Part shown: positions 1-64,000 of the stretch, one piece after another | Layout: each line of letters starts with the position of its first letter | Position numbering within the stretch: position 1 is the stretch's first letter | Assembly (NCBI GenBank): GCA_031553035.1 | Contig: JAVBLY010000008.1 | Coordinates: 134,858-198,857 of the forward strand | DNA length: 64,000 nucleotides | Direction: 5' to 3' | Source: Anaerovoracaceae bacterium | Lineage (GTDB): Bacteria; Bacillota; Clostridia; Peptostreptococcales; Anaerovoracaceae | Program-made: the position numbers and the translations under genes | The notes under the pieces: generated by a model | The model's input: the letters and a program-made list of their open reading frames with translations, nothing else | Database searches by the model: none | What the model was told of the DNA's origin: nothing

Positions 1-529
1 ATTTTTCAGAGACCAACCTGACGATAACTGAGCCAAGGGACCAGCAGATCACAGCACCGAAGCTTATCAATGCGCCCCATACCGAGCCAATATCATCGAT
101 TTGACCTATTATGATGACTGTTCCGAGAAGTGCGACCGCAACAGAAAAAGCTTGCTTCCTTGTGACTTTTTCCTTGAGTATGATGAGCGCCAGCACAATT
201 ATTATTACCGGATTTATTGAATTTATTAGTGATGCAAGTGATGCATCGCAGTAGTCTGTACCCAAAAGCTGTAAGCCGATACCAAGAAAATATCCAAAAA
301 ATCCTACACAGAAAACGTATTTGAAATCACTTTTTCTGATCGACAGTCCCTTGATTTTTCCGCCTTTAAAGAAATAATATATTGATAATGCCAAAAATCC
401 TATTAGGAACCTTATGAAGAGGAGGATAAATGGATGCATTGCGACAAACACGTATTTTGCAAATACGTACATACTTCCCCAGATCGCAGTCGTTAGAACC
501 AGATATATATAAGCCTTTGAATTTTTCAT
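1..529 (-). CDS. EamA/DMT-family membrane transporter (partial; 3' end runs off the window)
   Basis: Absent from the ORF track because it is open at the window edge. Reverse-strand ATG at 529-527 is preceded by AGGAG. The translation MKNSKAYIYLVLTTAIWGSMYVFAKYVFV... continues as consecutive hydrophobic helices typical of EamA repeats. Confidence 0.65.
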   Translation of the reverse strand, partial: MKNSKAYIYLVLTTAIWGSMYVFAKYVFVAMHPFILLFIRFLIGFLALSIYYFFKGGKIKGLSIRKSDFKYVFCVGFFGYFLGIGLQLLGTDYCDASLASLINSINPVIIIVLALIILKEKVTRKQAFSVAVALLGTVIIIGQIDDIGSVWGALISFGAVICWSLGSVIVRLVSEK

Positions 530-710
530 TTAAACTCCTGACAGCCCACTTAAGATATGTCTATAATATCTTATGTAAATGGTTTATAGTCAAGTAAAAA
601 GTAATTTAATTGTATTTCTCGCTATTAAGTGGTACAATATAGCAAATAAGAAAAGACGGGCATATAAAGTGCCGGGAAAAGGAGGGTTTGCCACGGATAA
701 TTTAACAGAA

Positions 711-1016
711 ATGCTGAAAGGCGTGCTGGAAGGATGTGTTCTCGAAATCATCAGCCGAGGGAGCACCTACGGCTATGAGATCACGCGGAAGCTCAATTCC
801 ATGGGTTTTACGGACGTTGTAGACGGAACTGTTTATACAATTCTCATAAGGCTGGAAAAAAATAAACTGGTTGACATCGAGAAGAAGTCTTCCGATAAGG
901 GACCGCCCCGAAAATTTTTTACATTAAACGATGCAGGCAAAGAAGAGCTGCGAACGTTTTGGGAAAAGTGGGAGTTTTTGTCGCTTAGGATCGATGAGTT
1001 AAAGGAGAATAAGTAA
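711..1016 (+). CDS. PadR-family transcriptional regulator
   Basis: LKGVLEGCVLEIISRGSTYGYEITRKL...VDGTVYTILIRLEKNKLV is the PadR winged-helix signature. ORF is open from 579, but the ATG at 711 gives the usual PadR N-terminus. Confidence 0.85.
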   Translation: MLKGVLEGCVLEIISRGSTYGYEITRKLNSMGFTDVVDGTVYTILIRLEKNKLVDIEKKSSDKGPPRKFFTLNDAGKEELRTFWEKWEFLSLRIDELKENK

Positions 1017-1373
1017 ATGAACTTTTGGGATAAAATCACCGGTAATGATATGAAAAAAGAACTTAAGACTTTCGATTCCCGTGCAGAAAAGTTGCCGCAG
1101 GATTATCAGAATGCCTGGGAAGAAATAAAAGTTTGCAGCTGGTCGTATTCGGATCTGACAGGACGGAATTTAATGCCCATATTAGGCGGCATGCTTGGCC
1201 TTCTTGAAGACGGATCAGCTGATGGACTTAGTATAAACGAAGTTTTGGGAGAGGATATCAAAGGATTTTGTGCTGCCGTTGCAGGTGAAGAAGGTGCAAA
1301 ATCCTATCGTGATAAGTGGCGGGTGCAGCTGAATAACAATGTTGCCCGAAAACTTGAGAGCCTGGATAAGTAA
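1017..1373 (+). CDS. DUF1048-like protein (PadR-operon partner)
   Basis: Starts one base after the PadR stop. Has the KLPQDYQNAWEEIK motif and the size typical of DUF1048 proteins, which follow PadR genes in Firmicutes. Confidence 0.65.
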   Translation: MNFWDKITGNDMKKELKTFDSRAEKLPQDYQNAWEEIKVCSWSYSDLTGRNLMPILGGMLGLLEDGSADGLSINEVLGEDIKGFCAAVAGEEGAKSYRDKWRVQLNNNVARKLESLDK

Positions 1374-1383
1374 GGGGGCAGTT

Positions 1384-1701
1384 ATGAATATTCAAGACGT
1401 AATAGAAGGAAAGAAAGCATGGCGTGCCCATAAGGCTCGTGTAAAGAAGCTGCCTGAAGACTATCAGATAGTATATAAAGAGATCCAAAACTACTTATAT
1501 AAAGTAGGACCGGTGGAGCTTAATGACGGATTTGATTTGTTTGTCGGTATCGTCGATCTGTTTGAAGAAGGGGCTTCACAGGGAAAGGGCGTTCTGGAAG
1601 TGACAGGAAAAGACGTTGCTGCGTTTTGCGATGAACTGATCAAGGATTCCAAGACTTATATGGACGTATATCAGGAAAAAGTAAATCAAAAACAAAAATA
1701 A
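1384..1701 (+). CDS. DUF1048-like protein, second paralog
   Basis: KKLPEDYQIVYKEIQNYL parallels the previous ORF. GGGGG-type RBS lies before the ATG at 1384. Confidence 0.65.
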   Translation: MNIQDVIEGKKAWRAHKARVKKLPEDYQIVYKEIQNYLYKVGPVELNDGFDLFVGIVDLFEEGASQGKGVLEVTGKDVAAFCDELIKDSKTYMDVYQEKVNQKQK

Positions 1702-1744
1702 TAATTCCTAAATTCAATTTAATACTTTTTAAAAGGAGGAAAAG

Positions 1745-3142
1745 ATGATTACTGATAAAAAAAGCCCTTACAGAATGGTAAATGATGAACAACTTTCAAA
1801 ACTCAGAGAAAGAGAAGACAAACTTTTTTACGAGCGGACTGCTGACAGCAAAAAAGCTTTTGATGAGGCACATAAGAATCTGCTAAACGGCGTCCCAATG
1901 CCATGGATGGGTGACTGGGGAACAGATCATCCGATCTTTCTTGATTATGCCGAAGGAAACCGTTGTTATGATATTGACGGAAACGAATATGTGGATTTTT
2001 GTCTGGGCGACACCGGTGCCATGTTTGGCCATTCTCCAAAAGCGACTGCAGATCTTGTGGCAAAAAATGTTTACAAGGGAATCACAACCATGATGCCGAC
2101 ATTAGATTCTCTCGAGATAGGTAAAGAACTGAGCAAACGTTTTGGGCTTCCATACTGGCAGGTTGCTATGACTGCAACCGAAGCCAACCGTTACGTTATC
2201 CGTAACTGCCGAACTCTTACGGGCAGGGGCAAGATTCTTTCCATGAACGAAAGCTATCACGGAAGCCTGGATGAAACACTTCCCCATATCGATGAAAGCG
2301 GTAAACTTCACTTGAGATCTGAATGGGATTCAAATCCCAACGTGCCGAAAGATCTTTTGAGCAGAATAGTGGAATTCAATGACATAGAGGCACTGGAAAG
2401 AGAACTGGCATATGAGGATTGCGCTGCAGTGCTTCTGGAACCGGTCATGACAAACTGCGGTATGGTTTTGCCTATGGAAGGTTATCATGAAAAGCTCAGA
2501 GAGCTTTGTACAAAATATGGTACATATCTCATTATAGATGAAACCCACACATTGTCCAACGGATATGGTGGATACACCAGAGCATACGGCCTTGAACCGG
2601 ACTTTGTAACTTTGGGGAAATCCATTGCCGGAGGTATTCCTGTTGCTGTATATGGATTCACAAAGGAAGTAGCCGACAAAATCAATAAAACCTTTGGCCA
2701 TGAAGGTGTTTCCGACCCAATGGGTATAGGCGGAACTTTGGCAGCAAACCAGTTTGCCATTGCTGCAATGAAAGAAACTTTGACAAAAGTAGCGACTGAA
2801 GAAGCTTTTGAAAAAATGTTCAGAGGTCAGGAACGATTGTCAGATGGGCTGGATGCAATTTTGAAAAAATATGAAGTTCCATGGAGCCTGACAAGAAGTG
2901 GAGCCAGATGTGAACTGCAGTTCATGCCAACACTTCCGAAGACCGGAACCGAAGCAAAAAATAATTTTGACTGGCAGCTGATGTATTACACGCATATATA
3001 CTTAAGTAACCGCGGCATTCTGATAACTCCATTTCATAACATGATGCTTATTTCACCGGTCACATCCGATGATGACATCGACAGACTAATTCAAGGCTGG
3101 GATGATTGTCTCAAAGAACTGGTCAGTGTAAGCACAAAATAA
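1745..3142 (+). CDS. class III (GSA-aminomutase-like) PLP-dependent aminotransferase
   Basis: 465 aa. Shows DFCLGDTGAMFGHSP, ATEANRYVIR, IIDETHT and LGKSIAGGIP (PLP lysine), which is the fold-type I class III pattern. AGGAGG RBS. Confidence 0.8.
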   Translation: MITDKKSPYRMVNDEQLSKLREREDKLFYERTADSKKAFDEAHKNLLNGVPMPWMGDWGTDHPIFLDYAEGNRCYDIDGNEYVDFCLGDTGAMFGHSPKATADLVAKNVYKGITTMMPTLDSLEIGKELSKRFGLPYWQVAMTATEANRYVIRNCRTLTGRGKILSMNESYHGSLDETLPHIDESGKLHLRSEWDSNPNVPKDLLSRIVEFNDIEALERELAYEDCAAVLLEPVMTNCGMVLPMEGYHEKLRELCTKYGTYLIIDETHTLSNGYGGYTRAYGLEPDFVTLGKSIAGGIPVAVYGFTKEVADKINKTFGHEGVSDPMGIGGTLAANQFAIAAMKETLTKVATEEAFEKMFRGQERLSDGLDAILKKYEVPWSLTRSGARCELQFMPTLPKTGTEAKNNFDWQLMYYTHIYLSNRGILITPFHNMMLISPVTSDDDIDRLIQGWDDCLKELVSVSTK

Positions 3143-3159
3143 AAATGGAGGATATGAAT

Positions 3160-3948
3160 ATGAAACATTTTTCCCTGGACAAAAAAATTGCCATCGTGAC
3201 AGGAGGCGGATCCGGATTGGGTCTGTCTACCGTGAAACGTTTTATGGAAGCAGGTGCTGTTGTAACAGTTGCTGACATTTCGAATACCGCGGGGGGAATC
3301 GCCGCCGACATCGGATGTGATTTTATAAAAACAGACGTGTCAGATGAATCAAGTGTGGAAAATCTTATGAAAAGCGTCAGTGAAAAATACGGGAAACTGG
3401 ATATTTTGGTGAACAATGCAGGCATAATTATGCCTGAACAGCTTCTTGAAGATGCTGTGCTTGAAGACTTTAAGAATTTGTTCGCAGTAAATGTATACGG
3501 TGTTGTAAATGGGCTGAAATACGGAGCCAAATATGTAAGTGACGGCGGGGTCATTTTAAATACTGCGTCTAATTCAGCAAATGGAGATTATGCCGGTTAT
3601 GGTGCGTATATAGCATCAAAAAGCGCAGTAGTCGGTCTTACAAAGGCGGCAGCAGTAGAACTTGCTCACAGAAATATACGTGTAAACTGTATATGTCCGA
3701 ATACCATAGATACGCCAATGGCATATGCTGAAGGATGCGAGACTGAGTTGGCGGTTATGAAGGTGACTGCCCCTTTAGGTAGAATGTGTAAGCCGGAAGA
3801 AGGGGCCGCACTATATCACTTTCTTGCGTCGGATGATTGCCGGTATATTACCGGTGAGGATATATATATAGATGGCGGATTAAAGGCCGGCCCAAGTACC
3901 CAGCTGATAGACTGCATATTGAAAGGTCTGGGTGATGACGTTGAATAA
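3160..3948 (+). CDS. SDR-family oxidoreductase
   Basis: Cofactor loop TGGGSGLG, NNAG, and catalytic YxxxK (YIASKSA). GGAGGA lies before the ATG at 3160. Confidence 0.85.
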   Translation: MKHFSLDKKIAIVTGGGSGLGLSTVKRFMEAGAVVTVADISNTAGGIAADIGCDFIKTDVSDESSVENLMKSVSEKYGKLDILVNNAGIIMPEQLLEDAVLEDFKNLFAVNVYGVVNGLKYGAKYVSDGGVILNTASNSANGDYAGYGAYIASKSAVVGLTKAAAVELAHRNIRVNCICPNTIDTPMAYAEGCETELAVMKVTAPLGRMCKPEEGAALYHFLASDDCRYITGEDIYIDGGLKAGPSTQLIDCILKGLGDDVE

Positions 3949-4741
3949 ACAGTTTATAGACTTTTCAGATCAGATCTGTCTGGTGACCGGCGCCGGAAGC
4001 GAAAGCGGAATAGGGTTTGCTGTAGCAAAGATCCTGGGTGAACTTGGTGCCTGCGTTGCATTAGTGTCCACAACAGATCGTATTTTCAAAAGAGTAGAGA
4101 GGCTGGAATCCGAAGGCATCAGAGCAAAAGGTTATATAGCAAATTTGATGGATCGGGAGGAGACCAAAAAAACGATAGCACAAATAATCACTGATTTTGG
4201 CGGGTTGCATGTACTGATCAACAATGCGGGGATGACCCAGGTCGGAGAGGAAGAAGATTTTACAGATTTTATGAATGTGACTTATGAAAGCTGGGATTCA
4301 TCCATTGACCGAAATCTTAATTTGACCTTCAATGTGACAAAGGAGGCTTTGCCATTTATGGTTGATGGTAATTACGGAAGGATCGTTAATGTTTCTTCGG
4401 TGACAGGTCCTGTCGTAAGCAATCCCGGGGAAGCTGCATACAGTGCGGCAAAGGCCGCGGTAATCGGTATGGGCCGCTCTCTTGCAATCGAAGTCGGTGG
4501 TAAGAATATAACGGTAAACAATGTTCTGCCCGGCTGGATAGGAACCGCATCTCAGACAGAGAGTGAAGCCGCCGGAGGAGAAAACACGCCTATGGGGCGA
4601 AGCGCCGACGCTGCTGAGGTGGCAAACGCAATCGTTTTTCTCGCATCTGAAAAGGCTTCATATATAACCGGAGAATCACTGGTCGTGGATGGAGGTAATA
4701 CCATCCAGGAATACAAAGGTCCTAAAGAACTTTACTATTGA
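3935..4741 (+). CDS. SDR-family oxidoreductase (second)
   Basis: TGAGSESGIG, NNAG and YSAAKAA motifs. Overlaps the previous SDR stop, which suggests translational coupling. Confidence 0.85.
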   Translation: MTLNKQFIDFSDQICLVTGAGSESGIGFAVAKILGELGACVALVSTTDRIFKRVERLESEGIRAKGYIANLMDREETKKTIAQIITDFGGLHVLINNAGMTQVGEEEDFTDFMNVTYESWDSSIDRNLNLTFNVTKEALPFMVDGNYGRIVNVSSVTGPVVSNPGEAAYSAAKAAVIGMGRSLAIEVGGKNITVNNVLPGWIGTASQTESEAAGGENTPMGRSADAAEVANAIVFLASEKASYITGESLVVDGGNTIQEYKGPKELYY

Positions 4742-4821
4742 TCAAATAACAAAAAATACTTTTTTTACTTTTTGCAGTTTCTCAATGCTATACTACTTGA
4801 AAACTTTGATTGGAGGAATTT

Positions 4822-5493
4822 ATGAAAAAAAGTAATAATAAGTATTTTTTTATTGCAGGGGGGTTACTTTTAACGTTCATATTGTTTACGGTGGCTTTGA
4901 TGGCTATGGATGTCCGCTCAATCGGCCCGGATCAAAGCAGTGTAGGCCTTGGGGCATTGAATGGATTTGTGCTTAGTGAGCTTGGCGCAAACATGGTTTG
5001 GTATCGTATTACCGCCGTGATTGGGGTTCTGTCAATTATCATTGCACTAGGTTTTGCCATAGCCGGTGTAATACAATTAATAAAAAGAAAAAGCTTTAGG
5101 TATGTGGATAAAAGTATTATTGCGCTTGGTGTTTTTTATGTTATTTTGGTAGATATATATATTTTTTTCGAATTATTTGTTGTAAATTACAGACCTATTA
5201 TCATGGATGGTATATTTGAGGCATCCTATCCATCTTCTCACACAATGATTGTGCTGTTCATAATGGGAACTGCAATGATCCAGTTTCATTTTAAAATAAA
5301 AAAGGACAACCTTAGGGTTGCAGTAAATACTTGTTTGGCCGTACTTATTGTAATAATGATAGTCGGGAGGCTCTTATCTGGAGTTCATTGGTTTACTGAC
5401 ATCATAGGGGGTATTCTTCTGGGAGCAGCCCTTATCATGTTTTATTTTATTACTGCCCAAAAGGTGACAAATGAAAAAATATATTTGTCATAA
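4822..5493 (+). CDS. PAP2-family membrane phosphatase
   Basis: Multi-TM protein with PSSH and SGVHWFTDIIGG (PAP2 C2/C3 motifs). GGAGGA RBS before the ATG at 4822. Confidence 0.75.
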   Translation: MKKSNNKYFFIAGGLLLTFILFTVALMAMDVRSIGPDQSSVGLGALNGFVLSELGANMVWYRITAVIGVLSIIIALGFAIAGVIQLIKRKSFRYVDKSIIALGVFYVILVDIYIFFELFVVNYRPIIMDGIFEASYPSSHTMIVLFIMGTAMIQFHFKIKKDNLRVAVNTCLAVLIVIMIVGRLLSGVHWFTDIIGGILLGAALIMFYFITAQKVTNEKIYLS

Positions 5494-5512
5494 GTTAGCA
5501 TAAATTCGTAAT

Positions 5513-6790
5513 TTACATCTTATTAAGCTTTTTGATCAGAATGAATGCGGTCAGGATGCTGATTGCTGACATGATGGCGCATGTGGTCCAGCCTATGCTC
5601 CACATCCCCCGAATTCCAAAAGCTACGCCTACCATCAAAGGCGCAATGGGCATTCCTATGTCCCCGATCCCTCCCGTTATACCGGTGACGATGGGGACTT
5701 CTCTTTCGTGATAGACTTCCGGGAGTATTGAATAAAATGCTCCAAGACCCCATGATCCGCCGAAAGTTATGAGCAGAGCTGATATATAGAGCATTGTAAA
5801 GCTTCCCGAACTTGCGAATACCAGAAAAATTACAGAGATAATGACCAGGATATATCCGAACATGAGAACCAGAATCCTTGCTCTGTCCTTGTTTGCTGAA
5901 CGTGCGGTGAAGAAGTCGGATGTCTTTCCCGATATAAGGCAGGATGCCAGCATTCCGATGGTGACAGCCGTCAGAAGCTTCCCTGTTTCCAGTTCTGTAA
6001 ATCCAAGGGAGCCTGAAAATAGAGGCATATCAACCGTGACAGCCTGTACGGTCCATGTAGTCGCAAAGAAACTTATAGCCAGAAGCCAGAGCTTACTTGT
6101 TGCAAGAAGGTTCTTCTTTGGTTCATCAGGTTTGCCGATATCATCGGCACTGACAGTTTCCATTTCATTTTCAGTTACTTTCTTACGGTTTTGATGCCCG
6201 TCAGGTGATTCTCTGACGGTGATCAGCCATATAACAGCCAGCAGTATCTGTAGAACAGCAAGAGCGTAGTAGGACATTTCCCATGAACTCTTAGATATGA
6301 CGAATCCTGCAAAAGTACCGCCCAGACCGCCTCCGCAGTAAAAAATGCCGTTGAATACAGCTGTCGACAAACCTATATTTTTCTCTTCGATCCAGTTCAT
6401 TATTATAACGAGAAAAACGGGGAATACTATAGATGCAGATCCCTGGATGAATTTCAATATCATAAGAAGCCAGATCTGATCAAGATGGGGGAAGACAAGC
6501 TGTGGAACGACGGCAGCTAATGTTGCGTATATCAGGATAACCCGGCTGCCGAATCTGTTATACATGAATCCTGCAATGATCATTGCGGCTACAATGCCGC
6601 AGGATTTGATGGTATCGCTGGTGAGAAGGATGCTTTGAGATATTCCTGAAACTGCCGAGAGTTCACCGACAGTCATAGAAAACTGGGGGAACTGGGATGC
6701 TATCGAGCACCCTACAAACGCATTGATAAAGACGATGTACCAGGCTTTGATTTTAGACGGTTGATTTTTTATTCGGACTGTATTTAGCAA
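5513..6790 (-). CDS. MFS transporter
   Basis: 425 aa, about 12 predicted hydrophobic helices split by a charged central loop (PDGHQNRKKVTENEME...). Apparent TTG start. Confidence 0.75.
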   Translation of the reverse strand: MLNTVRIKNQPSKIKAWYIVFINAFVGCSIASQFPQFSMTVGELSAVSGISQSILLTSDTIKSCGIVAAMIIAGFMYNRFGSRVILIYATLAAVVPQLVFPHLDQIWLLMILKFIQGSASIVFPVFLVIIMNWIEEKNIGLSTAVFNGIFYCGGGLGGTFAGFVISKSSWEMSYYALAVLQILLAVIWLITVRESPDGHQNRKKVTENEMETVSADDIGKPDEPKKNLLATSKLWLLAISFFATTWTVQAVTVDMPLFSGSLGFTELETGKLLTAVTIGMLASCLISGKTSDFFTARSANKDRARILVLMFGYILVIISVIFLVFASSGSFTMLYISALLITFGGSWGLGAFYSILPEVYHEREVPIVTGITGGIGDIGMPIAPLMVGVAFGIRGMWSIGWTTCAIMSAISILTAFILIKKLNKM

Positions 6791-6876
6791 TTGAATAGCA
6801 CCTCATTATGATATATGATATCATATGATGATTTATTATATGAGATAATTATTTTTCATAAAATAGGAGGTATAAA

Positions 6877-7863
6877 ATGGCAGTAAATTTAAAGGGAAGA
6901 AGTTTTTTGACACTGATGGATTTCACCCCGCAGGAGATCAGGTACATGCTTGATCTTGCTAAAGATCTTAAGGCAAAGAAAAGAATGGGGCTTACCGGAG
7001 ATCTTTTTAAGGGTAAAAACGTATTGTTACTGTTTGAAAAGAGTTCAACGAGAACCAGATGTGCGTTTGAAACAGGAGCTGCGGAAGAAGGAGCTCATGT
7101 TACATTTCTTGATAATAAAAGTTCACAGTTCGGCAAGAAGGAAAGTCTTGAAGACAGCGCAAAGGTATTTGGAAGATTTTTCGACGGCATAGAATACAGA
7201 GGCTATGAACAAAAGGTAGTTGAAGATCTTGCAAAGTATTCAGGAGTTCCGGTTTGGAACGGCCTCACTGATGTGGATCATCCCACACAGATCCTGGCGG
7301 ACATCATGACTATAGAAGAGCATATCAAAAAGCCTCTTCACAAGGTCAAAGTGGTTTTCTGCGGTGACACCAGAAACAACATGTCATACGCATGGATGTA
7401 TGGATGTGCAAAGATGGGAATGAGTTTTGTTGCTTACGGTCCTCAGGAACTGGCACCTGACCAGGCAATTATGGACAAGGTTCTTAAAGTAGCTGAAATA
7501 ACCGGTGCAAACATCGAATTCTCAAGCGATGCAGCAAGCCTTGACGGAGCAGACGTGATATACACCGATGTTTGGGCATCCATGGGTGAAGAAGATCAGA
7601 TCCCGGCTCGCGTAAAGCAGCTTTCACCGTACAAGGTAACAGTGGATCTCATGAAAATGACAAATAATCCTGATACTATTTTTATGCACTGCCTGCCTGC
7701 GTTCCACGATTTTGAAACGGACATGGCTAAAGATCAGAAGGCGCTTGGGCACGATATCAGAGAAGTAGATGACGAGGTATTCAGAAGTCCTAAATCAGTT
7801 GTATTCGACGAAGCGGAGAACAGGATGCACACCATAAAAGCGGTTATGGTAGCAACCATGTAA
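6877..7863 (+). CDS. argF: ornithine carbamoyltransferase (context suggests catabolic arcB-type)
   Basis: Shows STRTRCAFE (carbamoyl-phosphate site), HPTQ, and HCLPAFH (ornithine site). 328 aa, AGGAGG RBS. Confidence 0.9.
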   Translation: MAVNLKGRSFLTLMDFTPQEIRYMLDLAKDLKAKKRMGLTGDLFKGKNVLLLFEKSSTRTRCAFETGAAEEGAHVTFLDNKSSQFGKKESLEDSAKVFGRFFDGIEYRGYEQKVVEDLAKYSGVPVWNGLTDVDHPTQILADIMTIEEHIKKPLHKVKVVFCGDTRNNMSYAWMYGCAKMGMSFVAYGPQELAPDQAIMDKVLKVAEITGANIEFSSDAASLDGADVIYTDVWASMGEEDQIPARVKQLSPYKVTVDLMKMTNNPDTIFMHCLPAFHDFETDMAKDQKALGHDIREVDDEVFRSPKSVVFDEAENRMHTIKAVMVATM

Positions 7864-7881
7864 ATATAAGGGAGGTTCAGT

Positions 7882-8817
7882 ATGGCAGAAAAAATCGTAA
7901 TTGCCCTGGGGGGAAATGCACTGCAGGAAAGCGGAAAGCCTGCAACGGCGGAAGCACAACTGGAGGTAGTTAAACAGACGGTGGAGTACATCGTTGACAT
8001 TTATGAAAGAGGATATGAGATCGTCATAGTCCACGGAAACGGCCCTCAGGTTGGAAGAATCGTTCTTGCATCAGAGACTGCAGCAGATGTGACACCGCCC
8101 ATGCCCTTTGACGTATGCGGCGCAATGAGTCAGGGATATATCGGCTATCATATCCAGCAAAGCCTTAAACATGCTTTTAAGAATAGAGGCAAGGACATTC
8201 CCGTTGTGACTTTGGTGACTCAGGTCAAAGTAAATGAGAATGATCCGGCTTTCAAAACGCCGACAAAGCCTATCGGGCCTTTTTATACAAAGGAAGAAGC
8301 CGATGCCATCGTTAAGGAAAAAGGCTATGACATGAAAGAAGATGCAGGCAGGGGATTCAGAAGAGTCGTTGCCTCGCCTATACCGGAAGAGATCGTCGAA
8401 CTTGATTCACTTCTCAGGCTGTTCGACAGCACTGTCGTTATTACGGCCGGCGGCGGCGGGATCCCTGTAATAGAAAAGAACGGAGAACTTGAAGGTATCG
8501 CGGCGGTCATCGACAAAGACTATGCGGCGGAGAAGGTTGCGGAAGATATCGATGCAGATGTTCTCATGATACTTACCGAAGTAGAATGTGCTTGCACAGA
8601 CTTTGGGACTCCAAATCAATGCGACATTAAAGGCATTGAAGTGGACGAAGCAGAAAAGCATATCAATGAAGGACAGTTTGCCGCAGGAAGCATGCTCCCA
8701 AAAGTGAATGCAGCAGTCAAGTTTGCCAAGTCCAAGAAGGGCAGGAAGGCAATAATAACTTCGCTCTATAAGGCAACCGAAGCTCTTGATGGAAAAACCG
8801 GTACTATAATCGGCTAA
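7882..8817 (+). CDS. arcC: carbamate kinase
   Basis: Shows IVIALGGNAL, VHGNGPQVG, and GGGGIPV. 311 aa, directly downstream of the OTCase. Confidence 0.9.
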   Translation: MAEKIVIALGGNALQESGKPATAEAQLEVVKQTVEYIVDIYERGYEIVIVHGNGPQVGRIVLASETAADVTPPMPFDVCGAMSQGYIGYHIQQSLKHAFKNRGKDIPVVTLVTQVKVNENDPAFKTPTKPIGPFYTKEEADAIVKEKGYDMKEDAGRGFRRVVASPIPEEIVELDSLLRLFDSTVVITAGGGGIPVIEKNGELEGIAAVIDKDYAAEKVAEDIDADVLMILTEVECACTDFGTPNQCDIKGIEVDEAEKHINEGQFAAGSMLPKVNAAVKFAKSKKGRKAIITSLYKATEALDGKTGTIIG

Positions 8818-8843
8818 CTACAAAGCTGAATAAACGTTGAAAA

Positions 8844-8876
8844 ATACCCCTTTCACGACTATCGTGGAAGGGGTAT
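8844..8876 (+). terminator. hairpin after arcC (weak U-tract)
   Basis: ATACCCCTT...AAGGGGTAT outer stem with an inner CACGA/TCGTG stem. The downstream T-run is poor. Confidence 0.45.
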
Positions 8877-9018
8877 TCGTACGTAATATAAACGTAACAA
8901 GATAAATAGTTAAAATAATAACAAAAGTGTTTTAAAATTAACAAAATGTGGTATAATGCATATAGATGAACAAAAAGGTTCAGACTCAATATCAAAAAGT
9001 ATCCAGGGAAGGGGTGCC

Positions 9019-9174
9019 ATGATGAATAAATTAGCAAAGAGATTACTACGCGGAAGCGATGAAATGGTAGAAAAAAAGTCAGCTTACTTCGCAAAGACAA
9101 TGAAAAAACACTACGAAGATATGAGAGAAGCTAATATTGGATTCTACGACATGCCGTATCAAATAACTAAGTAA
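9019..9174 (+). CDS. small basic hypothetical protein (51 aa)
   Basis: MMNKLAKRLLRGSDEMVEKKSAYFAKTMKKHYEDMREANIGFYDMPYQITK. Has an upstream TGgTATAAT extended -10 (about 8948-8956) and a downstream hairpin. I recognise no homology. Confidence 0.35.
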   Translation: MMNKLAKRLLRGSDEMVEKKSAYFAKTMKKHYEDMREANIGFYDMPYQITK

Positions 9175-9192
9175 ACGTCAATCTTCTGAATA

Positions 9193-9435
9193 TCATGATA
9201 AGAACTGCCTCTTTGGGGCAGTTCTTATTTGTGTAACTTTGAGTGGGTCGTTAGTCTTTCCCTTCATATATGATCTCAGGTCCTCAGCAGACATTACAGG
9301 ATCAAATTTATCCTTACAAAGATCAATGACAGTATGTTTCTCGCCATGGCTGTCTATTGATTGTATTACAGCATCTAAAATAGCATAATTGAAACTTCTA
9401 TCATATGGATGTGCATAAATCACAGTATTATTCAT
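9193..9435 (-). pseudogene. truncated flavodoxin-like-fold NAD(P)H oxidoreductase remnant
   Basis: MNNTVIYAHPYDRSFNYAILDAV...DKFDPVMSAEDL matches only the N-terminal ~70 aa of ~180-aa flavodoxin-fold quinone reductases. The reading frame then runs into the terminator hairpin. Confidence 0.5.
9200..9232 (+). terminator. hairpin after the small ORF
   Basis: AAGAACTGCC / GGCAGTTCTT 10-bp stem followed by ATTTGTG. Confidence 0.5.
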
Positions 9436-9943
9436 TGAGAGTGAATCTCCATATACATGCGCATGACTCATCTGTTATATCAGGATAGCAGCTGACACAT
9501 TCTGTTGTAATGCGGTCGTCGATAGTTTTGGCAAATCCTGAATACTCAACTGTACCTACAGGCTTGCACGGATGAAAATCCATACCTTTTCGCTCTCTCG
9601 CCTGCTGTGCTCTACATGTCACTATATTATATGTAAGGGTGTTGCCGTCTCTTGTGATGGATTCTTTGTTCAGGGGAGAATACATCCTGAAATTAAGCGC
9701 CCGTTCAAGACCTTCCAGACCTGAGTTATCCGGCAGATCGAGAAATCTTTTTATGCGGTTTGCTTCTATTACAGTATATTGTTCCCATATATTCATGTCA
9801 TGTTCCATGGCTTCGTCCATGCCGTGTTTATATTCGACGGACTGAAACCAGACACCATCCATAGCCAGCCAGTTTTTGGAAAACTCTTCAATTAGATCAA
9901 GCAGTTTTTCTTTAGGCAGATCTTCGATTTTGTTGTAAGTCAT
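9428..9943 (-). CDS. hypothetical cytosolic protein, DUF6125-like
   Basis: 171 aa. WLAMDGVWFQSVEYKHGMDEAME resembles DUF6125-family proteins from memory. Coding is clear; function is unknown. Confidence 0.5.
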   Translation of the reverse strand: MTYNKIEDLPKEKLLDLIEEFSKNWLAMDGVWFQSVEYKHGMDEAMEHDMNIWEQYTVIEANRIKRFLDLPDNSGLEGLERALNFRMYSPLNKESITRDGNTLTYNIVTCRAQQARERKGMDFHPCKPVGTVEYSGFAKTIDDRITTECVSCYPDITDESCACIWRFTLNE

Positions 9944-10202
9944 GATCGATTCCTTTGTATTTATTAATTCTGAAAAAATTGATTGATGCTATAGATTATA
10001 TCATGTAATGCAAATTGAGTGAAACCCTCGCTTTGTATCGTATAATATAGTGACGGGCAGTTTAGCCCGGCGCCGGCAAGCACTAAAAAGACGTCAATAA
10101 TACCAGCACTGTCGGTTCTTACTAAATCAGAGATTTAGAGAACCTTAGTATGGACCTACCTGCGGTTTCAATAGAAACCGGGTTAGGTCTCAGGAGTCAT
10201 CA

Positions 10203-10760
10203 ATGAAAGATAAAGATCTCATAAAATTGATCCAACAAGACCCGGAGCGTGGTATCGCACTGGCTGTTGATTTATACGGCAGTGTTACCAAAGCGGTATG
10301 TAACAGTATATTGCAAGGATTCAATCGTGACGAGATCGAAGAGGCATGGGGAGATACATTTGTGAAACTCTGGAAAAATGCCGATAAATTCGATCCGGGG
10401 AAAAAGACAAGCCTCAAAACATATATTGGGACCATAGCCAGAAATGTCGCTCTGGATGTGAGGAGAAAAAGTAATAGAAACACGTTTGTCGAACTGGAGG
10501 AGGACAGCATCATCGATGTATCAATAAATATCGATGATGATTATGCCAGAAAACAAAACGAAGAGATCCTGCATGGTGCAGTTGACGCAATGGATGAGCC
10601 GGATAGAAGTATTTTTATATTAAGATTTTTCTATGCTAATTCGGTCAAGGATATTGCAGAAAAATTAGCCATAAAGCCGAAGCAAGTGGAAAATATATTG
10701 TTCCGCAGGAAAGCCGCATTAAAAGATGTGCTGATGGAAGGAGGCATATTAAATGACTAA
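10203..10760 (+). CDS. ECF-type sigma-70 family RNA polymerase sigma factor (module 1)
   Basis: 185 aa. Region 2 (DTFVKLWKNADKFD, YIGTIARNVALD) and region 4 HTH (SVKDIAEKLAIKPKQVENILFRRKAALK). Confidence 0.85.
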   Translation: MKDKDLIKLIQQDPERGIALAVDLYGSVTKAVCNSILQGFNRDEIEEAWGDTFVKLWKNADKFDPGKKTSLKTYIGTIARNVALDVRRKSNRNTFVELEEDSIIDVSINIDDDYARKQNEEILHGAVDAMDEPDRSIFILRFFYANSVKDIAEKLAIKPKQVENILFRRKAALKDVLMEGGILND

Positions 10761-11826
10761 ACTAACAGATATGATAAATAAACTCACGGAGTCTGAAATG
10801 GATGATAAAGTTTTAGATAGTTTTGAAATGACAAAGGAAGAAAAAGAAAGAACTGCCGGGCTTGCTCTTAATAAAATAAGAGCAGAGAAAGAAGCATCCG
10901 GTGCAGCCAAAGGCAAAATACAAGAATCAGGTGGAAAAGTGATTGGATTCGGTAAAAGGTGGAGCCGTAAATTTGTTGCTGTGGCAGCAGCGATGGTAGT
11001 TGTTCTGGCATTCGGAGTGGTCGCATATGCGAATGGGTGGTTCAATTTGGGAGTAATCGATGATGGCTATGATAAATATGAATTGACTGCTGTAGAAGAT
11101 TCAGCACAATATAAAGCGGCGAAAGAAGTTATGGATTATGACAATAGTCTTTCAAACGAAGAACTCGTTGCTCGGGATAATGGCAAGTTTGAGGACACAG
11201 GAAAAACAAATGATAAGGAAAAATCAATTACCTTTAGAGCGCCAAGTGAAAAAGAAAATGAAGTGCTAAAGAAATATGATTTAAAGTTTGAGAGAACCCA
11301 TTATTATGTTGATTCCGCTAAAAAAGCATTTGATGAAGTGGGCATAGCAAATTTCTTAGGAGATTTTTGGGATATTAACGAACTAGAATCAAATGATAAT
11401 TATGTTTATGACGACGGATATATCTATACAGATATGGGTTCTGTTACAGTTATGGGAGGCGGAGAAACATCAGACGATCCGGTGTATTGGGAAATGCATT
11501 TGACTCCCAGAAACGTATATATTTCTCCTTGGAGCGCATTTGTCAGTTCAAGTGAAAGGGAAAACCCTGAGTTAGCTGAATGGGATTTTACTACCGATGA
11601 CGGTTACTATGTAAAGGCAGCATCGTATAAAGTAAATATGCCGACTACGCTTGAAAATGGAGAAACTGAAAAACGAGCTTACAGGAACTTTCATTTTTTA
11701 TTGATCACAGAAACTCATACTATGGATATGTATTATGATATTTGGATCGATGACAAAGACAATGACATGTCAAATAAAGAGTTTGAAAAGATGATAGACA
11801 AGTTCGATTTTTCCAAGCTTGGATGA
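10753..11826 (+). CDS. single-pass membrane protein, putative anti-sigma factor (module 1)
   Basis: Start overlaps the sigma stop (ATGACTAA). About 75-aa cytoplasmic N-terminus, TM FVAVAAAMVVVLAFGVVAYA, and an ~260-aa external domain. Paralog of 12547..13515. Confidence 0.6.
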   Translation: MTKLTDMINKLTESEMDDKVLDSFEMTKEEKERTAGLALNKIRAEKEASGAAKGKIQESGGKVIGFGKRWSRKFVAVAAAMVVVLAFGVVAYANGWFNLGVIDDGYDKYELTAVEDSAQYKAAKEVMDYDNSLSNEELVARDNGKFEDTGKTNDKEKSITFRAPSEKENEVLKKYDLKFERTHYYVDSAKKAFDEVGIANFLGDFWDINELESNDNYVYDDGYIYTDMGSVTVMGGGETSDDPVYWEMHLTPRNVYISPWSAFVSSSERENPELAEWDFTTDDGYYVKAASYKVNMPTTLENGETEKRAYRNFHFLLITETHTMDMYYDIWIDDKDNDMSNKEFEKMIDKFDFSKLG

Positions 11827-11854
11827 AATATTTGAAATACCTAAGTAAGCAGAG

Positions 11855-11882
11855 AAGGATCGGTTCACCGGTCTTTTTCTTG
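11855..11882 (+). terminator. weak intrinsic terminator between the two ECF modules
   Basis: AAGGATCGG ttca CCGGTCTTT stem (two G-U pairs) followed by TTTTTCTT. Confidence 0.5.
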
Positions 11883-12014
11883 TATTTGGAAGAACACTGC
11901 AAGTATAATGGGAGGAGTCAAACCCAAATCCAGACATGAAAACTTTTCTAATATGTCACATTTTTTCCGGGTGAACCGTGATATAAGTGAGACATGTTTC
12001 AGAGAGGAGTTCAA

Positions 12015-12557
12015 ATGATTGAAAAAGCATATTCGGTCATTGATGAAGATGAATTAAAAGAGATTATGGATTCGTATACTGAGCCGCTGCTTAAGTATTC
12101 ATACGGCATTTTGTGCAATTACGCCGATGCCGAGGACGCTGTTCAGGTGACTTTTATTAAGCTGTACGACCATCAGAAAAAAATCGACCTTAATAAAAGC
12201 TTAAAAGCATATTTATACAAAATTGCTTTTAATACCTGCATCGATATCAGCCGAAAAAATAAAAAAATCGTGTTATTTGGCGACACCAGCTATGAAGAGT
12301 CATATGTGGAAGAAGAGTATGACATAGATTTTCCTGCGGAATTAAAAAAAGCATTGCTTTCACTAAAGCCCGTGGACAGGGGACTCATTGTAAATCGTAT
12401 CGTAAACGATATGAGCTACAGAGAGATGAGTGAGCTGTACGGGAAGTCGGAAACATCACTGAGAAAAAGATATGAACGTGCCCGCACAAAGATAGCTAAA
12501 CTATACGATTTTGACAAAGAGAATGTGTTCAGGGAAGGAGTTTGTAATGAGCGATAA
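12015..12557 (+). CDS. ECF-type sigma-70 family sigma factor (module 2)
   Basis: Region 2 (AEDAVQVTFIKLY, YLYKIAFNTCIDISR) and region 4 (MSYREMSELYGKSETSLRKRYERARTKI). AGAGGAG lies before the ATG at 12015. Confidence 0.85.
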   Translation: MIEKAYSVIDEDELKEIMDSYTEPLLKYSYGILCNYADAEDAVQVTFIKLYDHQKKIDLNKSLKAYLYKIAFNTCIDISRKNKKIVLFGDTSYEESYVEEEYDIDFPAELKKALLSLKPVDRGLIVNRIVNDMSYREMSELYGKSETSLRKRYERARTKIAKLYDFDKENVFREGVCNER

Positions 12558-13515
12558 GCATATAAAAGATGCGTTTGACAGCATCAGTGTAAATAAAGAA
12601 AAAATCGATAAGGCAGTTGTTTCAGAGGTATCAGGCATGAGGGCCGGAACAAAAGCCGTTAAGTACGGGAAAGTTGCAAGCCGAAAATCCATTGCAATAG
12701 CTGCGGCAATGGTTGTGGTATTGGCGTTTGGTGCAGTTATTTATGAAACCGGATTGTTTGATCTTGGTAAATTAAATGATCCACACAATTCAGGTTTGGA
12801 ATATGAATATCCGGCACTTGAAGAATCAAATCAATATAAAGCCGCATTGGAATACAACAAGTATCTGGATAGCTTGTCTCAAAAAGAGAAACACGAATTA
12901 TTTAGTAATAACGATAATGTATTTATTATGGATGAAGAAACAGGAGTTATGACAAGTACAGGACCTAATGAAAAGCTTAAAGAGATTTTAAAGAAGCATA
13001 ACCTTAAATATGATCTTAAGGAGTTTACAAACATACCATCGGTACAAATTGCCGCTGAAAAAACAGGTTTATCTGGATTTTCTGATGACTTTATCGATAA
13101 ATATGACGATGGCAAGGGTGGCTACAAATATACGGAAAATGGTAAACTGATGATGCATAATCATATGGCACCGAATTATTGGGAATTGGTGTGTTGCCCC
13201 AATGATGTGTTTATTGGTGAGGAAGCTTTTAACTATCCAAATAGTGAGAGAGAAAAAGGAACGGAAGAAGAGTGGTTCTATTTAACAAAGGATGGTCATG
13301 AAATTAAATGCGCAACATATAAAATCAAGGGGGCATACGAAGATGGAAAAGGGAATGAAACCCCTGCTATGATGAGAGTATTCCTTTCTATTATGATTAC
13401 TGATGAGTATACCTTTATGTTTAATTATGATAAGACAATAGAAGATACATCTGATATGACGAAGTCAGAATTCGAAGAAATACTTGAACTCTTTGATTAC
13501 TCTAAGCTAGATTAA
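12547..13515 (+). CDS. single-pass membrane protein, putative anti-sigma factor (module 2)
   Basis: Overlaps the sigma stop. TM IAIAAAMVVVLAFGAVIY is near-identical to module 1. Shared blocks: QYKAA, L(K)KYDLK, and the C-terminal FE.(I/M).(K/L)FD(F/Y)SKL. Confidence 0.6.
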   Translation: MSDKHIKDAFDSISVNKEKIDKAVVSEVSGMRAGTKAVKYGKVASRKSIAIAAAMVVVLAFGAVIYETGLFDLGKLNDPHNSGLEYEYPALEESNQYKAALEYNKYLDSLSQKEKHELFSNNDNVFIMDEETGVMTSTGPNEKLKEILKKHNLKYDLKEFTNIPSVQIAAEKTGLSGFSDDFIDKYDDGKGGYKYTENGKLMMHNHMAPNYWELVCCPNDVFIGEEAFNYPNSEREKGTEEEWFYLTKDGHEIKCATYKIKGAYEDGKGNETPAMMRVFLSIMITDEYTFMFNYDKTIEDTSDMTKSEFEEILELFDYSKLD

Positions 13516-13638
13516 GCTTGATACCATAAAATAATCACTGATCTGGTTAATAACGGTGAAGTTATAGTAAAAAGCATTTAGTGCCCTGCAATACATAGTC
13601 ATTAAATAATCTTATCCGCGAGAATGTATGGTATCAAC

Positions 13639-13668
13639 AAAGCCCCTAAAATGGGGGCTTTATTTTTC
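13639..13668 (+). terminator. intrinsic terminator
   Basis: AAGCCCC taaaat GGGGCTT followed by TATTTTT. Confidence 0.8.
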
Positions 13669-13751
13669 TGTTTGGAAATTTTCTTGATTTATGACAAAAA
13701 TATAATTGACCAAAATGGTAATATATGGTATTTTCTACCAGGAGGCAAATA

Positions 13752-14810
13752 ATGGAAAAAATTACCATTTGTATTATAGATAAAGATGAGACCTATAAAA
13801 CAGCCCTTATGGAGTTTATGAAATCCTATTGTCGTAATTATGTTGTGAGCATACCTGTGCTTGAGAACGCCGAAAAAGAGCAGGTACAGGATGTTATTTC
13901 GTCAAATGATATCCTTCTTATCAGTTACGATTATCTGGAAGTTTTTAAAAAAGTAGCGTCCAATGATTTTGCTGCCAAGACCATTGTTCTTTTGGAAAGT
14001 TTTGCAAAGTGGGATGAAAAGCATACTGAGGGATTAAATATTGTTTCGAAATATACTGATATCAAAAAGATAATCAATTATATCGACAATCACTATTATG
14101 AGCTTAATTCAAGCTCTGTTCATATGAAAAAATCCATAACAAAACTTGTGATCTGCCTTGGACTTTCAGGCGGTTCGGGAGTATCCTCCATATCCGAAGG
14201 CATCGCATCCGAGCTTTCGAAATACAGGGGACGAAGAGTCTTTTTTTTCAGCCTGGATCAATTTGAGCCTGAATTGAATAATTTGGGACAGGAAACGCAA
14301 GAGCGCATTATATACTCACTGATAAATAACGATTTTTCAAATGATAAGAAGATATTCGAAAACAGCATGGTCGAGACAGCGGATGGCGTCTGGAGAATGC
14401 CGGTGTCCAGTCACAGGAATGTATTTTACGAATTAGAGCTAAAAGAGAAGAAGAAGTATATTAAGGAAGTCACTGCAAACAATAAATTTGATTATATAGT
14501 CATTGATTGCGGCAACAGGCTTGATGAATTTGCGGATTACCTGATCGGGAATTCGGACGATATAATCATCGTCGACGCCCATATGAGTATCAAGAATCGG
14601 TTTATGACAGGGCTGATCGACTTTGTGAATGAGGTCAAGATGAACGATCACGAATGTATTTTGGTTGAAAACTTTATGGAAAGTGACCATACACAGACTT
14701 ACGAGAGCGCACTGCCAATCAGCTGCTGTCAAAGATCAAAAGATATGCCTATTACCGGAGATATCAAATTCTGCTCGGATATAAAGAACATTGTGGATTA
14801 CATAGGATAG
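13752..14810 (+). CDS. CpaE/TadZ-like pilus-assembly protein (receiver-like N-domain plus degenerate ParA/MinD-like domain)
   Basis: Sits immediately upstream of cpaF. N-terminus ITICIIDKDETYK is receiver-like. The P-loop position reads GLSGGSGVSS, with no lysine. AGGAGG RBS. Confidence 0.55.
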   Translation: MEKITICIIDKDETYKTALMEFMKSYCRNYVVSIPVLENAEKEQVQDVISSNDILLISYDYLEVFKKVASNDFAAKTIVLLESFAKWDEKHTEGLNIVSKYTDIKKIINYIDNHYYELNSSSVHMKKSITKLVICLGLSGGSGVSSISEGIASELSKYRGRRVFFFSLDQFEPELNNLGQETQERIIYSLINNDFSNDKKIFENSMVETADGVWRMPVSSHRNVFYELELKEKKKYIKEVTANNKFDYIVIDCGNRLDEFADYLIGNSDDIIIVDAHMSIKNRFMTGLIDFVNEVKMNDHECILVENFMESDHTQTYESALPISCCQRSKDMPITGDIKFCSDIKNIVDYIG

Positions 14811-14812
14811 CC

Positions 14813-16015
14813 ATGGATAAAAACAAAATAATCAAAGAAAAGACAGAGATCATAAGAGAAAACATCAGGCAGAACATCTCAGGGAAAAGTGATGAAGATG
14901 TAATGACTCTCATCGAAGAAGAGGTGCTTAATGATCATAAGCTTGCCGTCATTTCTCTGAGAGAAAAAACAGAGATCATCAAAAACGTTTTTTATAAAAC
15001 AAGAAGAGACCTGAATATTTTGGAAGCCTATGCCTTTGACGACAAGGTCTCGGAGATAATGGTCAACGGCAAGGATTCCATTTTTATTGAGCGTGACGGT
15101 GCTGTCATAGAGATTTGCGAACAGTTCGATTCTACAGTGGAGTTGGAAGATGTGATCAGAAGGATCGGCTCAAAGGTCCACCGGGAAATAAATGAGATGA
15201 CACCCATCTTGGATGCCAGACTTGAAGACGGCTCCAGAGTGAATGCCGTGTATAAGAATATTGCCCTAAACGGACCGATCCTGACGATCAGGCGATTCCC
15301 CACAACCAGAATAATGATGACAGATCTTCTTGAGTTTGAAACAATTACAAAAGAAGCTGCCGATTTTCTAAAGAAACTGGTAGAAGGGGCATATAACATC
15401 TTTATCAGCGGCGGTACCAGTTCGGGGAAAACCACTTTTTTAAATGTCCTCTCAAACTACATCCCAAAAGACGAGAGGGTCATAGTGATTGAGGATTCGG
15501 CGGAGCTTCAGATCACGGAGATCGACAATATAGTGCGGCTCGAATGCAAGAATGCCAATGTTCAGGGTAGGGGCGCCATAGTAATGAAAGACCTGATCAA
15601 AACCAGCTTGAGGATGCGCCCCAACAGGATCATCGTCGGGGAGGTTAGGGGAGAAGAAGTGCTTGATATGATACAAGCTATGAACACCGGTCATGACGGT
15701 TCATTATCAACCGGCCACGGCAACTCCCCCAAAGGTATGCTCCACAGGCTTGAGGCCATGTTCCTGCAGGCAGCGGATTTTCCAATTGAAGCCATCAGGA
15801 GGCAGATCGTTGAGGGGATCGATATCATGGTTCATCTCGGAAGGCTTTCAGACAAAAAACGTGTGGTTCTTGATATTTCGGAGATAGAGACAATAGAAAA
15901 TGGTGAAATCAAGATCAATCAGCTGTTTAAGTATTCTGTGAACAGCGGACTGACGAGGACCAGGAATCCGGTGAAAAACACATTGAAGCTAGAACTTAAA
16001 GGAATAACATTATGA
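14813..16015 (+). CDS. CpaF/TadA-family secretion ATPase
   Basis: Walker A GGTSSGKTT, VIVIEDSAEL, RMRPNRIIVGEVRG, and the His box TGHDGSLST. Confidence 0.9.
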   Translation: MDKNKIIKEKTEIIRENIRQNISGKSDEDVMTLIEEEVLNDHKLAVISLREKTEIIKNVFYKTRRDLNILEAYAFDDKVSEIMVNGKDSIFIERDGAVIEICEQFDSTVELEDVIRRIGSKVHREINEMTPILDARLEDGSRVNAVYKNIALNGPILTIRRFPTTRIMMTDLLEFETITKEAADFLKKLVEGAYNIFISGGTSSGKTTFLNVLSNYIPKDERVIVIEDSAELQITEIDNIVRLECKNANVQGRGAIVMKDLIKTSLRMRPNRIIVGEVRGEEVLDMIQAMNTGHDGSLSTGHGNSPKGMLHRLEAMFLQAADFPIEAIRRQIVEGIDIMVHLGRLSDKKRVVLDISEIETIENGEIKINQLFKYSVNSGLTRTRNPVKNTLKLELKGITL

Positions 16016-16812
16016 AAATCCAGAAAATATTTACTAAAAGAAGAGAACCCGAGCTTCAGTCTGATGTGCCTGACAGTTATGATAATTACATTCTCACACC
16101 GGCTGATCAGAAAAAGTTCTATCCGGTGGCATCACTGGCACTGTTCATCACCGGAATGCTGTTTTACAAGAGCATAATCTTATCTCTGATCCTCATATTG
16201 GCAGTCATACCCATAAGGAAGTACTATGCCAAGATCATTGCAGAAAAGAGAAAATCCGAGCTTACAATTCAGTTTAAAGATCTTCTTTATTCAATATCGG
16301 CTTCATTTGCCACAGGTAGAAGTATGACTTCGGCACTTGAAGAAGCATATGAGAACTTACGCCTTATTTACAAAGAAAACGACATCATCATGGTCGAAGT
16401 CAAATATATGTGTGACTGCCTTATTAACAACAAAGAAAATGAGGAAGATGTTCTTCTGGCTTTCGCCGAAAGGAGCGGAATCGAAGACATCATCAATTTT
16501 ATGGATGTCTATCTAACATGCAGAAGCACAGGCGGTGATATCCAAAAGGTCGTTAACGAAGCTGCAGCTGTGATCGCTGACAGGATCGATATTGAAAAAG
16601 AGATAAATACAATAACAGCGCAGAAGAAATATGAAGCAAAGATATTAACATTCATACCCCTGGCGCTCATCGCCTTTCTCCAGCTGACATCGCCTGATTA
16701 CATAGATCCGCTTTACTCCACAATTCAGGGGAAGCTGATCATGACAGGCGCAATCGGAATGATAGTCGTAGCCTTCCTCTGGAGTATGAAGATCACTGAG
16801 ATTGAGGTTTGA
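16012..16812 (+). CDS. TadB-like type II secretion system F-family membrane protein
   Basis: Overlaps the cpaF stop. Polytopic, with T2SSF-like helices. Position is typical of tadB. Confidence 0.7.
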   Translation: MKIQKIFTKRREPELQSDVPDSYDNYILTPADQKKFYPVASLALFITGMLFYKSIILSLILILAVIPIRKYYAKIIAEKRKSELTIQFKDLLYSISASFATGRSMTSALEEAYENLRLIYKENDIIMVEVKYMCDCLINNKENEEDVLLAFAERSGIEDIINFMDVYLTCRSTGGDIQKVVNEAAAVIADRIDIEKEINTITAQKKYEAKILTFIPLALIAFLQLTSPDYIDPLYSTIQGKLIMTGAIGMIVVAFLWSMKITEIEV

Positions 16813-16814
16813 TC

Positions 16815-18194
16815 ATGAAGGGAACAATGCAATCAAAAAAGAAAAGAATAAATGAAATAATAAATAATCTGGCGGATTCGCTTCCTGAAAAGCTTACAGG
16901 CAACAGGGAATCCATGTCCCAGAAATATTCAGCCATATACAGCAGAAGCAAGGCTCAGGAAATGGTGATAAGTACCAGCAGGCGAAACGGTAAACTATAT
17001 CTTCTTGTGATCGCCATCTTCATAACCATAATACTCACAGCTGTCATAAAAACGATACTCGGTCCCGAGGCGCTTATGGACCTTTCCCGATCCTCATACG
17101 AAGGTGACAACAAGATTTTGTCTGCTGAGATCGAAGCAAAATATAACGGTGAAACTCAGAAAAAAGATGCTGATATTACTATACAGCCGAAAGGGCTTAC
17201 CAAAAAGGAAAAGAAAACAAGGATAAGGAACACAAAGAAAAATCTACATAAGATCATTCTCGGCAATAATTCAAGTCTAAGCAATATAACGTCCAGACTG
17301 GAACTTGTTACAGTGGATCCTTCTACAGGCGTGGAAATATCTTGGAAATCAGATAACGAAGTGCTCATCGACAATGACGGTATAGTCAATCCCCTTATCT
17401 CTTATGGGAATGAAAAAGTAGTTCTGGATGCTCAACTGAGGATCGAGGATGTGGCAGACAGTATTAAGGTCAATGTCACTCTGGGAAAACCGGAAACAGG
17501 GAAAGAACTGAGTGATGCCATGGAAGCCAGTGTCAACAATACCATAAATAATTTAAGCGAAAGCGACACCGGCAAGAAGCTGGTTCTCCCCGATAAAACA
17601 CAGGAAGGCGTCAGTCTGAAGTGGAAACAAAAAGAAGAAACGGGTGTAGTTCTTCAACTGGCAATGGTTTTGTTGATCGGGTTATGCATTTATTACAGCA
17701 GGTACAGCACTCTCAACAAAAAGATCAAGGAAACAAGAGACAGTATACTTAGAGATTTTCCTGATTTTATAAATAAGCTGGTTCTTCTTTTGAATGCCGG
17801 ACTGGTTGTGACGGCTGCATTTGAGAAGATATCCTATGATTATAGGAATCGTTTTAACAAAGGGAAAAGAAAACATCTTTACGAAGAATTTTGCGCTATG
17901 GAAGACAATATCAAGTCGGCGAATTCCGGTTTTCTGGTCGAGCTTAATGAAATCGCTCAGAGAAGCGGCGTTAGAGATGTGATGAGATTCAATACCATAA
18001 TAATAGACAACATCGATAAGGGCAGTGCATTGGTAGACAAGCTTCAAAGTGAAAGTCAGATTCTTTGGACAGGCAGGATAAAAATGGCAGAGGAAAAAGG
18101 CAGACTGGCCGAGACTAAACTGACATTCCCCATGGTTCTTCAGTTATTGGTGTTGATAATTATAACTATAGCGCCGGCAGCTATGGAAATGTAG
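16815..18194 (+). CDS. TadC-like T2SSF-domain membrane protein with a long N-terminal extension
   Basis: C-terminal ~170 aa (FPDFINKLVLLLNAGL...LTFPMVLQLLVLIIITIAP) is T2SSF-like. It is preceded by TM1, a ~200-aa non-hydrophobic segment, and TM2. Confidence 0.65.
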   Translation: MKGTMQSKKKRINEIINNLADSLPEKLTGNRESMSQKYSAIYSRSKAQEMVISTSRRNGKLYLLVIAIFITIILTAVIKTILGPEALMDLSRSSYEGDNKILSAEIEAKYNGETQKKDADITIQPKGLTKKEKKTRIRNTKKNLHKIILGNNSSLSNITSRLELVTVDPSTGVEISWKSDNEVLIDNDGIVNPLISYGNEKVVLDAQLRIEDVADSIKVNVTLGKPETGKELSDAMEASVNNTINNLSESDTGKKLVLPDKTQEGVSLKWKQKEETGVVLQLAMVLLIGLCIYYSRYSTLNKKIKETRDSILRDFPDFINKLVLLLNAGLVVTAAFEKISYDYRNRFNKGKRKHLYEEFCAMEDNIKSANSGFLVELNEIAQRSGVRDVMRFNTIIIDNIDKGSALVDKLQSESQILWTGRIKMAEEKGRLAETKLTFPMVLQLLVLIIITIAPAAMEM

Positions 18195-18231
18195 TTATAT
18201 CAAAGTATAGAAGTATAAAGAGGAGGGAAAA

Positions 18232-18402
18232 GTGTTGAAAAAAATCAAATCAATTTTAAAAGCAAACGATGGCATGGAACTGGTGCAGGTAGCTGTGCTT
18301 GTGGCCATCGCAATAGTCGTGGGTCTCATTTTCAAGACCCAGATCATGGGTTTTGTTAACGATGTTTTCGATGCCTTGTCAGGTGCGGATTTTCCAAACT
18401 GA
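18232..18402 (+). CDS. Flp-family type IVb pilin (not in the ORF track)
   Basis: AGGAGGG at 18221-18227, then a GTG/TTG start at 18232/18235. Product (V)LKKIKSILKANDG/MELVQVAVLVAIAIVVGLIFKTQIMGFVNDVFDALSGADFPN has a short basic leader, Gly, Glu, then a hydrophobic helix. 56 codons to the TGA at 18400-18402. Confidence 0.7.
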   Translation: MLKKIKSILKANDGMELVQVAVLVAIAIVVGLIFKTQIMGFVNDVFDALSGADFPN

Positions 18403-18405
18403 CCG

Positions 18406-18828
18406 ATGAATATTTTAAAATGTAAAAGGGGAAGTGCAATGGTGGATGCGGCAATCGTAATGCCTCTGGTGATTCTTGCGGTCATGGCAATGATATATCT
18501 TCTCATCAATATATACAGTACGGTTTCGCTCCAGTCCCATATGCATCTACTGCTCAGGGAAGAAAGCGGACTGAAAAGCGGAATGGTGGAATATGAGATA
18601 CAGGACGATTATAAGCGGGACAAGATAAGAAGAAAGGCGGAGTCGGCCAGGATCGATATAAGAGAAAAGAGAGATGTTTTGTCAAAGTATCTAGAGGCAA
18701 ACAAGCTCTCTGAATATACGGCAAATATGTTAATAAAGAATTCGCCGGAGATAAAAAGTTACGGAAGAAGTTTTATCTATAACGAGTCGGATATAGTGAG
18801 GTTCAAAAGTATTGTTACCGGAAATTAA
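18406..18828 (+). CDS. TadE-like pseudopilin/pilus-assembly protein
   Basis: N-terminus KRGSAMVDAAIVMPLVILAVMAMIYLL is the TadE-type motif. 140 aa. Confidence 0.6.
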   Translation: MNILKCKRGSAMVDAAIVMPLVILAVMAMIYLLINIYSTVSLQSHMHLLLREESGLKSGMVEYEIQDDYKRDKIRRKAESARIDIREKRDVLSKYLEANKLSEYTANMLIKNSPEIKSYGRSFIYNESDIVRFKSIVTGN

Positions 18829-20068
18829 AAGAATACTATCAGAGAAAAAAGGGGCCGTCACAGTGCTTCTCATGTGTATAATGGGGTCATTCATTTTGAT
18901 CACGGGTATACTGGTGGCGGCTTCAGTTTCTGCTTCGGGAAAGAGCTATGCTGATGCAACGCTGCAGTTGGCCGGCAAATCAATTCTGTCCGAGTACGAT
19001 AGAAAGCTTTTAGATGAATATGGGCTTCTGTGTTTCAGAGGTGACGAGAAAGATATAACCAAAAAACTGAAATTTTACGGGTCAGGCAGTTTCGATAACA
19101 ACAGACTCGAATATACAGGTCTGGTATCGCAAAAGGATAGCGTGGATCTTCTGAAGCTTAACATGGAAAAAGTGGAAGCGACACTTAAAGAATATTCAAT
19201 GATCAATGTAGATCTCTATGAAGAACAGCTCAAAGAAGCATTAAAGACCAAGTTCCTTGACAATACAACGAGGTCCAAAGGCAATGAAGACAAAAACAGG
19301 ACACTTAGAAACGAAATCGTCATTGACAGCCTGCCGTCAGCTGGATATGAGGGAAGTATTTTTCCTGATCTGACCGATGCCTCCAACATACCTAACTGGG
19401 AGGAAATAACCAATACGGCAACTGACAAGTTCGCTAGGTGCGAATACGCAATGAAGATGTTCAAGCATGCCAATAATGGTGATTTGAACAAGGAGACGTT
19501 TTTTAATAACGAAATAGAATACATTTTGGAAGGAAAATTCGGTGATACGGAAAATTACAATGGGGTTAAGGCAAAGATACTTGCTGCGAGATTTGCCCTC
19601 AACTCCCTTTATCTTCTCTCTGACAGGGTGAAGATGGGAGAGATAACCGCACTGGCATCGTCAACAGGGCCGGCAACACCTGCTGCTGAAGCAGCGATCT
19701 TCATGGCCTGGGTAGGCGCAGAAACTGATAACGATATAGATCTTCTTGAAAGCGGCAAAAATGTAGCTATAGTCAAGACTCGTACAAACTGGGCACTAAA
19801 CGATATTGCAAAAATCATGGATGGACTTGCCTCATCAGAAAAAGCCGTTCAGCCTATAAATAAGAGGGGTCAGAGCTATGGAGACTACCTCAGGGTTTTA
19901 CTTTACCTCGAAGACAGGGAAGCAATGCTGCTTAGGATGATGGATCTGACTCAGATAAATATGAAAGGCAATTACTACAGAGATTTTCTCTTAAAAGAAC
20001 ATTATTGCGGATTCAGATTCAATACGACAATAAAAGGAGATACTTTCAATTATGTTCAGCAATATTAA
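18812..20068 (+). CDS. TadG-like / DUF5702-like pilus-associated protein
   Basis: N-terminus EKKGAVTVLLMCIMGSFILITGILVAAS (Tad-type anchor) plus a ~380-aa domain. Apparent TTG start. Family name is from memory. Confidence 0.45.
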   Translation: MLPEIKRILSEKKGAVTVLLMCIMGSFILITGILVAASVSASGKSYADATLQLAGKSILSEYDRKLLDEYGLLCFRGDEKDITKKLKFYGSGSFDNNRLEYTGLVSQKDSVDLLKLNMEKVEATLKEYSMINVDLYEEQLKEALKTKFLDNTTRSKGNEDKNRTLRNEIVIDSLPSAGYEGSIFPDLTDASNIPNWEEITNTATDKFARCEYAMKMFKHANNGDLNKETFFNNEIEYILEGKFGDTENYNGVKAKILAARFALNSLYLLSDRVKMGEITALASSTGPATPAAEAAIFMAWVGAETDNDIDLLESGKNVAIVKTRTNWALNDIAKIMDGLASSEKAVQPINKRGQSYGDYLRVLLYLEDREAMLLRMMDLTQINMKGNYYRDFLLKEHYCGFRFNTTIKGDTFNYVQQY

Positions 20069-20831
20069 GAAGGTACTCGTAAATAAAAAAGGATCGCTGG
20101 TTGTGGAAGCCGCAATATTCCTGCCTATATTCATAATCGGGATGATGACTCTCGGATACCTTGTAAAATTCAATGCGGTTCAGGAGAATGTCTTTCACGC
20201 GTTTGCAGATGAAACGGGGAGGGTGGCCGCAGAAGCCAGCCTGAATATAGCTGCACCTGTTTTTTATGAAAACGATGTTGAGAGCAGGATACAGGACGAG
20301 AATGGTAACGGGATAAAAAATACTGACATAAAAAGCTTCAGATATCGGGTTCCCACACTGACTAATGATAATATTGTTGCCGCATCCATAAACTACGATA
20401 TCGATATAAAGCTGCCCGCCAAATTTGTGGACAGTATTCCGGTTTCGGACAGCGTAGTATGCAGAGCTTTTGTCGGCGATGTCCAGAAGACGGCTCCAAT
20501 GCCCTTTTCCGAAATGGAAAAAAGCGTGAATTCAGATACAGTATGGGTTTTTCCCATGGCGGGATCGAGATACCACGGCGAATTATGCAGCTATATTAAG
20601 AATGACCCCAAAGAAAGAATGCTCAGTCGTGTGATCAGAAATGAGTACAGCCCCTGCAAAACCTGTCATCCCACGGATTTGAGCGACGGCAATCTGGTTT
20701 ATTGTTTCAGTACCGGAAAGGTATATCACAAGGGAGAGTGCCCTACGGTCACTAAGTACGTTACATCATTGGTAAAAAAAGAAGCGACAAACAGAGGCTA
20801 TTCAGCCTGCTCGCGATGCGGAGGTAAATAA
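20052..20831 (+). CDS. TadE-like protein with two C-terminal YH-x3-C-x22-C-x2-C modules
   Basis: N-terminus NKKGSLVVEAAIFLPIFIIGMMTLGYL. C-terminus has RYHGELC-x22-CKTC and VYHKGEC-x22-CSRC. Confidence 0.6.
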   Translation: MFSNIKKVLVNKKGSLVVEAAIFLPIFIIGMMTLGYLVKFNAVQENVFHAFADETGRVAAEASLNIAAPVFYENDVESRIQDENGNGIKNTDIKSFRYRVPTLTNDNIVAASINYDIDIKLPAKFVDSIPVSDSVVCRAFVGDVQKTAPMPFSEMEKSVNSDTVWVFPMAGSRYHGELCSYIKNDPKERMLSRVIRNEYSPCKTCHPTDLSDGNLVYCFSTGKVYHKGECPTVTKYVTSLVKKEATNRGYSACSRCGGK

Positions 20832-21418
20832 TGAATAACTATATCGAAATAGATGCTGACGATGCTATATTGGATTTTGAAAGGCAGATGCTTGCAGAAG
20901 TCAATATACCGTCATTGCTGCCGGTGAATATCATAAATCAGAATGAAAAAAATTCAGTATGTTTTATCACTACCGGATATAAACCTATTACACAAACAGA
21001 CATCCCGGACATAGAATTCCTTTGTCACATGGTTAAATCATTTGTGAAATCTATAATTGATTCTGAAAAGTATTTACTCATGGGCGGAAAGCACTTTCTG
21101 GATACAGATATGGTTTATTATGACTCTGATACCAAAGAAACCAAATTGATCTTTGGCAGGGTCAATGAAAATAACTATCACTACGGAGATATAAATGCCG
21201 TTATAGAATTTCTTCAGAATCTCAAAAAAAGTATTGAGGACAGAGTTTATTTACAGATTCTTGAGCAGATAATAATAACAATAAAAGTGAGGAACCCGGA
21301 TATGAAAAGGATAACGATATTAATAGAAGAAATCGAACGAAAATGGTATTGCAAAAATCTGATTCAGGAGTTTCCTTTCTCAAAGAATATAGACAAACAA
21401 ACCAGCGGACTCAATTGA
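20831..21418 (+). CDS. hypothetical protein, last gene of the Tad cluster
   Basis: ATG overlaps the previous stop (TAATG). 195 aa, soluble, no motif I can name with confidence. Confidence 0.45.
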   Translation: MNNYIEIDADDAILDFERQMLAEVNIPSLLPVNIINQNEKNSVCFITTGYKPITQTDIPDIEFLCHMVKSFVKSIIDSEKYLLMGGKHFLDTDMVYYDSDTKETKLIFGRVNENNYHYGDINAVIEFLQNLKKSIEDRVYLQILEQIIITIKVRNPDMKRITILIEEIERKWYCKNLIQEFPFSKNIDKQTSGLN

Positions 21419-22030
21419 TTACAGCTTCCTGAGAAGATCGTCCGTGGTGAGCCCGCGCTTTTCGGCGGCTTTAGTCCAGTTTTGGTTGGCATTATTAAGA
21501 TAGTCCGATACAGGAATACCGGGTTTTAGATAAAGATCATTTGATGATTTCTGATTATTATTAATAGCCCATGCCAGAGAATCAAGTCCAGTTCCCAGAT
21601 CCTTCATCGGACCTTCGCCCGGCGGAGAAACAGTAGCCATTGGACCGGCTCCGAGACACATGGCTCCACCAAATATCAAGCCTGCATTTTCACACCAGTG
21701 CTGTATGATCCTTACTGCGAACCTGTCATTGCTCGGTTCATAGAATGCGTTGTTGATCATCGTATAAACTTTGGCTTCGCGATTAGATTCGGCGATTACG
21801 GATTCTGATTTTTCAAGAGCATCCAGCAAATTAGAAGGAACACTGTCAATATACAAAGGAAATGCCAGTACTAACACATCACATAAAGCAGGTGGTGTAT
21901 CAACCAGGTCTTTCCAGTCCATTTTTATTATTTCAGCGCTCTTATCAAGCCTTTTATGAAGCTGATCAAGAAGATATCCGGAAGTGCTTCTTTTTTCTTT
22001 AATACTGCCGTTTATCAGACAAATCTTCAT
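21419..22030 (-). CDS. flavodoxin-like / NAD(P)H-dependent oxidoreductase family protein
   Basis: MKICLINGSIKEKRSTSGYLL...VLAFPLYIDSVPS is the flavodoxin-fold pattern. 203 aa. Confidence 0.6.
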   Translation of the reverse strand: MKICLINGSIKEKRSTSGYLLDQLHKRLDKSAEIIKMDWKDLVDTPPALCDVLVLAFPLYIDSVPSNLLDALEKSESVIAESNREAKVYTMINNAFYEPSNDRFAVRIIQHWCENAGLIFGGAMCLGAGPMATVSPPGEGPMKDLGTGLDSLAWAINNNQKSSNDLYLKPGIPVSDYLNNANQNWTKAAEKRGLTTDDLLRKL

Positions 22031-22539
22031 TTCAATGCCTCCATCAAGTCATTCGGATCATTAAAGAAGCAGCATGTTTGATCAACAGCAGTGTAATTTC
22101 TTGCGTTTGCCCTGGCAATGCCTCTCATTGTTTTCATCTCGTTGCCCGGCATTGAATCAACATCAAAATCATAAATATAATAATGAAGTCCTAAATCCTT
22201 GTCATATCTTGGGGGATGGTGCATGGCACCATCCATTATGTCGAAATATGGGAGTATGAAACCTAATGATCTGTCCATAACAGCTTTGATTTCAGTAGAA
22301 AGGCCGCCGTAAAGAAGTTTGCTCACGATATGTAGTTCGTCTGCTTTTGCCATAAGCGTATTATAATCCTGTACTCTGTCCTCAATAACACACATTCCCG
22401 GTGTCTTAAGCCAGCAGCCGAAACAGCTGGTACACGGCTTAACCTTCGGTAAAGCAGAGAATATCCGGATATTCATATCAGCGGAAGAAAGCAACGCCGT
22501 TTCATATTCGTTTTTAAGATCATGCAGTATAAGTTTCAT
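22027..22539 (-). CDS. flavodoxin-family protein with a Cys cluster
   Basis: CTSCFGCWLKTPGMCVIED is typical of iron-sulfur-flavoprotein-like flavodoxins. Overlaps the downstream gene by 4 nt. Confidence 0.6.
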   Translation of the reverse strand: MKLILHDLKNEYETALLSSADMNIRIFSALPKVKPCTSCFGCWLKTPGMCVIEDRVQDYNTLMAKADELHIVSKLLYGGLSTEIKAVMDRSLGFILPYFDIMDGAMHHPPRYDKDLGLHYYIYDFDVDSMPGNEMKTMRGIARANARNYTAVDQTCCFFNDPNDLMEALK

Positions 22540-22589
22540 ATATAGATACTACCATATTGACAATTTTTTTTCATCGGTCAGCAGGCATT

Positions 22590-22627
22590 AAAAAAAGCTG
22601 TCTCAATTATTTTTACTTTGAGACAGC
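22590..22627 (-). terminator. intrinsic terminator of the acetate-transporter gene
   Basis: GCTGTCTCAA / TTGAGACAGC stem. The A7 run at 22590-22596 is the U-tract on the minus strand. Confidence 0.8.
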
Positions 22628-22653
22628 CTTTATAGGATCTATATATTTTATGA

Positions 22654-23259
22654 TTACAGATTGCCGAATGCTTTCCCCAGTGGAATAACCGGCTTGCCTG
22701 CCATGTTATTTACTATGTTGGCTCCTGCACCCCAGAATGAAAGAATCGAAATGATCAGTTCTGAAATTGCTGCGACCCAATGGAATGCATGACCGACTCC
22801 GTTTTCACCTGCAAAAGTGCTTACTGCAAGACCTACGAAGAGCAGTACGATGAAGAAAAAGTCCCAGAAAAGAACTTTATTTGTCTTCGTTGCACCGACA
22901 GTAAAGAATATCGAAATAACCATGTAACCAACAAACGCAAATGCCATTTGTTTTGTATCTATATTTGTCTGGAGGATCTCACCGAATACGCCCATGTTCA
23001 TCATCCATGAAAACGCCATTCCGAACCAGAACAGTCCGTAAGCGCAGAACGCAGTTCCGCCGAATGAATTTCCTTTTTTAAAATCAAGTATGCCCGCAAT
23101 TACCTGAGCGCATGCTCCCAGAAATATTACCCATGGGAGTAGGTAGGAGAAACCGTCGGTGATGCCCAGCTTCAAACTTGAAGCAACGAGTGTGACCATT
23201 GCCAGCCCGAACAATCCTAGTGCTGTCGGGTCGGCATGAGTTTGTTTTCCGTCTGCCAT
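22654..23259 (-). CDS. GPR1/FUN34/YaaH-family acetate (succinate-acetate) channel
   Basis: N-terminus ADPTALGLFGLAMVT (NPAPLGL-type motif) and six hydrophobic helices. 201 aa. Confidence 0.8.
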   Translation of the reverse strand: MADGKQTHADPTALGLFGLAMVTLVASSLKLGITDGFSYLLPWVIFLGACAQVIAGILDFKKGNSFGGTAFCAYGLFWFGMAFSWMMNMGVFGEILQTNIDTKQMAFAFVGYMVISIFFTVGATKTNKVLFWDFFFIVLLFVGLAVSTFAGENGVGHAFHWVAAISELIISILSFWGAGANIVNNMAGKPVIPLGKAFGNL

Positions 23260-23531
23260 TTTTTCTTTTCCTCACTTTCAACAATAAATCATAATAAATA
23301 AAATGCGATAAAAAATCCACAACTTTTCCTATAATAACAGATTAATCTTGCATTATCAATCATTTTATTGTAAGATATAACCTGCGTTTCGGACATGTTC
23401 GAGGTGCATAAAAGTTAATAACATTACGCACACCAACAGGCTTATGAGTCGGTGCTGCCAGAGGCCTCATAACGCCCGGCGGAAACTCATGACGATACCT
23501 GTCGGTGGAAGAGAAACCAGGAGGAAAAGTT

Positions 23532-24392
23532 ATGTCAGTTATTTCGATGAAACAATTACTAGAAGCAGGAGTTCACTTTGGACATCAGACCAGGCGATGG
23601 AATCCGAAGATGGCTCCTTATATTTTTACAGAGAGAAACGGGATCTATATAATAGACCTGCAGCAGACTGTAAAATTGATCGACGATGCATACAACTTCT
23701 TAAAGGAAGTTGCTGTGAGCGGAAAACCAATACTTTTCGTAGGTACAAAGAAACAGGCCAAGGCTGCCATCAAAGACGAAGCCAAGAGATGCGAAATGTA
23801 CTATGTCAACGAAAGATGGCTGGGCGGTATGCTTACAAACTATAAGACCATTTCTAAGAGAATCAACAGACTATATGAAATCGAAAAGATGGAAGAGGAC
23901 GGAGTTTTTGATCAGCTGACCAAAAAAGAAGTTCTTAATTTAAGACGTGAACACGAAAGACTTGATAAGTTCCTCGGCGGTGTCAAGGAAATGAAGGGCA
24001 TGCCCGGAGCAATGTTCATCGTCGATCCAAAGAAAGAGAAGATCGCGATCAAGGAAGCAAGGATTCTTGGGATCCCCGTTATAGGCATCCTGGATACAAA
24101 CTGCGATCCTGATGATGTTGATTACATAATCCCCGGAAATGACGACGCTATCAGAGCCATCAAGCTGATCGCTGCTGCAATGTCGGATGCAGTTCTTGAA
24201 GCAAAACAAGGCGAAAGTTTTGATGAAGGCGAAGAGACTGAAGCAGAAGCCGAAGAAAACACAGAAGATGTGACCGAAGAAAGCACAGAAGATGTGGCCG
24301 AAGAAGCAAAAGAAGAACTTGAATCTGACAATGCCGTAGAGGCAACTGAAGATAAAGCAGAAGAAACCGAGTCTGAGGCAAAAACAGAATAA
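23532..24392 (+). CDS. rpsB: 30S ribosomal protein S2 with an acidic C-terminal extension
   Basis: [36 protein letters not shown]. Confidence 0.95.
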
Positions 24393-24424
24393 TCATATAT
24401 AGAATAGATTGGAGTGAATAAAAA

Positions 24425-25342
24425 ATGGCGAACGTAACAGCCGCAATGGTAAAAGAATTAAGAGAAAGAACAGGAGCAGGAATGCTCGATTGTAAAAATG
24501 TTTTGGTTGATGTTGACGGTGACATCGATAAGGCTATAGAAACACTGAGAGAAAAGGGACTTGCAAAGGCAGCAAAGAAATCAGGAAGAGTTGCTTCCGA
24601 AGGCCTGGTAAGAGTTAAGTTTTCTCCCGACAGCACTAAAGCAGGCATGGTCGAAATCAATTCAGAGACAGACTTCGTTGCAAAGAACGATGATTTCATC
24701 AATTTTGTAGATGCAGTTTCATGCATGACAGTTGATACTGATACAACTTCAATAGAAGATTTCTTAAACAAGAAGTACGATGATGAAAAGACTATACAGC
24801 AGCAGTTGACAGACATGATCGCTACTATCGGAGAAAACATGGCCGTCAGAAGATTCGTGAGCTTCAATTCTCCCGGAGTAAAGTATGTGGGATATCTACA
24901 CGGTGAAGGCACAATCGGCGTTATCGTCGGGTTTAAGACAGAAGCAAGTATCGAAGAAATCACACCGGTAGGCAAGGACATCGCAATGCAGATCGCATCC
25001 ATGAATCCGCTGTTTATAGATGAGAGTCAGGTAGACCCGCAGTATATTGAAAACGAAAGAAATATACTTGTCAGGCAGGCGATCAATGAAGGAAAGCCTG
25101 CTGAGATCGTTGAAAAGATGGTCAATGGAAGGCTCAAAAAAGAACTTAAAGAAACATGTCTTCTGGAACAGAAATTTGTCAAGAACGGCGAGATCAGCGT
25201 GGCAAATCACCTGAAGGATGCCGAGAAGGCCATCGGAAAGCCTCTTGAAGTCGTTGAAATGGCAAGATTTGAGGTCGGCGAAGGCATCGAGAAAAAGGAA
25301 GAGAATTTTGCCGAAGAAGTTGCAAAACAAATGGGCAACTAA
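24425..25342 (+). CDS. tsf: elongation factor Ts
   Basis: VTAAMVKELRERTGAGMLDCKNVL. Follows rpsB. Confidence 0.95.
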   Translation: MANVTAAMVKELRERTGAGMLDCKNVLVDVDGDIDKAIETLREKGLAKAAKKSGRVASEGLVRVKFSPDSTKAGMVEINSETDFVAKNDDFINFVDAVSCMTVDTDTTSIEDFLNKKYDDEKTIQQQLTDMIATIGENMAVRRFVSFNSPGVKYVGYLHGEGTIGVIVGFKTEASIEEITPVGKDIAMQIASMNPLFIDESQVDPQYIENERNILVRQAINEGKPAEIVEKMVNGRLKKELKETCLLEQKFVKNGEISVANHLKDAEKAIGKPLEVVEMARFEVGEGIEKKEENFAEEVAKQMGN

Positions 25343-25363
25343 TAAATATTATGCTATAATAAT

Positions 25364-25387
25364 GGGGACACGAAAGTGTCCCTTTTA
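25364..25387 (+). terminator. intrinsic terminator after tsf
   Basis: GGGACAC gaaa GTGTCCC followed by TTTT. Confidence 0.7.
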
Positions 25388-25411
25388 TAATGCGATTCAG
25401 AGGAGAATTCT

Positions 25412-26122
25412 ATGGAAAAAAAACCTAAGTACAAGCGTATTATTCTTAAAATCAGCGGCGAAGCATTGGCGGGGGAAAGTAAATTCGGGCTGAATGATTC
25501 GATGCTGGGACAGGTAGCAGAGGAAATAAAAAATATCAGTGAACTTGGCGTTCAGGTTGCTGTCGTAGTAGGCGGAGGCAATTTCTGGCGAGGCAGGACC
25601 AGTGAAAGCATGGACAGGGCCACTGCCGACTATATGGGAATGCTTGCCACGGTCATAAATTCAATGGCACTGCAGGATGCAATAGAAGAACGCGGTGTGG
25701 AAACCAGAGTCCAGACGGCAATAGAAATGAAAGAGATTGCAGAACCATATATAAGGCGTAAAGCGGTCTCTCATCTTGAGAAAGGCATAGTAGTAATATT
25801 TGCGGCAGGTACGGGGAATCCGTTCTTTTCAACAGATACGACTGCGGCACTGAGGGCCGCCGAGATGGAAGCAGATGTGATTTTGCTGGCAAAGAAAGTT
25901 GATGCGGTATACTCGGATGATCCGGAGATAAATCCGGATGCGGTGAGATACACGAATTTGACACATCAGGACGTACTGGAAAAAGACTTAAAGGTAATGG
26001 ACTCGACGGCAGCATCGCTTTGCCGGGACAACAACATCCCAATCCACGTGTTCGCACTTGATGAACAGGGCAATGTTATAAAAGCTATTTACGGAGAAGA
26101 AATAGGCACGATCATAGTTTAA
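25412..26122 (+). CDS. pyrH: UMP kinase
   Basis: [24 protein letters not shown], and [11 protein letters not shown]. Confidence 0.95.
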
Positions 26123-26135
26123 GGAGGAGATTGAT

Positions 26136-26693
26136 ATGACAGCAGATATCCAAGCAATTCTGGACGACAAAACTCACAAGAGTATTTCAATTTTAAAGGA
26201 AAATCTGAACACTGTAAGGGCGGGAAGAGCAAATCCGGCGCTTCTCGACAAAGTGGAAGTGGATTATTACGGTGCCCCTACACCCCTTAAGAACATAGCA
26301 AATGTTTCGGTACCTGATCCTAAATCCCTCATGATCGCCCCTTTCGATCCCAAGATCCTTCATGAAATCGAGAAAGCGATCAACGTGGCTGATATAGGGA
26401 TCAATCCTTCCAACGACGGTAAGGTCCTCAGGCTTCAGATACCTTCACTAACAGAAGAGAGAAGGGTCGAGCTTTCAAAGCTTGTTAAGAAGTTCGGCGA
26501 GGATGCAAAAATAGCCATCAGAAATGAGAGAAGAGAAGCCAACGAAAAGCTGAAGAAGCAGGAAAAAGCCGGAGACCTGACAGAAGATGACCTTAAAGAT
26601 GAACTTGACGAAGCGCAGAAAAAGACTGATGATGCCATCAAGGAAATCGACGAGGTCGTTGCCAATAAAGAAAAGGAAATAATGGAAGTATAA
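26136..26693 (+). CDS. frr: ribosome recycling factor
   Basis: LNTVRAGRANPALLD...LTEERRVELSK. 185 aa. Confidence 0.95.
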   Translation: MTADIQAILDDKTHKSISILKENLNTVRAGRANPALLDKVEVDYYGAPTPLKNIANVSVPDPKSLMIAPFDPKILHEIEKAINVADIGINPSNDGKVLRLQIPSLTEERRVELSKLVKKFGEDAKIAIRNERREANEKLKKQEKAGDLTEDDLKDELDEAQKKTDDAIKEIDEVVANKEKEIMEV

Positions 26694-26896
26694 TGCATTC
26701 TATTTCCGATCAAATACTGGGAATGGAGCTTAGCGAAGCAGAAGCACTTCTTCAGGATGAAGGGGTGACTTTTGTTATTAGCTATACTGAAGCCGACAGA
26801 AAAAAAGATATATTTGACAAAGGCGAAGGAATACATCGCATTATCAGAGTCACTGAGAAAGATGGGGTATATGAACTGATAGTATGCATCATTTAG
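26693..26896 (+). CDS. small hypothetical protein (67 aa)
   Basis: TAATG overlap with the frr stop. ILGMELSEAEALLQDEGVTFVISY is faintly PASTA-like. Confidence 0.4.
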   Translation: MHSISDQILGMELSEAEALLQDEGVTFVISYTEADRKKDIFDKGEGIHRIIRVTEKDGVYELIVCII

Positions 26897-26910
26897 CTAA
26901 TGAACTTGAT

Positions 26911-27612
26911 ATGAATAATATCCCAAAGCATGTTGCCATAATTATGGACGGTAACGGGAGATGGGCGAAAGAACACGGAGTTTCAAGGCTTTCCGGGCAT
27001 GATGCTGGGATGAAAGCCATGAAGGAGATCGTTAAAAGATCCTCTACTTTAGGCGTTGAGCATCTGACAGTATATGCTTTTTCAACTGAAAACTGGAAAA
27101 GAAGTGAAGAGGAAGTAGGCGGTATTTTCAATCTTCTCATTATATATGTTGATCGTGAACTGAAAGAACTTAACGATAATAATGTTAAGGTGAATATTGT
27201 TGGAGACAGAGAGGCTTTATCAGATAAAGTAAATAAGAGCATAGATAAAGCGCTTAGCAGAACAAAGAACAACGATGGGTTAAAATTCAACATAGCACTG
27301 AATTACGGAAGCCGGGCAGAGATCATACATGCCGTAAAGAAGGTTGGACAAGACATCAAAGATAATGATTTAAATCCGGAAAATATTGATGAATATATGA
27401 TAGATAGTAATCTGCTGACGGCCGGTACCCCTGATCCCGACGTAATAATCAGGACAAGCGGCGAGATGAGACTTTCAAATTTTCTGTTGTGGCAGGCGGC
27501 TTACAGTGAATTCGTCTTTACTGATGTTCTCTGGCCGGATTATTCACCGGAGGAATTCGAGAAATCCATCATAGAATATCAGAGCAGAAAGAGAAGATTC
27601 GGAGGAAGATAA
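26911..27612 (+). CDS. uppS: isoprenyl transferase (undecaprenyl-diphosphate synthase)
   Basis: HVAIIMDGNGRWA, AFSTENWKR, and RTSGEMRLSNFLLWQ. An alternative upstream ATG lies at 26884. Confidence 0.9.
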   Translation: MNNIPKHVAIIMDGNGRWAKEHGVSRLSGHDAGMKAMKEIVKRSSTLGVEHLTVYAFSTENWKRSEEEVGGIFNLLIIYVDRELKELNDNNVKVNIVGDREALSDKVNKSIDKALSRTKNNDGLKFNIALNYGSRAEIIHAVKKVGQDIKDNDLNPENIDEYMIDSNLLTAGTPDPDVIIRTSGEMRLSNFLLWQAAYSEFVFTDVLWPDYSPEEFEKSIIEYQSRKRRFGGR

Positions 27613-27614
27613 GC

Positions 27615-28412
27615 ATGAAAACAAGAGTATTATCAGGACTTATTATGTTGCCGCTTTTGGTGATAGTATATTTTGGAGGACCATTTCTGGTCATCGCTGC
27701 ATTCATTATCGGCATGATCGGGATCAGAGAATTCTACAGCGCATTCGAAACAGTTAAGATCAAAGGTTCATACGCCGTAGCAAATATCAGTCTATTGCTT
27801 CTATACGGGATCGACCTTTTCTTCAGGCAGTTTCCAGAGTTGTTCATGTTTTGGCTTGCAGTTGTCGTCATTATGGGTTTTCTCTATATGTTCAACATAG
27901 AAAAGAGGAAGCTGAATGACGGATTTATAACCATCGTAGGGATCGTGTATGTGGTCTTTTTCTCATTTCATGTGGTGCTTATCGATCAGACAGGCGATTA
28001 TTCAATACTCATTTGGCTCGTGTTTATTACGGCATTCGGTACTGATATATTCGCATATTTCACAGGATTTCTAATCGGCAGACATAAATTATGTCCCCAT
28101 ATCAGTCCCAAAAAAACAGTTGAGGGCGCTGTCGGAGGAGTCGTCGGAAGTGTCGTATTAAGCGGTGTGTTCGGATACTTCGTCTGCAATGAATTATTTG
28201 TTTACTGCATAATTATAGGGATCATAGGAAGTATAATGTCACAGCTTGGCGACCTTTCTGCGTCAATAATCAAACGAAAGCTCAAGATAAAGGATTACGG
28301 GAATCTCATTCCCGGCCACGGCGGTATACTGGACAGATTCGATAGTGTACTTTTCACTGCGCCTACAGTCTATTACAGCATCATGATCATCAGCTTGATC
28401 GGAGTGCTCTAG
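27615..28412 (+). CDS. cdsA: phosphatidate cytidylyltransferase
   Basis: Polytopic membrane protein. SIIKRKLKIKDYGNLIPGHGGILDRFDS is the CDS signature. Confidence 0.9.
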   Translation: MKTRVLSGLIMLPLLVIVYFGGPFLVIAAFIIGMIGIREFYSAFETVKIKGSYAVANISLLLLYGIDLFFRQFPELFMFWLAVVVIMGFLYMFNIEKRKLNDGFITIVGIVYVVFFSFHVVLIDQTGDYSILIWLVFITAFGTDIFAYFTGFLIGRHKLCPHISPKKTVEGAVGGVVGSVVLSGVFGYFVCNELFVYCIIIGIIGSIMSQLGDLSASIIKRKLKIKDYGNLIPGHGGILDRFDSVLFTAPTVYYSIMIISLIGVL

Positions 28413-28424
28413 ATCGGAGAAAAA

Positions 28425-29564
28425 ATGCGAAAAATTGCGCTGCTTGGGTCCACCGGCTCCATTGGTACTCAGGCGCTGAATATAATAAAGAACAACAGTA
28501 GATCATTAAAAGCAGAACTTTTATCATGTCACAGTCGTTTAGATCTGATATCTGACCAGCTTAAAGAATTCAAACCAAAATATGCAGTATTGCCCAATAA
28601 TGAGGATGCAAGGAAATTAGCAGCTGAACACGGGTCAGTTAGATTTTTCTATGGAGATGAAGGACTTGCCGAGGCTGCGAAAAAATGCGAATACGATTTT
28701 ATGCTCAATTCACTTCTGGGAATTTCGGGATTCGTTCCCACTTATAATTGCCTTGATTCAGGCAGGAGCGTAGCTCTGGCCAATAAAGAAACTTTGGTGG
28801 CAGGCGGGAAGATAATAACAGATCTTGCTACGGAGAACAATCTGGATATCATACCGGTGGATAGCGAGCACAGCGCTATTTTTCAATGTCTTAACGGAAC
28901 AACAAACAAGATCAAAAAGATAAGTTTGACCGCATCCGGTGGAGCATTCAGAGGGAAAACCAGAAAAGAACTTAAAGATGTAACGAGAGATGATGCTCTG
29001 AAGCATCCAAACTGGTCGATGGGAGCAAAGATCACAATCGATTCCGCCACACTCATGAATAAAGGATTTGAAGTCGTCGAAGCAAAGTGGCTGTTTGGCC
29101 TTGAACCGGATCAGATAGAAGTCCTGCTTCATCCCGAGAGCATAATACATTCCATGGTTGAATTCGAAGATAATTCCACTTTGGCCCAGCTGGGACAGCC
29201 TGATATGGAAATACCCATATCATATGCATTTTCCTGTCCCGGCAGGTGGGAGACTACGGCACAGCCCATCGATCTTATCAAAACGGGGTCACTTAATTTT
29301 TCTGTGGCCGATACCGAAACATTCAAGTGCCTGAGACTGGCAACGGATGCCATGAAAATGGGGGGAAGTTATACCGTGGCCTTAAACGCAGCAAATGAAG
29401 TGCTGGTGGAGCTGTTTCTTGAAAAGAAAATCAATTTTCTCCAAATCGGTGACACTGTGGAAAAGATTCTGGATAAACACACATCAAGAGAGCTGAAAAC
29501 TGCTGAAGAAGTTCTGGAAACGGACAAAAAAGTGAGAGAAGAGACTCTCAAAATGTTAAAATAG
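28425..29564 (+). CDS. dxr: 1-deoxy-D-xylulose-5-phosphate reductoisomerase
   Basis: IALLGSTGSIGTQAL, LANKETLV, PVDSEHSAIFQC, and HPNWSMG. Confidence 0.95.
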   Translation: MRKIALLGSTGSIGTQALNIIKNNSRSLKAELLSCHSRLDLISDQLKEFKPKYAVLPNNEDARKLAAEHGSVRFFYGDEGLAEAAKKCEYDFMLNSLLGISGFVPTYNCLDSGRSVALANKETLVAGGKIITDLATENNLDIIPVDSEHSAIFQCLNGTTNKIKKISLTASGGAFRGKTRKELKDVTRDDALKHPNWSMGAKITIDSATLMNKGFEVVEAKWLFGLEPDQIEVLLHPESIIHSMVEFEDNSTLAQLGQPDMEIPISYAFSCPGRWETTAQPIDLIKTGSLNFSVADTETFKCLRLATDAMKMGGSYTVALNAANEVLVELFLEKKINFLQIGDTVEKILDKHTSRELKTAEEVLETDKKVREETLKMLK

Positions 29565-29591
29565 AACAAAACAAGGAAAAGAGGGGAAGAA

Positions 29592-30602
29592 TTGACAATA
29601 GTTTATGCAATAATCATATTTTGCGTTCTCATTACCGCCCATGAGCTTGGACATCTGATGGCTGCGAAGGCAGTAGGCATAAAGGTTAATGAGTTTGCAA
29701 TCGGTATGGGACCCAAAATATTCAGTTTTAAAAGAGGCGAAACTGCCTATTCAATAAGGCTGCTTCCTATCGGCGGATTCTGCGCCATGGAAGGTGAAGA
29801 TGAGGATTCAGAGGATCCCAGAGCCTTCAACAATAAGAATTTTAAGCAAAAAGCCCTAGTGGTGACAGCCGGATCAATAATGAATGCTATTCTGTGTATC
29901 CTGATACTTTCCTGCGTCGTGTTCTCCGTTGGGGAACCTACGACTACGCTAAAGGCGGTATCGAAAGAAGGACCGGCAGCGGAAGCAGGAATAAAATCAG
30001 GTGACACGATTACAGCAATCGACGGCGAGAAAGTAGAAACCTGGGAAGATGTTGGAGCTGCCATTGACAGAGCTAAAGACAAAACCGTTGAAGTTACGGT
30101 TAAGCATGAGGATGGATCCGAGGAGACCATAACAACAGCAACTTATACAGACGAAGCCGGCGATCCCAAGATCGGGGTGGAGACAAAGATGGAAAGAACT
30201 CCCGGGATTGTTTTCACATCTGTCAAAAGAGGGGTCATGGCAACAGGGTCCATGGCAAAGATGATGTATGAAACAGTTGGAAATCTGCTGACAGGCGGTG
30301 CGTCGGTAAATGATCTTACCGGGCCTGTGGGGATAGTAAAAGCTGTTGGGGATTCTGCCAAAACCGGTTTTATCAGTGTTGCTTATCTGACAGCCCTCAT
30401 AAGCCTCAATCTGGCTATCATAAATATGCTGCCGTTTCCCGCTCTTGACGGCGGTAGACTGCTTTTTCTCATTATCAGAAAGTTTACCGGAAAGAAAATA
30501 TCGGACAATGTTGAGGGAAAGATCCATTTTGTGGGTATAATGCTCTTGTTCGCACTGATGATATATATAACGGTAATTGATGTAAACAGGTTTATATTAT
30601 GA
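29592..30602 (+). CDS. rseP: RIP (site-2) zinc metalloprotease RseP/RasP family
   Basis: HELGH at the N-terminus, a central PDZ-like segment, and NLLPFPALDGG-type (NMLPFPALDGG). TTG start. Confidence 0.85.
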   Translation: MTIVYAIIIFCVLITAHELGHLMAAKAVGIKVNEFAIGMGPKIFSFKRGETAYSIRLLPIGGFCAMEGEDEDSEDPRAFNNKNFKQKALVVTAGSIMNAILCILILSCVVFSVGEPTTTLKAVSKEGPAAEAGIKSGDTITAIDGEKVETWEDVGAAIDRAKDKTVEVTVKHEDGSEETITTATYTDEAGDPKIGVETKMERTPGIVFTSVKRGVMATGSMAKMMYETVGNLLTGGASVNDLTGPVGIVKAVGDSAKTGFISVAYLTALISLNLAIINMLPFPALDGGRLLFLIIRKFTGKKISDNVEGKIHFVGIMLLFALMIYITVIDVNRFIL

Positions 30603-31675
30603 AGATAACAAGGCAGGTAAAGATCGGTAACGTGTTTGTCGGCGGTGGTGCGACCGTGTCCATCCAGTCCATGACCAATACTAAGACGTCTGATATTGAA
30701 AATACCATCGTACAGATAAAGCAGTTGGCGGCGGCAGGCTGTCAGATAGTAAGGTGTGCTGTTCCCGACATGGAATCGGCCAGATCGCTTGCAGAAATTA
30801 AAGCAAATGTCAATATTCCCGTAGTTGCGGATATACATTACGATTACAAACTTGCCCTTGCCGCGATCGAAAGCGGCGTAGACAAGATCCGGATAAATCC
30901 CGGGAATATCGGTGACAGATCTGGGGTCAGCGAAATCGTCAAAGCAGCTAAGAAAGCTGAAATTCCAATGAGGATCGGAATCAACGGCGGTTCTCTTGAG
31001 AAGGACATACTTGAAAAATACAAAGGAGTAACACCTGTAGCCCTTGTGGAAAGCGCGCTTAGAAATATAGCGTTGGTTGAAAGTTTTGATTTTCACAATA
31101 TAGTCGTATCCATAAAGACATCTGATGTGAAGATGAATTTCGATGCTCACAAAATTCTATCTGACAGAACTGATTATCCCCTTCATATCGGCATAACAGA
31201 GGCCGGAATAGGACAAAGATCTGTTGTCAAATCGGCAGTCGGAATAGGATCGCTGCTTCTAAACGGAATAGGTGATACCATAAGGGTATCTCTAACCGGA
31301 GATCCTGTGAACGAAGTAATTGCTGGAAAGGATATACTATCCGTCATCGGCTTTAAGCAGGGCAGCATCGATATTATTTCCTGTCCCACTTGCGGAAGAA
31401 CTGAAGTTGATTTGGAAGGCATAGCCCAAAAAGTTTCTGGTGAACTCAGGATACTGGAGGCCGAAAGAATCAGCGAAGAAATGGATCCAATAACTGTTGC
31501 AGTCATGGGGTGCTCCGTGAACGGCCCCGGCGAAGCGAGAGGTGCTGATTTCGGCGTTGCCTGCGGAAAAGATCGGGGCGTCATTTTCAAAAAAGGTGAA
31601 ATCATTAAGACAGTATATGAGAAAGATATAGTCAAGGAGCTCATTGACGTTATCAAAGATCATGGGATATACTGA
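30599..31675 (+). CDS. ispG: 4-hydroxy-3-methylbut-2-enyl-diphosphate synthase
   Basis: VQSMTNT, RINPGNIG, and CPTCGRT plus GCSVNGPGE (Fe-S cysteines). Confidence 0.95.
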   Translation: MKITRQVKIGNVFVGGGATVSIQSMTNTKTSDIENTIVQIKQLAAAGCQIVRCAVPDMESARSLAEIKANVNIPVVADIHYDYKLALAAIESGVDKIRINPGNIGDRSGVSEIVKAAKKAEIPMRIGINGGSLEKDILEKYKGVTPVALVESALRNIALVESFDFHNIVVSIKTSDVKMNFDAHKILSDRTDYPLHIGITEAGIGQRSVVKSAVGIGSLLLNGIGDTIRVSLTGDPVNEVIAGKDILSVIGFKQGSIDIISCPTCGRTEVDLEGIAQKVSGELRILEAERISEEMDPITVAVMGCSVNGPGEARGADFGVACGKDRGVIFKKGEIIKTVYEKDIVKELIDVIKDHGIY

Positions 31676-31697
31676 TCCACAGGAGAACAGCAAGCAA

Positions 31698-32138
31698 ATG
31701 AATCGTGCACTAAAATTAATAAATAAAGACAACGATATAAAAGGTTTTATATTGCTTGAACTTATAATAGTTCTGCTCATAATAGTGATACTTCTTGCTA
31801 TCCTCATTCCCCTCGTGACCCAGAACATAGATGATGCAAAGGAAAGTGCCGAATTGTCGGAGGCTAGAGCAGTCAAAGTCGCAATGCAGACAATAATCAA
31901 TGAAGACTATATGGATGATGATTTGGACGAATTCATCGTATTGGTGGACCATGAAAACTATGGGCTTTCCAAAGAAGGTAAAAAGGAAGTAGAGAGACTC
32001 CTCAATTTGGATGTTGGGAAGGCCGATAACATAAATGTGGATGATAATCATATCCTTCGAAGCTTTTCATATTTTACCGTAAACGGCTCAAAGATCAATT
32101 ACGAAGGGGACAAATACACTACCGAATATATCTACTAA
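31698..32138 (+). CDS. prepilin-type N-terminal cleavage/methylation-domain protein (type IV pilin or pseudopilin-like)
   Basis: MNRALKLINKDNDIKG/FILLELIIVLLIIVILLAILIPLV has Gly, then Phe at +1 and Glu at +5, then a hydrophobic helix. AGGAGA RBS. 146 aa. Confidence 0.7.
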   Translation: MNRALKLINKDNDIKGFILLELIIVLLIIVILLAILIPLVTQNIDDAKESAELSEARAVKVAMQTIINEDYMDDDLDEFIVLVDHENYGLSKEGKKEVERLLNLDVGKADNINVDDNHILRSFSYFTVNGSKINYEGDKYTTEYIY

Positions 32139-32142
32139 CCCC

Positions 32143-32171
32143 TTGCATTTCAGCGGTTTCTGTGGTAGTAT
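32143..32171 (+). promoter_or_regulatory. candidate sigma-A promoter of the rimP-nusA-infB operon
   Basis: TTGCAT (32143-32148), a 17-nt spacer, then TGgTAGTAT (extended -10). Confidence 0.5.
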
Positions 32172-32196
32172 AAAGTCACATAAGATGATACTAGAG

Positions 32197-32225
32197 AAGA
32201 GTGGGCTGTCCCACTCTTTCGTTTT
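32197..32225 (+). terminator. terminator-like hairpin in the rimP/nusA leader (candidate attenuator)
   Basis: AAGAGTGGG ctgt CCCACTCTT (9-bp stem) followed by TCGTTTT. Lies between the promoter and the rimP ATG. Confidence 0.5.
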
Positions 32226-32250
32226 GAGAAGACAATTCAGAGAGGGAATT

Positions 32251-32745
32251 ATGTCAAACACGAATATTGGAAAAGCAGTGAAGGAGGATATTTCGGATTT
32301 TCTGGACAAAAACGGGCTTGAACTTTACAACATTGAATTCGTGAAGGAAGGCAAGGACAGATTTCTGAAAATATACATAGATCACAAGTGGGTGCCCGGA
32401 ATGAATGCAGACAGTATGCCGGGAATAAGCACCTACGAGTGTGAGAATGTGAGCAGGTACATAAGCGAGATTCTTGACAGCAAAGATTATATAAAAGGAG
32501 CATACGTGCTGGAGGTTTCTTCGCCGGGAATGGACAGGCCGCTCATAAAAGATGAACATTATGCGAGATACGCAGGTAAAGATGTGGAGATATCTCTTTA
32601 CAAGGCGATAGACGGAAGAAAAAAAATTTCCGGTAAGCTTGGGAAACTGGATAACGGAATACTGGAAGTTACAACAGAAGCGGGAATACCGCTGAATCTT
32701 CCAATAAAAAGTATAGCAAAGACAAAACTGAAAGTCGTTTTTTAA
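32251..32745 (+). CDS. rimP: ribosome maturation factor RimP
   Basis: LELYNIEFVKEGKDRFLKIYID...LEVSSPGMDRPL. Precedes nusA. Confidence 0.9.
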   Translation: MSNTNIGKAVKEDISDFLDKNGLELYNIEFVKEGKDRFLKIYIDHKWVPGMNADSMPGISTYECENVSRYISEILDSKDYIKGAYVLEVSSPGMDRPLIKDEHYARYAGKDVEISLYKAIDGRKKISGKLGKLDNGILEVTTEAGIPLNLPIKSIAKTKLKVVF

Positions 32746-32763
32746 TAAAGGAGGAAATAATTA

Positions 32764-34005
32764 ATGAATAAGGAGTTCATACAAGCCCTTGAGGACTTGG
32801 AGAGAGATAAGGGAATATCAAAACAGCTTTTACTGGAATCTATAGAAGTCGCGCTTCTTGCAGCATACAAGAAGAACAAGGGGACTACTCAGAATGTCCA
32901 TATCGAAATCGATGAACAAACAGGAAATATTGAGATAACATACAGAAAAACCGTAGTTGAAGAGGTAGAAGATCCTGAAAGCGAAATAGCACTTGAAGAA
33001 GTCCTTCAGTATGATCCGGATTATGTGGTCGGTGACGTGGTGGAATATCCCGAACCTATCGAGAATTTCGGACGTATCGCTGCGCAGACTGCTAAACAGG
33101 TCGTGGTTCAGAGATTAAGAGAAGCTGAAAGAGGTATGATATTCGATGAATACACAGGTCGTCAGAGTGAGATCATAAATGGAACGATACAGAGAGTCAG
33201 CAATGACACCGTCTTTGTAAACCTTGGGAAAACAGAAGGTATCCTTGCCAGACCGGAACAGGTCAGAGGCGAAAGATATGTGGTCAACAACCGTATGAAG
33301 TTTTATATCATGGATGTGAGAAAATCCATGAAGGGTCCTCAGGTTTACCTGTCAAGGTCCCATCCGGGGCTTGTTAAAAGGCTGTTCGAACTTGAGGTTC
33401 CTGAGATACAGGATGGAATCGTTGAAATAAAGAGCCTTGCAAGAGAAGCCGGATCCAGAACGAAAATAGCAGTATCAACAAACGATGAAAGTGTGGATCC
33501 CGTAGGTGCATGTGTTGGAAACAGAGGGATCAGAGTCCAGTCTGTAGTGGACGAACTTTTCGGCGAAAAGATAGACATTATCACATGGAGTGATGAGGAC
33601 GAGGAAAATATAAGCAGTGCCCTTTCTCCGTCCAAGGTTGAAAAGGTTATCCTTGACGAGGATGAAAAATCAGCCATTGCAATCGTTCCCGATTATCAGC
33701 TATCGCTTGCTATCGGCAAGGAAGGGCAGAATGTAAGACTTGCAGCCAAATTATGCGGCTGGAAGATAGATATAAAGAGCCATTCTCAGTTCTACAATGA
33801 AGATGAAGAAGGCGAAGGCGAAGATGAAGACATAGAAGATGTAGAAGATGCCGAAATAGCGGAAGAAACTTCTGATACAGATACAGAAGATGTCGCGGAG
33901 CCTGTAGTAGAAACAAAAGAAGTGGAACCTGAAGAAAAAGAAGAGGAAACTGCTGAAACAGACGCAAAAGAAGAAGAGGCAGAAGAAACAAAAGATGAAG
34001 AATAA
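32764..34005 (+). CDS. nusA: transcription termination/antitermination factor NusA with an acidic tail
   Basis: FIQALEDLERDKGISK, S1 and KH regions (GACVGNRGIRVQSV, AIGKEGQNVRLA). Confidence 0.95.
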   Translation: MNKEFIQALEDLERDKGISKQLLLESIEVALLAAYKKNKGTTQNVHIEIDEQTGNIEITYRKTVVEEVEDPESEIALEEVLQYDPDYVVGDVVEYPEPIENFGRIAAQTAKQVVVQRLREAERGMIFDEYTGRQSEIINGTIQRVSNDTVFVNLGKTEGILARPEQVRGERYVVNNRMKFYIMDVRKSMKGPQVYLSRSHPGLVKRLFELEVPEIQDGIVEIKSLAREAGSRTKIAVSTNDESVDPVGACVGNRGIRVQSVVDELFGEKIDIITWSDEDEENISSALSPSKVEKVILDEDEKSAIAIVPDYQLSLAIGKEGQNVRLAAKLCGWKIDIKSHSQFYNEDEEGEGEDEDIEDVEDAEIAEETSDTDTEDVAEPVVETKEVEPEEKEEETAETDAKEEEAEETKDEE

Positions 34006-34258
34006 AAAAGTCCCGATGAGAACATGTGTCGGCTGCAGAGAATCGAAACCAAAGAAAGAGCTGATCAGAATGGTTAACAGCGATGGTGAAGTTTTGATCG
34101 ACAGAACCGGCAAAGCTAACGGCAGGGGAATTTATCTCTGTGACAGCAAGGAGTGTTTTCAAAAGGCGTTAAAGAAAAAAGCAATCAGCAGAGGTCTTGA
34201 TCTGGCCTTGACCGATGAAAAAATGGATCAACTGTTCAAGGATTTTTTCAATGAGTGA
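33995..34258 (+). CDS. rnpM: YlxR/RnpM-family (DUF448) protein
   Basis: PMRTCVGCRESKPKKELIR...GRGIYLC. Overlaps the nusA stop. Confidence 0.85.
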   Translation: MKNKKVPMRTCVGCRESKPKKELIRMVNSDGEVLIDRTGKANGRGIYLCDSKECFQKALKKKAISRGLDLALTDEKMDQLFKDFFNE

Positions 34259-34282
34259 TCAGGATCAAACAGGAGGAATTGG

Positions 34283-37147
34283 ATGAAAATACATGAATTA
34301 GCAAAAGAAATAGGAATCCCGAGCAAGGATGTAGTGAGTAAGGCCCAGGATATGGGATATGATGTGAAAAGCCACAACAGCAGTCTGAATGATGCGGAAG
34401 TTTCTTCACTGAAAAGCGCACTTGCATCCGGCGAAGCGAAAGGCGAAACCAAAATAGTGAAAGCGGCAGCAAAGAAAAAGGAAGAAAAAGCGGCTACTGA
34501 GCACCAAAAAGATACTGGGCAGCCTGTTGTAGTAAAAGCGGCCAATATCGATCCCACGACTTTGAAAAAATCAAAGCCTGACAAAGCATCTCATACAGAT
34601 AAAACCGCTAAAACTTCTGAACCCAAAATATCTAAAATACCACCGGAACCTGTTCCCGGTGCAAAAAAGACGACCGGTGGAGCACCCATACCAAGAAGGA
34701 TCCCAAAAGAAGAACTTGCTCCAAAGCGGATCCCAAAAGAAGAGGTTGAGAAGGCAAAAGCCGAGGCAGAAACTGAAACACCTGAAACAGCAACACCTGA
34801 ACCAAAACCTGTTAAAAAAGTTGAGCTTAAGGTTGCACATAAAGATAAAGAACCGCTAGTAAGAAAAGAGCCTAAAAAACAGGAGCCTGAAAAAGCAGAA
34901 GAAAATAATAAAGAAAGCATTAAGGATGCAGAAGCTAAATCAGCAGAAAAAACGCTTGATGCTAAGCCTGTTCACGAAAAGAAAAAAGAAGGTCAGAGAA
35001 AATCTGAACATAGTTCAAAACCTTCTCACGGTGCAAAGCCAACACATGGATCAAAACCACACGAAAAAGGTAAAACTGCACCGGATAAAAGCAAGCCTGC
35101 TGCAGATAAGAGTAAATCGGCAACAGAAAAAAGCAAGCCGTCTGACAAGACTAAAAAACCACATAAAGGTAAGAAAGGTCAGCAGGAACACAACAGCGAA
35201 CACGGAGACAGAAACAAGAAAAGGAATCCTCATCAGAGAGGTCGAGGCGGACTGGTCGATGATTTCAGAGGATCATCAAAAAGACCTATCCTGGAGGACA
35301 ATTTATTAGAGAAAAAGTCTGTTAAGGGTAAACCGAGACCGAAAAGACAGGCAGAACCTGAACCAGTTGATGAAATAGTAATTGAAGAACTTGAACCGGG
35401 TACCGTGGTGATAAACGTTCCCATCACAGTGAAAGGGTTTGCGGAACAGATAGACAAAACAACATCGGATATAATAATGACACTTATGAAGATGGGCGTA
35501 ATGTCAAATGTCAATCAGAATATCGATGAGGATACTGTTTTACTTCTCGGTGATGAACTAGGTGTACCTATAGTCATCGGAACAGATGAAGGTGAAGTAA
35601 TTGAAGACGGCCTAGAAACATTTGAGGATGATCCGAAAGATCTTGTTGCCAGACCTCCCATAATCACAGTCATGGGGCACGTGGATCACGGCAAAACTTC
35701 ACTTCTGGACAAAATCAGAGAAACAGATGTTACCAAAGGTGAAGCTGGCGGGATAACCCAACATATAGGTGCGTCAGAAGTAACTGTCAACGGAAAAAGA
35801 ATCGTTTTCCTGGATACTCCGGGTCATGAAGCCTTTACCGCTATGAGAGCCAGAGGTGCACATGTAACGGATATCGCAATACTGGTGGTGGCTGCTGACG
35901 ACAGCGTTAAACCTCAGACTATCGAGTCAATAAGCCATGCTAAAGCTGCAGGTGTTCCCATCATAGTTGCAATAAACAAAATAGACAAACCGGGCGCAGA
36001 TCCGGACAAAGTCAAAAAGGATCTTGCGGACAATAATATACTGGTTGAAGACTGGGGCGGTGATGTTATCAGTGTTCCCGTATCTGCAAAGTCCGGCGAA
36101 GGAATCCAGGATCTTCTGGAGATGATACTGCTGCAGGCAGAAGTTCTGGAGCTCAAAGCAAATCCCAAGAGACTTGCCATGGGTACTGTAATAGAAGCAA
36201 GACTGGACAAGGCAAAAGGTGCTGTTTCTACATTACTGATTCTTAACGGAACTCTGGATGCAGGCATTAGCATCGTAGCAGGTACAACAAGCGGCAGGAT
36301 TAGAGCCATGACCGATTATAAGGGCAAGAAGCTCAAGTCGGCAGGACCGGCAACAGCAGTTGAAGTTCTCGGTCTTGAAGATGTTCCCCAGGCCGGAGAC
36401 AAGTTCAATGCGGTCAAGGAAGACCGTGTTGCCAGAGAAATAGCGGAAAACAGAAGGCTGAAACAAAGAGAAGAGGTAATGACAAAGATGTCAAACACAA
36501 GCCTCGAAAGCCTGTTCAGTCAGATTCAGGACGGTTCAGTCAAGGAACTGAATCTGATCATCAAGGGAGATGTACAGGGATCTGTCGGAGCTCTCGTTAC
36601 ATCACTTGAAAAACTGGAGAATGAAAACGTAAAGATAAAGATCATACATACCGGAGTAGGCACAGTAACCGAGTCGGATGTAATGCTGGCATCAACATCA
36701 GGAGCCATAATCATTGGGTTCAATGTGAGGCCAAGCGTAGCCGTCACTTCGCTTGCTAACAAAGATAGCGTTGAAATCAGGACATACAGGATCATATACG
36801 ATGTGATCAACGATATCGAAGATGCAATGAAAGGTATGCTGGATCCTGAGTTCAGAGAAGTTGTTCTTGGTCAGGTGGAAGTAAGAGAAACTTTCAAAGT
36901 GCCAAATATCGGGACAATCGCAGGAGCATATGTTACAGACGGTGTAGTTCAGCGTAATGCAGAAGTCAGGTTGGTCCGTGACGGAATCGTAATTCATGAA
37001 GGGAAAATTTCTTCTCTTAAGAGATTTAAGGATGACGTCAAAGAAGTGGCTCAGGGCTACGAATGCGGAATCGGAATCGAGGATTACAATGATGTTAAGA
37101 TAGGTGATGTGATCGAAGCCTTTACTATGGAGGAAATCGAACGATGA
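34283..37147 (+). CDS. infB: translation initiation factor IF-2
   Basis: GTPase motifs [18 protein letters not shown] and NKID. The N-terminal ~330 aa is K/P/E-rich and low in complexity. Confidence 0.95.
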
Positions 37148-37536
37148 AGAAAAGCTACAGACAAGGTAGGCTTTCCGAAGAAATAAAAAAGATAATAAGT
37201 GACCTTCTGTACAAAGGACTAAAAGATCCAAGGTTGTCCGGCATGGTCAGTATAGCTGAGGTGAGAGCTGCCAGAGATGGTAATTTTGCGACGGTTTATG
37301 TGACCGTCCTGGGAAGTGCCTCGGATGATGATGCAGAAGGAAAGGCACTGGAGCTCAAGGAAAGAACAGACGTGATAGATGCACTGAACAGCGCTAAGGG
37401 GCTGATTCGCAAGGAAATAGGGACTCAGCTAAAGCTCAGGCATACGCCGGATCTGGTTTTTAAAATTGATACCACAGAGGAGTATGGAAGACATATCGAC
37501 AAGTTGATCAATGATTTGAGTAAAGCTGATGAATAA
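37144..37536 (+). CDS. rbfA: ribosome-binding factor A
   Basis: [14 protein letters not shown]...DPRL...VTVLG...LRHTPDLVF. Confidence 0.95.
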
Positions 37537-38503
37537 CAAGGAAATAAACAGCCTGTCACAGATAGGGGAAGTTTTAAAAGAGTCAAATTCAATATTGATT
37601 TTTCCTCACGGTTCGGTTGACGGCGATGCACTTGGATCGTCGGTGGCTTTATGCCTTGGCCTAAGGTCAATGGGGAAAACTTCATATGTGATTATGGATG
37701 AAGACATCCTCGAAAATATCCGCTTCATAGAAAATGAATGCTGTTCCTGGGATTTAGATATTGTGCCGGATCCTGATGTTTGCATCTTAATGGATAACGG
37801 GGAGCTTTCCCGAATTTTCGATCGGCAGGGGCTCTTTAGTACAGGGAAGAAGAAAATTCTCATAGATCACCACAAATCCAGTGAGCCTTTTCTGGATCTC
37901 AACTATATCGATGTAGAAGCAGCAGCATCAACAGAAATCGTATTCGACCTGCTTTTGCTGATGGGAACCAAACTGAATCCTGCCATTGCAGAAGCAATCT
38001 ATGTAGGGATTGTAACTGATACCGGAAGGTTCCAGTATTCAAACACGACAAAGAGATCCCATGAAATAGTTGCGCAGCTCATGGATCACGATATTGATCA
38101 GAATAAGGTGTCAGTTGAGATATATCAAAGCATCAGCCATGCTAAGATAAGACTTGAATCAAGTATTTTCAGTACATTAGATATAGAATGCGGCGGAAAG
38201 GTCGCAGTTGCATATATGACAAAGAAGATGCTGAAGGAAGTCGGTGCGAAAGATGAAGAAACTGAAGGAGTCGTTGAAATTCTAAGGAATCTTAGGGGCG
38301 TTGAAGTTGCAGTATTTGCAAAGGAAAGTGACAAGGAAGGCGTCAAGGTAAGCATGCGTTCCAAATTTGACTTTGATGTGGCCCAGATAGCACAGGCACT
38401 GGGCGGAGGCGGTCACAAAAAAGCGGCCGGGTTCAGCATGAATGGCAACATCGAAAATGTTGTTTCGGGAGTCATAAGCGCTATCGAAGAGAAGATGGGA
38501 TAG
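37529..38503 (+). CDS. nrnA: DHH/DHHA1 phosphoesterase (NrnA-like oligoribonuclease/pAp phosphatase)
   Basis: HGSVDGDALGS, IDHHKS, and GGGHKKAAGF. Confidence 0.8.
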   Translation: MNNKEINSLSQIGEVLKESNSILIFPHGSVDGDALGSSVALCLGLRSMGKTSYVIMDEDILENIRFIENECCSWDLDIVPDPDVCILMDNGELSRIFDRQGLFSTGKKKILIDHHKSSEPFLDLNYIDVEAAASTEIVFDLLLLMGTKLNPAIAEAIYVGIVTDTGRFQYSNTTKRSHEIVAQLMDHDIDQNKVSVEIYQSISHAKIRLESSIFSTLDIECGGKVAVAYMTKKMLKEVGAKDEETEGVVEILRNLRGVEVAVFAKESDKEGVKVSMRSKFDFDVAQIAQALGGGGHKKAAGFSMNGNIENVVSGVISAIEEKMG

Positions 38504-39400
38504 ATGGACGGGATAATAAATTTTCTCAAACCGGCGGGAATGACATCTCATGATGCAGTCAGTTTCTTTAGAAGGCTGACAGGCATCAGGAAAGTAGGCC
38601 ATACAGGGACATTGGATCCTATGGCGGCAGGAGTACTTCCCATTTGCATTGGAAAGGCCACCAGACTGATCGAATATCTGGAAGGGGACAAATCATACAG
38701 GGCTATAATGAGATTAGGTGTGAAAAGCGAGACAGGTGATATCTGGGGAAATGAACTTGAAACAGTAGAAGTCCCAAAAATTTTGGAACTTGAGGGCATA
38801 AATGAATGCCTGAAAAGTTTTGAAGGCCGGATAACGCAACGAGTGCCTGGATTTTCGGCTCAGAAGCACGATGGAAGAAAATTATATGAGTATGCAAGAG
38901 CGGGAGAAGAAATACCGGTAAAAGAAAAAAAAGTTGACATTAAAAATGTTACAGTAATTGCATTCGATGATAAAAAAAAAGAAGTGGCATTTGATATATT
39001 TTGTTCAAAAGGGACATATGTAAGAACCATCTGCACTGATGCAGGAGAAAAGCTGGGAACCGGCGGTGTAATGAACTTTCTTCTAAGGACAACGGCAGGA
39101 GGATTGGATGTAAAGGATTCGGTCACTGCCGAAGAACTGAAAAGCGAAATCGATAGCGCAGGAAATATAAACAAGTATCTTCGGGATCCAGGAGATCTGC
39201 TTAAAAATATGAACCGGATCGTTCTAAGCAAAGCAGATGCCAGACTGTTTGTAAATGGCATAGTCTTGGATAAAAGGACCGATGACGAAACATATTATGC
39301 AGTATTCACCGCATCAGAGAATAAGGGCGGAAAACTTATCGGCATAGGACGTGGGAGAAATAAAAAGCTAAAACCACATAAAGTGATTATCTCGGAGTGA
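38504..39400 (+). CDS. truB: tRNA pseudouridine(55) synthase
   Basis: GIINFLKPAGMTSHD, and GHTGTLDPMAAGVLPI with the catalytic Asp. Confidence 0.95.
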   Translation: MDGIINFLKPAGMTSHDAVSFFRRLTGIRKVGHTGTLDPMAAGVLPICIGKATRLIEYLEGDKSYRAIMRLGVKSETGDIWGNELETVEVPKILELEGINECLKSFEGRITQRVPGFSAQKHDGRKLYEYARAGEEIPVKEKKVDIKNVTVIAFDDKKKEVAFDIFCSKGTYVRTICTDAGEKLGTGGVMNFLLRTTAGGLDVKDSVTAEELKSEIDSAGNINKYLRDPGDLLKNMNRIVLSKADARLFVNGIVLDKRTDDETYYAVFTASENKGGKLIGIGRGRNKKLKPHKVIISE

Positions 39401-39403
39401 CAT

Positions 39404-40336
39404 ATGAAAGTATTCAGCAATATAAAAGAAATAAAAAATATAGATGGCACAGTTATAGCTCTGGGCAATTTCGATGGTGTCCATAAAGGACATATTGAGC
39501 TTATCAAAAGAACTGTTGAAGACGCTATAGATACAGATCTGAAAAGCGCAGTTTTCACTTTTTCCAATCATCCCAGGAATTTCCTGGCGGGTAAGAATGT
39601 CATAAAAAATATCATAGCCTCAGAAGATAAAATGGCAATCATTGAGAGTCTGGGAGTAGACTATATTTTCAATATTCCATTCGATGAAAATATTCATGTC
39701 ATGAAACCTGTAGATTTTATCGATGATCTGGTGCTTGAAAAAATGAACAGCAAGGTAATTTACTGCGGTTTCAACTACCATTACGGAAAGGATGCCGGAG
39801 GAAGTACTGAAACACTCATACAGACAGCAGAGGCTGAAGGATTTGAGGTAAATGTGCTTGAGCCTTTTATTATCAATGACAATCTTGTGAGCAGCACACT
39901 TATCAGATCGCTCATAGCAGAGGGCAAGGTCAGAGAATGTACGGATTATCTGGGCAGGCATTATTTTACCAGAGGCACAGTACAGGTCGGTAATCAGATT
40001 GGAAGAACCATTGGATTTCCAACATCTAATATCACTATCGATGACAGCATGGTTTGGCCGTCACACGGTGTTTACATAACCAACTGTTATTACGAGGACA
40101 CAAGGTATCATGCCGTGACCAATGTAGGCATAAGGCCGACCATAGGGGACAACCGAAAAGTGGTAGAAACCCATATGTTCGATTTTGACCAAACCATATA
40201 TGAAAAACAGATCAAAGTAGAATTTCTTGAAAAGATCAGGGATGAACGTAAATTCAAAAGTAAAGAAGAATTAAAAGAACGAATCGGACTGGATAAAAAG
40301 ATTGCCGAGGATTATCACAGGAAACACAATGAGTAG
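39404..40336 (+). CDS. ribF: bifunctional riboflavin kinase / FAD synthetase
   Basis: ALGNFDGVHKGH, and GFPTSNI...HGVY...TNVGIRPT. Confidence 0.95.
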   Translation: MKVFSNIKEIKNIDGTVIALGNFDGVHKGHIELIKRTVEDAIDTDLKSAVFTFSNHPRNFLAGKNVIKNIIASEDKMAIIESLGVDYIFNIPFDENIHVMKPVDFIDDLVLEKMNSKVIYCGFNYHYGKDAGGSTETLIQTAEAEGFEVNVLEPFIINDNLVSSTLIRSLIAEGKVRECTDYLGRHYFTRGTVQVGNQIGRTIGFPTSNITIDDSMVWPSHGVYITNCYYEDTRYHAVTNVGIRPTIGDNRKVVETHMFDFDQTIYEKQIKVEFLEKIRDERKFKSKEELKERIGLDKKIAEDYHRKHNE

Positions 40337-41366
40337 TATTTACGGAAAAAATATCAGCCTTTCTCTCTTCGGGGAATCACACGGCACTGCTGTGGGAGCA
40401 GTACTGGACGGATTTCCCGCCGAGTATCAGGTTGACCGGAAAAAGATAGACGAAGACCTTATGCGTCGTTCTGCTGCAAGCAAATACGGAAGCGGCAGAA
40501 ATGAGCCTGATGCTTTGTATGTGCTCTCCGGCATAAAAGACGATGTGACAGTAGGTTCGCCTATAACATTCATATTCGAAAACAAAGATGTCATAACCGA
40601 AGATTATGATGATATGAGAAATATTTTAAGACCGGGACACAGTGATCGTTCATCACAGGTCAGATATGGTGACAAGATGAGCGGAGGCGGCCATCTTTCT
40701 GGAAGACTGACTACGCCCATTACCGCAGCAGGATCACTTTGCAGACAATATCTGGAATCGGAATTTAAACTGAAATTCATTACTAAAGTCATAGAATTCG
40801 GAGGGGAAAAACTGAAAAAACCAATTGATCCTACTCTGGAAGACAGTGCAGAGATAAATCTGCTTTATGAGAAAGCTAAGCTTGCCGAAGACTCCTACGG
40901 CGCCATATTAAAAACTATTATTACCGGTTTACCGGAAGGTTTGGGAAGTCCCATATTCGGAAATGTCGAGAGCAAAATCTCTGAAATACTGTTCGGGATC
41001 CCGGGACTCAAAGGAATATCATTCGGGTTAGGTTTCGATATTGCGGGGCTTAAAGGATCCGAAGCCAATGACCCTTTTTATGTGGATAAAAAATACAGGA
41101 TCAGGACTAAAAGCAATAATGCCGGCGGGATCCTGGGCGGGATAACGACCGGAATGCCGCTAGTAATAAATCTTGCATTCAAGCCCACTCCGACTATCGG
41201 AACTGAGCAGGTGACCGTAGATGTATCGGAAATGGAAGAAGTGAGAATGAAGGGAAGCGGAAGACACGATGTCAGCTATGCTCTCAGGGTTTCTCCTGTA
41301 ATAGAATCTGCTGTTTCCATAGCAATTCTTGATATGTTCATGGAGCGAGACGGATACTCCAAATAA
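40329..41366 (+). CDS. aroC: chorismate synthase
   Basis: FGESHGTAVGAVLDGFP, RPGHSD, and GRHD near the C-terminus. Start overlaps the ribF stop. Confidence 0.85.
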   Translation: MSSIYGKNISLSLFGESHGTAVGAVLDGFPAEYQVDRKKIDEDLMRRSAASKYGSGRNEPDALYVLSGIKDDVTVGSPITFIFENKDVITEDYDDMRNILRPGHSDRSSQVRYGDKMSGGGHLSGRLTTPITAAGSLCRQYLESEFKLKFITKVIEFGGEKLKKPIDPTLEDSAEINLLYEKAKLAEDSYGAILKTIITGLPEGLGSPIFGNVESKISEILFGIPGLKGISFGLGFDIAGLKGSEANDPFYVDKKYRIRTKSNNAGGILGGITTGMPLVINLAFKPTPTIGTEQVTVDVSEMEEVRMKGSGRHDVSYALRVSPVIESAVSIAILDMFMERDGYSK

Positions 41367-41406
41367 ATAGACAACTTTTCATAATTAGATCTGATAAAAA
41401 ATTAAA

Positions 41407-41445
41407 ATGCCTCCGAACTGTATGATAACCACAGACCGGAGGCAT
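41407..41445. terminator. hairpin between convergent aroC and the amidohydrolase gene
   Basis: ATGCCTCCG ... CGGAGGCAT outer stem with T/A-rich flanks on both sides. Confidence 0.55.
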
Positions 41446-41465
41446 AATTATTTTGCGGTAATAAT

Positions 41466-43190
41466 TTATTTTTCTTCGGATTCTCCTTCAAACAAGGTCT
41501 TTCCTTTAAATACTGTCTTTAGAAGCGGGGTGGCTGCGATATCGAAAGGATCGATTTCCATTATATTTTGTCCAAGAACTATATAGTCAGCCGACAAACC
41601 TTCTGCAATACTTCCAAATGTGTCCTCACCAAAATATGCGTAAGCTCCGTTATATGTTGCGGTCTTCATCATCTGAAGGACATCTACTCTCTGGTCAGGT
41701 CCCAGTAAAGTAGATTTGTCGCCCGTTCTTCCGTCACACCTTGTAACACCTGTCTGGATAGCTTCAAGCGGTTTTGTCACTACTGTTACAGGATAGTCAC
41801 TTGCATTGGTGGTTATGACGCCGGAGTCAAAGAAAGACTTCATTGGATATTCGCTGTTTGCTCTTTCTTCTCCAAGGTAAGGTACTTCCACCTCATTGAA
41901 ATATCCGGCTTCCTTGAAGAACCAGTATGGATTGGCTGCTGCTACCACTTTGAGCTCTCCCATGCGCTTGATGTCGTCTTTTGACGCCAGCTGAAGATGG
42001 GTGATGGCATGTCTCATGGTTGATTCGCCGTTTTCTTTGTTTGCGTAGTCATAAGCATCTACCATCATTCTCACTGCGGCATCTCCTATGGCATGTGCGT
42101 GGAGCTGGATGCCCATTTTATCGGCTTTTGCGGCGAATTTATTGAGATGGTCCTGATCCCATAAGGGCTCGCCTCTGTCGCCGGACTCATCGGCATAATC
42201 TTCGAGTAAATATGCAGTATGTCCTTCGACCACTCCATCCATGAAGAGCTTTATTGAAGTGACCTGGAAGTCTCCGCCTTCGGACTCATCCTTTAATGTC
42301 TGGACTTTATCCAGTTCATCCATATAGCCGTCCACATCTTCGACCTGATATCCGCCGAAGACCCTGACAACAAGTTTGCCTTCATCATCCAGCTGGTTAT
42401 ATGCATCAAGCAGATTTGTCCCTCCGCCTATATTGATCATAGGTTCAAAATACGCCGTGATACCAAAGTCTTTGATTTCGTTCTGATATGCCAGTATTCC
42501 TTCCTTGAATTCATCCACGGAATATTCGGGTATTACTTTTGTAACTAGTTCCTGTGCATTTTCTCTGAAACAGCCTGTCGGATTGCCTTCTGAATCTCTG
42601 ACTATTACGCCTCCGGGTATATCCTTGGTGTTTTTGTCGACTCCCATCAATTCCATGGCCTTCGTGTTGACCCAGTATGAATGGTGATCGGCAGAAACGA
42701 ATGCCATTGGTATTTCGTCGTTTACTTCATCCAGCATTGCTGCCGTCGGGGCATTGTCGGGGAAAAATCCGTTGACCCAGCCTGCACCTTTTATAAATTC
42801 ACGGTCCGGGTGATCTTCTATGAATTGTTTGATAGTTGCCTGATATTTGGCGACAGTATCATCTTCATATAGGTTTACCTCAAAAAGACCGGCTACGCCT
42901 CCTTCATGTCCGTGAGCGTGACTTTCCATGAAGCTGGGCATTACCATGCCGTCACCTGTTTCAATGATTTCCGTGTCTTCTCCCAGATATTCATCAAGTC
43001 CGGTTTCATCTCCCACATAAACGAATTTGCCGTCTTTTATGGCTGCAGCTTCAGCCACTGTATCATTTTCATCAGCTGTGTAGATGGTGCCTTTGATTAC
43101 TGTATCCGCTCCGCTGCTGTCACTTCCGCAGCCTGCAAACACTGACATGATCATTATCAATGCCAAAATGAGAATTGCTTTCTTTTTCAT
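41466..43190 (-). CDS. amidohydrolase-family (amidohydrolase_3-like) metal hydrolase, lipoprotein
   Basis: MKKKAILILALIMIMSVFAGC lipobox. Metal ligands SHAHGH and HAHAIGD. GGAGG RBS before the ATG at 43190. Confidence 0.8.
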   Translation of the reverse strand: MKKKAILILALIMIMSVFAGCGSDSSGADTVIKGTIYTADENDTVAEAAAIKDGKFVYVGDETGLDEYLGEDTEIIETGDGMVMPSFMESHAHGHEGGVAGLFEVNLYEDDTVAKYQATIKQFIEDHPDREFIKGAGWVNGFFPDNAPTAAMLDEVNDEIPMAFVSADHHSYWVNTKAMELMGVDKNTKDIPGGVIVRDSEGNPTGCFRENAQELVTKVIPEYSVDEFKEGILAYQNEIKDFGITAYFEPMINIGGGTNLLDAYNQLDDEGKLVVRVFGGYQVEDVDGYMDELDKVQTLKDESEGGDFQVTSIKLFMDGVVEGHTAYLLEDYADESGDRGEPLWDQDHLNKFAAKADKMGIQLHAHAIGDAAVRMMVDAYDYANKENGESTMRHAITHLQLASKDDIKRMGELKVVAAANPYWFFKEAGYFNEVEVPYLGEERANSEYPMKSFFDSGVITTNASDYPVTVVTKPLEAIQTGVTRCDGRTGDKSTLLGPDQRVDVLQMMKTATYNGAYAYFGEDTFGSIAEGLSADYIVLGQNIMEIDPFDIAATPLLKTVFKGKTLFEGESEEK

Positions 43191-43311
43191 ATTCCGCCTC
43201 CTTGGTTTACAAAATAATAAAAAGATCTCCGTTGGCTTTAAAGTAGCATAAAAAAAAGCATCAAAATACCTCATTTTTTGACGTCTCTTACTGTTGATTT
43301 TGACATTTATT

Positions 43312-44439
43312 CTATTCTGTGTCTATTTTAATTTTATATACCCTGTCATTGTCTTTGATTACCAACTCAAAGACCTTCTCCGTTTTGCTTATCTTGATAT
43401 CCTCTAGCTCATCAAGCTTCTGGTTTTCGATAAATCTCATCAAATAATCTATGTTTTCAAGCAGCATTTCTTTAGTATCGATAGAGAATTTGCCTTTTAT
43501 GTCTATACCCAGATCATCCAGTATCTCTTTCAGCTTTCTTTTGGATAGTTCAGGAATGATGTACTTGATTTCGGTCTGAGGGTAGGAAAGGGGCTTGTAT
43601 TTTTTTCGGTATGCAGATGGAGTCATGCCATAATATTCTTTGAATTGTCTGTTGAAATAATCATATGAAGAGAATCCCAGATCTTCATATATTTCCTGGA
43701 TCGGGTAATCTGTGCCCAAAAGATAAACTTCCGCCCGGTCAACTCTTATGATGCTGATGGAATCCTGAAAAGATTCGCCGGCGCCGTCCTTTATGATACG
43801 TGAAGCGTAAGACTGATCTATATGCTCGTTATTTGCAAACTCACTCAGTCTCAGTTTATTGATATAGTTAAAGTACATGTATTCGAAAAGATTGCTGATC
43901 CGTTCATTTTTTGCACCTGTTTGAGAAATAGGATTGAGTTTTTTTTCTGCGGAGTTATACCTTTGAAGTACGAAGTATGTATCGGCTATATTTGAAATAA
44001 AATCGATCTCGGCACCGGGATCTTCTTTGTCCATGCTTTTAAGATATGTTCCTATCATCAGGGTTTTCATTTCGTCTATGATTTCTTTGTCAAAGCTGGA
44101 ATAATAATAAGGATCAAAAATAAATATGCTGTTTGAAAATATTTGATTATCTATGTGCAGAGCCATCATCAGAGTGTCATCGGAATGAGGATAAAGGCTG
44201 TGCATTTCGAAAGGATTGATAAGTAAAAAATCGCCGGCATTCAGTGTGAACTCATGAAAACTTATCTTGATATCGATAGAGCCCTTTAATATCAACAAGA
44301 ATTCTACCGTATCATGATAATGTCTGGGTATCTCCCGGATAATAATGGGGAATACCTTATACTTCTGTCCGTTTGGTTTATCGATACGTCGCAGAAGAGG
44401 AAGATTCATATAAAAATTTTCATTGGATTCCTTTGTCAT
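43312..44439 (-). CDS. AraC-family transcriptional regulator (cupin plus HTH plus extra C-terminal domain)
   Basis: N-terminal cupin-like HYHDTVEFLLILKGS. AraC HTH DLGFSSYDYFNRQFKEYYGMTPSAYRK. An additional ~95-aa tail. Confidence 0.8.
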   Translation of the reverse strand: MTKESNENFYMNLPLLRRIDKPNGQKYKVFPIIIREIPRHYHDTVEFLLILKGSIDIKISFHEFTLNAGDFLLINPFEMHSLYPHSDDTLMMALHIDNQIFSNSIFIFDPYYYSSFDKEIIDEMKTLMIGTYLKSMDKEDPGAEIDFISNIADTYFVLQRYNSAEKKLNPISQTGAKNERISNLFEYMYFNYINKLRLSEFANNEHIDQSYASRIIKDGAGESFQDSISIIRVDRAEVYLLGTDYPIQEIYEDLGFSSYDYFNRQFKEYYGMTPSAYRKKYKPLSYPQTEIKYIIPELSKRKLKEILDDLGIDIKGKFSIDTKEMLLENIDYLMRFIENQKLDELEDIKISKTEKVFELVIKDNDRVYKIKIDTE

Positions 44440-44628
44440 ATTGTTTTCACTCCCTATTTACGATTTTATCATATTTATCTTGAATTTCACATCATAAAAA
44501 CCTTAATATATAGACAATTACAGGCTTTTATGGTACTATTAGTGAGTTAATATTTTACCGTAGCTGGGTCATTCGACATCTCCGACGAGGACGTGGCTCC
44601 GGTGCATTAAAAAAAGGAGAGAATAATT

Positions 44629-44895
44629 ATGATTGATCAAACAAAAAAGGCGGAAATTATCGCTGAGTACAAGACCAAAGAAGGTGACACAGGTTCCCCG
44701 GAAGTACAGGTTGCAATTCTTACATACAAGATCAACGACCTGAACGAACATCTGGGAGTACACAAGAAAGACCACCATTCAAGAAGAGGGCTTCTTAAGA
44801 TGGTCGGACAGAGAAGAAACCTGCTCAATTACCTGAAGGACAAGGATATCGAAAGATACAGAGCTTTGGTATCCCGTCTGGGGCTCAGAAAATAA
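44629..44895 (+). CDS. rpsO: 30S ribosomal protein S15
   Basis: [36 protein letters not shown]. Confidence 0.95.
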
Positions 44896-44904
44896 GATAA
44901 CATC

Positions 44905-44934
44905 AAGCGGGGAAATATCCTCGCTTTTGTTTTA
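44905..44934 (+). terminator. intrinsic terminator after rpsO
   Basis: AAGCGGGG aaatat CCTCGCTT followed by TTGTTTT. Confidence 0.6.
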
Positions 44935-45027
44935 TATGCAGGACGGACATGTACAAAGATGAGCCGCCCATTCAATGAAAAGGCTGTGCAGGATATAGTT
45001 GCATAGCAAAGGAGGAAGAAAAGTATA

Positions 45028-47112
45028 ATGAAATTCGAAGATTACAAAACATTCAGAACCGCAGTAGGCGGAAGACTGATGGAGATGGAGATCGGCAAGG
45101 TTTGTGAATTTGCAAACGGACAGGTGACCGTGAGATACGGAGATACTGTGATCAACGTTACAGCAGTCGCATCCAAGTCTCCAAGAGACAACATCGACTT
45201 TTTCCCGCTGAGCGTGGATTATGAAGAAAAGATGTATGCTGCCGGCAAGATCCCCGGCGGTTTCATAAAAAGAGAAGCAAGACCTTCAGAAAAAGCCATA
45301 CTTAATTCAAGACTTATAGACAGACCATTAAGGCCGCTTTTCCCCAAGGGATTCTACAATGATGTTCAGATAGTTGCAATGGTTATGTGCGTCGACCCTG
45401 ATTGTCCGCCTGAGATCGCGGCCATGATCGGTTCTTCTGTGGCTCTTTCAATATCGGACATTCCGTTTGAAGGACCTACCGGTTCTGTACTCATAGGCAT
45501 GATCGACGACAAATTCATAGTGAATCCAACAAAGGAAGAAAGAGATGAAAGCATACTTCATCTTACCGTTTCCGGAACCAGAGACGCCATAATGATGGTT
45601 GAAGCCGGAGCGGAAGAGATTTCCGAAGATCTGATGCTGGATGCGATCATGTTTGCACACGAAGAGATCAAGAAGATAATCGATTTCATAGACGAGATCG
45701 TTGCCGAAGTTGGAAAAGAAAAAACTGAATTCGAGCTTTACAAAGTCCCCGAAGAGATCGAGGAAGCAGTAAGAGAATTTGCTACAGACAAAATGAAGGA
45801 AGCCATCAAGACAGTGGAAAAACAGGAACGTCTTGATAACATGAACACAGTAGAGGCTGACACCAAAGTCCATTTTGCAGACCTCTGGCCGGAAAATCCA
45901 AAGGATGTGGATGCAGTTCTTTACGACATCAAGAAAGAAGAAGTCAGAAGCATGATCGTCGATGAAGGTATAAGGCCGGACAACAGAAAAACCGATGAAG
46001 TCAGACCTATTTGGACAGAAACAGGCTTTTTGCCGAGAGCTCACGGAACAGGATTATTCAAGAGAGGACAAACTCAGGTCCTTTCCATAACCACACTGGC
46101 ACCTCTGGGAGAATCTCAGAGAATAGACGGTATAGGTGACGAAGAAGGTAAACGTTATATGCATCACTATAATTTCCCGCCTTATTCAGTAGGCGAGACA
46201 AAGCCGTTAAGAGGTCCCGGAAGACGAGAGATCGGACACGGCGCCCTGGCTGAAAGAGCGTTAATACCGGTTCTTCCGGATGAAGAAGATTTCCCTTACG
46301 CCATAAGAGTGGTATCTGAAGTCCTTTCATCAAACGGAAGTACTTCTATGGGCTCCACATGCGGAAGTTCAATATCTCTTATGGATGCAGGCGTACCTAT
46401 CAAAGCACCTGTTTCAGGGATCGCAATGGGACTGATCAAGCATAACGACAAGATCGCTATCCTTTCCGATATTCAGGGAATGGAAGACTTCCTTGGCGAC
46501 ATGGACTTCAAGGTAGCAGGAACAAAAGACGGGATCACCGCTATCCAGATGGATATAAAGATCCATGGACTTTCCAAAGAAATCCTTCAGGACGCGCTTA
46601 AGCAGGCACATGAAGGCAGAATGCACATAATGAGTGAGATGACGGAAGAGATCAGCGAACCGAGAGCTGAGATGTCCCCGTATGCTCCAAGGATAATTGC
46701 TCTTCAGATCGATGTTGATGATATCAGAACCGTAATAGGACCGGGCGGTAAGACCATCAACAGGATCATAGATGAAACCGGCGTCAAGATAGATATAGAT
46801 GATTCAGGTCTCATATATATTGCGGCACCTGATATGGACAGCGCAGAAAAAGGCGTTGATGCTATCGAGACTTTACTCAAGGATGTTGAAGTCGGAGAGA
46901 TCTACGAAGGGAAGGTAACCAGACTTATGAACTTCGGAGCATTCATAGAAGTGCTGCCGGGCAAAGAAGGACTTCTCCATATTTCCAAGATGGACAACAA
47001 GAGAGTAGAAAAGGTCGAAGATGTAATGAATGTCGGCGATACAGTGCAGGTTAAGGTTACAGAGATCGACAATCAGGGAAGAATCAATCTTTCCAGAAAA
47101 GAATTACTGTAA
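45028..47112 (+). CDS. pnp: polyribonucleotide nucleotidyltransferase (PNPase)
   Basis: Two RNase PH domains, a KH domain ([10 protein letters not shown]), and an S1 domain ([26 protein letters not shown]). Confidence 0.95.
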
Positions 47113-47124
47113 TAAATTAATCAG

Positions 47125-47168
47125 TTCCCCTTTGACCTGTATTAACTGGACAAAGGGGAATTTTTCTT
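47125..47168 (+). terminator. intrinsic terminator after pnp
   Basis: TTCCCCTTTG ... CAAAGGGGAA followed by TTTTTCTTT. Confidence 0.8.
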
Positions 47169-47226
47169 TGTATAATGCACTTATACAAAACACATATCCG
47201 GCATAATGAAGGGAATCGGAAAACAA

Positions 47227-48486
47227 ATGATAAGCGAAAAAAAACTGAGCAACGGCATTACCGTTATCATGGAAAAAATCGACTATGTTCAGTCGGTGGC
47301 CGTGGGAATTTTTTTCAGAGCGGGAGCTGTTGACGAAACGTCGGAAAAATCCGGCATATCCCATTTTATCGAACATATGATGTTTAAAGGAACGGAAAAA
47401 AGGTCAGCAAAAGAAATCGCAGAAGATGTGGATATCATAGGCGGCAATATTAATGCATTTACCGGCAAGGAGAACACTTGCTATTACATAAAGACCATAA
47501 CAGAAAACATGGAGGCCGGTATCGAAATACTGGCAGATATGATAAATAATTCAGTGTTTGACGGTTCAGAAATGGAAAAAGAAAAAAATGTTGTTCTGGA
47601 AGAAATGAAAATGATCGAAGACACACCGGATGAACTCTCTATAGATATCCTGGGAGAGACCGTTCTCAAAAATGTGAGGACAGGCAAAAGCATTATCGGG
47701 ACAAAGGAATCGGTGAAATCTATAAAAAGGGACGATATCATAAATTGTATCGACGAATATTATTCTGCCGGAAATATGGTGATATCCATATCAGGGAATA
47801 TGGATATATTTAAGACGGTATCGATCCTTGAGAAGTATTTTTCCGGGATAAAGGAGGGCGTAACTACACGTCCAAAAGAGAACTATATTCACGTGCCTGA
47901 TTATGTCTATAAACACAGAGAAATAGAGCAAACTCACATCGCTCTCGGCAATAAGGGATATGCATATGAAGATAAGGACCACTATGCCATGATCCTTTAC
48001 AGCAATATACTGGGCGGCTCCATGAGTTCCAGACTTTTTCAGAAGGTCAGAGAAGAAAAAGGGCTTGCCTACACAGTTCAGGCTTTTTCTTCCTCATATG
48101 TAGACAACGGGTATTTTACCGTTTATGCCGCAGTGGGACATGACAAGACAGAAGAAGCTATTGAAGCTATCAGAGAAGAGCTTATCAGGTTTAAGAATGA
48201 CGGAGTCGGTGAAAACGAGCTGAAAATGACAAAGGAGCAGATCAAGGGCAACTTTATATTCGGACAGGAAAGCGTCAATAAGAGGATGTTTACAGCCGGC
48301 AGAAATAAGTTGCTTTTAGACAAGTTCATAAGCGATCAGGAGGTCATCAGCAAGGTAGAGAATGTCACAGAAGATGATATAATGAGAATGGCGGAAGAGC
48401 TTGGCAGGCTTGAAGAATACACAGCTGTTATCTTGAGCGGCGAAGATTTCAACCCTGAGGATCTTATGAAGGGAAAAATATCCTAA
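47227..48486 (+). CDS. M16-family (pitrilysin/insulinase-like) zinc peptidase
   Basis: HFIEHMMFKGT (HxxEH) and the downstream E of EEMKM. An alternative ATG lies at 47206. Confidence 0.85.
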   Translation: MISEKKLSNGITVIMEKIDYVQSVAVGIFFRAGAVDETSEKSGISHFIEHMMFKGTEKRSAKEIAEDVDIIGGNINAFTGKENTCYYIKTITENMEAGIEILADMINNSVFDGSEMEKEKNVVLEEMKMIEDTPDELSIDILGETVLKNVRTGKSIIGTKESVKSIKRDDIINCIDEYYSAGNMVISISGNMDIFKTVSILEKYFSGIKEGVTTRPKENYIHVPDYVYKHREIEQTHIALGNKGYAYEDKDHYAMILYSNILGGSMSSRLFQKVREEKGLAYTVQAFSSSYVDNGYFTVYAAVGHDKTEEAIEAIREELIRFKNDGVGENELKMTKEQIKGNFIFGQESVNKRMFTAGRNKLLLDKFISDQEVISKVENVTEDDIMRMAEELGRLEEYTAVILSGEDFNPEDLMKGKIS

Positions 48487-48915
48487 ATGAAGGTTAAGAT
48501 AAAGAGCCAAAGCGGAGAAATTCCAAAATACAAAACCGCCGGTTCAGCGGGCATGGATCTGAAGGCATATATCGAAAACGATATTACTCTTTCTCCGGGC
48601 CAGCGTGATTTGATACCTACGGGGATTTTTATCGAACTACCAACGGGATACGAAGCTCAGATCAGGGCAAGAAGCGGTTTGGCAGTAAAAAACGGCATAT
48701 CGCTTGTCAACGGCATAGGAACAATAGACAGCGATTACCGGGGTGAGATAAAAATATCGATGATAAATCTGGGCAGTGAACCGTTCGTTATTGAGAATGG
48801 TGCCCGAATCGCCCAGATGGTCATTGCAAAATATGAAACCGTTGAATGGGATGCGGTGGATGAACTTGATGAGACTGATAGAGGACACGGAGGCTTCGGC
48901 CACACAGGGGTATAG
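48487..48915 (+). CDS. dut: dUTP diphosphatase
   Basis: [22 protein letters not shown], and the C-terminal [10 protein letters not shown]. Confidence 0.9.
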
Positions 48916-48920
48916 GGGAT

Positions 48921-49916
48921 ATGCTTACGAGGATCGATTCTGAAAAAAGAGAATACGAGATACTTTCTAAGTTTGCCGCTAAGGCGGCCGAATCTAAAGG
49001 GAGAAAGCTTCCTGAAGAAAAATGCACTTTAAGGACTGATTTCCAGAGGGACAGGGACAGGATAATACATTCCAAAGCCCTGAGAAGGCTCATGCACAAG
49101 ACTCAGGTTTTTCTGTCTCCGGAAGGAGATCACTTCAGGACAAGATTGACCCACACCCTTGAAGTAAGCCAAATTTCAGCTACGATTTCAAGAGCGCTGT
49201 GTCTGAATGAGGACCTGACCGCTGCCATTGCCATGGGTCATGATCTGGGTCATACACCTTTCGGTCACAGCGGTGAGATCATCCTAAATAAGATTTATCC
49301 GGATGGATTCAAGCATAATGAGCAAAGTATAAGAATAGTCGATGTTCTTGAGAGCAGCGGCGGCAAGAGGGGAATGAATCTGACTGAAGAAGTGCGAAAC
49401 GGGATCCTTAATCACACCGGCAGCGGAATACCGTTCACCCTCGAGGGGCAGGTAGTAAAGATAAGCGACCGCATCGCTTATATAAATCACGACATAGACG
49501 ATGCAATAAGGAGCAATGTCATAAATGCCGATGATCTTCCTTCAGAATGCGTGCGGGTCCTGGGAGATACCAAAAAACTGAGAATCGATACGCTTGTCAA
49601 CGATCTGGTGAAAAACAGCGACGGCAAAGACCGGATCATCCAGGGAGAAGAATGCGCATATCACATGGATGAACTGAGAACATATATGTTCAAAAATGTC
49701 TATCATAATGTTAAAGTAAAAAAAGACGAAGAACTTGAAAATGTGGAAAAAATAATAACCGGGCTGTATGATTTTTATCTGGACCATCCTGAGAAACTCC
49801 CGGAGGAATATCGGAATTTAATAGATGAATTCGGAATACAGGAAATGGTCAAAGACCAAATAGCAGGAATGACAGACAGATACGCATTTGAGACATATGA
49901 AGAATTTATTTTATAG
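48921..49916 (+). CDS. dGTPase-like HD-domain triphosphohydrolase
   Basis: FQRDRDRIIHSKALRRL, RTRLTHTLEV, and GHDLGHTPFGH. Confidence 0.85.
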   Translation: MLTRIDSEKREYEILSKFAAKAAESKGRKLPEEKCTLRTDFQRDRDRIIHSKALRRLMHKTQVFLSPEGDHFRTRLTHTLEVSQISATISRALCLNEDLTAAIAMGHDLGHTPFGHSGEIILNKIYPDGFKHNEQSIRIVDVLESSGGKRGMNLTEEVRNGILNHTGSGIPFTLEGQVVKISDRIAYINHDIDDAIRSNVINADDLPSECVRVLGDTKKLRIDTLVNDLVKNSDGKDRIIQGEECAYHMDELRTYMFKNVYHNVKVKKDEELENVEKIITGLYDFYLDHPEKLPEEYRNLIDEFGIQEMVKDQIAGMTDRYAFETYEEFIL

Positions 49917-49935
49917 ACGTCGAAAGGACATTATC

Positions 49936-50364
49936 ATGAAAAAATTTATAACGGCCGTTATATTGATATTGGTACTTGCATCTATGACAGGCTGTGACGG
50001 ATCGGAGGATGAAGATACATATAATTCGGACTGGCAGGGTTCTCTTAAGTCCAGTCAGGGCATTCAGATAAAAGGTGCCAAGGAAGATGTGGTATTTGCA
50101 ACATACAGCGAAGATTCCGAGATAGAAGGATTCATAAACGAACTTGCACTGGATCAATGGGAACCTGCTGATGTCCCGGAAGGCGCCCAAAAGGAATTTA
50201 TAGCAGTTTTTTACAAGGAAGATGCAAACGGCAATGAAAATGTTGTGGGGAATATCACAACATATAAAGACAGTACTGTAGTATCTCTTGATTCTTTAGG
50301 GTTGAGCCTGGCATTTCAAATGCCCGAAAGTGCACTTGATGCCATTCGTAATGCTCAGCCTTAA
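49936..50364 (+). CDS. small lipoprotein, function unknown
   Basis: MKKFITAVILILVLASMTGC lipobox. Confidence 0.55.
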   Translation: MKKFITAVILILVLASMTGCDGSEDEDTYNSDWQGSLKSSQGIQIKGAKEDVVFATYSEDSEIEGFINELALDQWEPADVPEGAQKEFIAVFYKEDANGNENVVGNITTYKDSTVVSLDSLGLSLAFQMPESALDAIRNAQP

Positions 50365-50375
50365 TTGATTTCTGG

Positions 50376-50768
50376 TTATCGGGTTCTCTGATTTTCCTTA
50401 GGGGTGACACACACTCCCTTGGCTCTGCAAACAACGATAGGTTCGTCAAGAACATCTGCAGCACTCGGACTGATATCCGGTCTTACAGCTATTACTTTTC
50501 TTGCCTCAAACTCCATTATTCTGGAAGTCTCACCGTGCTTAGTGATCTCTCCGTATGCTTCGATAAAGTCACCTCCGTAAATAGGCGCCAGGAATTCCAC
50601 ATCGTTGTATTTAAGGAAAAGTCCTTCATCGCCGTCGATTTGAATAAGCAGCTCAGTAGCAACATCTCCGAAAAGGTGCACTGCATGGGCACCGTCTACA
50701 AGATTTCCGCCGTAATGAATATCCTTATGTGAAATCCTCAATCTTATTGTGCTAGTGTACTTGGTCAT
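50376..50768 (-). CDS. kal: 3-aminobutyryl-CoA ammonia-lyase (hotdog fold)
   Basis: 130 aa from the ATG at 50768 (GGGAGGGAAAAATAT upstream). [34 protein letters not shown]...[17 protein letters not shown] matches my recollection of Kal. Lies next to the lysine-fermentation operon. The longer track ORF (to 51005) is an artefact. Confidence 0.75.
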
Positions 50769-50836
50769 ATATTTTTCCCTCCTGTCAATTATACAATTAT
50801 AATACGTAGTCTTATGAAAAGACAAACTAATATATT

Positions 50837-50852
50837 TGCAAAAAACATGCCA
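50837..50852 (-). promoter_or_regulatory. sigma-54 (-24/-12) promoter of kal
   Basis: The minus strand reads TGGCAT-GTTTT-TTGCA. The -12 element ends 69 nt before the kal ATG. Confidence 0.7.
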
Positions 50853-50880
50853 CTGGGTTATCATGTAAATAGCACAATCT

Positions 50881-50896
50881 GAACCGAAAACGGTTC
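50881..50896. promoter_or_regulatory. inverted repeat GAACC-N6-GGTTC, candidate activator-binding site
   Basis: GAACCGAAAACGGTTC followed by GCGCTA. It has the same core as the palindrome at 53076..53107. Confidence 0.5.
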
Positions 50897-50943
50897 GCGC
50901 TAAGTTGGTCAAATTCAATAAATGTGGACAAAAGGGGATAAAT

Positions 50944-53037
50944 ATGCTACAGGATCTTAGAGAAAAATTTAAATATCGCGGACTCAGAAGATGTCTCGAA
51001 CCCAAAGATGTCTTACCGACTACTGCATGGAAGCTTGATAATTCACCTGGGATCTATCCTGAAGAAATAAGGATATCCGTCAAAAAAGTCATGATGGAAT
51101 CCACCAGTTTCAAACAGGTCTGCATTGAATCAAATGATGAAGCAAACAAGATCATAGACAAGGTAAAAGATATAATCGCTAAGAGAGGGAAGCTTCATAA
51201 TCCGGTGACAGACACAGGAGGACTTCTTTACGGTGTGGTTGAGGAAATAGGTGATTTATATGACAACAAAGCCGGGATCAAGCTTGGCGACAGGGTTATA
51301 TGCAACTCGTCACTTGCTTCCATACCTCTTTTTATTGACAAGATCAATTCAATCGATAAAACTTATTCTCTCATGGATGTGGAAGGTTACGGAATTTTGT
51401 TAAATGATTTTCCGATAGTCAAATATACTGACGAAGTGCCTATCGACCTTTTTATGTTTGCATGTAACGAATCCGGGACTTTATACACTGTAAGTGAATA
51501 TTCCAAAGGCAAACAGGATTTTCTTATAATAGGAGATCACTTTATAAGCAACCTCATGTTCGGTTATGCTATCAAAAAAAGTATAGGCGACAGAGCCCAT
51601 ATCACCTGTCTTCTGGACAAAAAAAGTGAAATGAAGATGACAGGAGGTCGCCTTCAGGAGTTGATGGATTCAACATTTGAAGAAATCCATTATGCAGATA
51701 TCTTAAGTCCTCTTGAGTGTGTAGATAAATTCAATCTTGAGAAGAGATATGACCTTGCTGTAAACTGTGCCGACATACCTGGCGGGGAGACAATCAATGT
51801 AATGGCCGCAAAGGACGGCGGTTCTATTTTTTTCGCTAATATGATTAACAACTACAATACCGCTCTCTATGTAACTGAAGCGATTTCCCGGGTGGTTGAT
51901 ATCAAAGGCGCAGGCGGTTATCTGGAGGAATATGCGGATTTCGATATCGAGCTGGTCAAAGAGATAGCACCGTTTTTTAAAGACACGGTTATAAGTGATA
52001 TCGATATGACTGATGACATGGATTATCCTCTTGGAAGAGAGCAGAAAAGTATAGAGCAGGCGGGATACAGGAAGAGCCTTGCCGATGATTTCATATGTGA
52101 GAGCCGTTCCATGATAACAGTTCTGCAGGAAATACTGAGCGTTGCCAAATACGACTGCAACGTTCTGATAATAGGGGAGACAGGTGTGGGCAAGGAAAAA
52201 GTTGCTAATTTAATACACAAAAACAGCACGAGAAATATGCATCCCTTTGTAAAAGTCAACTGCGCAGCAATAGCGCCCAATCTTCTCGAGTCGGAATTTT
52301 TCGGTTATGAAAAAGGGGCATTTACCGGTGCTACCACTTCAGGCAAACAGGGGTTTTTCGAGATCGCAAATAACGGAATCATGTTTCTTGATGAAGTGGC
52401 AGAACTTCCATTCGACCTTCAGGCCAAGCTTCTGAGAGTCATCCAGGATGGCGAGTTTTACAGGGTGGGCGGTACTGAGCCTGTGAAGACGAATGTCCGC
52501 ATACTCTCAGCTTCAAACAAAGATCTTATGAGGCTTGTTGATGAATCAAAATTCAGAGACGATTTGTATTACCGCCTCAATGTTTTTCCCATAAAAGTGC
52601 CGAATCTTTCGGAAAGGCGGATTGAGGTCCCGACGCTCGCTAAGTATTTTCTTGGAAAATATGCAGAAAAATTTGGTGTAAGCAAAGAGATCAGCAGCGG
52701 TGCACTGGACGTGCTTAAGGAACATGAATGGAAGGGCAATATAAGAGAACTGGAGAATATGGTTCAGCGTGTACTTATCAGCTCTCAGAGCGACAGGATA
52801 ACTGTTATGGATGTGACCAAAGAACTGGATAACGAACTTCTGGAAGGTGGAGAATATATAGATGTGGATTTGAGAACGGATGATGTACTTCCGCTTAAGA
52901 CCCTGGTGGAAGATTTTGAGGGAGGCCTCATAAATAAAGCATGTGAAAAATACGGGTCGACAAGAAAGGCAGCAAAAGCACTTGGCATAAGTCAGACTCA
53001 ACTTGTACGGAAAAGAAGAAGAAATGATAATACATAG
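50944..53037 (+). CDS. sigma-54-dependent transcriptional activator with an N-terminal Kdd-like sensor region
   Basis: AAA+ core with [20 protein letters not shown] and NIRELEN. C-terminal Fis-type [24 protein letters not shown]. The N-terminal ~360 aa aligns with the Kdd product encoded at 53277..54308. Confidence 0.9.
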
Positions 53038-53075
53038 TAATACATGATGATATACTGTATATGTTCTTTATAAAG

Positions 53076-53107
53076 ATAATAGCGAACCAATATTGGTTCG
53101 CTATTAT
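53076..53107. promoter_or_regulatory. 32-bp perfect palindrome, candidate upstream activating sequence
   Basis: ATAATAGCGAACCAATATTGGTTCGCTATTAT. Its centre lies about 104 bp upstream of the -24 GG. Confidence 0.6.
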
Positions 53108-53115
53108 GCTGTTAT

Positions 53116-53140
53116 GCACCAAAATCGGTTCGAATAGCGA
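53116..53140. promoter_or_regulatory. second, imperfect activator-site candidate
   Basis: GCACC-AAAATC-GGTTCGAATAGCGA shares the GGTTCG and ATAGCGA words with the palindrome. Confidence 0.4.
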
Positions 53141-53193
53141 TGATCCAATTTTATTAGGCTGTAAATCATCATATTTGCGGTGATATTCATGCT

Positions 53194-53209
53194 TGGCACG
53201 CCTATTGCT
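53194..53209 (+). promoter_or_regulatory. sigma-54 (-24/-12) promoter of the kdd-kamA...kce operon
   Basis: TGGCAC-GCCTA-TTGCT is an exact match to TGGCAC-N5-TTGCW. The -12 element ends 68 nt before the kdd ATG. Confidence 0.85.
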
Positions 53210-53276
53210 ATTATTAGTATGTGAACAAATTAATATGTTTTATGTTTATGAAATAAAAATATATGGAGGGAACAAA

Positions 53277-54308
53277 ATGAAAAAAGGAAATCCGTTCGGA
53301 ACACACAGAGTTATTTCACCAAAAGGGGTTCTGCCTCAGCCGGCAGATGTCATCGACAACACAATGGAGATTTTTGATAACGAAGTACTCATTGATGTCC
53401 AGACACTTAATGTGGACTCTGCCAGTTTCACACAGATCGAAAAGCAGGCAGAAGGTAATATTGAAGAAATCAAAAAGATCATGAAGGGGATCGTCGCTAA
53501 GGCCGGTAAACATAAGAATCCTGTAACAGGTTCAGGTGGAATGCTTATTGGGACAGTCAGGGAAATTGGGCCGGCATATGAAGGTCTGCTAAAAGTAGGG
53601 GACAAAATAGCAACTCTGGTTTCACTTTCACTGACACCCCTCGTTATCGAAGAGATAATCGAAATAAGACCTGACATCGACCAGGTGGATATCAAAGGGC
53701 AGGCAATACTTTTCCAGAGCGGCATCTATGCAGTACTTCCCGACGATATGCCCGAAACTCTTGCATTATCAGTACTTGACGTTGCAGGTGCTCCGGCGCA
53801 GGCAGCAAGAATGGTGCAGGCCGGAGATACGGTTGTGGTAATCGGCGGCGGCGGAAAATCAGGACTTCTCTGTTTGTTTGAAGCAAAGAAAAGAGCCGGA
53901 GTTACGGGCAAGGTCATCTGCGTCGGAGGTTCGGACAAGTCGACAAACAGAGCCAAGAAACTGGGCCTGGCTGATGAATACTTTGCAATGGATGCGACAG
54001 ATGCAGTAGGCATGTATGACAAGATCATGGAACTTACAGACGGACAGCTTGCTGATCTGGTAATCAACTGTGTAAACATAGAGAACACTGAAATGGCTTC
54101 GATTCTGGCATGCAAGGAAAGAGGGATGGTTTACTTCTTCTCAATGGCAACAAGCTTCACAAAAGCAGCCCTCGGCGCGGAAGGCGTAGGAAAAGATGTT
54201 ACTATGATCGTCGGAAACGGTTATGCCAAGGATCATGCCGCTATTGCACTTCAGGTCCTTAGAGATTCACCAGAGATTCGCGAACTATTTGAAGAAATGT
54301 ACGCATGA
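53277..54308 (+). CDS. kdd: L-erythro-3,5-diaminohexanoate dehydrogenase
   Basis: 343 aa. Rossmann loop VVVIGGGGKSG. The size and position beside kamA/kamDE/kce fit Kdd. GGAGGG RBS before the ATG at 53277. Confidence 0.8.
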   Translation: MKKGNPFGTHRVISPKGVLPQPADVIDNTMEIFDNEVLIDVQTLNVDSASFTQIEKQAEGNIEEIKKIMKGIVAKAGKHKNPVTGSGGMLIGTVREIGPAYEGLLKVGDKIATLVSLSLTPLVIEEIIEIRPDIDQVDIKGQAILFQSGIYAVLPDDMPETLALSVLDVAGAPAQAARMVQAGDTVVVIGGGGKSGLLCLFEAKKRAGVTGKVICVGGSDKSTNRAKKLGLADEYFAMDATDAVGMYDKIMELTDGQLADLVINCVNIENTEMASILACKERGMVYFFSMATSFTKAALGAEGVGKDVTMIVGNGYAKDHAAIALQVLRDSPEIRELFEEMYA

Positions 54309-54377
54309 TGCGCATCTGATCTGATATGACAAATATTTAATGATATTCAAAAATGATATGAAGAAGTGAGGTAGATA

Positions 54378-55646
54378 ATGATGGAAAAATATACTTATAG
54401 AAACTGGAAAGACATTCCGCTATACAAAGATGTTACTGAAGAACAGTGGAACGACTGGCACTGGCAGATCAAGAACAGACTGACCACCGTAGAAGAGATC
54501 GGACAAGTCATTAAGCTTACCGAAAAGGACGAAGAGGATATTACTAAGGTCATGGAAGGATTCCGAGTAGGGATCACACCTTACTATGCATCTCTCATGG
54601 ATCCCGACGATCTTAAAGATCCCGTAAGACTTCAGGCGGTACCGACTTTGGCCGAGTCTAAGAGAGGATCGGCAGACATGGAAGATCCGCTTCATGAGGA
54701 TGAAGACTCACCGGCTCCCGGCCTTACTCACAGATATCCCGACAGAGTACTTTTCTTGATCACAGACCAGTGCTCAATGTACTGCAGGCACTGTACAAGG
54801 AGAAGACTTGCAGGCGAAAAAGACGGAGCAAGATCAAGAGCAGATATAGATGCATGTATTGCATATGTAAAGAAAACACCTCAGGTAAGAGACGTCCTGC
54901 TTTCCGGCGGTGACTGCCTTTGCGTATCAGATGATACATTAGAATACATAATCAGCGAACTTAGAAAGATCGAACATGTCCAGATCGTAAGACTGGGGTC
55001 AAGAACACCTGTTGTTATGCCTCAGAGAATCACAGACAACCTCGTTAACATGCTGAAAAAATATCATCCAATATGGCTCAATACTCATTTCAACCATCCA
55101 AAGGAAATGACTCCCGAAGCAATCGCGGCCTGTGCAAAGCTGGCCGATGCAGGAATACCGCTGGGCAACCAATCTGTACTTTTAAGAGGCGTCAACGACA
55201 CTCCTGATGTAATGAGGGAATTAGTTCATGTTCTTGTCGCAAACAGGGTAAGACCGTATTACATTTACCAGTGTGATCTGAGTCTTGGAATAGAACACTT
55301 CAGAACAAAAGTATCAAAGGGAATAGAGCTTATCGAATGTTTGAGAGGACATACTTCAGGATTCTGCGTTCCAACTTTTGTGGTAGACGCTCCGGGCGGC
55401 GGCGGGAAGACCCCGGTTATGCCACAGTACGTAATTTCACAGACACCGGATAAGGTGATCCTGAGAAACTACGAAGGAGTCATCACAACCTATACAGAAC
55501 CTAAGATCAATGAACTGGATCCTGAATATGATGAGACAATCGGTACCACAGCTTATGAGTATGACGGCGTAGCATCTCTTGCCACCGGTAAGCAGATGGC
55601 TCTGGAGCCTGGCAATCTGGAAAGACATAATCGAAACAAAAAATAG
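54378..55646 (+). CDS. kamA: L-lysine 2,3-aminomutase (radical SAM, PLP)
   Basis: CSMYCRHCTRR (CxxxCxxC), and RYPDRVLFLITDQC and GGDCL-type blocks. Confidence 0.95.
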   Translation: MMEKYTYRNWKDIPLYKDVTEEQWNDWHWQIKNRLTTVEEIGQVIKLTEKDEEDITKVMEGFRVGITPYYASLMDPDDLKDPVRLQAVPTLAESKRGSADMEDPLHEDEDSPAPGLTHRYPDRVLFLITDQCSMYCRHCTRRRLAGEKDGARSRADIDACIAYVKKTPQVRDVLLSGGDCLCVSDDTLEYIISELRKIEHVQIVRLGSRTPVVMPQRITDNLVNMLKKYHPIWLNTHFNHPKEMTPEAIAACAKLADAGIPLGNQSVLLRGVNDTPDVMRELVHVLVANRVRPYYIYQCDLSLGIEHFRTKVSKGIELIECLRGHTSGFCVPTFVVDAPGGGGKTPVMPQYVISQTPDKVILRNYEGVITTYTEPKINELDPEYDETIGTTAYEYDGVASLATGKQMALEPGNLERHNRNKK

Positions 55647-55675
55647 ACATTTGGACATAGACATAAGGAATTCGA

Positions 55676-56710
55676 ATGAAACTGTATGATGAAGTACTAA
55701 ATAAATATGATGTTCTTTCTCTCGTAGGCATGTCCAAGAATGCGGGCAAGACAACCGCCCTCAATTATCTCATCGAGGAAGCCTACGACGAGGATGTCAT
55801 CCCCGGAATCACCTCCACCGGAAGAGACGGTGAAGGAACGGATCTGGTTACAGGAACTGAGAAGCCGAAGGTCTATGTGTATGAAGACAGTATCGTCACC
55901 ATACCCATTGATCTCTTCGACATAGCTGATGCCGGTCTTGAGATCCTCAGCAGAACTAATTATCATTCGACATTCGGAAGCATACTCATGTGCAGGGTAC
56001 TGGATGAAGGATTTGTTCAGGTGGCAGGTCCCACTTCAACAGCTGACCAGAGAAAGCTCAGCAGGGAAATGCTGGAACTGGGTGCAGACATCATACTTAT
56101 CGACGGTGCGATAGACAGGCGTTCAATAGCTTCACCGTTTGCTTCAGATGCCATAATCCTGTCAACCGGAGCAGTACTGTCAAGGGATATGGATATAGTG
56201 GTAATGGATACCATGCATGTGGTCGAACTTTATACTCTGCCTGAATTTGGGTCAGAAGGTAAAGAAAAACAGTATGCAGAAAAGCTTAATGCACCGGGAT
56301 ACTGTGAAAGTACAGTGATCATGAGAAAAGATAAACTGGAAATACAAAGTTGTCAAACCGGTCTGATGGCAGGCAACAAACTGGACAGGCAGATCGATGA
56401 TGAAACGGAATTCCTGTATTTACCGGGAGCTCTTACTACTTCGACTTTGGAATACATTATGCCTGAAAAACTCAGGCAGATCACCTTTGTGGTCAAGGAC
56501 CCCACCAAGATATTCATTGACAGGGTGTCGTACCGAAGGCTTAAGAAAAAAGGTCTGAAAATCAAGGTTCTTAAGGGCATAAAGGTAGCTGCCATAACAG
56601 TTAATCCGTATTCTCCCGAAGGATATTCTTTCGGAAACAATATGCTTCTTGAAGCAATGCGGGATGCTGCAGGCGATCTTCCGGTAATAGATGTAAAAAA
56701 ACCTGATTAA
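55676..56710 (+). CDS. P-loop NTPase-like protein of unknown function, embedded in the lysine operon
   Basis: N-terminal Walker A LVGMSKNAGKTT. 344 aa. I recognise no other motif. Confidence 0.55.
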   Translation: MKLYDEVLNKYDVLSLVGMSKNAGKTTALNYLIEEAYDEDVIPGITSTGRDGEGTDLVTGTEKPKVYVYEDSIVTIPIDLFDIADAGLEILSRTNYHSTFGSILMCRVLDEGFVQVAGPTSTADQRKLSREMLELGADIILIDGAIDRRSIASPFASDAIILSTGAVLSRDMDIVVMDTMHVVELYTLPEFGSEGKEKQYAEKLNAPGYCESTVIMRKDKLEIQSCQTGLMAGNKLDRQIDDETEFLYLPGALTTSTLEYIMPEKLRQITFVVKDPTKIFIDRVSYRRLKKKGLKIKVLKGIKVAAITVNPYSPEGYSFGNNMLLEAMRDAAGDLPVIDVKKPD

Positions 56711-56722
56711 GAGGAGATAGAT

Positions 56723-58372
56723 GTGCTTAAAACTAAGCTTTCAAATGAAAAAACCAAGGTTGAACTGGGACTGAGATACGTCATCGGACGGATCGACGTT
56801 CTTACTCCTTTTGGGAAAAAAATCATAAAAAAGCTGAAGCCGAATTTTCCGGGCAGTGAAGGACGCCTTGTAAAAGAACTGGATAAGCTTGAGGTTATCA
56901 GAAAGATAATAGACGATTATGAAGATACTTTAAGCAAGATCTCCGGTATATTCATGCAGATCAAGGACAACAGCTTCACCCTGGAAAGAAGTGCTTTTGA
57001 CGTACTTACCGTTGTCGAGCTGTTTGAAATAAAGACATTTTTGCTCCAGCTTGAGACTTTGAGCGGTCTTTATGCTAAACTGGGCAGCGATTTTCCTGAT
57101 GAATATACACCGGCGGATACCAAGGAACTTCTGGATCTTATGGATCCGGAAGACAGCAGACTGGCTACATTCTATATCTATGACACATTTTCCCTGAAGC
57201 TTGCAGAGTACCGTAAGGAAAAAAGGCAGCTTGAAAAGAACCTTAAAAGGGAACAGAAGCTGATCAAGGACAGAATTTATGAAGAGCACGGACTTCAACT
57301 CAGTCCGAAATTCGACATAATAATATCCAGATCCGATGCCGAATCCCTGGAAAAGATAAAAAGCATCCCTGAACTTGTAATGGGTACCGAAGATTATATA
57401 TCGGTCATATTTGCTCTTGAGAAGACTGAAGAACAGCTCAAGATCAAGGAACAGATCGAAGATCTCAACACGAAAATTGATGAGGAAGAATATATAGTAA
57501 GAAAAATGCTCACCGATAAAGTGTTTGAGAACAGAAAGACCATAACCAGAAACACCAAAAAAATAGGCGATCTGGACTTTGTAATCGCCAAAGCCAAATT
57601 TGCCAGAAAGCACAACTGTATAAAACCGAATATCGTGCTGAACCACATTATAGATATAAAAGAGGGCAGATACCTGCCTGTGGAAGACGCTCTTGAAGAA
57701 AAGGGCAAGCATTACCTCCCGATCACAATAGGATTGAATGACGGTGTAACATGCATAACCGGTGCGAACATGGGGGGGAAAACCGTTTCCATGAAGCTGG
57801 TGGGACTGCATGCTATGCTGTCACAATACGGATTTTTTGTACCTTGTAAAGAATGCACGGTAGGTCTGTCCTCTTTTATTCATATACTTGTAGGTGATAG
57901 TCAGGACATACAGAGAGGGCTTTCAAGCTTCGGCTCCGAAATGGAAGAACTGGCCCAGATCCTGGATAACGGCAAGGATAGATCTATGATACTGATCGAC
58001 GAGATAGCAAGTTCCACAAATCCGTTCGAAGGTTTTGCCCTGACTAAATCCCTTGTGGAATACCTGAGGGAAAGGCCGTATATCAGCCTCATCACCACTC
58101 ATTATGAGAATGTAAGCACTTCGGAGAATATAAAAAGTCTTCAGGTGAGAGGTCTTGCGGATGCCGATTTTGAGAAGCTTTCTAAAGAGCTGACCGGCGC
58201 AAAAGACAATGAGCGAATTGACGTAATAGCAAATTACATGGACTATAATCTTGTAGATTCAAACGAGGGCAAAAATGTGCCCAAGGAAGCACTTAATATA
58301 GCATATGTGCTTGGAGTGAAGAAAGAAATAATAGACAATGCCAAGCAGATGATAACAAGTGAATTATTTTAA
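56723..58372 (+). CDS. MutS-domain-V ATPase-like protein (no mismatch-binding or Smr domain)
   Basis: GTG start after GAGGAG. Shows ITGANMGGKTVSMK (Walker A), SSFGSEMEE, ILIDEIASSTNPFEG (Walker B), and LITTHY. Confidence 0.75.
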   Translation: MLKTKLSNEKTKVELGLRYVIGRIDVLTPFGKKIIKKLKPNFPGSEGRLVKELDKLEVIRKIIDDYEDTLSKISGIFMQIKDNSFTLERSAFDVLTVVELFEIKTFLLQLETLSGLYAKLGSDFPDEYTPADTKELLDLMDPEDSRLATFYIYDTFSLKLAEYRKEKRQLEKNLKREQKLIKDRIYEEHGLQLSPKFDIIISRSDAESLEKIKSIPELVMGTEDYISVIFALEKTEEQLKIKEQIEDLNTKIDEEEYIVRKMLTDKVFENRKTITRNTKKIGDLDFVIAKAKFARKHNCIKPNIVLNHIIDIKEGRYLPVEDALEEKGKHYLPITIGLNDGVTCITGANMGGKTVSMKLVGLHAMLSQYGFFVPCKECTVGLSSFIHILVGDSQDIQRGLSSFGSEMEELAQILDNGKDRSMILIDEIASSTNPFEGFALTKSLVEYLRERPYISLITTHYENVSTSENIKSLQVRGLADADFEKLSKELTGAKDNERIDVIANYMDYNLVDSNEGKNVPKEALNIAYVLGVKKEIIDNAKQMITSELF

Positions 58373-58387
58373 GAAAGGATGCAAACT

Positions 58388-59941
58388 ATGAGCAAATTGA
58401 ATCTTGATCCGAAAATCATTGACGGTGCCCGTAGCTGCGCGGCAAGAATAGCCGAAGATGTTCAGCAGTTTATCGAAAAGCATACTACGGTAAGCACGGA
58501 AAGAACTGTTGCAAGACTTCTCGGTATCGACGGGACAGATGATGTGGGGACACCTCTTCCGAATATTCTGATCGAACAGATAAAGGATGCCGGCGGCCTG
58601 GCAAGAGGCTGTGCATATTGGATCGGCAATGCAATGATCGAAACCGGGCTGAGCCCACAGGAAATAGCACAGAAAGTAAGCGACGGAGAAATAGAGATCA
58701 CTAAGCTTGCTGCATCTTCTGCTGAAGACACGGAGGCAAAAATATATCCGGCAGTGGAAGCAGCACTTGCAAAAATAAAAGAACAGAGAGAATTCAGAGA
58801 AGATACAATAGATAGAATAGGTGAGGGACGACAGCCTTACCTGTATGTAATAGTTGCCACCGGCAACATTTATGAAGACGTTGTTCAGGCACAGGCCGCC
58901 GTAAGGCAGGGTGCCGACGTAGTAGCTGTCATAAGGACCACTGCTCAAAGCCTGCTGGATTATGTTCCATACGGACCTACCACAGAAGGCTTCGGCGGAA
59001 CATATGCCACTCAGGAGAATTTCAAGATCATGAGGGAAGCTCTGGACGAAGTAGGTGAAGAAGTGGGCAGATACATAAGACTCTGTAACTATTCATCAGG
59101 CATGTGCATGGCGGAGATCGCCGCTATGGGAGCCCTTGAGAGACTTGATATGATGCTCAATGATGCTCTTTACGGCATACTCTTTAGAGATATCAATATG
59201 CAGAGAACTCTCGTCGACCAGTATTTCTCAAGAGTCATAATCGGGTATTCAGGAATCACCTTCAATTCAGGTGAGGATAATTATCTTACAACATCTGATG
59301 CATTTGAAGAAGCACACACAGTACTGGCTTCACAGTTTTTGAATGAGCAATTCGCGGTGCTCGCAAATATTCCCGAAGACCAGATGGGCCTCGGACACGC
59401 ATTCGAGATGGATCCGGCTCTTGAAGACGGATTCCTTTATGAGGTTTCACAGGCAATAATGGCAAGGGAAATTTTCCCTGAAGCTTCGCTTAAATACATG
59501 CCGCCCACAAAGTTCATGACAGGTAATATTTTTAAGGGACAGATTCAGGATGCTCTGTTCAACCTGGTTTCGGTCTGGTCAGGACAAAGTATTCAGCTTC
59601 TTGGTATGCTTACGGAAGCCATACATACACCTTTCATGCAGGACAGATATCTTTCACTTGAAAATGCCGGCTATATTTTCAACAACGCGAGACATCTCGG
59701 CGACGAGATCGAATTCAAGAAAGACGGTATCATTCAGAATAGAGCCGTATCCGTACTTGATGAAGCAGACAAGATGCTCCATCAGATCGAAAAGGATACG
59801 CTGTTTACAACTATAGAACAGGGTAAGTTCGGCGGTGTCAAAAGGGCACGTGACGGCGGAAAAGGACTGGATGGTGTCATAGTCAAAGATGACAGATATT
59901 TCAATCCGTTTATTTCTGCAATGATGGGAGGTGACAAATAA
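58388..59941 (+). CDS. kamD: lysine 5,6-aminomutase alpha subunit
   Basis: LNLDPKIIDGARSCAARIAEDVQQFI...TVSTERTVARLLGIDG. About 517 aa, immediately followed by the B12-binding subunit. Confidence 0.9.
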   Translation: MSKLNLDPKIIDGARSCAARIAEDVQQFIEKHTTVSTERTVARLLGIDGTDDVGTPLPNILIEQIKDAGGLARGCAYWIGNAMIETGLSPQEIAQKVSDGEIEITKLAASSAEDTEAKIYPAVEAALAKIKEQREFREDTIDRIGEGRQPYLYVIVATGNIYEDVVQAQAAVRQGADVVAVIRTTAQSLLDYVPYGPTTEGFGGTYATQENFKIMREALDEVGEEVGRYIRLCNYSSGMCMAEIAAMGALERLDMMLNDALYGILFRDINMQRTLVDQYFSRVIIGYSGITFNSGEDNYLTTSDAFEEAHTVLASQFLNEQFAVLANIPEDQMGLGHAFEMDPALEDGFLYEVSQAIMAREIFPEASLKYMPPTKFMTGNIFKGQIQDALFNLVSVWSGQSIQLLGMLTEAIHTPFMQDRYLSLENAGYIFNNARHLGDEIEFKKDGIIQNRAVSVLDEADKMLHQIEKDTLFTTIEQGKFGGVKRARDGGKGLDGVIVKDDRYFNPFISAMMGGDK

Positions 59942-60714
59942 TGACTGCTGAAAAAAAGATAGCTACATCAAATGTAGATTTAAAGAAAGTAAAGCCATAC
60001 GGCGATACAATGAACGACGGCAAAACACAGCTCAGTTTCACCCTTCCTGTTCCTTATGGTCCAGAGGCCGATGAAGCGGCAAAACTTTTATGCAAAAAAA
60101 TGGGAATGGACGAACCGAACGTGGTTTATTCTAAAGATATGGGCGGCGGATTCACATTTTTCGTCGTATACGGAAGCTGTCAGCATACTATCGACTACAC
60201 AACAATAAAAGTAGCCAAGGTGGATGTTGAAATCATGGACAGGGAACAGTGCCAGGAATTCATCGAAGAGAACATCAAGCGTGAAGTCGTTATCGTAGGG
60301 GCTTCATCAGGTACTGATGCCCACACGGTAGGCATCGATGCGATAATGAACATGAAGGGCTTTCACGGTCACTTCGGCCTGGAAAGATTCAAGGGTATCG
60401 ATGCTCTGAATATGGGTTCTCAGGTTCCAAATGAAGAACTGGTCGCAAAGGCAATCGAAATGAATGGGGACGCAATAATCGTTTCACAAACTGTAACACA
60501 GAAAAATGTACACATACAGAACTTGACCAATCTTGTTGAGCTTGTGGAAGCGGAAGGCATAAGAGACAGAATAGTCCTCTGCTGCGGGGGACCCAGGATA
60601 TCACACGAACTGGCTCAGGAACTTGGCTATGATGCAGGGTTCGGACCACATACATATGCCGAACATGTAGCTTCGTTCGTACTGACGGAAATAATCAGAA
60701 GAAAGCTTGTTTAA
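59941..60714 (+). CDS. kamE: lysine 5,6-aminomutase beta subunit (cobalamin/PLP-binding)
   Basis: Start overlaps the kamD stop (TAATG). B12 motif SSGTDAHTVG (DxHxxG). Confidence 0.9.
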   Translation: MTAEKKIATSNVDLKKVKPYGDTMNDGKTQLSFTLPVPYGPEADEAAKLLCKKMGMDEPNVVYSKDMGGGFTFFVVYGSCQHTIDYTTIKVAKVDVEIMDREQCQEFIEENIKREVVIVGASSGTDAHTVGIDAIMNMKGFHGHFGLERFKGIDALNMGSQVPNEELVAKAIEMNGDAIIVSQTVTQKNVHIQNLTNLVELVEAEGIRDRIVLCCGGPRISHELAQELGYDAGFGPHTYAEHVASFVLTEIIRRKLV

Positions 60715-60739
60715 AAGGGCAGGTAAGGAGGAAGATGAA

Positions 60740-61420
60740 TTGATAGATAAAATCAAAACTGCCGAGGAGGCGATCGCAAATATCGAAGACGGCGCAAGCA
60801 TAATGATAGGAGGCTTCATGGCCTGCGGTTCGCCGGAGATCCTCATCGATGCACTGGTCAAAAAGAATGTAAAGAATCTGACCATAATTTGCAATGATGC
60901 GGGAGTGCCGGGAAGAGGAACAGGCAAACTTCTGTCCAACGGACAAATCAAAAAGCTCATTGCATCCCATGTGGGGCTGAATCCTGAGGTCGCAGAAAGG
61001 ATGAACACCGACGATCCTGAGAGGAAGCTGGAATGTCAGTTAATTCCTCAGGGCACACTTGCTGAAAGGATAAGAGCAGGCGGAAGCGGACTTGGCGGTT
61101 TTCTCACTCCGACAGGGGTAGGGACTATCGTCGCTGAAGGCAAGCAGGTAATAAACGTGGGCGGCAGGGATTATCTCCTTGAAGAGCCGCTTAAAGCCGA
61201 CTTTGCTTTTATCAGAGGATCAGTTACGGATAAATTCGGAAATACAACATATAACGGTACTACCAGAACATTCAATCCAATGATGGCGGCAGCTGCTGAT
61301 GAAGTCATCGTCGGTACATGTGAGGTCGTGGAAATGGGCGACATAGATCCCAATAATATCGTGACATCAGGAATATTCGTTGACAGCATAGTGGGAGGTG
61401 AGAAACAATGGCAGATATAA
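60740..61420 (+). CDS. atoD: 3-oxoacid CoA-transferase subunit A (acetoacetate:butyrate/acetate CoA-transferase)
   Basis: IMIGGFMACGSPEILIDAL and PQGTLAERIRAGGSGLGGFLTPTGVGT. Likely TTG start at 60740, seven nt after AAGGAGGA. Confidence 0.85.
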   Translation: MIDKIKTAEEAIANIEDGASIMIGGFMACGSPEILIDALVKKNVKNLTIICNDAGVPGRGTGKLLSNGQIKKLIASHVGLNPEVAERMNTDDPERKLECQLIPQGTLAERIRAGGSGLGGFLTPTGVGTIVAEGKQVINVGGRDYLLEEPLKADFAFIRGSVTDKFGNTTYNGTTRTFNPMMAAAADEVIVGTCEVVEMGDIDPNNIVTSGIFVDSIVGGEKQWQI

Positions 61421-62058
61421 AAGAAAGGATCGCCAAGAGAGTTGCATTAGAGCTTCATGACGGCGATGTTGTGAATCTTGGCATTGGTCTTCCCACAATG
61501 GTTGCAAATCATCTTCCCGAAGATGTACATATAATTCTCCAGTCCGAGAACGGCATAATGGGCATGGGCCCGGCACCTGAGGCAGGCAAAGAAGACGTTG
61601 ACATCGTCAATGCAGGAGCGCAATATGTGACCATCAACAAAGGTGCGATGTTCTTTGACAGCGCAACTTCATTTGGCATAATAAGAGGCGGTCATGTGGA
61701 TGCTACTATTCTGGGTTCCCTCGAAGTCGATGAGCACGGAAATCTTTCTAACTGGATCGTACCGGGAAAGATGGTTCCCGGTATGGGCGGAGCAATGGAT
61801 CTTGTGGTAGGGGCCAAAAAGGTCATAATAGCGATGCAGCATACTCAGAAGGGCAAACACAAAATATTAAAGGAATGTACACTTCCATATACCGCAGTAG
61901 GTGTTGTGGATATGATAGTCACTGAAATGGGCGTTATGGAAGTTACAGACAAGGGGATCGTCCTCACCGAGATCCACCCTGATTTCACAATAGAAGATGT
62001 CCAGGCGGCAACTGACTGCAAACTGATAATAGCCGAAGATCTGAAGGAAATGAAATAA
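61408..62058 (+). CDS. atoA: 3-oxoacid CoA-transferase subunit B
   Basis: VNLGIGLPT, SENGIMGMGP (catalytic Glu context), and GMGGAMDLV. Confidence 0.85.
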   Translation: MADIKERIAKRVALELHDGDVVNLGIGLPTMVANHLPEDVHIILQSENGIMGMGPAPEAGKEDVDIVNAGAQYVTINKGAMFFDSATSFGIIRGGHVDATILGSLEVDEHGNLSNWIVPGKMVPGMGGAMDLVVGAKKVIIAMQHTQKGKHKILKECTLPYTAVGVVDMIVTEMGVMEVTDKGIVLTEIHPDFTIEDVQAATDCKLIIAEDLKEMK

Positions 62059-62074
62059 AGGATGGGGTACTAAA

Positions 62075-62905
62075 ATGGAAAAACTAATTATCAGCGCCTG
62101 CATATGCGGCGCAGAGGTCACTAAAGAGAATAATCCCGCTGTTCCGTATACAGTTGAGGAAATAGTAAGAGAAGCCAAGTCCGCTTATGATGCAGGGGCG
62201 GCAGTCATACATCTCCATGTGAGAGAGGATGACGGTACTCCCACCCAAAGTAAGGACAGATTCCAGGAATGTATGGACGCGATCTACAAAGTATGTCCTG
62301 ACGTTATCATACAGCCTTCAACAGGCGGAGCCGTCGGCATGACCGATCTTGAGAGACTTCAGTCCACCGAAGTTACTCCCACACCTGAATTTGCAACTCT
62401 CGACTGCGGTACCGTAAATTTCGGCGGTGATGAGATCTTTGTCAACACCGACAATACCATATTCAATTTTGCAAAGATCATGCAGGAGAGAGGCATCAAG
62501 CCGGAGCTGGAAGTCTTTGATAAGGGAATGGTTGATATAGCTCTCAAGGTCGATAAAAAAGGTCTGCTTGAGCATCCGCTTCACTTCGACTTCGTCCTTG
62601 GAATCCAGATGACAGCAACTGTCAGAGATCTTGCTTTTATGGTGGGGAGTATTCCTCCCGGATCGACCTGGACAGTAGCAGGAATCGGCAAAAGTGAGTT
62701 TGATATGGCGGCGGCCGGTATAATAATGGGCGGACACGTCAGAGTCGGATTTGAAGACAATCTTTATATAGAAAAGGGTGTTCTTGCCAAGAGCAATGGC
62801 GAACTTGTTGCGAAAGTTGTTAAGATAGCAGAAGTATTAAACAGAGAAATCGCCAGCCCGGATGAGGCAAGAAAGATAATGAACATGCCGATCCAGAAAA
62901 AATAG
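62075..62905 (+). CDS. kce: 3-keto-5-aminohexanoate cleavage enzyme (BKACE/DUF849)
   Basis: KLIISACICGAEVTKENNPAVPYTVEEIVREAKSAYDAGAAVIHLHVREDDGTPT...IIQPSTGG. Confidence 0.9.
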   Translation: MEKLIISACICGAEVTKENNPAVPYTVEEIVREAKSAYDAGAAVIHLHVREDDGTPTQSKDRFQECMDAIYKVCPDVIIQPSTGGAVGMTDLERLQSTEVTPTPEFATLDCGTVNFGGDEIFVNTDNTIFNFAKIMQERGIKPELEVFDKGMVDIALKVDKKGLLEHPLHFDFVLGIQMTATVRDLAFMVGSIPPGSTWTVAGIGKSEFDMAAAGIIMGGHVRVGFEDNLYIEKGVLAKSNGELVAKVVKIAEVLNREIASPDEARKIMNMPIQKK

Positions 62906-62944
62906 TCTAAAGAATTTAAAATAAAAAATAGATTGAAATGCGAA

Positions 62945-62984
62945 AATACATAGGGTATTTGGTGGAATGCCCTGTGTATTTTTC
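62945..62984 (+). terminator. intrinsic terminator ending the lysine operon
   Basis: AATACATAGGGTA ... TGCCCTGTGTATT (13-bp stem, two G-U pairs) followed by TTTTTC. Confidence 0.7.
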
Positions 62985-63154
62985 ATTGACAGAATGTGAC
63001 TGACTGTTGAATTCCCAAAGTCATTTTTAGCAACTGTTCATGTCCTCCTTCATATTCGACGGATAATGAAATAAAAACAACTTCTTTTAAAAAAAATGAT
63101 GAACATCATGCTAAATAAAATTTTTTGGGTATAATGCGATTGTGGGAGAAAATT

Positions 63155-63898
63155 ATGCTTGATAATTATTCAAATGATAGCTTTAGCAGCTACTTAACTG
63201 AATATGGAAAAAGATTGATCGACCTGATTCCTGACAATAAATCCCAGAGGATTTTGGATATCGGCTGCGGATCCGGATTGCTGACGGAAATGTTGGCAGA
63301 AAAAAGCGGTTACGTTATGGGTATCGACAAATCACTTGAGGTTATCAATTACGCAAAGGAGAAACATCCGGATATAGACTTCAAGCTTTTTGATGCACTG
63401 GATATTTCTTATAACAGCGAATGGGATATAGTGTTTTCAAATGCAGTTTTTCACTGGATCGACGATCATAACACGCTTCTCAAAAAGGTCAAAAGATCAC
63501 TTAAGCAAACCGGACTGTTGATTTGTGATTTTGTTACTTCCGGAAATAATTCAGAATTCGAAAGCAGTTTCAAAAATGCTCTTAAAAGAAGAGGCCGGGA
63601 ATTTGACGGTAATTTAAATTTTACTTCTGAAAGAGAATTTGGAGAACTGTTGATCAAGAATGGATTCAATATAGATTATATATGTGAATATAATAAAATC
63701 ATCAGTCTTCCCAACGGAGAAAGAGGTCTTCGTGACTGGATCCTTAGTTTTTACAGTAATACGATATCCGAATTCAGTCTGTCTGAACGTAAAAATATTT
63801 TAAATGAAATCGAAGATGATTTGAAACAGCGACTGTGGAATGGCAAAGAATGGAGAACTGATCTAAAAAGGATCAGTGTTGTTGCATATACACTGTAA
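63155..63898 (+). CDS. class I SAM-dependent methyltransferase
   Basis: ILDIGCGSGLLTEML (motif I) and VFSNAVFHWI. TATAAT at about 63131 lies inside the longer track ORF, so the ATG at 63155 is preferred. Confidence 0.85.
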   Translation: MLDNYSNDSFSSYLTEYGKRLIDLIPDNKSQRILDIGCGSGLLTEMLAEKSGYVMGIDKSLEVINYAKEKHPDIDFKLFDALDISYNSEWDIVFSNAVFHWIDDHNTLLKKVKRSLKQTGLLICDFVTSGNNSEFESSFKNALKRRGREFDGNLNFTSEREFGELLIKNGFNIDYICEYNKIISLPNGERGLRDWILSFYSNTISEFSLSERKNILNEIEDDLKQRLWNGKEWRTDLKRISVVAYTL

Positions 63899-63913
63899 AC
63901 TTCATGCGATCAT

Positions 63914-64000
63914 TACTTCTGGCTGTAATCTTTAAGAAAATCAGTCATTTTATGTGAAATAGTTTGTAGTACTTCCACTTCCGGGAGATACACGATCCTG
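63914..64000 (-). CDS. 3' end of an unidentified gene entering from the right edge
   Basis: The reverse strand reads ...RIVYLPEVEVLQTISHKMTDFLKDYSQK then TAA at 63916-63914. Too short to identify. Confidence 0.3.

Follow-up and report, generated by a model that had tools for sequence, protein, structure and literature searches.

A promoter region in which a sigma-54 target and the gene of its activator diverge from a short spacer is known from the xylR/xylS system of the Pseudomonas putida TOL plasmid pWW0, where the sigma-54 promoter Ps lies back to back with the sigma-70 promoter Pr and the activator, by acting at Ps, lowers the level at which its own gene is transcribed (Marques et al. 1998, cited in PMC3469447). 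As far as that quoted account goes, the kal locus described here resembles xylR/xylS in having a sigma-54 target promoter that appears, from sequence alone, to be divergent from the activator's own housekeeping-type promoter. Unlike xylR/xylS, it belongs to a Firmicute (Clostridia), its activator has a Kdd-like sensor, a single dimer site takes the place of tandem upstream sites, the core promoters overlap via one self-complementary hexamer, and the site, at about -62 with respect to the sigma-54 promoter, is downstream of the regulator start.

A closer parallel than xylR/xylS is DVU2106 of Desulfovibrio vulgaris Hildenborough, an enhancer-binding protein (EBP) gene flanked by the orp1 and orp2 sigma-54 units that it activates, with a sigma-70 promoter that is overlapped by its own palindromic site, resulting in negative feedback (PMC3897727). 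There, as here, the activator gene is found between one divergent and one co-directional sigma-54 unit, whereas neither the pathway nor the sensor domain is related. The orp promoters also depend on IHF sites placed between the promoter and the activator site, which is at about -88 (PMC3897727). Since only ~28 bp separate the palindrome from the promoter in our locus, there is no room for a bending-protein site of this kind.

Sigma-54 control of a lysine 2,3-aminomutase locus in a Firmicute has been described for Bacillus thuringiensis HD73, which has a sigma-54 kamA promoter and a neighbouring enhancer-binding protein, KamR. Unlike the regulator considered here, KamR has a PAS sensor and its kamA target (HD73_2540-2541) is transcribed in the same direction as kamR, and that locus is tied to sporulation (sigma-K, GerE) rather than to lysine-to-butyrate fermentation (PMC4428206). 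The sigma-54 regulons of the Clostridiales were surveyed by Nie, Dong and Yang (2019; PMC6615313), who gave the promoter consensus as TTGGCATNNNNNTTGCT. The present locus shares with those regulons the consensus, an activator gene that adjoins its targets and inverted-repeat sites upstream, but their activator sites are mostly 100-250 bp from the promoter, while the kal site is at about -62. That survey makes no mention of lysine, kam, kdd or kal and does not include this regulon, and our literature search found no paper joining sigma-54 and lysine fermentation. In our analysis, overlapping back-to-back promoters can be regarded as a compact switch of a kind that was known before, one that can be compared with xylR/xylS and DVU2106/orp. 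The two traits of this control region that are unusual are the overlap of its core promoters via a common hexamer and its very close, single activator site.

Architecture of the kal-regulator spacer

The window, that is the whole 64-kb stretch of DNA that was analysed, contains the following features at and around the kal promoter.

50376..50768, minus strand: kal, 3-aminobutyryl-CoA ammonia lyase, 130 aa (NCBIfam NF052388, 181 bits, cut-off 160)
50796..50825, minus strand: sigma-A-like TTGTCT-N18-TATAAT inside the kal leader, a rival or secondary candidate for the kal promoter
50836..50864, plus strand: predicted sigma-A type promoter of the regulator gene (-35 TTGCAA 50836-50841; N17; -10 TATCAT 50859-50864)
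50837..50852, minus strand: predicted sigma-54 promoter of kal (-24 TGGCA 50852-50848; -12 TTGCA 50841-50837)
50880..50897, no strand: predicted activator-binding palindrome T-GAACCGAAAACGGTTC-G, from its rarity, invariance and fixed spacing to the promoters
50944..53037, plus strand: regulator, a sigma-54 enhancer-binding protein (Sigma54_activat, AAA_lid_14, HTH_50; Kdd-like N-terminus)
53084-53099 and 53116-53131: two putative activator sites before kdd, centres 32 bp apart
53194..53209, plus strand: sigma-54 promoter of the kdd-kamABCDE-CoA transferase-kce operon, TGGCACGCCTATTGCT (exact consensus; conserved in relatives)
Downstream of the regulator: kdd, kamA, kamB, kamC, kamD and kamE (profile matches)
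3' of the kam genes: CoA transferase A and B, and kce (profile matches)

The kal gene (start codon ATG at 50768, minus strand) is a monocistronic unit that converges on a plus-strand ORF at 49888-50364. This ORF (158 aa) is without a Pfam match, and a similar gene of 154 aa occupies the same position in locus L084. The regulator (ATG at 50944) has a AAA+ domain (PF00158, E 1e-66) in which the GAFTGA loop is intact. Its residues 13-169 (50944-51450) match the N-terminal domain of Kdd (NF052381, E 3e-36; PF26370 in relatives), and therefore the sensor derives from an enzyme of the pathway.

The minus strand at 50852..50837 reads TGGCATGTTTTTTGCA, or TGGCAT-GTTTT-TTGCA (TGCAAAAAACATGCCA on the plus strand), which is an exact match to the sigma-54 consensus (TGGCAC-N5-TTGCW) with the GG and GC doublets ten bases apart. 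The sequence-only reading had claimed a -24/-12 promoter at this position, and both the exact match and its conservation in relatives bear the claim out. TGGCAY-N5-TTGCW has three exact matches in the 64-kb window, compared with 0.20 expected, and a count of three was reached in 0 of 100 shuffles. Two of the three flank the regulator gene, one on the kal side and the other before kdd (53194-53209). The third, TGGCATCTGCTTTGCT (39227-39242, minus strand), is antisense within an ORF ending near 39400 and is probably a chance match. From the position of the kal promoter, transcription would be expected to start near 50826, giving a 5' UTR of ~58 nt. The distance from the end of the -12 element to the kal ATG had been correctly given as 69 nt, but the kdd leader, put at 68 nt, was counted as 71 nt (TTGCT end 53209, ATG 53280). 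Moreover, TTGCAA is 45-164 nt away from the kal ATG in the six closest relatives, and as much as 324 nt in more remote ones, so that the argument drawn from the similar leader lengths of kal and kdd was rejected as a coincidence.

The palindrome GAACCGAAAACGGTTC is found at 50881-50896, and in its extended form, GAACCGAAAACGGTTCGCGCTA, at 50881-50902. GAACC-N6-GGTTC has only two exact copies in the window (0.04 expected), this one and that at the kdd promoter (53084-53099), so the earlier claim of an element shared by kal and kdd stands; a copy with one mismatch is located at 53116-53131. The inverted repeat GAACCGAAAACGGTTCG at kal matches the kdd sites GAACCAATATTGGTTCG and GCACCAAAATCGGTTCG, and the activator would be expected to bind at 50880..50897. 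The DNA contigs from run X1 are interrupted precisely where the first kdd activator site forms a long perfect palindrome (53076-53107); this break, with a 32-base contig sitting on the palindrome, is an artefact of the assembler, not biology.

The sequence-only reading had missed what is predicted to be the regulator's own sigma-A promoter, TTGCAA-N17-TATCAT, which the promoter scan lists with 9/12 matches and from which the regulator transcript would start at ~50871. TTGCAA is its own reverse complement and reads as the sigma-54 -12 element toward kal and as the sigma-A -35 hexamer toward the regulator, while the sigma-54 -24 element falls inside the spacer of the sigma-A promoter. The 175 bp between kal and the regulator thus contain a rigid cassette of ~60 bp, on the plus strand TTGCAA-N6-TGCCA-N6-TATCAT-N16-GAACCGAAAACGGTTC. 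At the sequence level, the housekeeping-type promoter of the regulator has its -10 element 16 nt ahead of the palindrome; in activator genes of the autoregulated type (xylR/xylS, DVU2106/orp) such a promoter likewise overlaps the activator's site or comes shortly before it.

Taking both predicted starts as reference points, the palindrome falls at about +11..+26 of the regulator transcript and is centred at about -62.5 relative to the kal start. Centre to centre, the palindrome and the -24/-12 promoter are 44 bp (~4.2 helical turns) apart, and the palindrome ends 47 nt before the regulator ATG, in agreement with the ~45 nt first reported. The figure of ~38 bp to the -24 element was also right, measured from the centre to the -24 GG, and is far closer than usual. 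Where the usual geometry is that of at least two upstream activator sites at ~80-250 bp (range from PMC6615313), kal has one site at about -62.5, and a search that allowed one mismatch found no further site in the kal-regulator spacer or in the start of the regulator gene. A second activator site 32 bp on from the kal palindrome was considered and rejected, as the sequence there does not match by eye. Given its position relative to both genes, the palindrome is best read as an autoregulatory operator that is probably also a proximal activator site. The autoregulation of the divergent regulator that had been raised as a possibility is supported at the level of sequence by the conserved TTGCAA-N17-TATNAT promoter together with a palindrome at this position.

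Conservation and loss of the sigma-54 promoter

Six metagenomic loci encode regulators that are 76-81% identical to that of the window (76-100% for the seven loci with the window included), and in all six kal is directly upstream of the regulator on the opposite strand. The seven kal-regulator spacers are only 46% identical overall. Their invariant alignment columns are TTGCAA, TGCCA(+T), TAT, TG, AA, TGAACCG and CGGT.CG, making up only four invariant blocks: TTGCAA, TGCCA, TAT..T and the palindrome. TGCCA and TTGCAA are unchanged in 7/7, with the 6 nt between them varying, and the gap from the -24 element (TGCCA) to the palindrome is 28 nt in 6/7 and 29 nt in L086. The distance from the palindrome to the regulator ATG, on the other hand, is anything from 19 to 80 nt. 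Since the spacing is fixed inside the module while the outer distances vary, we conclude that the promoter-plus-repeat module is under selection. Conservation in related genomes had been named as a check on the original proposal, and in the alignment that was run both the promoter and the repeat are conserved in close relatives.

For more distant relatives, a scan of genome contigs with the single regulator protein gave no match, and a scan with the full-length regulator alignment caught generic AAA+ motifs (3 true orthologues among 80 loci). The metagenome collection scanned with an alignment of the N-terminal region only yielded 80 orthologous loci. The order kal, regulator (on the other strand), kdd is kept in about 76 loci, with 67 distinct kal-regulator spacers. 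The TTGCAA anchor could be placed in 64 spacers, 39 of which have a -24/-12 pair at ≤1 mismatch (35 distinct cassettes) and 25 of which do not (15 distinct). The TGCCA columns of the 35 distinct cassettes contain T in 34, G in 29 (A in 6), C in 35, C in 35 and A in 34, part of this invariance being there by construction since the class is defined by ≤1 mismatch; the six bases before TGCCA vary freely. Across the survey the -24 element is 28-30 nt from the palindrome, a spacing as fixed as that to the -10 element. The presence of a conserved -24/-12 promoter at this fixed distance from the same GAACCG-N4-CGGTTC element as at kdd makes kal look like a separate unit of the regulon, and the proposal that kal and kdd belong to the same small regulon is supported by the conserved promoter and the shared element.

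In the -10 hexamer, T1, A2 and T6 do not vary in any of the 50 distinct cassettes, with or without the sigma-54 -24 element. Across cassettes the -10 reads TAT[CATG][AG]T, and since position 4 is free while positions 1, 2 and 6 are fixed, this is the pattern expected of a real sigma-A -10 element. In the 25 spacers without the sigma-54 pair the TGCCA columns hold random bases, while TTGCAA, the -10 and the palindrome are kept, the palindrome being 16-17 nt after the -10 in 24/25. It follows that, within the cassette, the regulator promoter and its operator are what is kept most universally. A large subset of the loci, the window's clade among them, has the sigma-54 promoter as well. This promoter is also found in the cultured Aminipila butyrica (CP048649.1), where the kal cassette (L167 1325-1510) is TTGCAA-N6-TGCCA-N6-TATGAT-N17-GAACCGATTTTGGTTC and kdd (L167 3575-4010) has two sites and a sigma-54 promoter.

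Two further features were seen in the survey. Tandem kdd paralogues, ~72-74% and 73-84% identical to the window's Kdd, follow the regulator in the distant loci L099, L102, L118, L126, L131, L132, L137, L144, L152, L154, L158, L163 and L165. An extra GAACC half-site over the regulator RBS (GGAG[CT]GAACC), ~25-35 nt after the palindrome, is found in L118, L144, L161, L140, L116, L120 and L121. It is without counterpart in the window and its close relatives, and may be a second operator in these distant lineages.

The promoter class goes together with the state of the GAFTGA loop. In 31 distinct loci an intact loop (GAFTGA or GSFTGA) goes with a sigma-54 promoter at kal and another at kdd, whereas loci whose loop has decayed are without one at either gene, the GAACC-N6-GGTTC sites remaining. 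The decayed forms include DESKGL, GAFAGE, GVLSGE, GTMAGE, a deletion, GAYTDG, GAFSDA and GTDQSA, and in some of these regulators the Walker B DE has become DD. The loci concerned are as follows.

Decayed-loop loci of one lineage: L119, L123-L125, L127, L129, L130, L142-L148, L156, L157, L164
Other decayed-loop loci: L160, L141, L136, L133; L140, L116; L120, L121; L111

Most of these have a near-consensus sigma-A promoter at kal instead. In the spacers without the sigma-54 pair the kal sigma-A promoters consist of TTTACA, TGGACA or TTGAAA, N16-18 and TATAAT, and the replacements within the decayed-loop clade of T[GA]GACA or TTTACA, N17 and TATAAT; kdd has a sigma-A promoter in the L160/L136/L133/L141, L140/L116 and L111 lines. 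A strong sigma-A promoter toward kal is found in only 1/39 sigma-54-type spacers (L122). Placed on the regulator tree, the decayed forms all belong to a single clade of 29 rows, with a minimum of 2 changes. The covariation of GAFTGA with promoter class is striking, but as it amounts to only 2 independent contrasts, not enough for a sign test, no significance can be claimed for it. To judge from these sequences, the clade looks like a sigma-54 circuit converted to sigma-A through ~2 independent changes.

A few loci do not fall neatly into either class. L002 (a Senimuribacter MAG, 3800-6345) has kept GAFTGA, with a weakened kal -24 (TGGCGC) and TGGACA-N17-TATAAT at kdd, and L122 has both promoter types at kal; these two look transitional. 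In L113-L115, which have also kept GAFTGA, the promoter is of the sigma-54 type at kdd and of the sigma-A type at kal, and this looks like an intermediate or mixed state.

The survey bears directly on the question of whether a sigma-54 promoter functions here at all. It could be that the cassette is simply the regulator's sigma-A promoter with its operator and that kal is transcribed from TTGTCT-N18-TATAAT, which is the best sigma-70-type match in the region (10/12), and some sister lineages clearly do have a sigma-A promoter at kal. However, those lineages show a much better promoter and are without TGCCA, while TTGTCT/TATAAT is not conserved, the best scores of the close relatives having 2.5-4 mismatches at shifting positions. 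Furthermore, sigma-70-like matches are not enriched (11 found, 9.8 in shuffles), whereas TGCCA is the only conserved part of the sigma-A spacer, invariant among the seven close loci and nearly so in the 35 distant cassettes. We therefore regard a kal served by sigma-A only as very unlikely.

A sigma-54 holoenzyme that acts only as a repressor, blocking the overlapping regulator promoter while unactivated and contributing little to kal transcription, would find its basis in the physical overlap of the promoters, with TTGCAA in common and the -24 inside the sigma-A spacer. The site is nevertheless oriented toward kal, and in every lineage its distance from the kal ribosome-binding site is suitable. 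In addition, the lineages that lose the -24/-12 site gain a dedicated sigma-A promoter at kal, which implies that the site was the kal promoter. This makes a purely repressive role extremely improbable. Taken with the exact match and its conservation, we consider it likely that the sequence first singled out is a genuine sigma-54 promoter, conserved in evolution, and that it places kal under the neighbouring activator.

RNA data consisted of the assembled contigs of one metatranscriptome from the same study (invertebrate gut). These contigs cover kal (50402-50686, stopping short of the 5' end), kdd (53400-53730) and kamA, and the regulator has no contig in that one metatranscriptome. This coverage fits with co-expressed targets and a low level of regulator RNA, and gives a weak hint of negative autoregulation.

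Proposed activation of kal and control of the activator

We propose that the sigma-54 promoter probably drives kal under the adjacent activator and overlaps the activator's sigma-A promoter, with the palindrome being an autoregulatory operator and, probably, a proximal tether. In this model, TGGCA-N6-TTGCA on the minus strand would fire a single-gene kal transcript and the enhancer-binding protein with its Kdd sensor would switch on kal together with the kdd-to-kce operon, while TTGCAA-N17-TATCAT on the plus strand would have the activator gene transcribed via sigma-A. Since TTGCAA is common to both promoters, bound sigma-54 and sigma-A holoenzymes should exclude each other. The palindrome would bind one activator dimer, and its occupancy may lower the activator's own synthesis, a negative feedback whose direction is suggested by the position of the site. 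Most likely, the activator would be tethered at about -62, on roughly the same helical face as the kal promoter and within reach of the closed complex. Since no more than ~20 bp of DNA would be left free by a site at -62, which is too little for a loop, activation would have to occur by direct reach of the AAA+ ring, and this is plausible given the size of the ring and a linker of ~20 residues.

Sigma-54 enhancers can work over kilobases, and Bacillus subtilis rocG uses the distant rocABC enhancer. In the same way, the paired kdd sites (53084-53131), 2.2 kb away, might fire kal by looping, with the local palindrome being an operator for autorepression only. At kdd there are two sites, separated by 32 bp and at distances that are typical (about -95 and -127), compared with the one at kal, at about -62. 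Also, since the palindrome keeps its spacing to the regulator -10 even where kal is without a sigma-54 promoter, its conserved role may be that of an operator only. Against this, the 28-30 nt that separate it from the -24 are just as fixed, and the regulator gene of ~2.1 kb always lies between the kdd sites and kal. On balance, a distal enhancer shared with kdd seems unlikely, and activation of kal from the local palindrome is tentatively preferred.

A stronger form of the proximal model can be put forward as a tentative possibility only. One dimer might act as a two-way toggle that decides which polymerase takes TTGCAA, with kal on and the activator off, or the reverse. Such a site would be an enhancer that works without looping, and the sister lineages would then record the conversion of sigma-54 to sigma-A.

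Implications for lysine fermentation

Kal catalyses the last lysine-specific step of the lysine-to-butyrate fermentation, a pathway that is important in gut and sediment anaerobes and for the regulation of which no description was found in the literature searched. Joining kal with the kdd-to-kce operon would complete a small and self-contained sigma-54 regulon, the activator of which takes its sensor from a pathway enzyme. As Aminipila butyrica is a cultured isolate, the model can be tested at the bench. The overlap of the two promoters with one common site would offer a natural case for studying how near an EBP can sit to its promoter and how an activator limits its own synthesis. Finally, the sister lineages, apparently converted to sigma-A, would provide a natural series on the rewiring of enhancer-dependent circuits.

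Follow-up and report, generated by a model that had tools for sequence, protein, structure and literature searches.

What does the sigma-54-dependent activator encoded within a lysine fermentation locus of an Anaerovoracaceae bacterium sense, and where did its sensor come from? The fermentation of lysine to butyrate, acetate, and ammonia contributes significantly to butyrate and ammonia production in gut and sediment anaerobes, and the locus, which lies in the 64-kb stretch of DNA analyzed here (the window), supplies a candidate dedicated regulator, promoters, and operator for this pathway. The regulator gene (50944..53037, + strand; coding part 50944..53034) encodes a 697-amino-acid sigma-54 enhancer-binding protein (EBP) with a sensor derived from Kdd, the L-erythro-3,5-diaminohexanoate dehydrogenase. 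Its ATG start has AAAAGGGG just 5' of it and is matched in position by equivalent starts in orthologs.

Domain searches agree with the first-pass annotation, which had placed a canonical sigma-54 AAA+ core and a Fis-type helix-turn-helix (HTH) after the sensor. The Sigma-54 interaction AAA+ domain (aa 384-550; 52093..52593, + strand) matches Pfam PF00158 (Sigma54_activat; 224 bits, cut-off 20.2), with Walker A (GETGVGKE, aa 411), GAFTGA (aa 458), and Walker B (FLDEV, aa 481) motifs in place. It is followed by an AAA+ lid domain (AAA_lid_14, Pfam PF25601, 70.2 bits; aa 557-631; 52612..52836, + strand), within which RELEN lies at aa 601, and by a C-terminal Fis-type HTH (aa 651-693; 52894..53022, + strand) that scores 45.8 bits against Pfam HTH_50 (cut-off, 27) and 21.1 bits against HTH_8, slightly below the cut-off of 22. 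Judged by the sequence of its AAA+ domain, motifs, and HTH, the regulator is a bona fide EBP, predicted to activate transcription in an ATP- and sigma-54-dependent manner. No rpoN gene was found within the 64-kb window, a result that is uninformative at such a window size.

The N-terminal region aligns with Kdd from end to end, as had been claimed for nucleotides ~50990-51985. BLASTP pairs aa 13-340 of the regulator (50980..51963, + strand) with aa 8-330 of Kdd at 92 of 332 identical positions (28%; 48% positives; E = 6e-36), and the alignment spans 94% of Kdd. It also confirms the shared 25-residue block with 16 identities, one side of the pair being AKAGKHKNPVTGSGGMLIGTVREIG. The domain consists of a KDD_N half and a remodeled Rossmann half. 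The NCBIfam Kdd model NF052381 matches aa 13-169 (E = 2.8e-36, 125.1 bits), under its 200-bit cut-off; homology to Pfam KDD_N (PF26370) is given by NF052381 coverage of the same region and by precomputed PF26370 matches on homologs, including the 77%-identical fragment P0021. In a phmmer search of all PDB sequences, the 3,5-DAHDH (Kdd) entries 7DL0, 7DL1, 7DL3, and 7DL7 were the only significant matches (E = 8e-25 to 5e-23, aa 13-341).

Structure comparison of the N-terminal ~360 aa pointed the same way. With an AlphaFold2 model of aa 1-365 (pLDDT 85.1, pTM 0.85) as the Foldseek query, 3,5-DAHDH chains fill the top seven places among the PDB matches, at E-values from 3e-25 to 6e-24 and with TM scores of up to 0.79, the value obtained for 7DL0. 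The runner-up folds are zinc-ADH-type MDR structures (E ~1e-10, TM ~0.5), and the Rossmann half of the model has pLDDT values of roughly 84-96. As modeled, the N-domain has the MDR superfamily architecture of GroES-like plus Rossmann domains, and the sensor is predicted to be a full-length Kdd-fold domain.

The loop that binds the dinucleotide cofactor NAD(P)H in Kdd is degenerate here, while the fold and most invariants of the N-half persist. By BLASTP alignment and motif position, IIGDHFISN in the regulator (51526..51552, + strand) replaces VIGGGGKSG of the intact Kdd loop VVVIGGGGKSG (53832..53864); the letters and coordinates of both loops were exactly as first annotated, and the degeneracy recurs in 77/77 close orthologs. 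The loop consensus in these 77 regulators is G-[NSD]-[NH]-[LIM]-[LMI]-x-N, compared with G-G-G-G-K-S-G in the co-resident enzymes: L, I, or M stands at the second loop glycine and, without exception, N at the third. All three glycines are kept in 96/96 enzymes, 7DL3 among them. Elsewhere, no block shared with Kdd is better conserved than the GKxHNPxTxxGG loop (GKHKNPVTGSGG; 51187..51222, + strand), in which G82, K83, N86, P87, T89, G92, and G93 are invariant in the 77 regulators and 96 enzymes and across 62 diverse enzyme clusters as well. The pLDDT falls below 50 there in the AlphaFold2 model, suggesting that this loop is flexible.

Conservation differs between the two halves of the sensor. 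Of 42 columns with 85% or higher conservation over 62 diverse Kdd clusters, degenerate EBP domains retain 19 of 29 in the N-half versus 3 of 13 in the Rossmann half (p = 0.019 by Fisher's test). The regulator is 34% identical to Kdd over the N-half but 17% over the Rossmann half. Compared with Kdd (7DL0/7DL1/7DL3/7DL7; NF052381; PF26370), the regulator shares the fold over its whole length (TM 0.79), the GKxxNPVTxxGG loop, R16, E41, and S55 of the N-half, D270 and E282 of the Rossmann half, E312, and G325-Y326; it differs in its glycine loop and several Rossmann contacts, which are replaced, in its family score, which falls short of the cut-off (125 versus 200 bits), and in its AAA+/HTH fusion. 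The conservation pattern indicates strong purifying selection on the N-half, including the GKxHNPxTxxGG loop, R16, E41, and S55, and on D270, E282, and E312. That the substrate side is kept is a reading of domain halves and conservation rather than of mapped contacts. Scoring below the Kdd family cut-off, with its cofactor loop replaced and AAA+ and HTH modules fused to it, the regulator is almost certainly not an enzyme.

The genes on either side belong to the lysine-to-butyrate pathway. Transcribed divergently from the regulator, kal (50376..50771, - strand) encodes a 3-aminobutyryl-CoA ammonia lyase that matches the NCBIfam equivalog NF052388 at 180.9 bits (cut-off, 160), and its position and orientation are repeated in nearly all related loci. 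On the other side, kdd (53277..54308, + strand; coding part 53277..54305) encodes a 343-aa product with an intact GGGGKSG loop that matches PDB 7DL3 at E = 1e-112; we regard it as a true Kdd because its NF052381 score of 263.7 bits exceeds the cut-off of 200. It is followed on the + strand by kamA (54378..55646), kamB (55676..56710), kamC (56723..58372), kamD (58379..59941), kamE (59941..60714), the genes for CoA-transferase A (ctfA, 60707..61420) and B (ctfB, 61408..62058), and kce (62075..62905), and everything from kamA to kce (54378..62905) passes NCBIfam equivalog or subfamily cut-offs. This linkage extends beyond one genome. Among the best 80 of 350 genome matches, the Kdd-like domain is fused to the AAA+ part in 79 loci, and nearly all have the order kal (- strand), regulator, kdd, kamA, kamB, kamC, kamD, and kamE. 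The fusion is kept widely among anaerobes of gut and sediment, in 79 or more species-level genomes from Anaerovoracaceae and related groups.

Two sigma-54 promoters had been proposed to flank the regulator, and perfect -24/-12 elements do face kal and kdd. A search of the 64 kb for perfect TGGCA-N6-TTGC matches returned three sites, two of which sit exactly upstream of these genes: TGGCATGTTTTTTGC (50838..50852, - strand) before kal and TGGCACGCCTATTGC (53194..53208, + strand) before the kdd operon. A -24/-12 element is also present 5' of kal in 52/70 related loci and 5' of kdd in 58/69. The third site (39228..39242, - strand) lies antisense inside the + strand ORF 38504..39400, with no correctly oriented gene downstream, and was therefore judged a chance match. 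The window also holds just two perfect GAACC-N6-GGTTC palindromes, both upstream of the kdd and kal promoters. These candidate enhancers (UAS; unstranded) precede the respective -24 elements by ~30 bp on the kal side (TGAACCGAAAACGGTTCG, 50880..50897) and by ~110 bp on the kdd side (CGAACCAATATTGGTTCG, 53083..53100); a second, imperfect copy on the kdd side, GCACCAAAATCGGTTC (53116..53131, unstranded), has one mismatch to the palindrome. The palindrome is found again in the kal-regulator spacer of related loci, and 22 related loci carry it 88-91 bp before the -24 element of kdd, with GAAC-N8-GTTC variants upstream of kdd in further loci. Sigma-70 promoter and terminator scans, covering the surroundings of the regulator and the region after kce, gave nothing exceeding shuffled expectation.

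The sensor was initially described as a copy of the neighboring kdd. The full-length Kdd fold bears out part of that description, but the copy is not a recent one, with identity to the co-resident Kdd of 24-32%. A second kdd paralog directly follows the regulator in many genomes. Such tandem enzymes share ~75% identity and keep their loops intact, but the regulator domain matches either one at 24-32% identity, and we rejected a recent tandem duplicate of the neighboring kdd as its source. Across many divergent EBPs, the fused domains group in a single clade apart from all enzymes (neighbor-joining bootstrap, 161/200), indicating that the fusion is old. The basal EBP fusions P0091, P0094, and P0097 retain GxxGxxG, and basal intact-loop fusions adjoin kdd; within the EBP-fused clade, loss of the glycine loop is, as far as sequence can tell, the derived state. 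Other degenerate members of the family adjoin non-lysine operons (aminotransferase, GABA-type, and transporters), and the regulator relatives L085, L090, L088, and L091 adjoin operons without any kdd.

These relationships allow a broader and more tentative proposal, in which the Kdd fold would be a previously unrecognized EBP sensor class for beta- and omega-amino acids, arising when a functional kdd was fused, once, to an EBP, and later losing the cofactor site and radiating. Its members might then govern lysine fermentation, GABA-type butyrate fermentation, aminotransferase, and NhaC/DcuC-type transporter operons, an assignment we advance with some hesitation, and the intact-loop fusions could sense substrate plus NADPH or remain catalytic trigger enzymes. 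If such a class exists, the regulator would be its lysine-pathway representative, and the family a natural record of the stepwise passage from enzyme to receptor.

For the regulator itself, we think it likely that it is a one-component sigma-54 EBP dedicated to the lysine-to-butyrate genes, sensing a beta-amino-acid intermediate of the pathway through its Kdd-derived domain, and we propose the name Kdd-type lysine-fermentation activator. The Fis-type HTH would bind [TC]GAAC[CA]-N6-[GT]GTTC[AG] palindromes. The ligand, most likely L-erythro-3,5-diaminohexanoate or beta-lysine, would sit unoxidized in the former active-site cleft; its binding would relieve inhibition by the N-domain or otherwise permit assembly of the AAA+ hexamer, and ATP hydrolysis would then open sigma-54 closed complexes at Pkdd and Pkal. 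The regulon includes the enzymes that produce the sensed intermediate, so induction would be feed-forward from basal expression, and the positive-feedback loop envisaged in the first-pass annotation is plausible. The sigma-54 EBP PrpR, which senses 2-methylcitrate, an intermediate made by its own regulon, would offer the precedent for such induction. What the two share is the proposed logic of intermediate sensing, which we infer here; PrpR differs in having a PrpR_N sensor and no pathway enzyme paralog.

The retained Kdd invariants are present also in family members beside non-lysine operons and thus do not single out 3,5-diaminohexanoate. The domain might instead sense L-lysine or another amino compound unrelated to the Kdd substrate, if its pocket changed specificity once fused. 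Such a change would suit an old fusion whose domain is 24-32% identical to the enzymes and whose sister clades evidently came to serve other amino-acid operons, and substrate sensing needs no basal pathway flux. We nonetheless hold this to be unlikely, since the lysine-cluster clade retains more of the enzyme invariants than these re-targeted clades do, including a full 13-residue motif that varies in them at several positions.

The Rossmann half raises a different candidate ligand. E312, G325, Y326, and N274 of the regulator are conserved and equal E310, G323, Y324, and N272 of 7DL3, on the nicotinamide side, where E310 hydrogen-bonds the NADPH amide (PMC9902596). An Asp that is invariant in the 77 orthologs, D225, ends strand beta-2 and, together with these residues, makes a nucleotide-like ligand possible. 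The replacements in the loop are themselves conserved (N203, 100%), which suggests a pocket that has been re-used rather than one that has decayed, and the basal EBP fusions keep GxxGxxG. In Rossmann folds, however, the second and third loop positions must be glycine for the pyrophosphate to approach, and they are L/I/M and N in 77/77 orthologs; the enzyme-invariant F296, T300, F302, and G321 (7DL3 numbering) are all altered, and the Rossmann half has only its 17% identity to Kdd. A domain that still binds a nucleotide cofactor, be it NAD(P)H or some other molecule containing ADP (for instance a pathway acyl-CoA), and reports redox or CoA-ester status is accordingly quite improbable. That the pseudo-Kdd domain heterodimerizes with active Kdd, so that the regulator tracks Kdd amount or substrate occupancy in the manner of a trigger enzyme (compare DhaR with DhaK/DhaL), is very improbable: MDR enzymes are dimers, the entire dimeric fold is kept beyond a binding lobe, and kdd adjoins the regulator in almost every locus, with the second paralog immediately 3' of it in many genomes, but the relatives beside kdd-less operons (L085, L090, L088, and L091) mean that a Kdd partner is not family-wide, and the strongly conserved cleft-side motifs fit small-molecule binding better.

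Sensing of a pathway intermediate by a Kdd-derived domain would make the family a clean example of an enzyme converted into the sensor of its own pathway, and with apparent intermediates extant, the change from a catalytic to a signaling pocket is open to experiment. Kdd is already an engineering target in beta-amino-acid biocatalysis, where a sigma-54 switch that is orthogonal and specific for beta-lysine or 3,5-diaminohexanoate could be put to use as a biosensor. The first-pass annotation considered the sensor type undescribed. We found no description of a Kdd-derived sensor in the searchable literature on sigma-54 with lysine fermentation, kdd, kam, and pseudoenzymes, and none of the regulation of lysine-to-butyrate fermentation in the searchable literature outside Bacillus kamA. 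The Clostridiales sigma-54 regulon study of Nie et al. lists neither an EBP for lysine or kdd nor a Kdd-like domain; its EBP modules include Fe-hydrogenase-like and PrpR_N domains (PMC6615313). Enzyme-derived EBP sensors thus have precedent, and the Pfam KDD_N model (PF26370) already marks EBP-fused Kdd domains.

Several known systems resemble parts of this one. In MocR/GabR-type regulators (aminotransferase fold plus HTH), a whole enzyme fold likewise does the effector binding for a transcription factor, and in EBPs with an Fe-hydrogenase-like N-domain (PMC6615313) an enzyme fold has again been recruited to bind an effector. Both differ in enzyme family, which is MDR/Kdd here; MocR/GabR-type proteins differ further in output module, the regulator's being a sigma-54 AAA+ domain, and GabR has kept its PLP cofactor, whereas the regulator has lost its cofactor loop. 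KamR of Bacillus thuringiensis, a sigma-54 EBP with a PAS sensor that activates kamA (PMC4428206), shares with our locus a sigma-54 promoter and an adjacent EBP at a lysine 2,3-aminomutase locus. Here the sensor has a Kdd fold instead, the regulon is a whole fermentation pathway, and a Pfam scan of the entire regulator found no match to a PAS domain. PrdR/OrdR-type EBPs (PMC6615313; NF041552) are, like the regulator, one-component sigma-54 activators of Stickland and other amino-acid catabolic operons in Clostridia. The N-terminal sensor of PrdR is unrelated to that of the regulator. PrdR NF041552, which ranks first among NCBIfam matches to the AAA+-HTH part, scores 319.8 bits against a cut-off of 795 and matches over model positions 266-572 only.

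The window regulator, a 697-residue sigma-54 enhancer-binding protein (EBP), is encoded at 50944..53037 (+) from an ATG with AAAAGGGG just 5' of it. Pfam places a Sigma54_activat domain at residues 384 to 550 (224 bits), AAA_lid_14 at residues 557 to 631, and HTH_50 at residues 651 to 693, in agreement with the AAA+ core and following HTH described in the first-pass annotation; a RELEN motif is present alongside other AAA+ motifs. Residues 1 to 380 have no match in the local Pfam copy. A TTG start at 50905, from the mechanical ORF call, has no support from orthologue starts, which agree with ATG 50944. Similarly, a TTG start at 53193 for the neighboring kdd would cross that gene's own sigma-54 promoter, and orthologues agree with ATG 53277. 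Purine-rich ribosome-binding sites precede both ATGs.

The gene at 53277..54308 (+), kdd, encodes a true L-erythro-3,5-diaminohexanoate dehydrogenase (3,5-DAHDH, or Kdd), as its product's matches to the NCBIfam Kdd model NF052381 (263.7 bits; cut-off, 200) and to PDB 7DL3 (E 1e-112) show. BLASTP aligns regulator residues 13 to 340 with Kdd residues 8 to 330 (28% identity, 48% positives, E 6e-36), bearing out the end-to-end homology first seen by eye; the block noted as 16 of 25 identical is exact in this alignment, and the glycine-loop coordinates (53832..53864 in kdd, 51526..51552 in the regulator) are exact in the sequence. NF052381 matches regulator residues 13 to 169 (E 2.8e-36) with 125 bits, under the 200-bit family cut-off, and significant matches among all PDB sequences are confined to 3,5-DAHDH, with four entries (E 8e-25 to 5e-23). 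An AlphaFold2 model of residues 1 to 365, based on 37 sequences (pLDDT 85.1, pTM 0.85), ranks the Kdd fold first in Foldseek: the top seven hits are 3,5-DAHDH chains (E 3e-25 to 6e-24, TM up to 0.79), and the next class, generic MDR alcohol dehydrogenases, is 14 orders of magnitude worse.

We aligned 77 full-length orthologous regulators with 96 Kdd proteins, mostly from the fetched loci. The Kdd dinucleotide-binding loop, G-G-G-G-K-S-G (G-A-N-G-K-S-G in 7DL3), reads G-[NSD]-[NH]-[LIM]-[LMI]-x-N in all 77 regulators, with the first glycine retained, the second replaced by a bulky hydrophobic residue, and the third always by asparagine; the loss reported for the window protein thus extends to every orthologue aligned. 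Across a second set of 62 diverse Kdd clusters from the representative search (≤50% mutual identity), conservation reaches 85% or more in 42 columns. Degenerate regulator domains keep 19 of 29 such columns in the N-terminal half (G13, R16, P25, A28, E41, S55, R81-G82-K83, N86-P87, T89, G92-G93, G97, G115, S123, P128, and G148) versus only 3 of 13 in the Rossmann half (D270, E282, and G293; Fisher p = 0.019), and pairwise regulator-Kdd identity is 34% and 17% in the respective halves. Some nicotinamide-side residues (E312, G325, Y326, and N274) survive in the regulators, E312 aligning with 7DL3 E310, which hydrogen bonds to the NADPH amide (PMC9902596). These patterns suggest a remodelled ADP-binding groove beside a conserved cleft, as expected of the ligand-binding pseudoenzyme originally proposed. 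The best-conserved motif common to regulator and Kdd lies at 51184..51213 (regulator residues 81 to 90). It is the only internal AlphaFold segment with pLDDT below 50 and may thus form a mobile lid loop that covers the cleft.

The remaining pathway genes were named by NCBIfam equivalog or subfamily models, every score exceeding its cut-off. Downstream of kdd on the + strand lie kamA (54378..55646), kamB (55676..56710), kamC (56723..58372), kamD (58379..59941), kamE (59941..60714), 3-oxoacid CoA-transferase A (60707..61420) and B (61408..62058), and kce (62075..62905), while kal (50376..50771, −) is divergent and upstream of the regulator, which therefore sits midway in a complete lysine-to-butyrate fermentation cluster. 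Just three perfect TGGCA-N6-TTGC sites occur in the 64-kb window. Two are −24/−12 promoters, 69 nt before the kdd start (53194..53208, +) and 67 nt before the kal start (50838..50852, −). The third (39228..39242, −) is most likely a chance match and was discarded because it is antisense within an ORF on the + strand (38504..39400) and no gene of matching orientation follows it. The window has just two perfect GAACC-N6-GGTTC palindromes, one upstream of the kdd promoter (53084..53099) and one upstream of the kal promoter (50881..50896); a copy with one mismatch occupies 53116..53131.

In related loci the strict −24/−12 pattern precedes kdd in 58 of 69 and kal in 52 of 70. Of the loci whose kdd promoter fits the strict pattern, 22 have GAACC-N6-GGTTC, and in roughly half of these 22 the palindrome keeps a constant distance of 88 to 91 bp upstream from the −24 element. 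GAAC-N8-GTTC variants occur in most of the remaining loci. Such conservation across loci, a phylogenetic footprint, gives good evidence for the palindrome as the enhancer site and for kdd through kce plus kal as the regulon.

On the best-supported reading, ranked above its rivals, the regulator is a one-component EBP; its pseudo-Kdd domain would bind a beta-amino-acid intermediate and, once liganded, would license AAA+ assembly at the palindromes. The analysis shows the architecture, the fold, the loss of the glycine loop, the promoters, the candidate operators, and the linkage, whereas the ligand's identity, the direction of control, and a feed-forward logic are inferred. That the pocket was re-specified for lysine or a different amine is unlikely. 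Residual nucleotide or CoA binding, which the conserved E312, D225, and N203 support, is less likely still. Heterodimerization with Kdd is very improbable and is weakened by family members without kdd nearby.

With one genome per species, a pattern scan identified 350 genomes that encode a relative. All of the best 80 belong to Bacillota, mostly to Anaerovoracaceae/Eubacteriales Family XIII, including Emergencia timonensis, Ihubacter, Aminipila, Sinanaerobacter, Clostridium aminobutyricum, and Bacilliculturomica. The AAA+ part directly follows the Kdd-like domain in 79 of these 80, the exception being a gene cut by a contig end, and nearly all keep the order kal(−), regulator, kdd [kdd2], kamA-kamB-kamC-kamD-kamE, ctfA-ctfB. 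In the nearest genomes pathway enzymes are 72 to 88% identical to those of the window versus 50 to 57% for the sensor domain, indicating that the regulator evolves markedly faster than its regulon; its AAA+-HTH part is 51 to 67% identical. In the protein collection, the window regulator itself stands as a singleton without a name. The window carries a single kdd, versus a tandem pair directly after the regulator in 27 loci (e.g., L016, L017, L019, L021, L023, L027, L028, L035, L036, and L039), the copies ~75% identical to each other with GGGGKSG intact in both. One locus (L038) has the entire kdd-kam operon inverted, divergent from the regulator, and another (L064, 7726-9026) has an additional upstream kce-kal pair besides the divergent kal.

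The use of an enzyme fold as the sensor of a transcription factor is already known, e.g., from GabR/MocR. Hydrogenase-like EBP domains are another example (PMC6615313); the window regulator likewise uses an enzyme fold as sensor and is thus not a categorically new mechanism. In Bacillus thuringiensis, kamA is under sigma-54 control through KamR (PMC4428206), whose sensor is of the PAS type, in contrast to the Kdd-like sensor here. A Kdd-like sensor is absent from the catalogue of clostridial EBPs for amino-acid fermentation (PMC6615313), and, as the first-pass annotation supposed, we found no description in the literature searched. The Pfam model KDD_N (PF26370) already marks these proteins, which NCBI names generically as sigma-54 regulators. 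A previously undescribed sensor class is well supported.

A profile search over 1.84 billion representatives yielded 1026 proteins with the Kdd fold; about 27 of the top 150 are EBP fusions of ~680 to 717 residues, spanning many clusters at 50% identity. Most have degenerate loops (e.g., IVGNNxLTN, VIGSNPLTT, and IIARDLISA). GxxGxxG is intact in three ~700-residue sigma-54 activators with a Kdd-like domain, P0091 (ILGASGRIG), P0094 (VLGAGGRSG), and P0097 (VVGAEGKIG), and P0107, P0109, and P0113 have intermediate loops. In a neighbor-joining tree (88 domains, 200 bootstraps), degenerate-loop domains form one clade (196/200), intact-loop fusions branch basal to it, and a split with no exceptions sets the EBP-fused domains apart from the enzymes (161/200). 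Derived states common to the EBP domains (7DL3 F296 to A/S/T, F302 to Y, and S93 to T) point to a single fusion event. Of the proposal that the sensor is a copy of its neighbor, the homology stands; a recent copy is ruled out, since identity to the co-resident Kdd is merely 24 to 32%. On these comparisons, we read the window regulator as the lysine-cluster representative of a family of EBP sensors that derives from Kdd and is both old and diversified. The family offers an unusually legible evolutionary series, in which P0091, P0094, and P0097 may be intermediates between enzyme and sensor that bind the cofactor or are even catalytic.

The intact-loop fusions have pathway genes as neighbors: P0094 (locus L081) and P0097 (L082/L083) adjoin kdd, the latter also beside a permease, a kce-type BKACE, and a 4HBT/kal-like gene; P0091 (L084) adjoins a 4HBT/kal-like gene. 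Other degenerate-loop members adjoin non-lysine operons (L085 and L088-L091). That in L085 (10001-22109), with CoA-transferase, thiolase, two class-III aminotransferases (Aminotran_3), HpaB/AbfD-like, AbfT-like (AcetylCoA_hydro), Fe-ADH, and GDH genes, is by predicted content a GABA-type butyrate route. L090 (8001-13108) has an aminotransferase and an NhaC transporter, and L088, L089, and L091 have DcuC/DctM or NhaC-type transporters. Sigma-54 promoters precede neighboring genes in L081, L084, L085, L087, L090, and L091. In L089 (10176-14918), the BREX defence genes brxA, brxB, and brxC lie directly downstream of the Kdd-type EBP gene, which looks like an island inserted next to the EBP gene and not like a target of its control.

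Follow-up and report, generated by a model that had tools for sequence, protein, structure and literature searches.

Few routes lead from protein to butyrate in gut and sediment anaerobes, and one of them is the fermentation of lysine to butyrate, acetate, and ammonia. The searchable literature yielded no account of how this pathway is controlled at the level of transcription in Clostridia. The window analyzed here (the whole stretch of 64,000 nucleotides) carries genes of this pathway behind a sigma-54-type promoter and a long palindrome. This raises the question of whether promoter and palindrome together form a switch for the pathway and which protein would operate it. Judging from the window and from related loci, we consider it likely, at a probability of roughly 85%, that they belong to a sigma-54 on-switch for the lysine-to-butyrate fermentation genes, run by an adjacent activator with a dead-Kdd sensor. 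The features of the locus are collected in Table 1.

Table 1. Features of the lysine fermentation locus and their positions in the window
Feature	Position	Strand	Remarks
kal, 3-aminobutyryl-CoA ammonia-lyase	50376..50768	-	NCBIfam Lys_ferment_KAL, 181 bits (cutoff 160)
Putative regulator-gene promoter, sigma-70-like, TTGCAA-N17-TATCAT	50836..50864	+	9/12 consensus positions
Pkal, sigma-54-type -24/-12 element TGGCATGTTTTTTGCA	50837..50852	-	One mismatch to consensus
Activator box K CTGAACCGAAAACGGTTCGC	50879..50898	no strand	Exact GAACC-N6-GGTTC
Regulator, sigma-54 enhancer-binding protein, 697 aa	50944..53037	+	Predicted pseudo-Kdd sensor, AAA+ with GAFTGA, TyrR-type HTH
Perfect palindrome, 32 bp ATAATAGCGAACCAATATTGGTTCGCTATTAT	53076..53107	no strand	Activator box 1 plus lineage-specific stem extension
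Box 1 core GCGAACCAATATTGGTTCGC	53082-53101		Within palindrome
Activator box 2 GCACCAAAATCGGTTCGAA	53116..53134	no strand	One core mismatch
Pkdd, sigma-54 -24/-12 element TGGCACGCCTATTGCT	53194..53209	+	Exact TGGCAC-N5-TTGCT
kdd, L-erythro-3,5-diaminohexanoate dehydrogenase	53277..54308	+	NCBIfam Lys_ferment_KDD, 263.7 bits (cutoff 200)
kamA, lysine 2,3-aminomutase	54378..55646	+	Pfam LAM_C, Radical_SAM
kamB, lysine 5,6-aminomutase reactivase subunit	55676-56710	+	NCBIfam reactivase_KamB, 361.6 bits
kamC, lysine 5,6-aminomutase reactivase subunit	56723-58372	+	NCBIfam ATPase_KamC, 560.1 bits
kamD, lysine 5,6-aminomutase alpha	58379-59941	+	Pfam Lys-AminoMut_A, 8.7e-265 (kamD/kamE region)
kamE, lysine 5,6-aminomutase beta	59941-60714	+	Pfam OAM_dimer, B12-binding (kamD/kamE region)
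CoA-transferase subunits A and B	60707-61420 (A), 61408-62058 (B)	+	Pfam CoA_trans in both
kce, 3-keto-5-aminohexanoate cleavage enzyme	62075..62905	+	Pfam BKACE, 1.1e-100
Terminator-like hairpin with U run, after kce	62942..62985	+	-26.6 kcal/mol, z -6.6

Promoter of kdd and extent of the operon

The first-pass annotation of this DNA had placed an exact sigma-54 consensus 68 nt upstream of the kdd start codon. The match is confirmed, with 67 nt separating the motif from the ATG at 53277, and a scan of both strands found it to be the sole exact TGGCAC-N5-TTGCW in the window. Within it, the GG and GC dinucleotides are exactly 10 nt apart. Shuffled windows contained a mean of 0.08 exact matches, with at least one in 8 of 100 shuffles. 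Two sites with one mismatch, at 39227 (-) and 39445 (+), were taken as chance matches and not as sigma-54 promoters since they sit within truB-like and ribF-like coding sequences. Transcription of kdd is predicted to start near 53220, which would give a leader of about 57 nt. No Rfam family reached its gathering score anywhere in the window, and none appeared at E values up to 1 between 50300 and 54500, so that no riboswitch family matches the leader.

The widest gap in the operon is the 69 nt between kdd and kamA. This agrees with the annotation, in which no gap exceeded 69 nt before a terminator at about 62945; the gene calls, the gaps, and the hairpin were all reproduced. No terminator-like site was found on the + strand between kdd and the hairpin after kce, so that the single nine-gene transcript from kdd to kce, thought probable at first pass, is plausible. 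The coding sequence for CoA-transferase subunit B contains an 11/12 sigma-70 match that might serve kce as an internal promoter.

Palindrome, activator boxes, and their conservation

The palindrome upstream of Pkdd has 16-nt arms with 100% complementarity and no spacer, and its center lies 103 to 104 bp from the GG of the -24 element. A perfect 32-bp palindrome with the core GAACC-N6-GGTTC, about 104 bp from the GG and followed by a degenerate second site, is what had been described, and a check of the sequence upheld each of these points. The second site, GCACCAAAATCGGTTCGAATAGCGA (53116-53140), contains the box GCACC-N6-GGTTC with one mismatch; box 2 starts 32 bp after box 1, and its center is 71 bp from the GG. 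The window has just two exact copies of GAACC-N6-GGTTC, one in the palindrome and one at 50881-50896 on the opposite side of the regulator gene.

Related stretches numbered 292 in species-level reference genomes, and the order kal(-)/regulator/kdd-kamA-kamB-kamC was found in most of 80 species-level loci. For the comparison of promoters and boxes, we used about 70 related loci, providing 70 regulator-to-kdd/kamA spacers. Of these spacers, which come from orthologous loci of other species, 62 retain the -24/-12 element, and in an alignment of the 62 promoters, the information content centers on T-TGGCAY and TTGCT. A TGAAC(C/A)-N6-GGTTC box occurs at least once in 67 of the 70 spacers, and 41 spacers hold two or more. 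Tandem boxes 30 to 33 bp apart, the arrangement seen in the window, account for 34 adjacent pairs across the related loci. The regulator proteins of species that keep both features are only 50 to 60% identical to that of the window.

The boxes are also confined in position. The flanks of the regulator gene make up 7.4% of the 858 kb of locus DNA and hold 115 of the 163 exact box matches (p 1e-90). The distances from box to GG are periodic at 10.9 bp (R of 0.68 over the full set and 0.56 over the unique values, reached by 0 of 5,000 random sets), although the loci are related, which inflates both the counts and the periodicity, and both boxes of each tandem pair enter the periodicity statistic. 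What is conserved across the 67 loci is the pair of half-sites GAAC(C/A) and GGTTC with variable spacers, not base pairing. By this comparison, the conserved box is only the central 18 to 20 bp or so of the 32-bp palindrome. The earlier designation of the whole palindrome as the site holds for this central part, whereas the flanks are lineage specific. Some relatives that keep GAFTGA have the same type of box before sigma-70-like promoters, for example at a second kdd copy, and the boxes alone are therefore no proof of sigma-54 activation.

The regulator and its sensor domain

The protein encoded upstream of the palindrome matches Sigma54_activat (PF00158, 1.2e-66), AAA_lid_14 (PF25601, 1.3e-19), and HTH_50 (PF18024, 5.1e-12) in Pfam. 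Its GAFTGA loop is intact, the Walker A and B motifs are present, and the helix-turn-helix (HTH) is C-terminal. A search of a protein collection returned a closest full-length homologue with 54% identity, and homologues carry the JGI label "TyrR family helix-turn-helix protein." In all six frames of the 64-kb window, GAFTGA was found only in this regulator, and the same frames contained neither an RpoN box nor an rpoN gene.

The N-terminal domain gave no Pfam match to the described sensor classes (PAS, GAF, receiver, V4R, ACT, PrpR_N, and others). Instead, its approximately 340 residues share 28% identity with the neighboring Kdd (E value of 2e-37) and match PDB 7DL3 at 8e-25. When the predicted fold was searched with Foldseek, the top seven matches were all 3,5-diaminohexanoate dehydrogenases, with TM scores up to 0.78. 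The domain was nevertheless rejected as a Kdd enzyme, since it scored 125 bits against NCBIfam NF052381 (Kdd; cutoff of 200) and has lost the glycine loop, even though the fold is still Kdd-like. The GGGGKSG loop, invariant in Kdd, is replaced in 78 of 78 regulators (the window regulator reads GDHFISN and the family G-N-N-L-L-x-N). E310 of the solved Kdd, a residue that shapes the substrate scope of the enzyme (PMC9902596), aligns with a glutamate that is invariant in the regulators. On sequence and modeled fold, the sensor thus departs from the described classes in being an N-terminal Kdd paralogue. Having lost the glycine loop that binds the nucleotide in Kdd, it probably serves as a sensor of a pathway intermediate. 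The relationship of this domain to Kdd was not part of the first-pass annotation.

A predicted further sigma-54 promoter upstream of kal

In 68 loci, with the window counted, kal on the - strand faces away from a regulator gene on the + strand. Pkal ends 68 nt ahead of the kal ATG, and an equivalent is found in 57 of the 68 kal-regulator spacers. The Pkal GG lies 38 bp from the center of box K, and in all 56 loci scored, the kal-side box is centered 37 to 39 bp from the GG. As a point against the proposed switch, the 38 bp at Pkal are far shorter than the 100 to 250 bp reported as typical of clostridial enhancers (Nie et al. 2019; PMC6615313). The second sigma-54 promoter with its one box had escaped the earlier annotation.

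One hexamer, TTGCAA, forms both the -12 element of Pkal and the -35 hexamer of the sigma-70-like regulator promoter, an overlap that likewise had gone unreported. TTGCAA-N16-18-TATCAT is conserved on the strand of the regulator in 48 of 56 loci. Box K would occupy approximately positions +9 to +28 of the sigma-70 transcript predicted for the regulator gene.

Joint loss of GAFTGA and the -24/-12 elements

GAFTGA is absent in three independent lineages (six loci), and in four of the six loci, the Walker B aspartate is replaced by asparagine. All six are without a -24/-12 element at both promoters and have sigma-70-like promoters instead, with the boxes kept. The co-loss of GAFTGA and the -24/-12 elements is significant by Fisher's exact test (p 2.6e-7). 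With its operators retained, it provides a comparative system for the conversion of a sigma-54 regulator to a sigma-70 regulator.

Alternative explanations

Of the alternatives, the one that survives best gives the palindrome two jobs. Its core would be the activator box, and the lineage-specific extension would act as a partial terminator or insulator against read-through from the constitutive regulator promoter into the kdd operon. The flanks ATAATAGC and GCTATTAT lie outside the conserved motif yet are perfectly paired, and between about a tenth and a fifth of the related loci have comparable extended stems, some of them with T runs. However, the U tract at the palindrome is weak, and the stem extension could be a neutral by-product of recent duplication or inversion. 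We regard the double role as a tentative proposal with somewhat less than an even chance of being correct. The first-pass annotation had set termination against the enhancer role; here, it stands as a possible second role of the palindrome and not as a rival to that function.

Transcription of kdd could also be ascribed to a sigma-70 (SigA) promoter overlapping a -24/-12 look-alike, with the regulator as a TyrR-like sigma-70 activator or repressor. The HTH of the regulator is indeed of the TyrR type (HTH_50), and a weak sigma-70-like match, TTGGCA-16-TAGTAT (9/12), overlaps Pkdd at 53193-53220. The same boxes precede sigma-70-like promoters in the GAFTGA-less relatives and at the second kdd copy of others. 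In the window, however, the GAFTGA and Walker motifs are intact and the -24/-12 match is exact. The 62 aligned promoters are conserved on GG-N10-GC and show no conserved -10 hexamer at 16- to 18-nt spacing; it was for this lack of a -10 element at the right spacing that the sigma-70 match was rejected as the real kdd promoter. Nor was there any excess in the sigma-70 scan of the window, with 32 matches against 28.3 expected from shuffles. We consider this explanation highly improbable.

A slightly lower probability still attaches to the proposal that the palindrome is solely the intrinsic terminator of the regulator gene, with no enhancer role. As RNA, it would form a 14-bp hairpin beginning 39 nt past the stop codon, with a folding energy of -30.9 kcal/mol (z -4.6) for the 108-nt stretch around it. 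Only 9 of 67 loci have a first box with a fully paired core and at least three extra pairs; two close relatives (L017 and L039) have a T run directly after the first box. A separate terminator hairpin stands between the boxes and the -24 element in other lineages, which suggests a need for insulation. The stem is strong, but the tail GCUGUUAUG has no U tract, although the 3' arm ends in UAUUAU, and a terminator consensus scan did not call the palindrome. The stem extension is absent from most loci, and the reading was rejected on the ground that half-site sequence, not pairing, is conserved. Moreover, the same box occurs before kal, between divergent genes where there is nothing to terminate; box 2 is not palindromic, so no hairpin is possible there; and the boxes are helically phased relative to the -24 element.

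That promoter match and palindrome are functionless chance features has a negligible probability and is already contradicted by the comparative data: a single exact promoter match does arise at the shuffling frequency given above, but chance would not be expected to produce a perfect 32-bp palindrome within 64 kb, and both features are conserved in position and sequence across dozens of species.

Proposed mechanism

The arrangement of upstream activating sites and promoter, attributed at first pass to an activator encoded immediately upstream, is supported by conservation, by phasing, and by the co-loss of GAFTGA and the -24/-12 elements. For the sigma-54 on-switch, we infer the following course of events. 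The C-terminal HTH of the regulator would bind 18-bp boxes of the form T-GAAC(C/A)-N6-GGTTC-R. Two of these lie before kdd on what would be one face of the helix, the palindrome core, with its center 103 bp from the GG, and a weaker copy 32 bp closer. An oligomer of the activator would loop from the boxes to the RNA polymerase-sigma-54 closed complex on 53194-53209, and ATP hydrolysis together with the GAFTGA contact would open the promoter. The predicted product is a transcript of about 9.7 kb that would run from kdd through kamA to kamE and both CoA-transferase genes to kce and stop at the 62942-62985 hairpin.

The same regulator would drive kal from the second sigma-54 promoter through the single box 38 bp upstream of the GG. 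Since this box lies just downstream of the sigma-70-type promoter of the regulator, its occupation would probably lower the expression of the regulator itself. The N-terminal domain keeps the substrate-scope glutamate and has lost the NAD(P)-binding glycine loop. This makes 3,5-diaminohexanoate, or another pathway amine closely related to it, the likely inducer.

A broader version of this mechanism is a feed-forward switch, in which the dead Kdd would sense 3,5-diaminohexanoate (or beta-lysine), not lysine, and turn on the downstream enzymes via sigma-54. The operators would have been rewired from sigma-54 to sigma-70 at least three times, and in the lineage of the window, the first operator would have grown, by extension, into a terminator hairpin for the regulator transcript. 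As a whole, this version is speculative and, in our estimation, rather doubtful. If it were true, the family would be a natural series in which an enhancer-binding protein becomes a TyrR-like classical regulator.

Comparison with known systems

The arrangement is ordinary in type, with promoter and enhancer of the textbook kind, yet it is previously undescribed for lysine fermentation. A literature search found no paper linking 3,5-diaminohexanoate dehydrogenase or kdd/kce with sigma-54. The locus offers a widely conserved control logic, an operator motif for regulon prediction, and a candidate class of sensor ligand.

KamR of Bacillus thuringiensis HD73 is outlined in PMC4428206, citing Zhang et al. 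2014, as a PAS-domain enhancer-binding protein with a sigma-54 kamA promoter. To go by that outline, the two systems share sigma-54 control of lysine catabolism in a Firmicute, an enhancer-binding protein gene that adjoins its target in the same direction, and a TTGGCAT-N5-TTGCT element before lysine 2,3-aminomutase. Compared by description, the sensor there is a PAS domain, whereas the window regulator has a Kdd-like domain and no PAS match. The Bacillus locus, as outlined, is without kdd, kce, kal, and kamDE and is also under SigK in sporulation. Judged by their described domains, the window regulator and KamR appear to be alike in function and not in family.

The clostridial PrdR and OrdR regulons of Nie et al. 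2019 likewise have a one-component activator beside the target operon, multiple inverted-repeat upstream sites, and a promoter of the TTGGCAT-N5-TTGCT type (PMC6615313). That study distinguishes 39 regulator groups and lists their N-terminal domain types; its text and supplement make no mention of lysine, lysine fermentation, or aminomutases, and its text mentions no Kdd-like domain. The GAACC-N6-GGTTC box differs from the TGT-N10-12-ACA type common to 15 of its groups. The best NCBIfam match of the AAA+/HTH part of the window regulator is PrdR, at 320 bits, far under the 795-bit cutoff.

Escherichia coli TyrR recognizes a palindrome of 18 bp in which a 6-bp spacer separates two 6-bp arms. The protein, whose AAA+ core has no working sigma-54 contact, acts at sigma-70 promoters, and its sensor consists of ACT and PAS domains. 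The window regulator has the same type of C-terminal HTH (HTH_50), and the six GAFTGA-less relatives appear to act as TyrR does, at sigma-70 promoters. In contrast, the window regulator keeps GAFTGA and faces true -24/-12 promoters, its sensor is a Kdd paralogue and not ACT plus PAS, and the half-site sequence is different.

SoxR of B. thuringiensis (PMC4428206) and XylR of Pseudomonas putida, with Pr/Ps, are self-regulating activators sited between two target promoters. As in the window, two sigma-54 promoters flank the regulator gene, and an enhancer box overlaps the sigma-70 promoter region of that gene. The window differs in that the regulator promoter has its -35 element in the same hexamer as the -12 element of Pkal, in that the kal-side box center is fixed at only 37 to 39 bp from the GG, and in that self-regulation is a prediction.

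Regulators of the MocR/GabR type are aminotransferase-like and use a disabled enzyme fold as a sensor. Like these proteins and the clostridial enhancer-binding proteins with Fe-hydrogenase-like domains (PMC6615313), the window regulator joins a paralogue of a metabolic enzyme to a DNA-binding output, presumably to read a metabolite. It differs from both in that the paralogue is of the medium-chain-dehydrogenase-like Kdd of the regulated pathway itself and in that the output is an AAA+ sigma-54 activator.

Predicted kdd promoter and operon

The first-pass annotation had placed a sigma-54 promoter and a perfect palindrome before the nine-gene kdd-to-kce operon, and both were recovered, the palindrome with 16-nt arms and zero spacer. 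The consensus TGGCAC-N5-TTGCW matched exactly once when both strands of the 64-kb window were searched (shuffle mean, 0.08); allowing one mismatch raised this to four matches, the fourth being on the kal side. Two look-alikes lie within housekeeping coding sequence, in genes that we take by eye to be candidate truB-like and ribF-like genes, and were taken as chance matches rather than promoters. Exact GAACC-N6-GGTTC boxes occurred twice, inside the palindrome and before kal, and the proposed second site before kdd is a one-mismatch copy. The two kdd boxes are centered 103 and 71 bp from the GG of Pkdd, the predicted kdd promoter. Gaps within the operon do not exceed 69 nt, as claimed, and a scan of the operon found no plus-strand terminator-like site before its terminal hairpin. 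Within the CoA-transferase B gene, a TTGACA-16-CATAAT element whose second hexamer is preceded by TG fits the consensus at 11 of 12 positions. It lies about 390 nt ahead of the kce ATG and is either a possible internal promoter or a chance match. The regulator combines a sigma-54 interaction AAA+ domain with a lid domain and a TyrR-type helix-turn-helix (HTH_50); its GAFTGA loop is intact, and Walker A and B motifs are present.

Features of the lysine fermentation locus in the window
Feature	Position	Strand	Remark
-24/-12 look-alike	39227-39242	-	truB-like or ribF-like gene (candidate names)
-24/-12 look-alike	39445-39460	+	truB-like or ribF-like gene (candidate names)
kal	50768-50376	-	remaining enzyme of the lysine fermentation route; other side of regulator
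Divergent control region	50836-50898		compact
Predicted Pkal -24/-12 element, TGGCATGTTTTTTGCA	50852-50837	-	ends 68 nt before kal ATG
kal-side box	50881-50896		exact
Regulator	50944-53037	+	697-aa enhancer-binding protein; upstream of kdd
Palindrome, ATAATAGCGAACCAATATTGGTTCGCTATTAT	53076-53107
Conserved box in palindrome	53082-53101		central ~18 to 20 bp
Second box	53116-53131		one mismatch
Predicted Pkdd -24/-12 element, TGGCACGCCTATTGCT	53194-53209
kdd start codon	53277		ATG
kdd, kamA, kamB, kamC, kamD, kamE, two CoA-transferase subunits, kce			operon order; right of Pkdd
Sigma-70-like element	61655-61682	+	in CoA-transferase B gene
Strong hairpin ending in U run	62942-62985	+	operon end

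Conservation and helical phasing of the boxes

The N-terminal domain of the regulator was used as the query and gave 203 homologues, nearly all of about 685 aa and with the same architecture; the best full-length homologue was 54% identical. When one genome from each species was scanned, 292 related stretches emerged; 80 loci (L numbers), mostly from Anaerovoracaceae and Family XIII Clostridia, were retained. Most of these have the order kal (minus strand), regulator, and kdd-kamA-kamB-kamC. The closest relatives of the window regulator are in termite-gut MAGs (L010, L039, and L045), where a box and then TGGCAT-N5-TTGCG/T come after the regulator; in L039 and L045 this leads straight into kamA. 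The upstream neighbor in these three loci is not kal and, judged by eye, is presumably a pseudouridine-synthase-like gene. The gene content of the regulon therefore varies.

A -24/-12 element was present in the spacer after the regulator in 62 of 70 loci, including the window. The aligned promoters reach 2 bits at TGGCA and TTGC and are near zero elsewhere, the sole other signal being an A/T-rich stretch directly 3' of the -12 element. TTGGCA-16-TAGTAT, a weak match to a sigma-70 promoter for kdd, was ruled out because the alignment of 62 promoters shows no conserved -10 hexamer at sigma-70 spacing. At least one box, with the consensus T-GAAC(C/A)-(A/T-rich N6)-GGTTC-(G/A), lies upstream of the -24 element in 67 of 70 loci and at least two in 41. 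Exact boxes are concentrated around the regulator, with 115 of 163 in the flanking 7.4% of 858 kb of locus DNA. Neighboring boxes start 30 to 33 bp apart (34 pairs; 32 bp in the window).

Distances from box center to GG cluster near 50, 61, 72, 82, 92, 103, 114, 126, and 137 bp, with a best period of 10.9 bp (R of 0.68 over all values, 0.56 over unique ones), and both window boxes fall on this ladder. The periodicity was matched by 0 of 5,000 random sets, a P value that is inexact owing to the relatedness of the loci and the double counting of tandem boxes. Indels between lineages evidently came in whole helical turns, the pattern expected of a looping activator. These comparative data support the earlier interpretation of a sigma-54 promoter with upstream activator sites for the adjoining regulator.

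Two tandem kdd paralogues are present in many Emergencia/Ihubacter-type loci, and the intervening spacer (e.g., L033, 9276 to 9494; L036, L068, and L077) carries one or two extra boxes, followed by the conserved GTTATTTTTTAAATAATC and then by a sigma-70-like TAGACA-N17-TATAAT without a -24/-12 element. A regulator that has GAFTGA may thus act at sigma-70 promoters as well.

Loss of the GAFTGA loop

The GAFTGA loop is absent in six loci (L041, L048, and the clade L060/L064/L076/L080), four of which additionally carry asparagine in place of the Walker B aspartate. These loci occupy three separate positions in a neighbor-joining tree, which indicates three losses of the loop. In none of the six is kdd or kal preceded by a -24/-12 element; sigma-70-like promoters take its place, with the GAACC-N6-GGTTC boxes retained. 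Among the loci scored as GAFTGA-positive, only L040 and L050 lack the element before kdd (60 with and 2 without, versus 0 with and 6 without; Fisher's exact test, P = 2.6e-7). This co-variation is the strongest available nonexperimental evidence that the -24/-12 elements of the other genomes, including the window, work through the regulator. The GAFTGA-less lineages look like a TyrR-like conversion.

Nature of the palindrome

The outer arms of the palindrome (ATAATAGC/GCTATTAT) are not conserved, and 9 of 67 loci have a fully paired core with at least three extra pairs. As RNA, the palindrome forms a 14-bp hairpin (surrounding 108 nt, -30.9 kcal/mol; z, -4.6), and, as remarked previously, no clean U tract follows it. 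A T run directly follows the first box in the close relatives L017 and L039, and in other lineages a distinct terminator hairpin separates the boxes from the promoter. Given the hairpin fold, the conservation of the core only, and these T runs and terminators, we take the palindrome to be an activator box that in this lineage may, at about one chance in three, double as a leaky terminator of the regulator transcript. That it is a terminator only, the alternative raised in the first-pass annotation, fails on four counts: conservation is in sequence rather than pairing, the same box precedes kal, the second box lacks palindromic symmetry, and box positions keep helical phase with the promoter.

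In L029, L033, L044, L059, L062, L068, L069, and similar loci, the boxes and the kdd -24 element are separated by a conserved terminator-like hairpin, ACCCATTGGAAACAGTGGGTTTTT, which ends a few nucleotides short of TTGGCAC. This hairpin lies inside the predicted DNA loop and presumably ends the regulator transcript.

Predicted divergent kal promoter

A second sigma-54-type promoter, Pkal, absent from the first-pass annotation, is predicted before kal. The kal-regulator spacer contains a single box and then the -24/-12 element, a layout found in 57 of 68 loci, with the box center 37 to 39 bp from the GG in the 56 loci with a detected box. On the opposite strand, a sigma-70-type TTGCAA-N17-TATCAT, conserved in 48 of 56 loci, points toward the regulator gene; its -35 hexamer, TTGCAA, coincides with the Pkal -12 element, and the box lies at about +9 to +28 of the predicted regulator transcript. 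The layout of this divergent region is conserved in about 50 related loci. We infer that the regulator would repress its own gene and that two polymerases would compete.

Probable sensor domain of the regulator

Residues 1 to about 340 of the regulator are 28% identical to the adjoining Kdd (E, 2e-37) and match, along their entire length, the solved 3,5-diaminohexanoate dehydrogenase 7DL3 (E, 8e-25). The seven best PDB matches of the AlphaFold model (pLDDT, 80; pTM, 0.81) are all 3,5-diaminohexanoate dehydrogenase (E, 5e-24; TM up to 0.78), followed by generic medium-chain dehydrogenases (E, 1e-10; TM, about 0.5). Comparison of 78 regulators with 96 Kdd enzymes from the same loci showed that 44 of 164 enzyme-invariant columns are kept. 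The GGGGKSG dinucleotide-binding loop is replaced in all 78 regulators (GDHFISN in the window), and the domain scores 125 bits with the NCBIfam Kdd model, below the 200-bit cutoff. The glutamate that aligns with E310 in the solved structure is invariant; according to a review, this residue governs substrate scope (PMC9902596). We infer that the domain is probably a noncatalytic ligand sensor; our guess for the ligand is 3,5-diaminohexanoate or a similar pathway amine. Precomputed Pfam annotation of homologues assigns PF26370 to this region, so the domain has been recognized by curators even if no account of the regulon exists.

Comparison with known systems

In Bacillus thuringiensis, it is established that sigma-54 controls kamA by way of KamR, a PAS-domain regulator (PMC4428206). 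For Bacilli, lysine 2,3-aminomutase is one of the genes to which a 2025 survey assigns predicted sigma-54 promoters (PMC12316311). The systematic clostridial sigma-54 regulon reconstruction names 39 regulator groups and lists sensor domain types, with no mention of lysine fermentation or of a Kdd-like domain (PMC6615313). No link of kdd or kce to sigma-54 was found among the papers searched. The arrangement is a textbook enhancer and sigma-54 promoter, on a pathway and regulator family not yet described. Of greater interest are the pseudo-enzyme sensor, the repeated sigma-54-to-sigma-70 rewiring in relatives, and the compact divergent promoter, whose enhancer, 38 bp from the GG, is far closer than the 100 to 250 bp usual in Clostridiales (Nie et al., PMC6615313).

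Follow-up and report, generated by a model that had tools for sequence, protein, structure and literature searches.

The gene pair kamBC, situated between kamA and kamD in an Anaerovoracaceae bacterium, is genomically locked to kamDE at the KamC-anchored loci that we compared. KamB and KamC are together probably the 'E2'-type accessory component that acts with ATP on the AdoCbl- and PLP-dependent lysine 5,6-aminomutase KamDE, a reading to which we give a probability of roughly 0.72. The window, that is, the whole stretch of DNA that was analyzed, comprises 64,000 nucleotides. By their sequences, the first of its two ATPase-like ORFs is KamB and the second is KamC, members of families that already have names, and the idea of a reactivase is sound but not new.

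Family assignment of the two ATPase-like genes

Residues 14-340 of KamB align with positions 1-326 of the 326 of the NF052386 equivalog profile, "lysine 5,6-aminomutase reactivase subunit KamB" (361.6 bits, cut-off 210). In the same way, residues 15-543 of KamC cover positions 1-507 of the 508 of NF052383, "reactivase ATPase KamC" (560.1 bits, cut-off 300). When set beside the members of both families, the two proteins show the same full-length profile match and the same adjacency to kamDE, with no structural difference. The close homologues in UniRef carry the same KamB and KamC names. The two proteins are somewhat divergent: the closest sequences in the databases share 77-83% identity with them, and named members of the Anaerovoracaceae ~50-55%. 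Homologue searches gave 2,440 matches for the kamB product and 3,011 for the kamC product, indicating that these are real genes and not chance ORFs.

The preliminary description of this DNA had taken the two ORFs for a candidate reactivase or chaperone, working with ATP, of the B12 lysine 5,6-aminomutase, and both the curated families and the kamDE neighbourhoods support it. The proposal is not a new one, because the NCBIfam equivalogs and UniRef already carry these names, and the function can for the same reason not be called uncharacterised. The reactivase name in NCBIfam may itself stem from the same genomic reasoning. In the accessible full-text literature we found no experiments on KamB or KamC, and (Perret 2011) labelled the two genes merely 'HP' and 'mutS'.

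The lysine fermentation cluster

The features of the cluster are collected in Table 1. kamB and kamC round out a textbook lysine-fermentation operon and the labels are fitting.

Table 1. Lysine fermentation cluster and associated control elements, in window positions
Feature	Position	Strand	Evidence
kal, 3-aminobutyryl-CoA ammonia lyase	50376..50768	-	NF052388 Lys_ferment_KAL, 179 bits (cut-off 160)
sigma-54-type -24/-12 element TGGCATGTTTTTTGCA, one mismatch, upstream of kal	50837..50852	-	pattern search
sigma-54-dependent transcriptional activator	50905..53037	+	Pfam Sigma54_activat E 1.2e-66, plus HTH
sigma-54 promoter TGGCACGCCTATTGCT	53194..53209	+	exact TGGCAC-N5-TTGCW match
kdd, L-erythro-3,5-diaminohexanoate dehydrogenase	53278..54308	+	NF052381, 263 bits (cut-off 200)
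kamA, lysine 2,3-aminomutase (radical SAM)	54378..55646	+	TIGR03820, 608 bits (cut-off 525); Pfam LAM_C, Radical_SAM
kamB (ORF1), P-loop subunit of presumed lysine 5,6-aminomutase reactivase	55676..56710	+	NF052386; 344 aa, 38.1 kDa
kamC (ORF2), MutS2-like ABC-type ATPase subunit of presumed reactivase	56723..58372	+	NF052383, Pfam MutS_V; 549 aa, 62.6 kDa
kamD	58388..59941	+	NF052384, 899 bits (cut-off 600); Pfam Lys-AminoMut_A E 8.7e-265
kamE	59941..60714	+	NF052385, 406 bits (cut-off 280); PDB chains 8t0v_C E 1e-110, 1xrs_B E 1e-98
3-oxoacid CoA-transferase subunits A and B	60707..62058 (60707-61420, 61408-62058)	+	TIGR02429, TIGR02428 above cut-off
NF052387 gene	62075..62905	+	418.7 bits (cut-off 382)

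The position of the two ORFs within the operon and their tight spacing, as described before, were borne out by the coordinates and by our reading of the sequence: 29 nt separate the kamA stop from kamB, 12 nt separate kamB from kamC, and 15 nt lie between kamC and kamD. The last value holds for a kamD start at ATG 58388, preferred over ATG 58379 because it fits better to a GAAAGGA ribosome-binding site. Both genes are preceded by good ribosome-binding sites, AAGGAA ahead of kamB and GAGGAG ahead of the GTG that is the start codon of kamC. The pattern TGGCAC-N5-TTGCW is matched exactly in the window by TGGCACGCCTATTGCT alone, and from reading the sequence the kdd start was moved to an ATG located 3' of it. 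No terminator-like hairpins were found on the + strand from 53200 to 63300. One sigma-54 promoter upstream of kdd thus appears likely to drive the whole unit from kdd to kce, including kamBC together with kamDE.

Transcription of kal is divergent from that of the remaining genes of the cluster, and its start is likely Met80 within the listed ORF 50376-51005. The sigma-54 activator gene is kept upstream of kdd in most of the loci compared. Besides, its N-terminal domain resembles that of Kdd (NF052381 Kdd profile, residues 26-182, E 2.9e-36).

Genomic linkage of kamBC to kamDE

We compared 97 loci, all of them anchored on KamC and reaching down to 29% identity: 80 from GTDB genomes and 17 from further places. 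kamB was found directly upstream of kamC in 96 of them, the one exception having just 157 bp of upstream sequence on its contig, and kamD was present on every contig long enough to show it (88/88). All 80 GTDB genome loci had the order kdd-kamA-kamB-kamC-kamD-kamE. The 17 further places, among them representatives at 29-35% identity and with lengths of 473-719 aa, showed four other gene orders, in all of which kamBC lay within 4.2 kb of kamDE. The co-occurrence of both ORFs with kamDE that the preliminary description had put forward was therefore found through five gene orders. One of these (L174) is without kamA, so the linkage is to kamDE and not to kamA.

The spacing between kamB and kamC at other loci was +2 (L082), 0 (L088), -1 (L090), -4 (L085) and -7 nt (L091), and genes that abut or overlap in this manner fit a complex made in fixed proportion. 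No KamB-KamC fusion was detected, as none of the 507 proteins fetched matched both families.

KamC, a MutS2-like ATPase

The motifs GANMGGKT, SSFGSEMEE, ILIDEIASSTNPFEG and TTHY are present in the translation of KamC as described. Pfam gives a single match, MutS_V at residues 344-494 (E 3.4e-31), and KamC is on this account without mismatch-recognition domain I and without Smr tail; domain II was not found by Pfam either. The earlier view of a C-terminal MutS domain V ATPase lacking the mismatch N-domain and Smr holds in this respect, with the refinement that the N-terminal 340 residues have features of their own. In the AlphaFold model, core/lever, clamp and ATPase match MutS and MutS2 (Foldseek E 1e-22, TM 0.67-0.75). 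In an alignment of homologues at 27-54% identity, the GxNMxGK Walker A core, the LSxFG signature, the Walker B glutamate and the H-loop histidine were invariant, and the positions neighbouring the ATPase motifs were at least 90% conserved. This conservation suggests that the KamC ATPase is catalytically competent, which we counted in support of the reactivase reading.

The core/lever, clamp and ABC-type ATPase are common to KamC and MutS2/RqcU (PDB 9kce, 7qv3), with a TM of 0.75 to the N-terminal fragment of Thermotoga MutS2, and the shared stretch reaches the conserved 'LG..EII..A' helix past the ATPase domain. Both proteins alike are without domain I. KamC, unlike MutS2, ends ~50 residues past the ATPase domain with no Smr by Pfam and no KOW. 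The C-terminal part of MutS2 consists of coiled coil, KOW and Smr, and KamC is therefore without it. KamC does not stand alone but is always paired with KamB and kamDE. The MutS1 models TIGR01070 (cut-off 642) and NF003810 (cut-off 480) gave 137 and 157 bits. The clamp of KamC is acidic (net charge -1 to -5) and the pI of the protein is ~5.4, which is weak evidence against DNA binding.

A role outside DNA had been thought new for the MutS fold. There is a precedent: the structure PDB 7qv3 shows MutS2 on collided ribosomes. We also considered an anti-phage defence function and rejected it, PADLOC giving only a trivial ABC-ATPase match (E 1.4e-4).

KamB, a P-loop protein of two domains

According to the preliminary description, the first ORF had only an N-terminal Walker A. 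The motif, GMSKNAGKTT, is found at residues 18-27 of the translation, but the "only" has to be dropped: in the alignment of homologues not just the P-loop but also a second, Walker-B-like strand, ILIDGA, is invariant, including D143, and KamB is therefore more than a Walker A.

No Pfam family matched KamB of the window. Among 38 members of the family, MobB (PF03205) was the commonest sub-threshold Pfam match (22/38; best E 0.0077 among the 38), other sub-threshold signals being DUF1611 and YqeC; the PF03205 model gave no match to the window KamB at E <= 1. The sole sequence match of the KamB profile in the PDB was also MobB (residues 11-63, E 0.097). This likeness to the molybdopterin-guanine dinucleotide biosynthesis protein B is below significance and affects the P-loop and the next strand only, and KamB is twice as long, with a beta insertion and a C-terminal domain. 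Its AlphaFold model (pLDDT 85.5) indicates two domains, a P-loop domain of weakly MobB-like SIMIBI type and a second alpha/beta domain. Searching with the whole model, the best structures were Get3, SRP54, MinD and ParA (E ~5e-3, TM ~0.27); only generic SIMIBI matches were seen, and neither MeaB nor CobA was among the top 50. The PDB copy searched contained no structure of KamB or KamC and no close solved structure for KamB. The identification of KamB as a CobA-type adenosyltransferase was unsupported: hhalign with Salmonella CobA gave a probability of 2.9% over 37 columns around the P-loop.

The accessory component of lysine 5,6-aminomutase

Reviews describe lysine 5,6-aminomutase as a core, E1, plus a sulfhydryl protein of ~80 kDa, E2, that confers ATP-dependent activation or reactivation on E1. 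The ATP effect is absent from recombinant KamDE alone, and OraS alone has been reported to restore it. One review adds that isolated E2 had adenosylcobalamin synthetase activity and that label from [8-14C]ATP passed to E1. The ATP stimulation and accessory protein fraction of clostridial lysine mutases, which the preliminary description had mentioned from early work, are thus confirmed. The assignment of kamB and kamC to the classical E2 seems to rest on gene context. The sizes disagree, as a 1:1 KamB-KamC complex would have 100.7 kDa and E2 was estimated at ~80 kDa. E2 was described as a sulfhydryl protein, yet the KamC cysteines that are invariant in close homologues are only 40-45% conserved broadly.

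The mechanism that we infer, by analogy only, would be one of clamp and pry. KamC, an ABC-type ATPase derived from MutS2 and equipped with lever and clamp, probably dimerises as MutS proteins do. On binding and hydrolysing ATP it would grip the suicide-inactivated KamDE and part the KamE Rossmann domain, which binds B12, from the barrel of KamD, so that damaged cobalamin could exit and fresh adenosylcobalamin bind. KamB, the MobB-like SIMIBI P-loop partner subunit, may gate or target the KamC step or else handle the cofactor.

MeaB/ArgK-type G3E chaperones assist methylmalonyl-CoA mutase, an AdoCbl enzyme, in a nucleotide-dependent manner, as is presumed for KamBC with KamDE. G3E B12 chaperones belong to the SIMIBI P-loop class, and judging from the predicted structure this broad class is apparently common to KamB and to them. 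No specific match to MeaB, by sequence or in the structural search with the whole model, was seen for KamB, which besides has a second alpha/beta domain and a MutS2-like partner. These comparisons bear on the possibility that KamBC is not a repair factor but an ATP-dependent allosteric activator, or else a holoenzyme assembly chaperone that would load AdoCbl onto new KamDE in the manner of MeaB on methylmalonyl-CoA mutase. The linkage to kamDE is equally compatible with such a role, the class of the KamB N-domain agrees with it, and reviews assign to E2 both the reactivation and the ATP-dependent allosteric activation of E1. We nevertheless hold it to be rather unlikely, given the lack of specific G3E/MeaB likeness among the top structures listed above and the report on OraS, by which allostery may not need E2. 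Activation and reactivation by KamBC are inseparable through sequence analysis. Still less probable in our view is a regeneration of the cofactor by KamBC without exchange, in which one of the two subunits, with KamB as candidate, would move the adenosyl group of ATP onto the cobalamin still bound to the enzyme. The synthetase activity of E2 and the label transfer would agree with this, as would the P-loop that KamB has in common with CobA-type adenosyltransferase (PDB 1g5r), but the profile alignment and the structural search described in the previous section speak against CobA, and a separate adenosyltransferase may have contaminated the classical E2 preparation.

That KamC could be an ordinary MutS2-type ATPase for nucleic-acid or ribosome quality control, present in a lysine operon by accident, is suggested by its best matches outside the Kam families, which are MutS2 (TIGR01069, E 3.7e-59; PDB 9kce, 7qv3), and by the labels 'MutS2' or 'DNA mismatch repair protein MutS' that its homologues widely carry. 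The TIGR01069 score, however, was 200.8 bits, half the cut-off of 400, and covered positions 229-452 of 790 only. The missing Smr and domain I, the acidic clamp region, the absence of any meaningful defence-system match and the conservation of kamC with kamB and kamDE through five gene orders make this explanation very improbable.

Comparison with ornithine 4,5-aminomutase

We retrieved 80 metagenome loci with an OraE query, a 225-aa fragment rebuilt from a PDB alignment. The co-occurrence with oraSE that had also been envisaged did not appear: none of the 80 ornithine 4,5-aminomutase loci carried kamB or kamC within 10 kb of oraE, and in 79 of them a GlmL-related gene follows oraE. Conversely, a GlmL-like query gave no match in the window or in the 97 Kam loci. 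Proteins of the GlmL type (NF040744, GlmL-related ornithine degradation protein; NF040745, methylaspartate mutase accessory protein GlmL) adjoin a B12 mutase gene, have an operon position equivalent to that of KamBC, and presumably assist the homologous ornithine 4,5-aminomutase in a corresponding way. They are single proteins of ~455 aa, whereas KamBC is a pair, and their sequences show no relationship to KamB or KamC, with no cross-matches in either set of loci. As the ornithine enzyme has a different accessory protein, a MutS2-type partner is no general need of this enzyme class.

A bolder proposal, to which we would give only a small chance, is that KamBC represents a kind of B12-enzyme repair machine with no structural precedent, the third beside the GlmL/DdrA and MeaB types. 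A MutS2-derived clamp ATPase would there act on a protein instead of nucleic acid or ribosomes, KamB would re-adenosylate the cofactor or hand it over in place, and the lysine and ornithine aminomutases would have recruited unrelated repair systems. In-place re-adenosylation by KamB, if true, would explain the old transfer of label from adenine-labelled ATP through E2 to E1. That KamBC goes with the lysine aminomutase and GlmL-type proteins with the ornithine aminomutase is a clear-cut division, which would be of use in guiding biochemical work.

KamB and KamC in the lysine operon

The two open reading frames between kamA (lysine 2,3-aminomutase) and kamD are KamB and KamC, an identity that, at the level of sequence, is settled by NCBIfam equivalog profiles covered over their whole length. 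The first matched NF052386 (lysine 5,6-aminomutase reactivase subunit KamB, 361.6 bits, cut-off 210) and the second NF052383 (lysine 5,6-aminomutase reactivase ATPase KamC, 560.1 bits, cut-off 300). The same names are carried in UniRef by homologues from Hornefia, Sinanaerobacter and Anaerovorax. The preliminary description had proposed that this pair is a reactivase or chaperone for the B12 aminomutase; our analysis supports that reading, which coincides with curated annotation and is thus not new. No accessible experimental paper on KamB or KamC was found in the literature, and in Perret et al. (2011) the two genes are labelled "HP" and "mutS".

The number of database homologues (2,440 for KamB and 3,011 for KamC) indicates that both are real genes. 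The placement and spacing described before were reproduced, with 29 nt between kamA and kamB, 12 nt between kamB and kamC and 15 nt between kamC and kamD, the last if kamD starts at ATG 58388. This start (MSKLNL...) is more likely than ATG 58379 because it fits better the ribosome-binding site GAAAGGA, directly against which the other one lies. A mis-start at 58379 may be the reason why the 520-aa form is missing from the protein collection. Every motif quoted previously is present in the translations. The Pfam search gave no domain for KamB and only MutS_V (residues 344-494) for KamC, bearing out that the latter has neither a mismatch-recognition domain nor an Smr tail.

Features of the lysine operon and its surroundings in the window
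Feature	Position	Strand	Remark
HemL-like class-III transaminase	1745-3142	+	NF005453, 581 bits
IF-2	34283-37147		
Polynucleotide phosphorylase	45028-47112		
M16-type peptidase	47206-48486		
dGTPase	48921-49916		
kal	50376-50768	-	lysine-fermentation gene
Putative sigma-54 -24/-12 element	50837-50852	-	one mismatch; upstream of divergent kal
Sigma-54 activator gene	50905-53037	+	precedes kdd
Palindrome AATAGCGAACCAATATTGGTTCGCTATT	53078-53105		28 nt, perfect
Putative sigma-54 -24/-12 element TGGCACGCCTATTGCT	53194-53209	+	exact; just upstream of kdd
kamB	55676-56710	+	344 aa
kamC	56723-58372	+	549 aa; GTG start

Judging by their annotation, the neighbours of kamB and kamC make up a complete lysine-fermentation pathway. 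After the activator gene the order on the forward strand is kdd, kamA, kamB, kamC, kamD, kamE, two CoA-transferase subunits and kce, and the start of kdd should be shifted from TTG 53193 to ATG 53278. With sigma-54 elements upstream of both kdd and kal, the entire cluster looks sigma-54 dependent. The element before kdd is the sole exact match within the window and no forward-strand terminator-like hairpin was found from there to 63300, so that kamB and kamC very probably share a transcript with the mutase genes. The N-terminal domain of the activator (residues 26-182) is homologous to the Kdd N-domain (NF052381, E 2.9e-36), which suggests an enzyme-derived sensor of a pathway intermediate. 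The activator gene is kept upstream of kdd in most of the 80 genome loci; in L090, one of the divergent loci, a PAS-type activator takes its place. The palindrome AATAGCGAACCAATATTGGTTCGCTATT, with no second copy within the window, precedes the sigma-54 promoter by about 90 nt; it could be bound by the activator or could terminate transcription of the regulator gene.

Genomic linkage to the aminomutase

We scanned GTDB with one genome per species and obtained 80 loci, mostly from Anaerovoracaceae and relatives. The order kdd-kamA-kamB-kamC-kamD-kamE appeared in all of them as far as the contigs reach; as these taxa are related, shared ancestry could explain the synteny. To go beyond kin, we examined divergent KamC representatives (29-35% identity, 473-719 aa) from an exhaustive HMMER search and found four further gene orders. 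The kamBC pair stands upstream of kal-kce-kdd-kamA-kamD-kamE in two loci (L082 and L085), about 2 kb downstream of kamE on a Gram-negative-looking contig (L088), in kdd-kamB-kamC-kamD-kamE without kamA (L174), and in kamA-maoC-kamB-kamC-kamD-kamE (L176). KamB was directly upstream of KamC in 96 of the 97 loci, all anchored on KamC (in the remaining one the contig reaches just 157 bp further upstream), and kamD was present in all 88 contigs of sufficient length, the other nine ending too early. The co-occurrence with kamDE raised in the preliminary description therefore holds in these KamC-anchored loci, and the linkage is to kamDE, not to kamA. In several lineages the ends of kamB and kamC meet or overlap by a few bases, a typical arrangement for subunits produced in a constant ratio. 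The cluster of L174 and L175, with no kamA nearby, has an amidohydrolase after kamE and adjoins a large RHS-repeat protein; its KamC has 719 aa, of which about 170 form an internal insertion.

The same association had been considered for ornithine 4,5-aminomutase (oraSE), and here it failed. Using a 225-aa stretch of Clostridium sticklandii OraE recovered from a PDB alignment, we collected 80 metagenomic OraE loci along with up to 10 kb of flanking sequence in either direction, and none had a KamB or KamC homologue. The gene directly after oraE was in 79 of them a GlmL-related protein of 455-470 aa (NF040744, "GlmL-related ornithine degradation protein", 735 bits, cut-off 600), which is found in no Kam locus and nowhere in the window. 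This reciprocal absence indicates that the lysine and ornithine B12/PLP aminomutases, although homologous, are served by unrelated accessory proteins. In many of these OraE loci a gene for a sigma-54 activator also lies some 5 kb upstream.

Predicted structures and function

The AlphaFold model of KamC (pLDDT 80.6) matched MutS and MutS2 structures with E about 1e-22 and TM 0.67-0.72 on the query, and reached TM 0.75 on a 495-residue fragment of Thermotoga MutS2. In the model the N-terminal 340 residues are the MutS core/lever and clamp domains, followed by the ATPase domain. This fits the sequence comparisons, in which MutS2 is the best non-Kam match (at half the family cut-off), and the most apt description of KamC is a MutS2 paralogue truncated behind its ATPase domain. 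The ATPase motifs of KamC (Walker A, signature, Walker B and H-loop) are maintained in an alignment at 27-54% identity. KamC is acidic overall, its clamp region having a net charge of -1 to -5, and this argues weakly against DNA binding. KamB is modelled (pLDDT 85.5) as two alpha/beta domains, the first of which contains a Walker-B-like ILIDGA strand and two invariant loops, the P-loop and TSTGRDGE. The fold search gave just weak SIMIBI-class matches (Get3, SRP54, MinD, ParA; E about 5e-3), and sequence profiles nothing beyond sub-threshold MobB, DUF1611 and YqeC signals; no Pfam family covering KamB and no solved structure was found.

Reviews describe lysine 5,6-aminomutase as the KamDE core (E1) plus a separate sulfhydryl protein of about 80 kDa (E2) conferring ATP-dependent activation or reactivation, an ATP effect absent from recombinant KamDE alone. 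We infer from the gene linkage, the intact ATPase motifs and the co-transcription that KamBC is most likely the E2 component. Against this count the mass of a 1:1 KamB-KamC pair (100.7 kDa versus 80 kDa) and the KamC cysteines, not conserved family-wide as opposed to the sulfhydryl nature of E2. Powered by ATP, a KamC dimer would open the inactivated KamDE and thereby allow damaged cobalamin to be replaced, with KamB as the nucleotide-dependent partner. The analogy to MutS2, for which there is a structure in complex with collided ribosomes (PDB 7qv3), shows that this type of fold already acts on non-DNA assemblies.

That KamBC is instead an activator or cofactor loader and not a repair factor seems unlikely. 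We give still less credit to re-adenosylation of the cobalamin in place by KamB; it is suggested by an old labelling result, reported in one review, in which E2 passed label from [8-14C]ATP to E1, but in a profile comparison the resemblance of KamB to CobA did not extend past the P-loop (hhalign probability 2.9%). A hitch-hiking MutS2 function for KamC is very unlikely, given that the linkage persists through five gene orders. A defence-system reading of the pair found no support.

Other features of the window

The region 23500-48500 and the remaining window have the appearance of ordinary chromosomal housekeeping, with IF-2, polynucleotide phosphorylase, an M16-type peptidase and a dGTPase confirmed, and these surroundings place the lysine operon on no obvious mobile element. 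The HemL-like transaminase gene shares the genome with kal; Kat, the 3-aminobutyryl-CoA transaminase of the alternative lysine pathway, is also HemL-like (PMC3149608).
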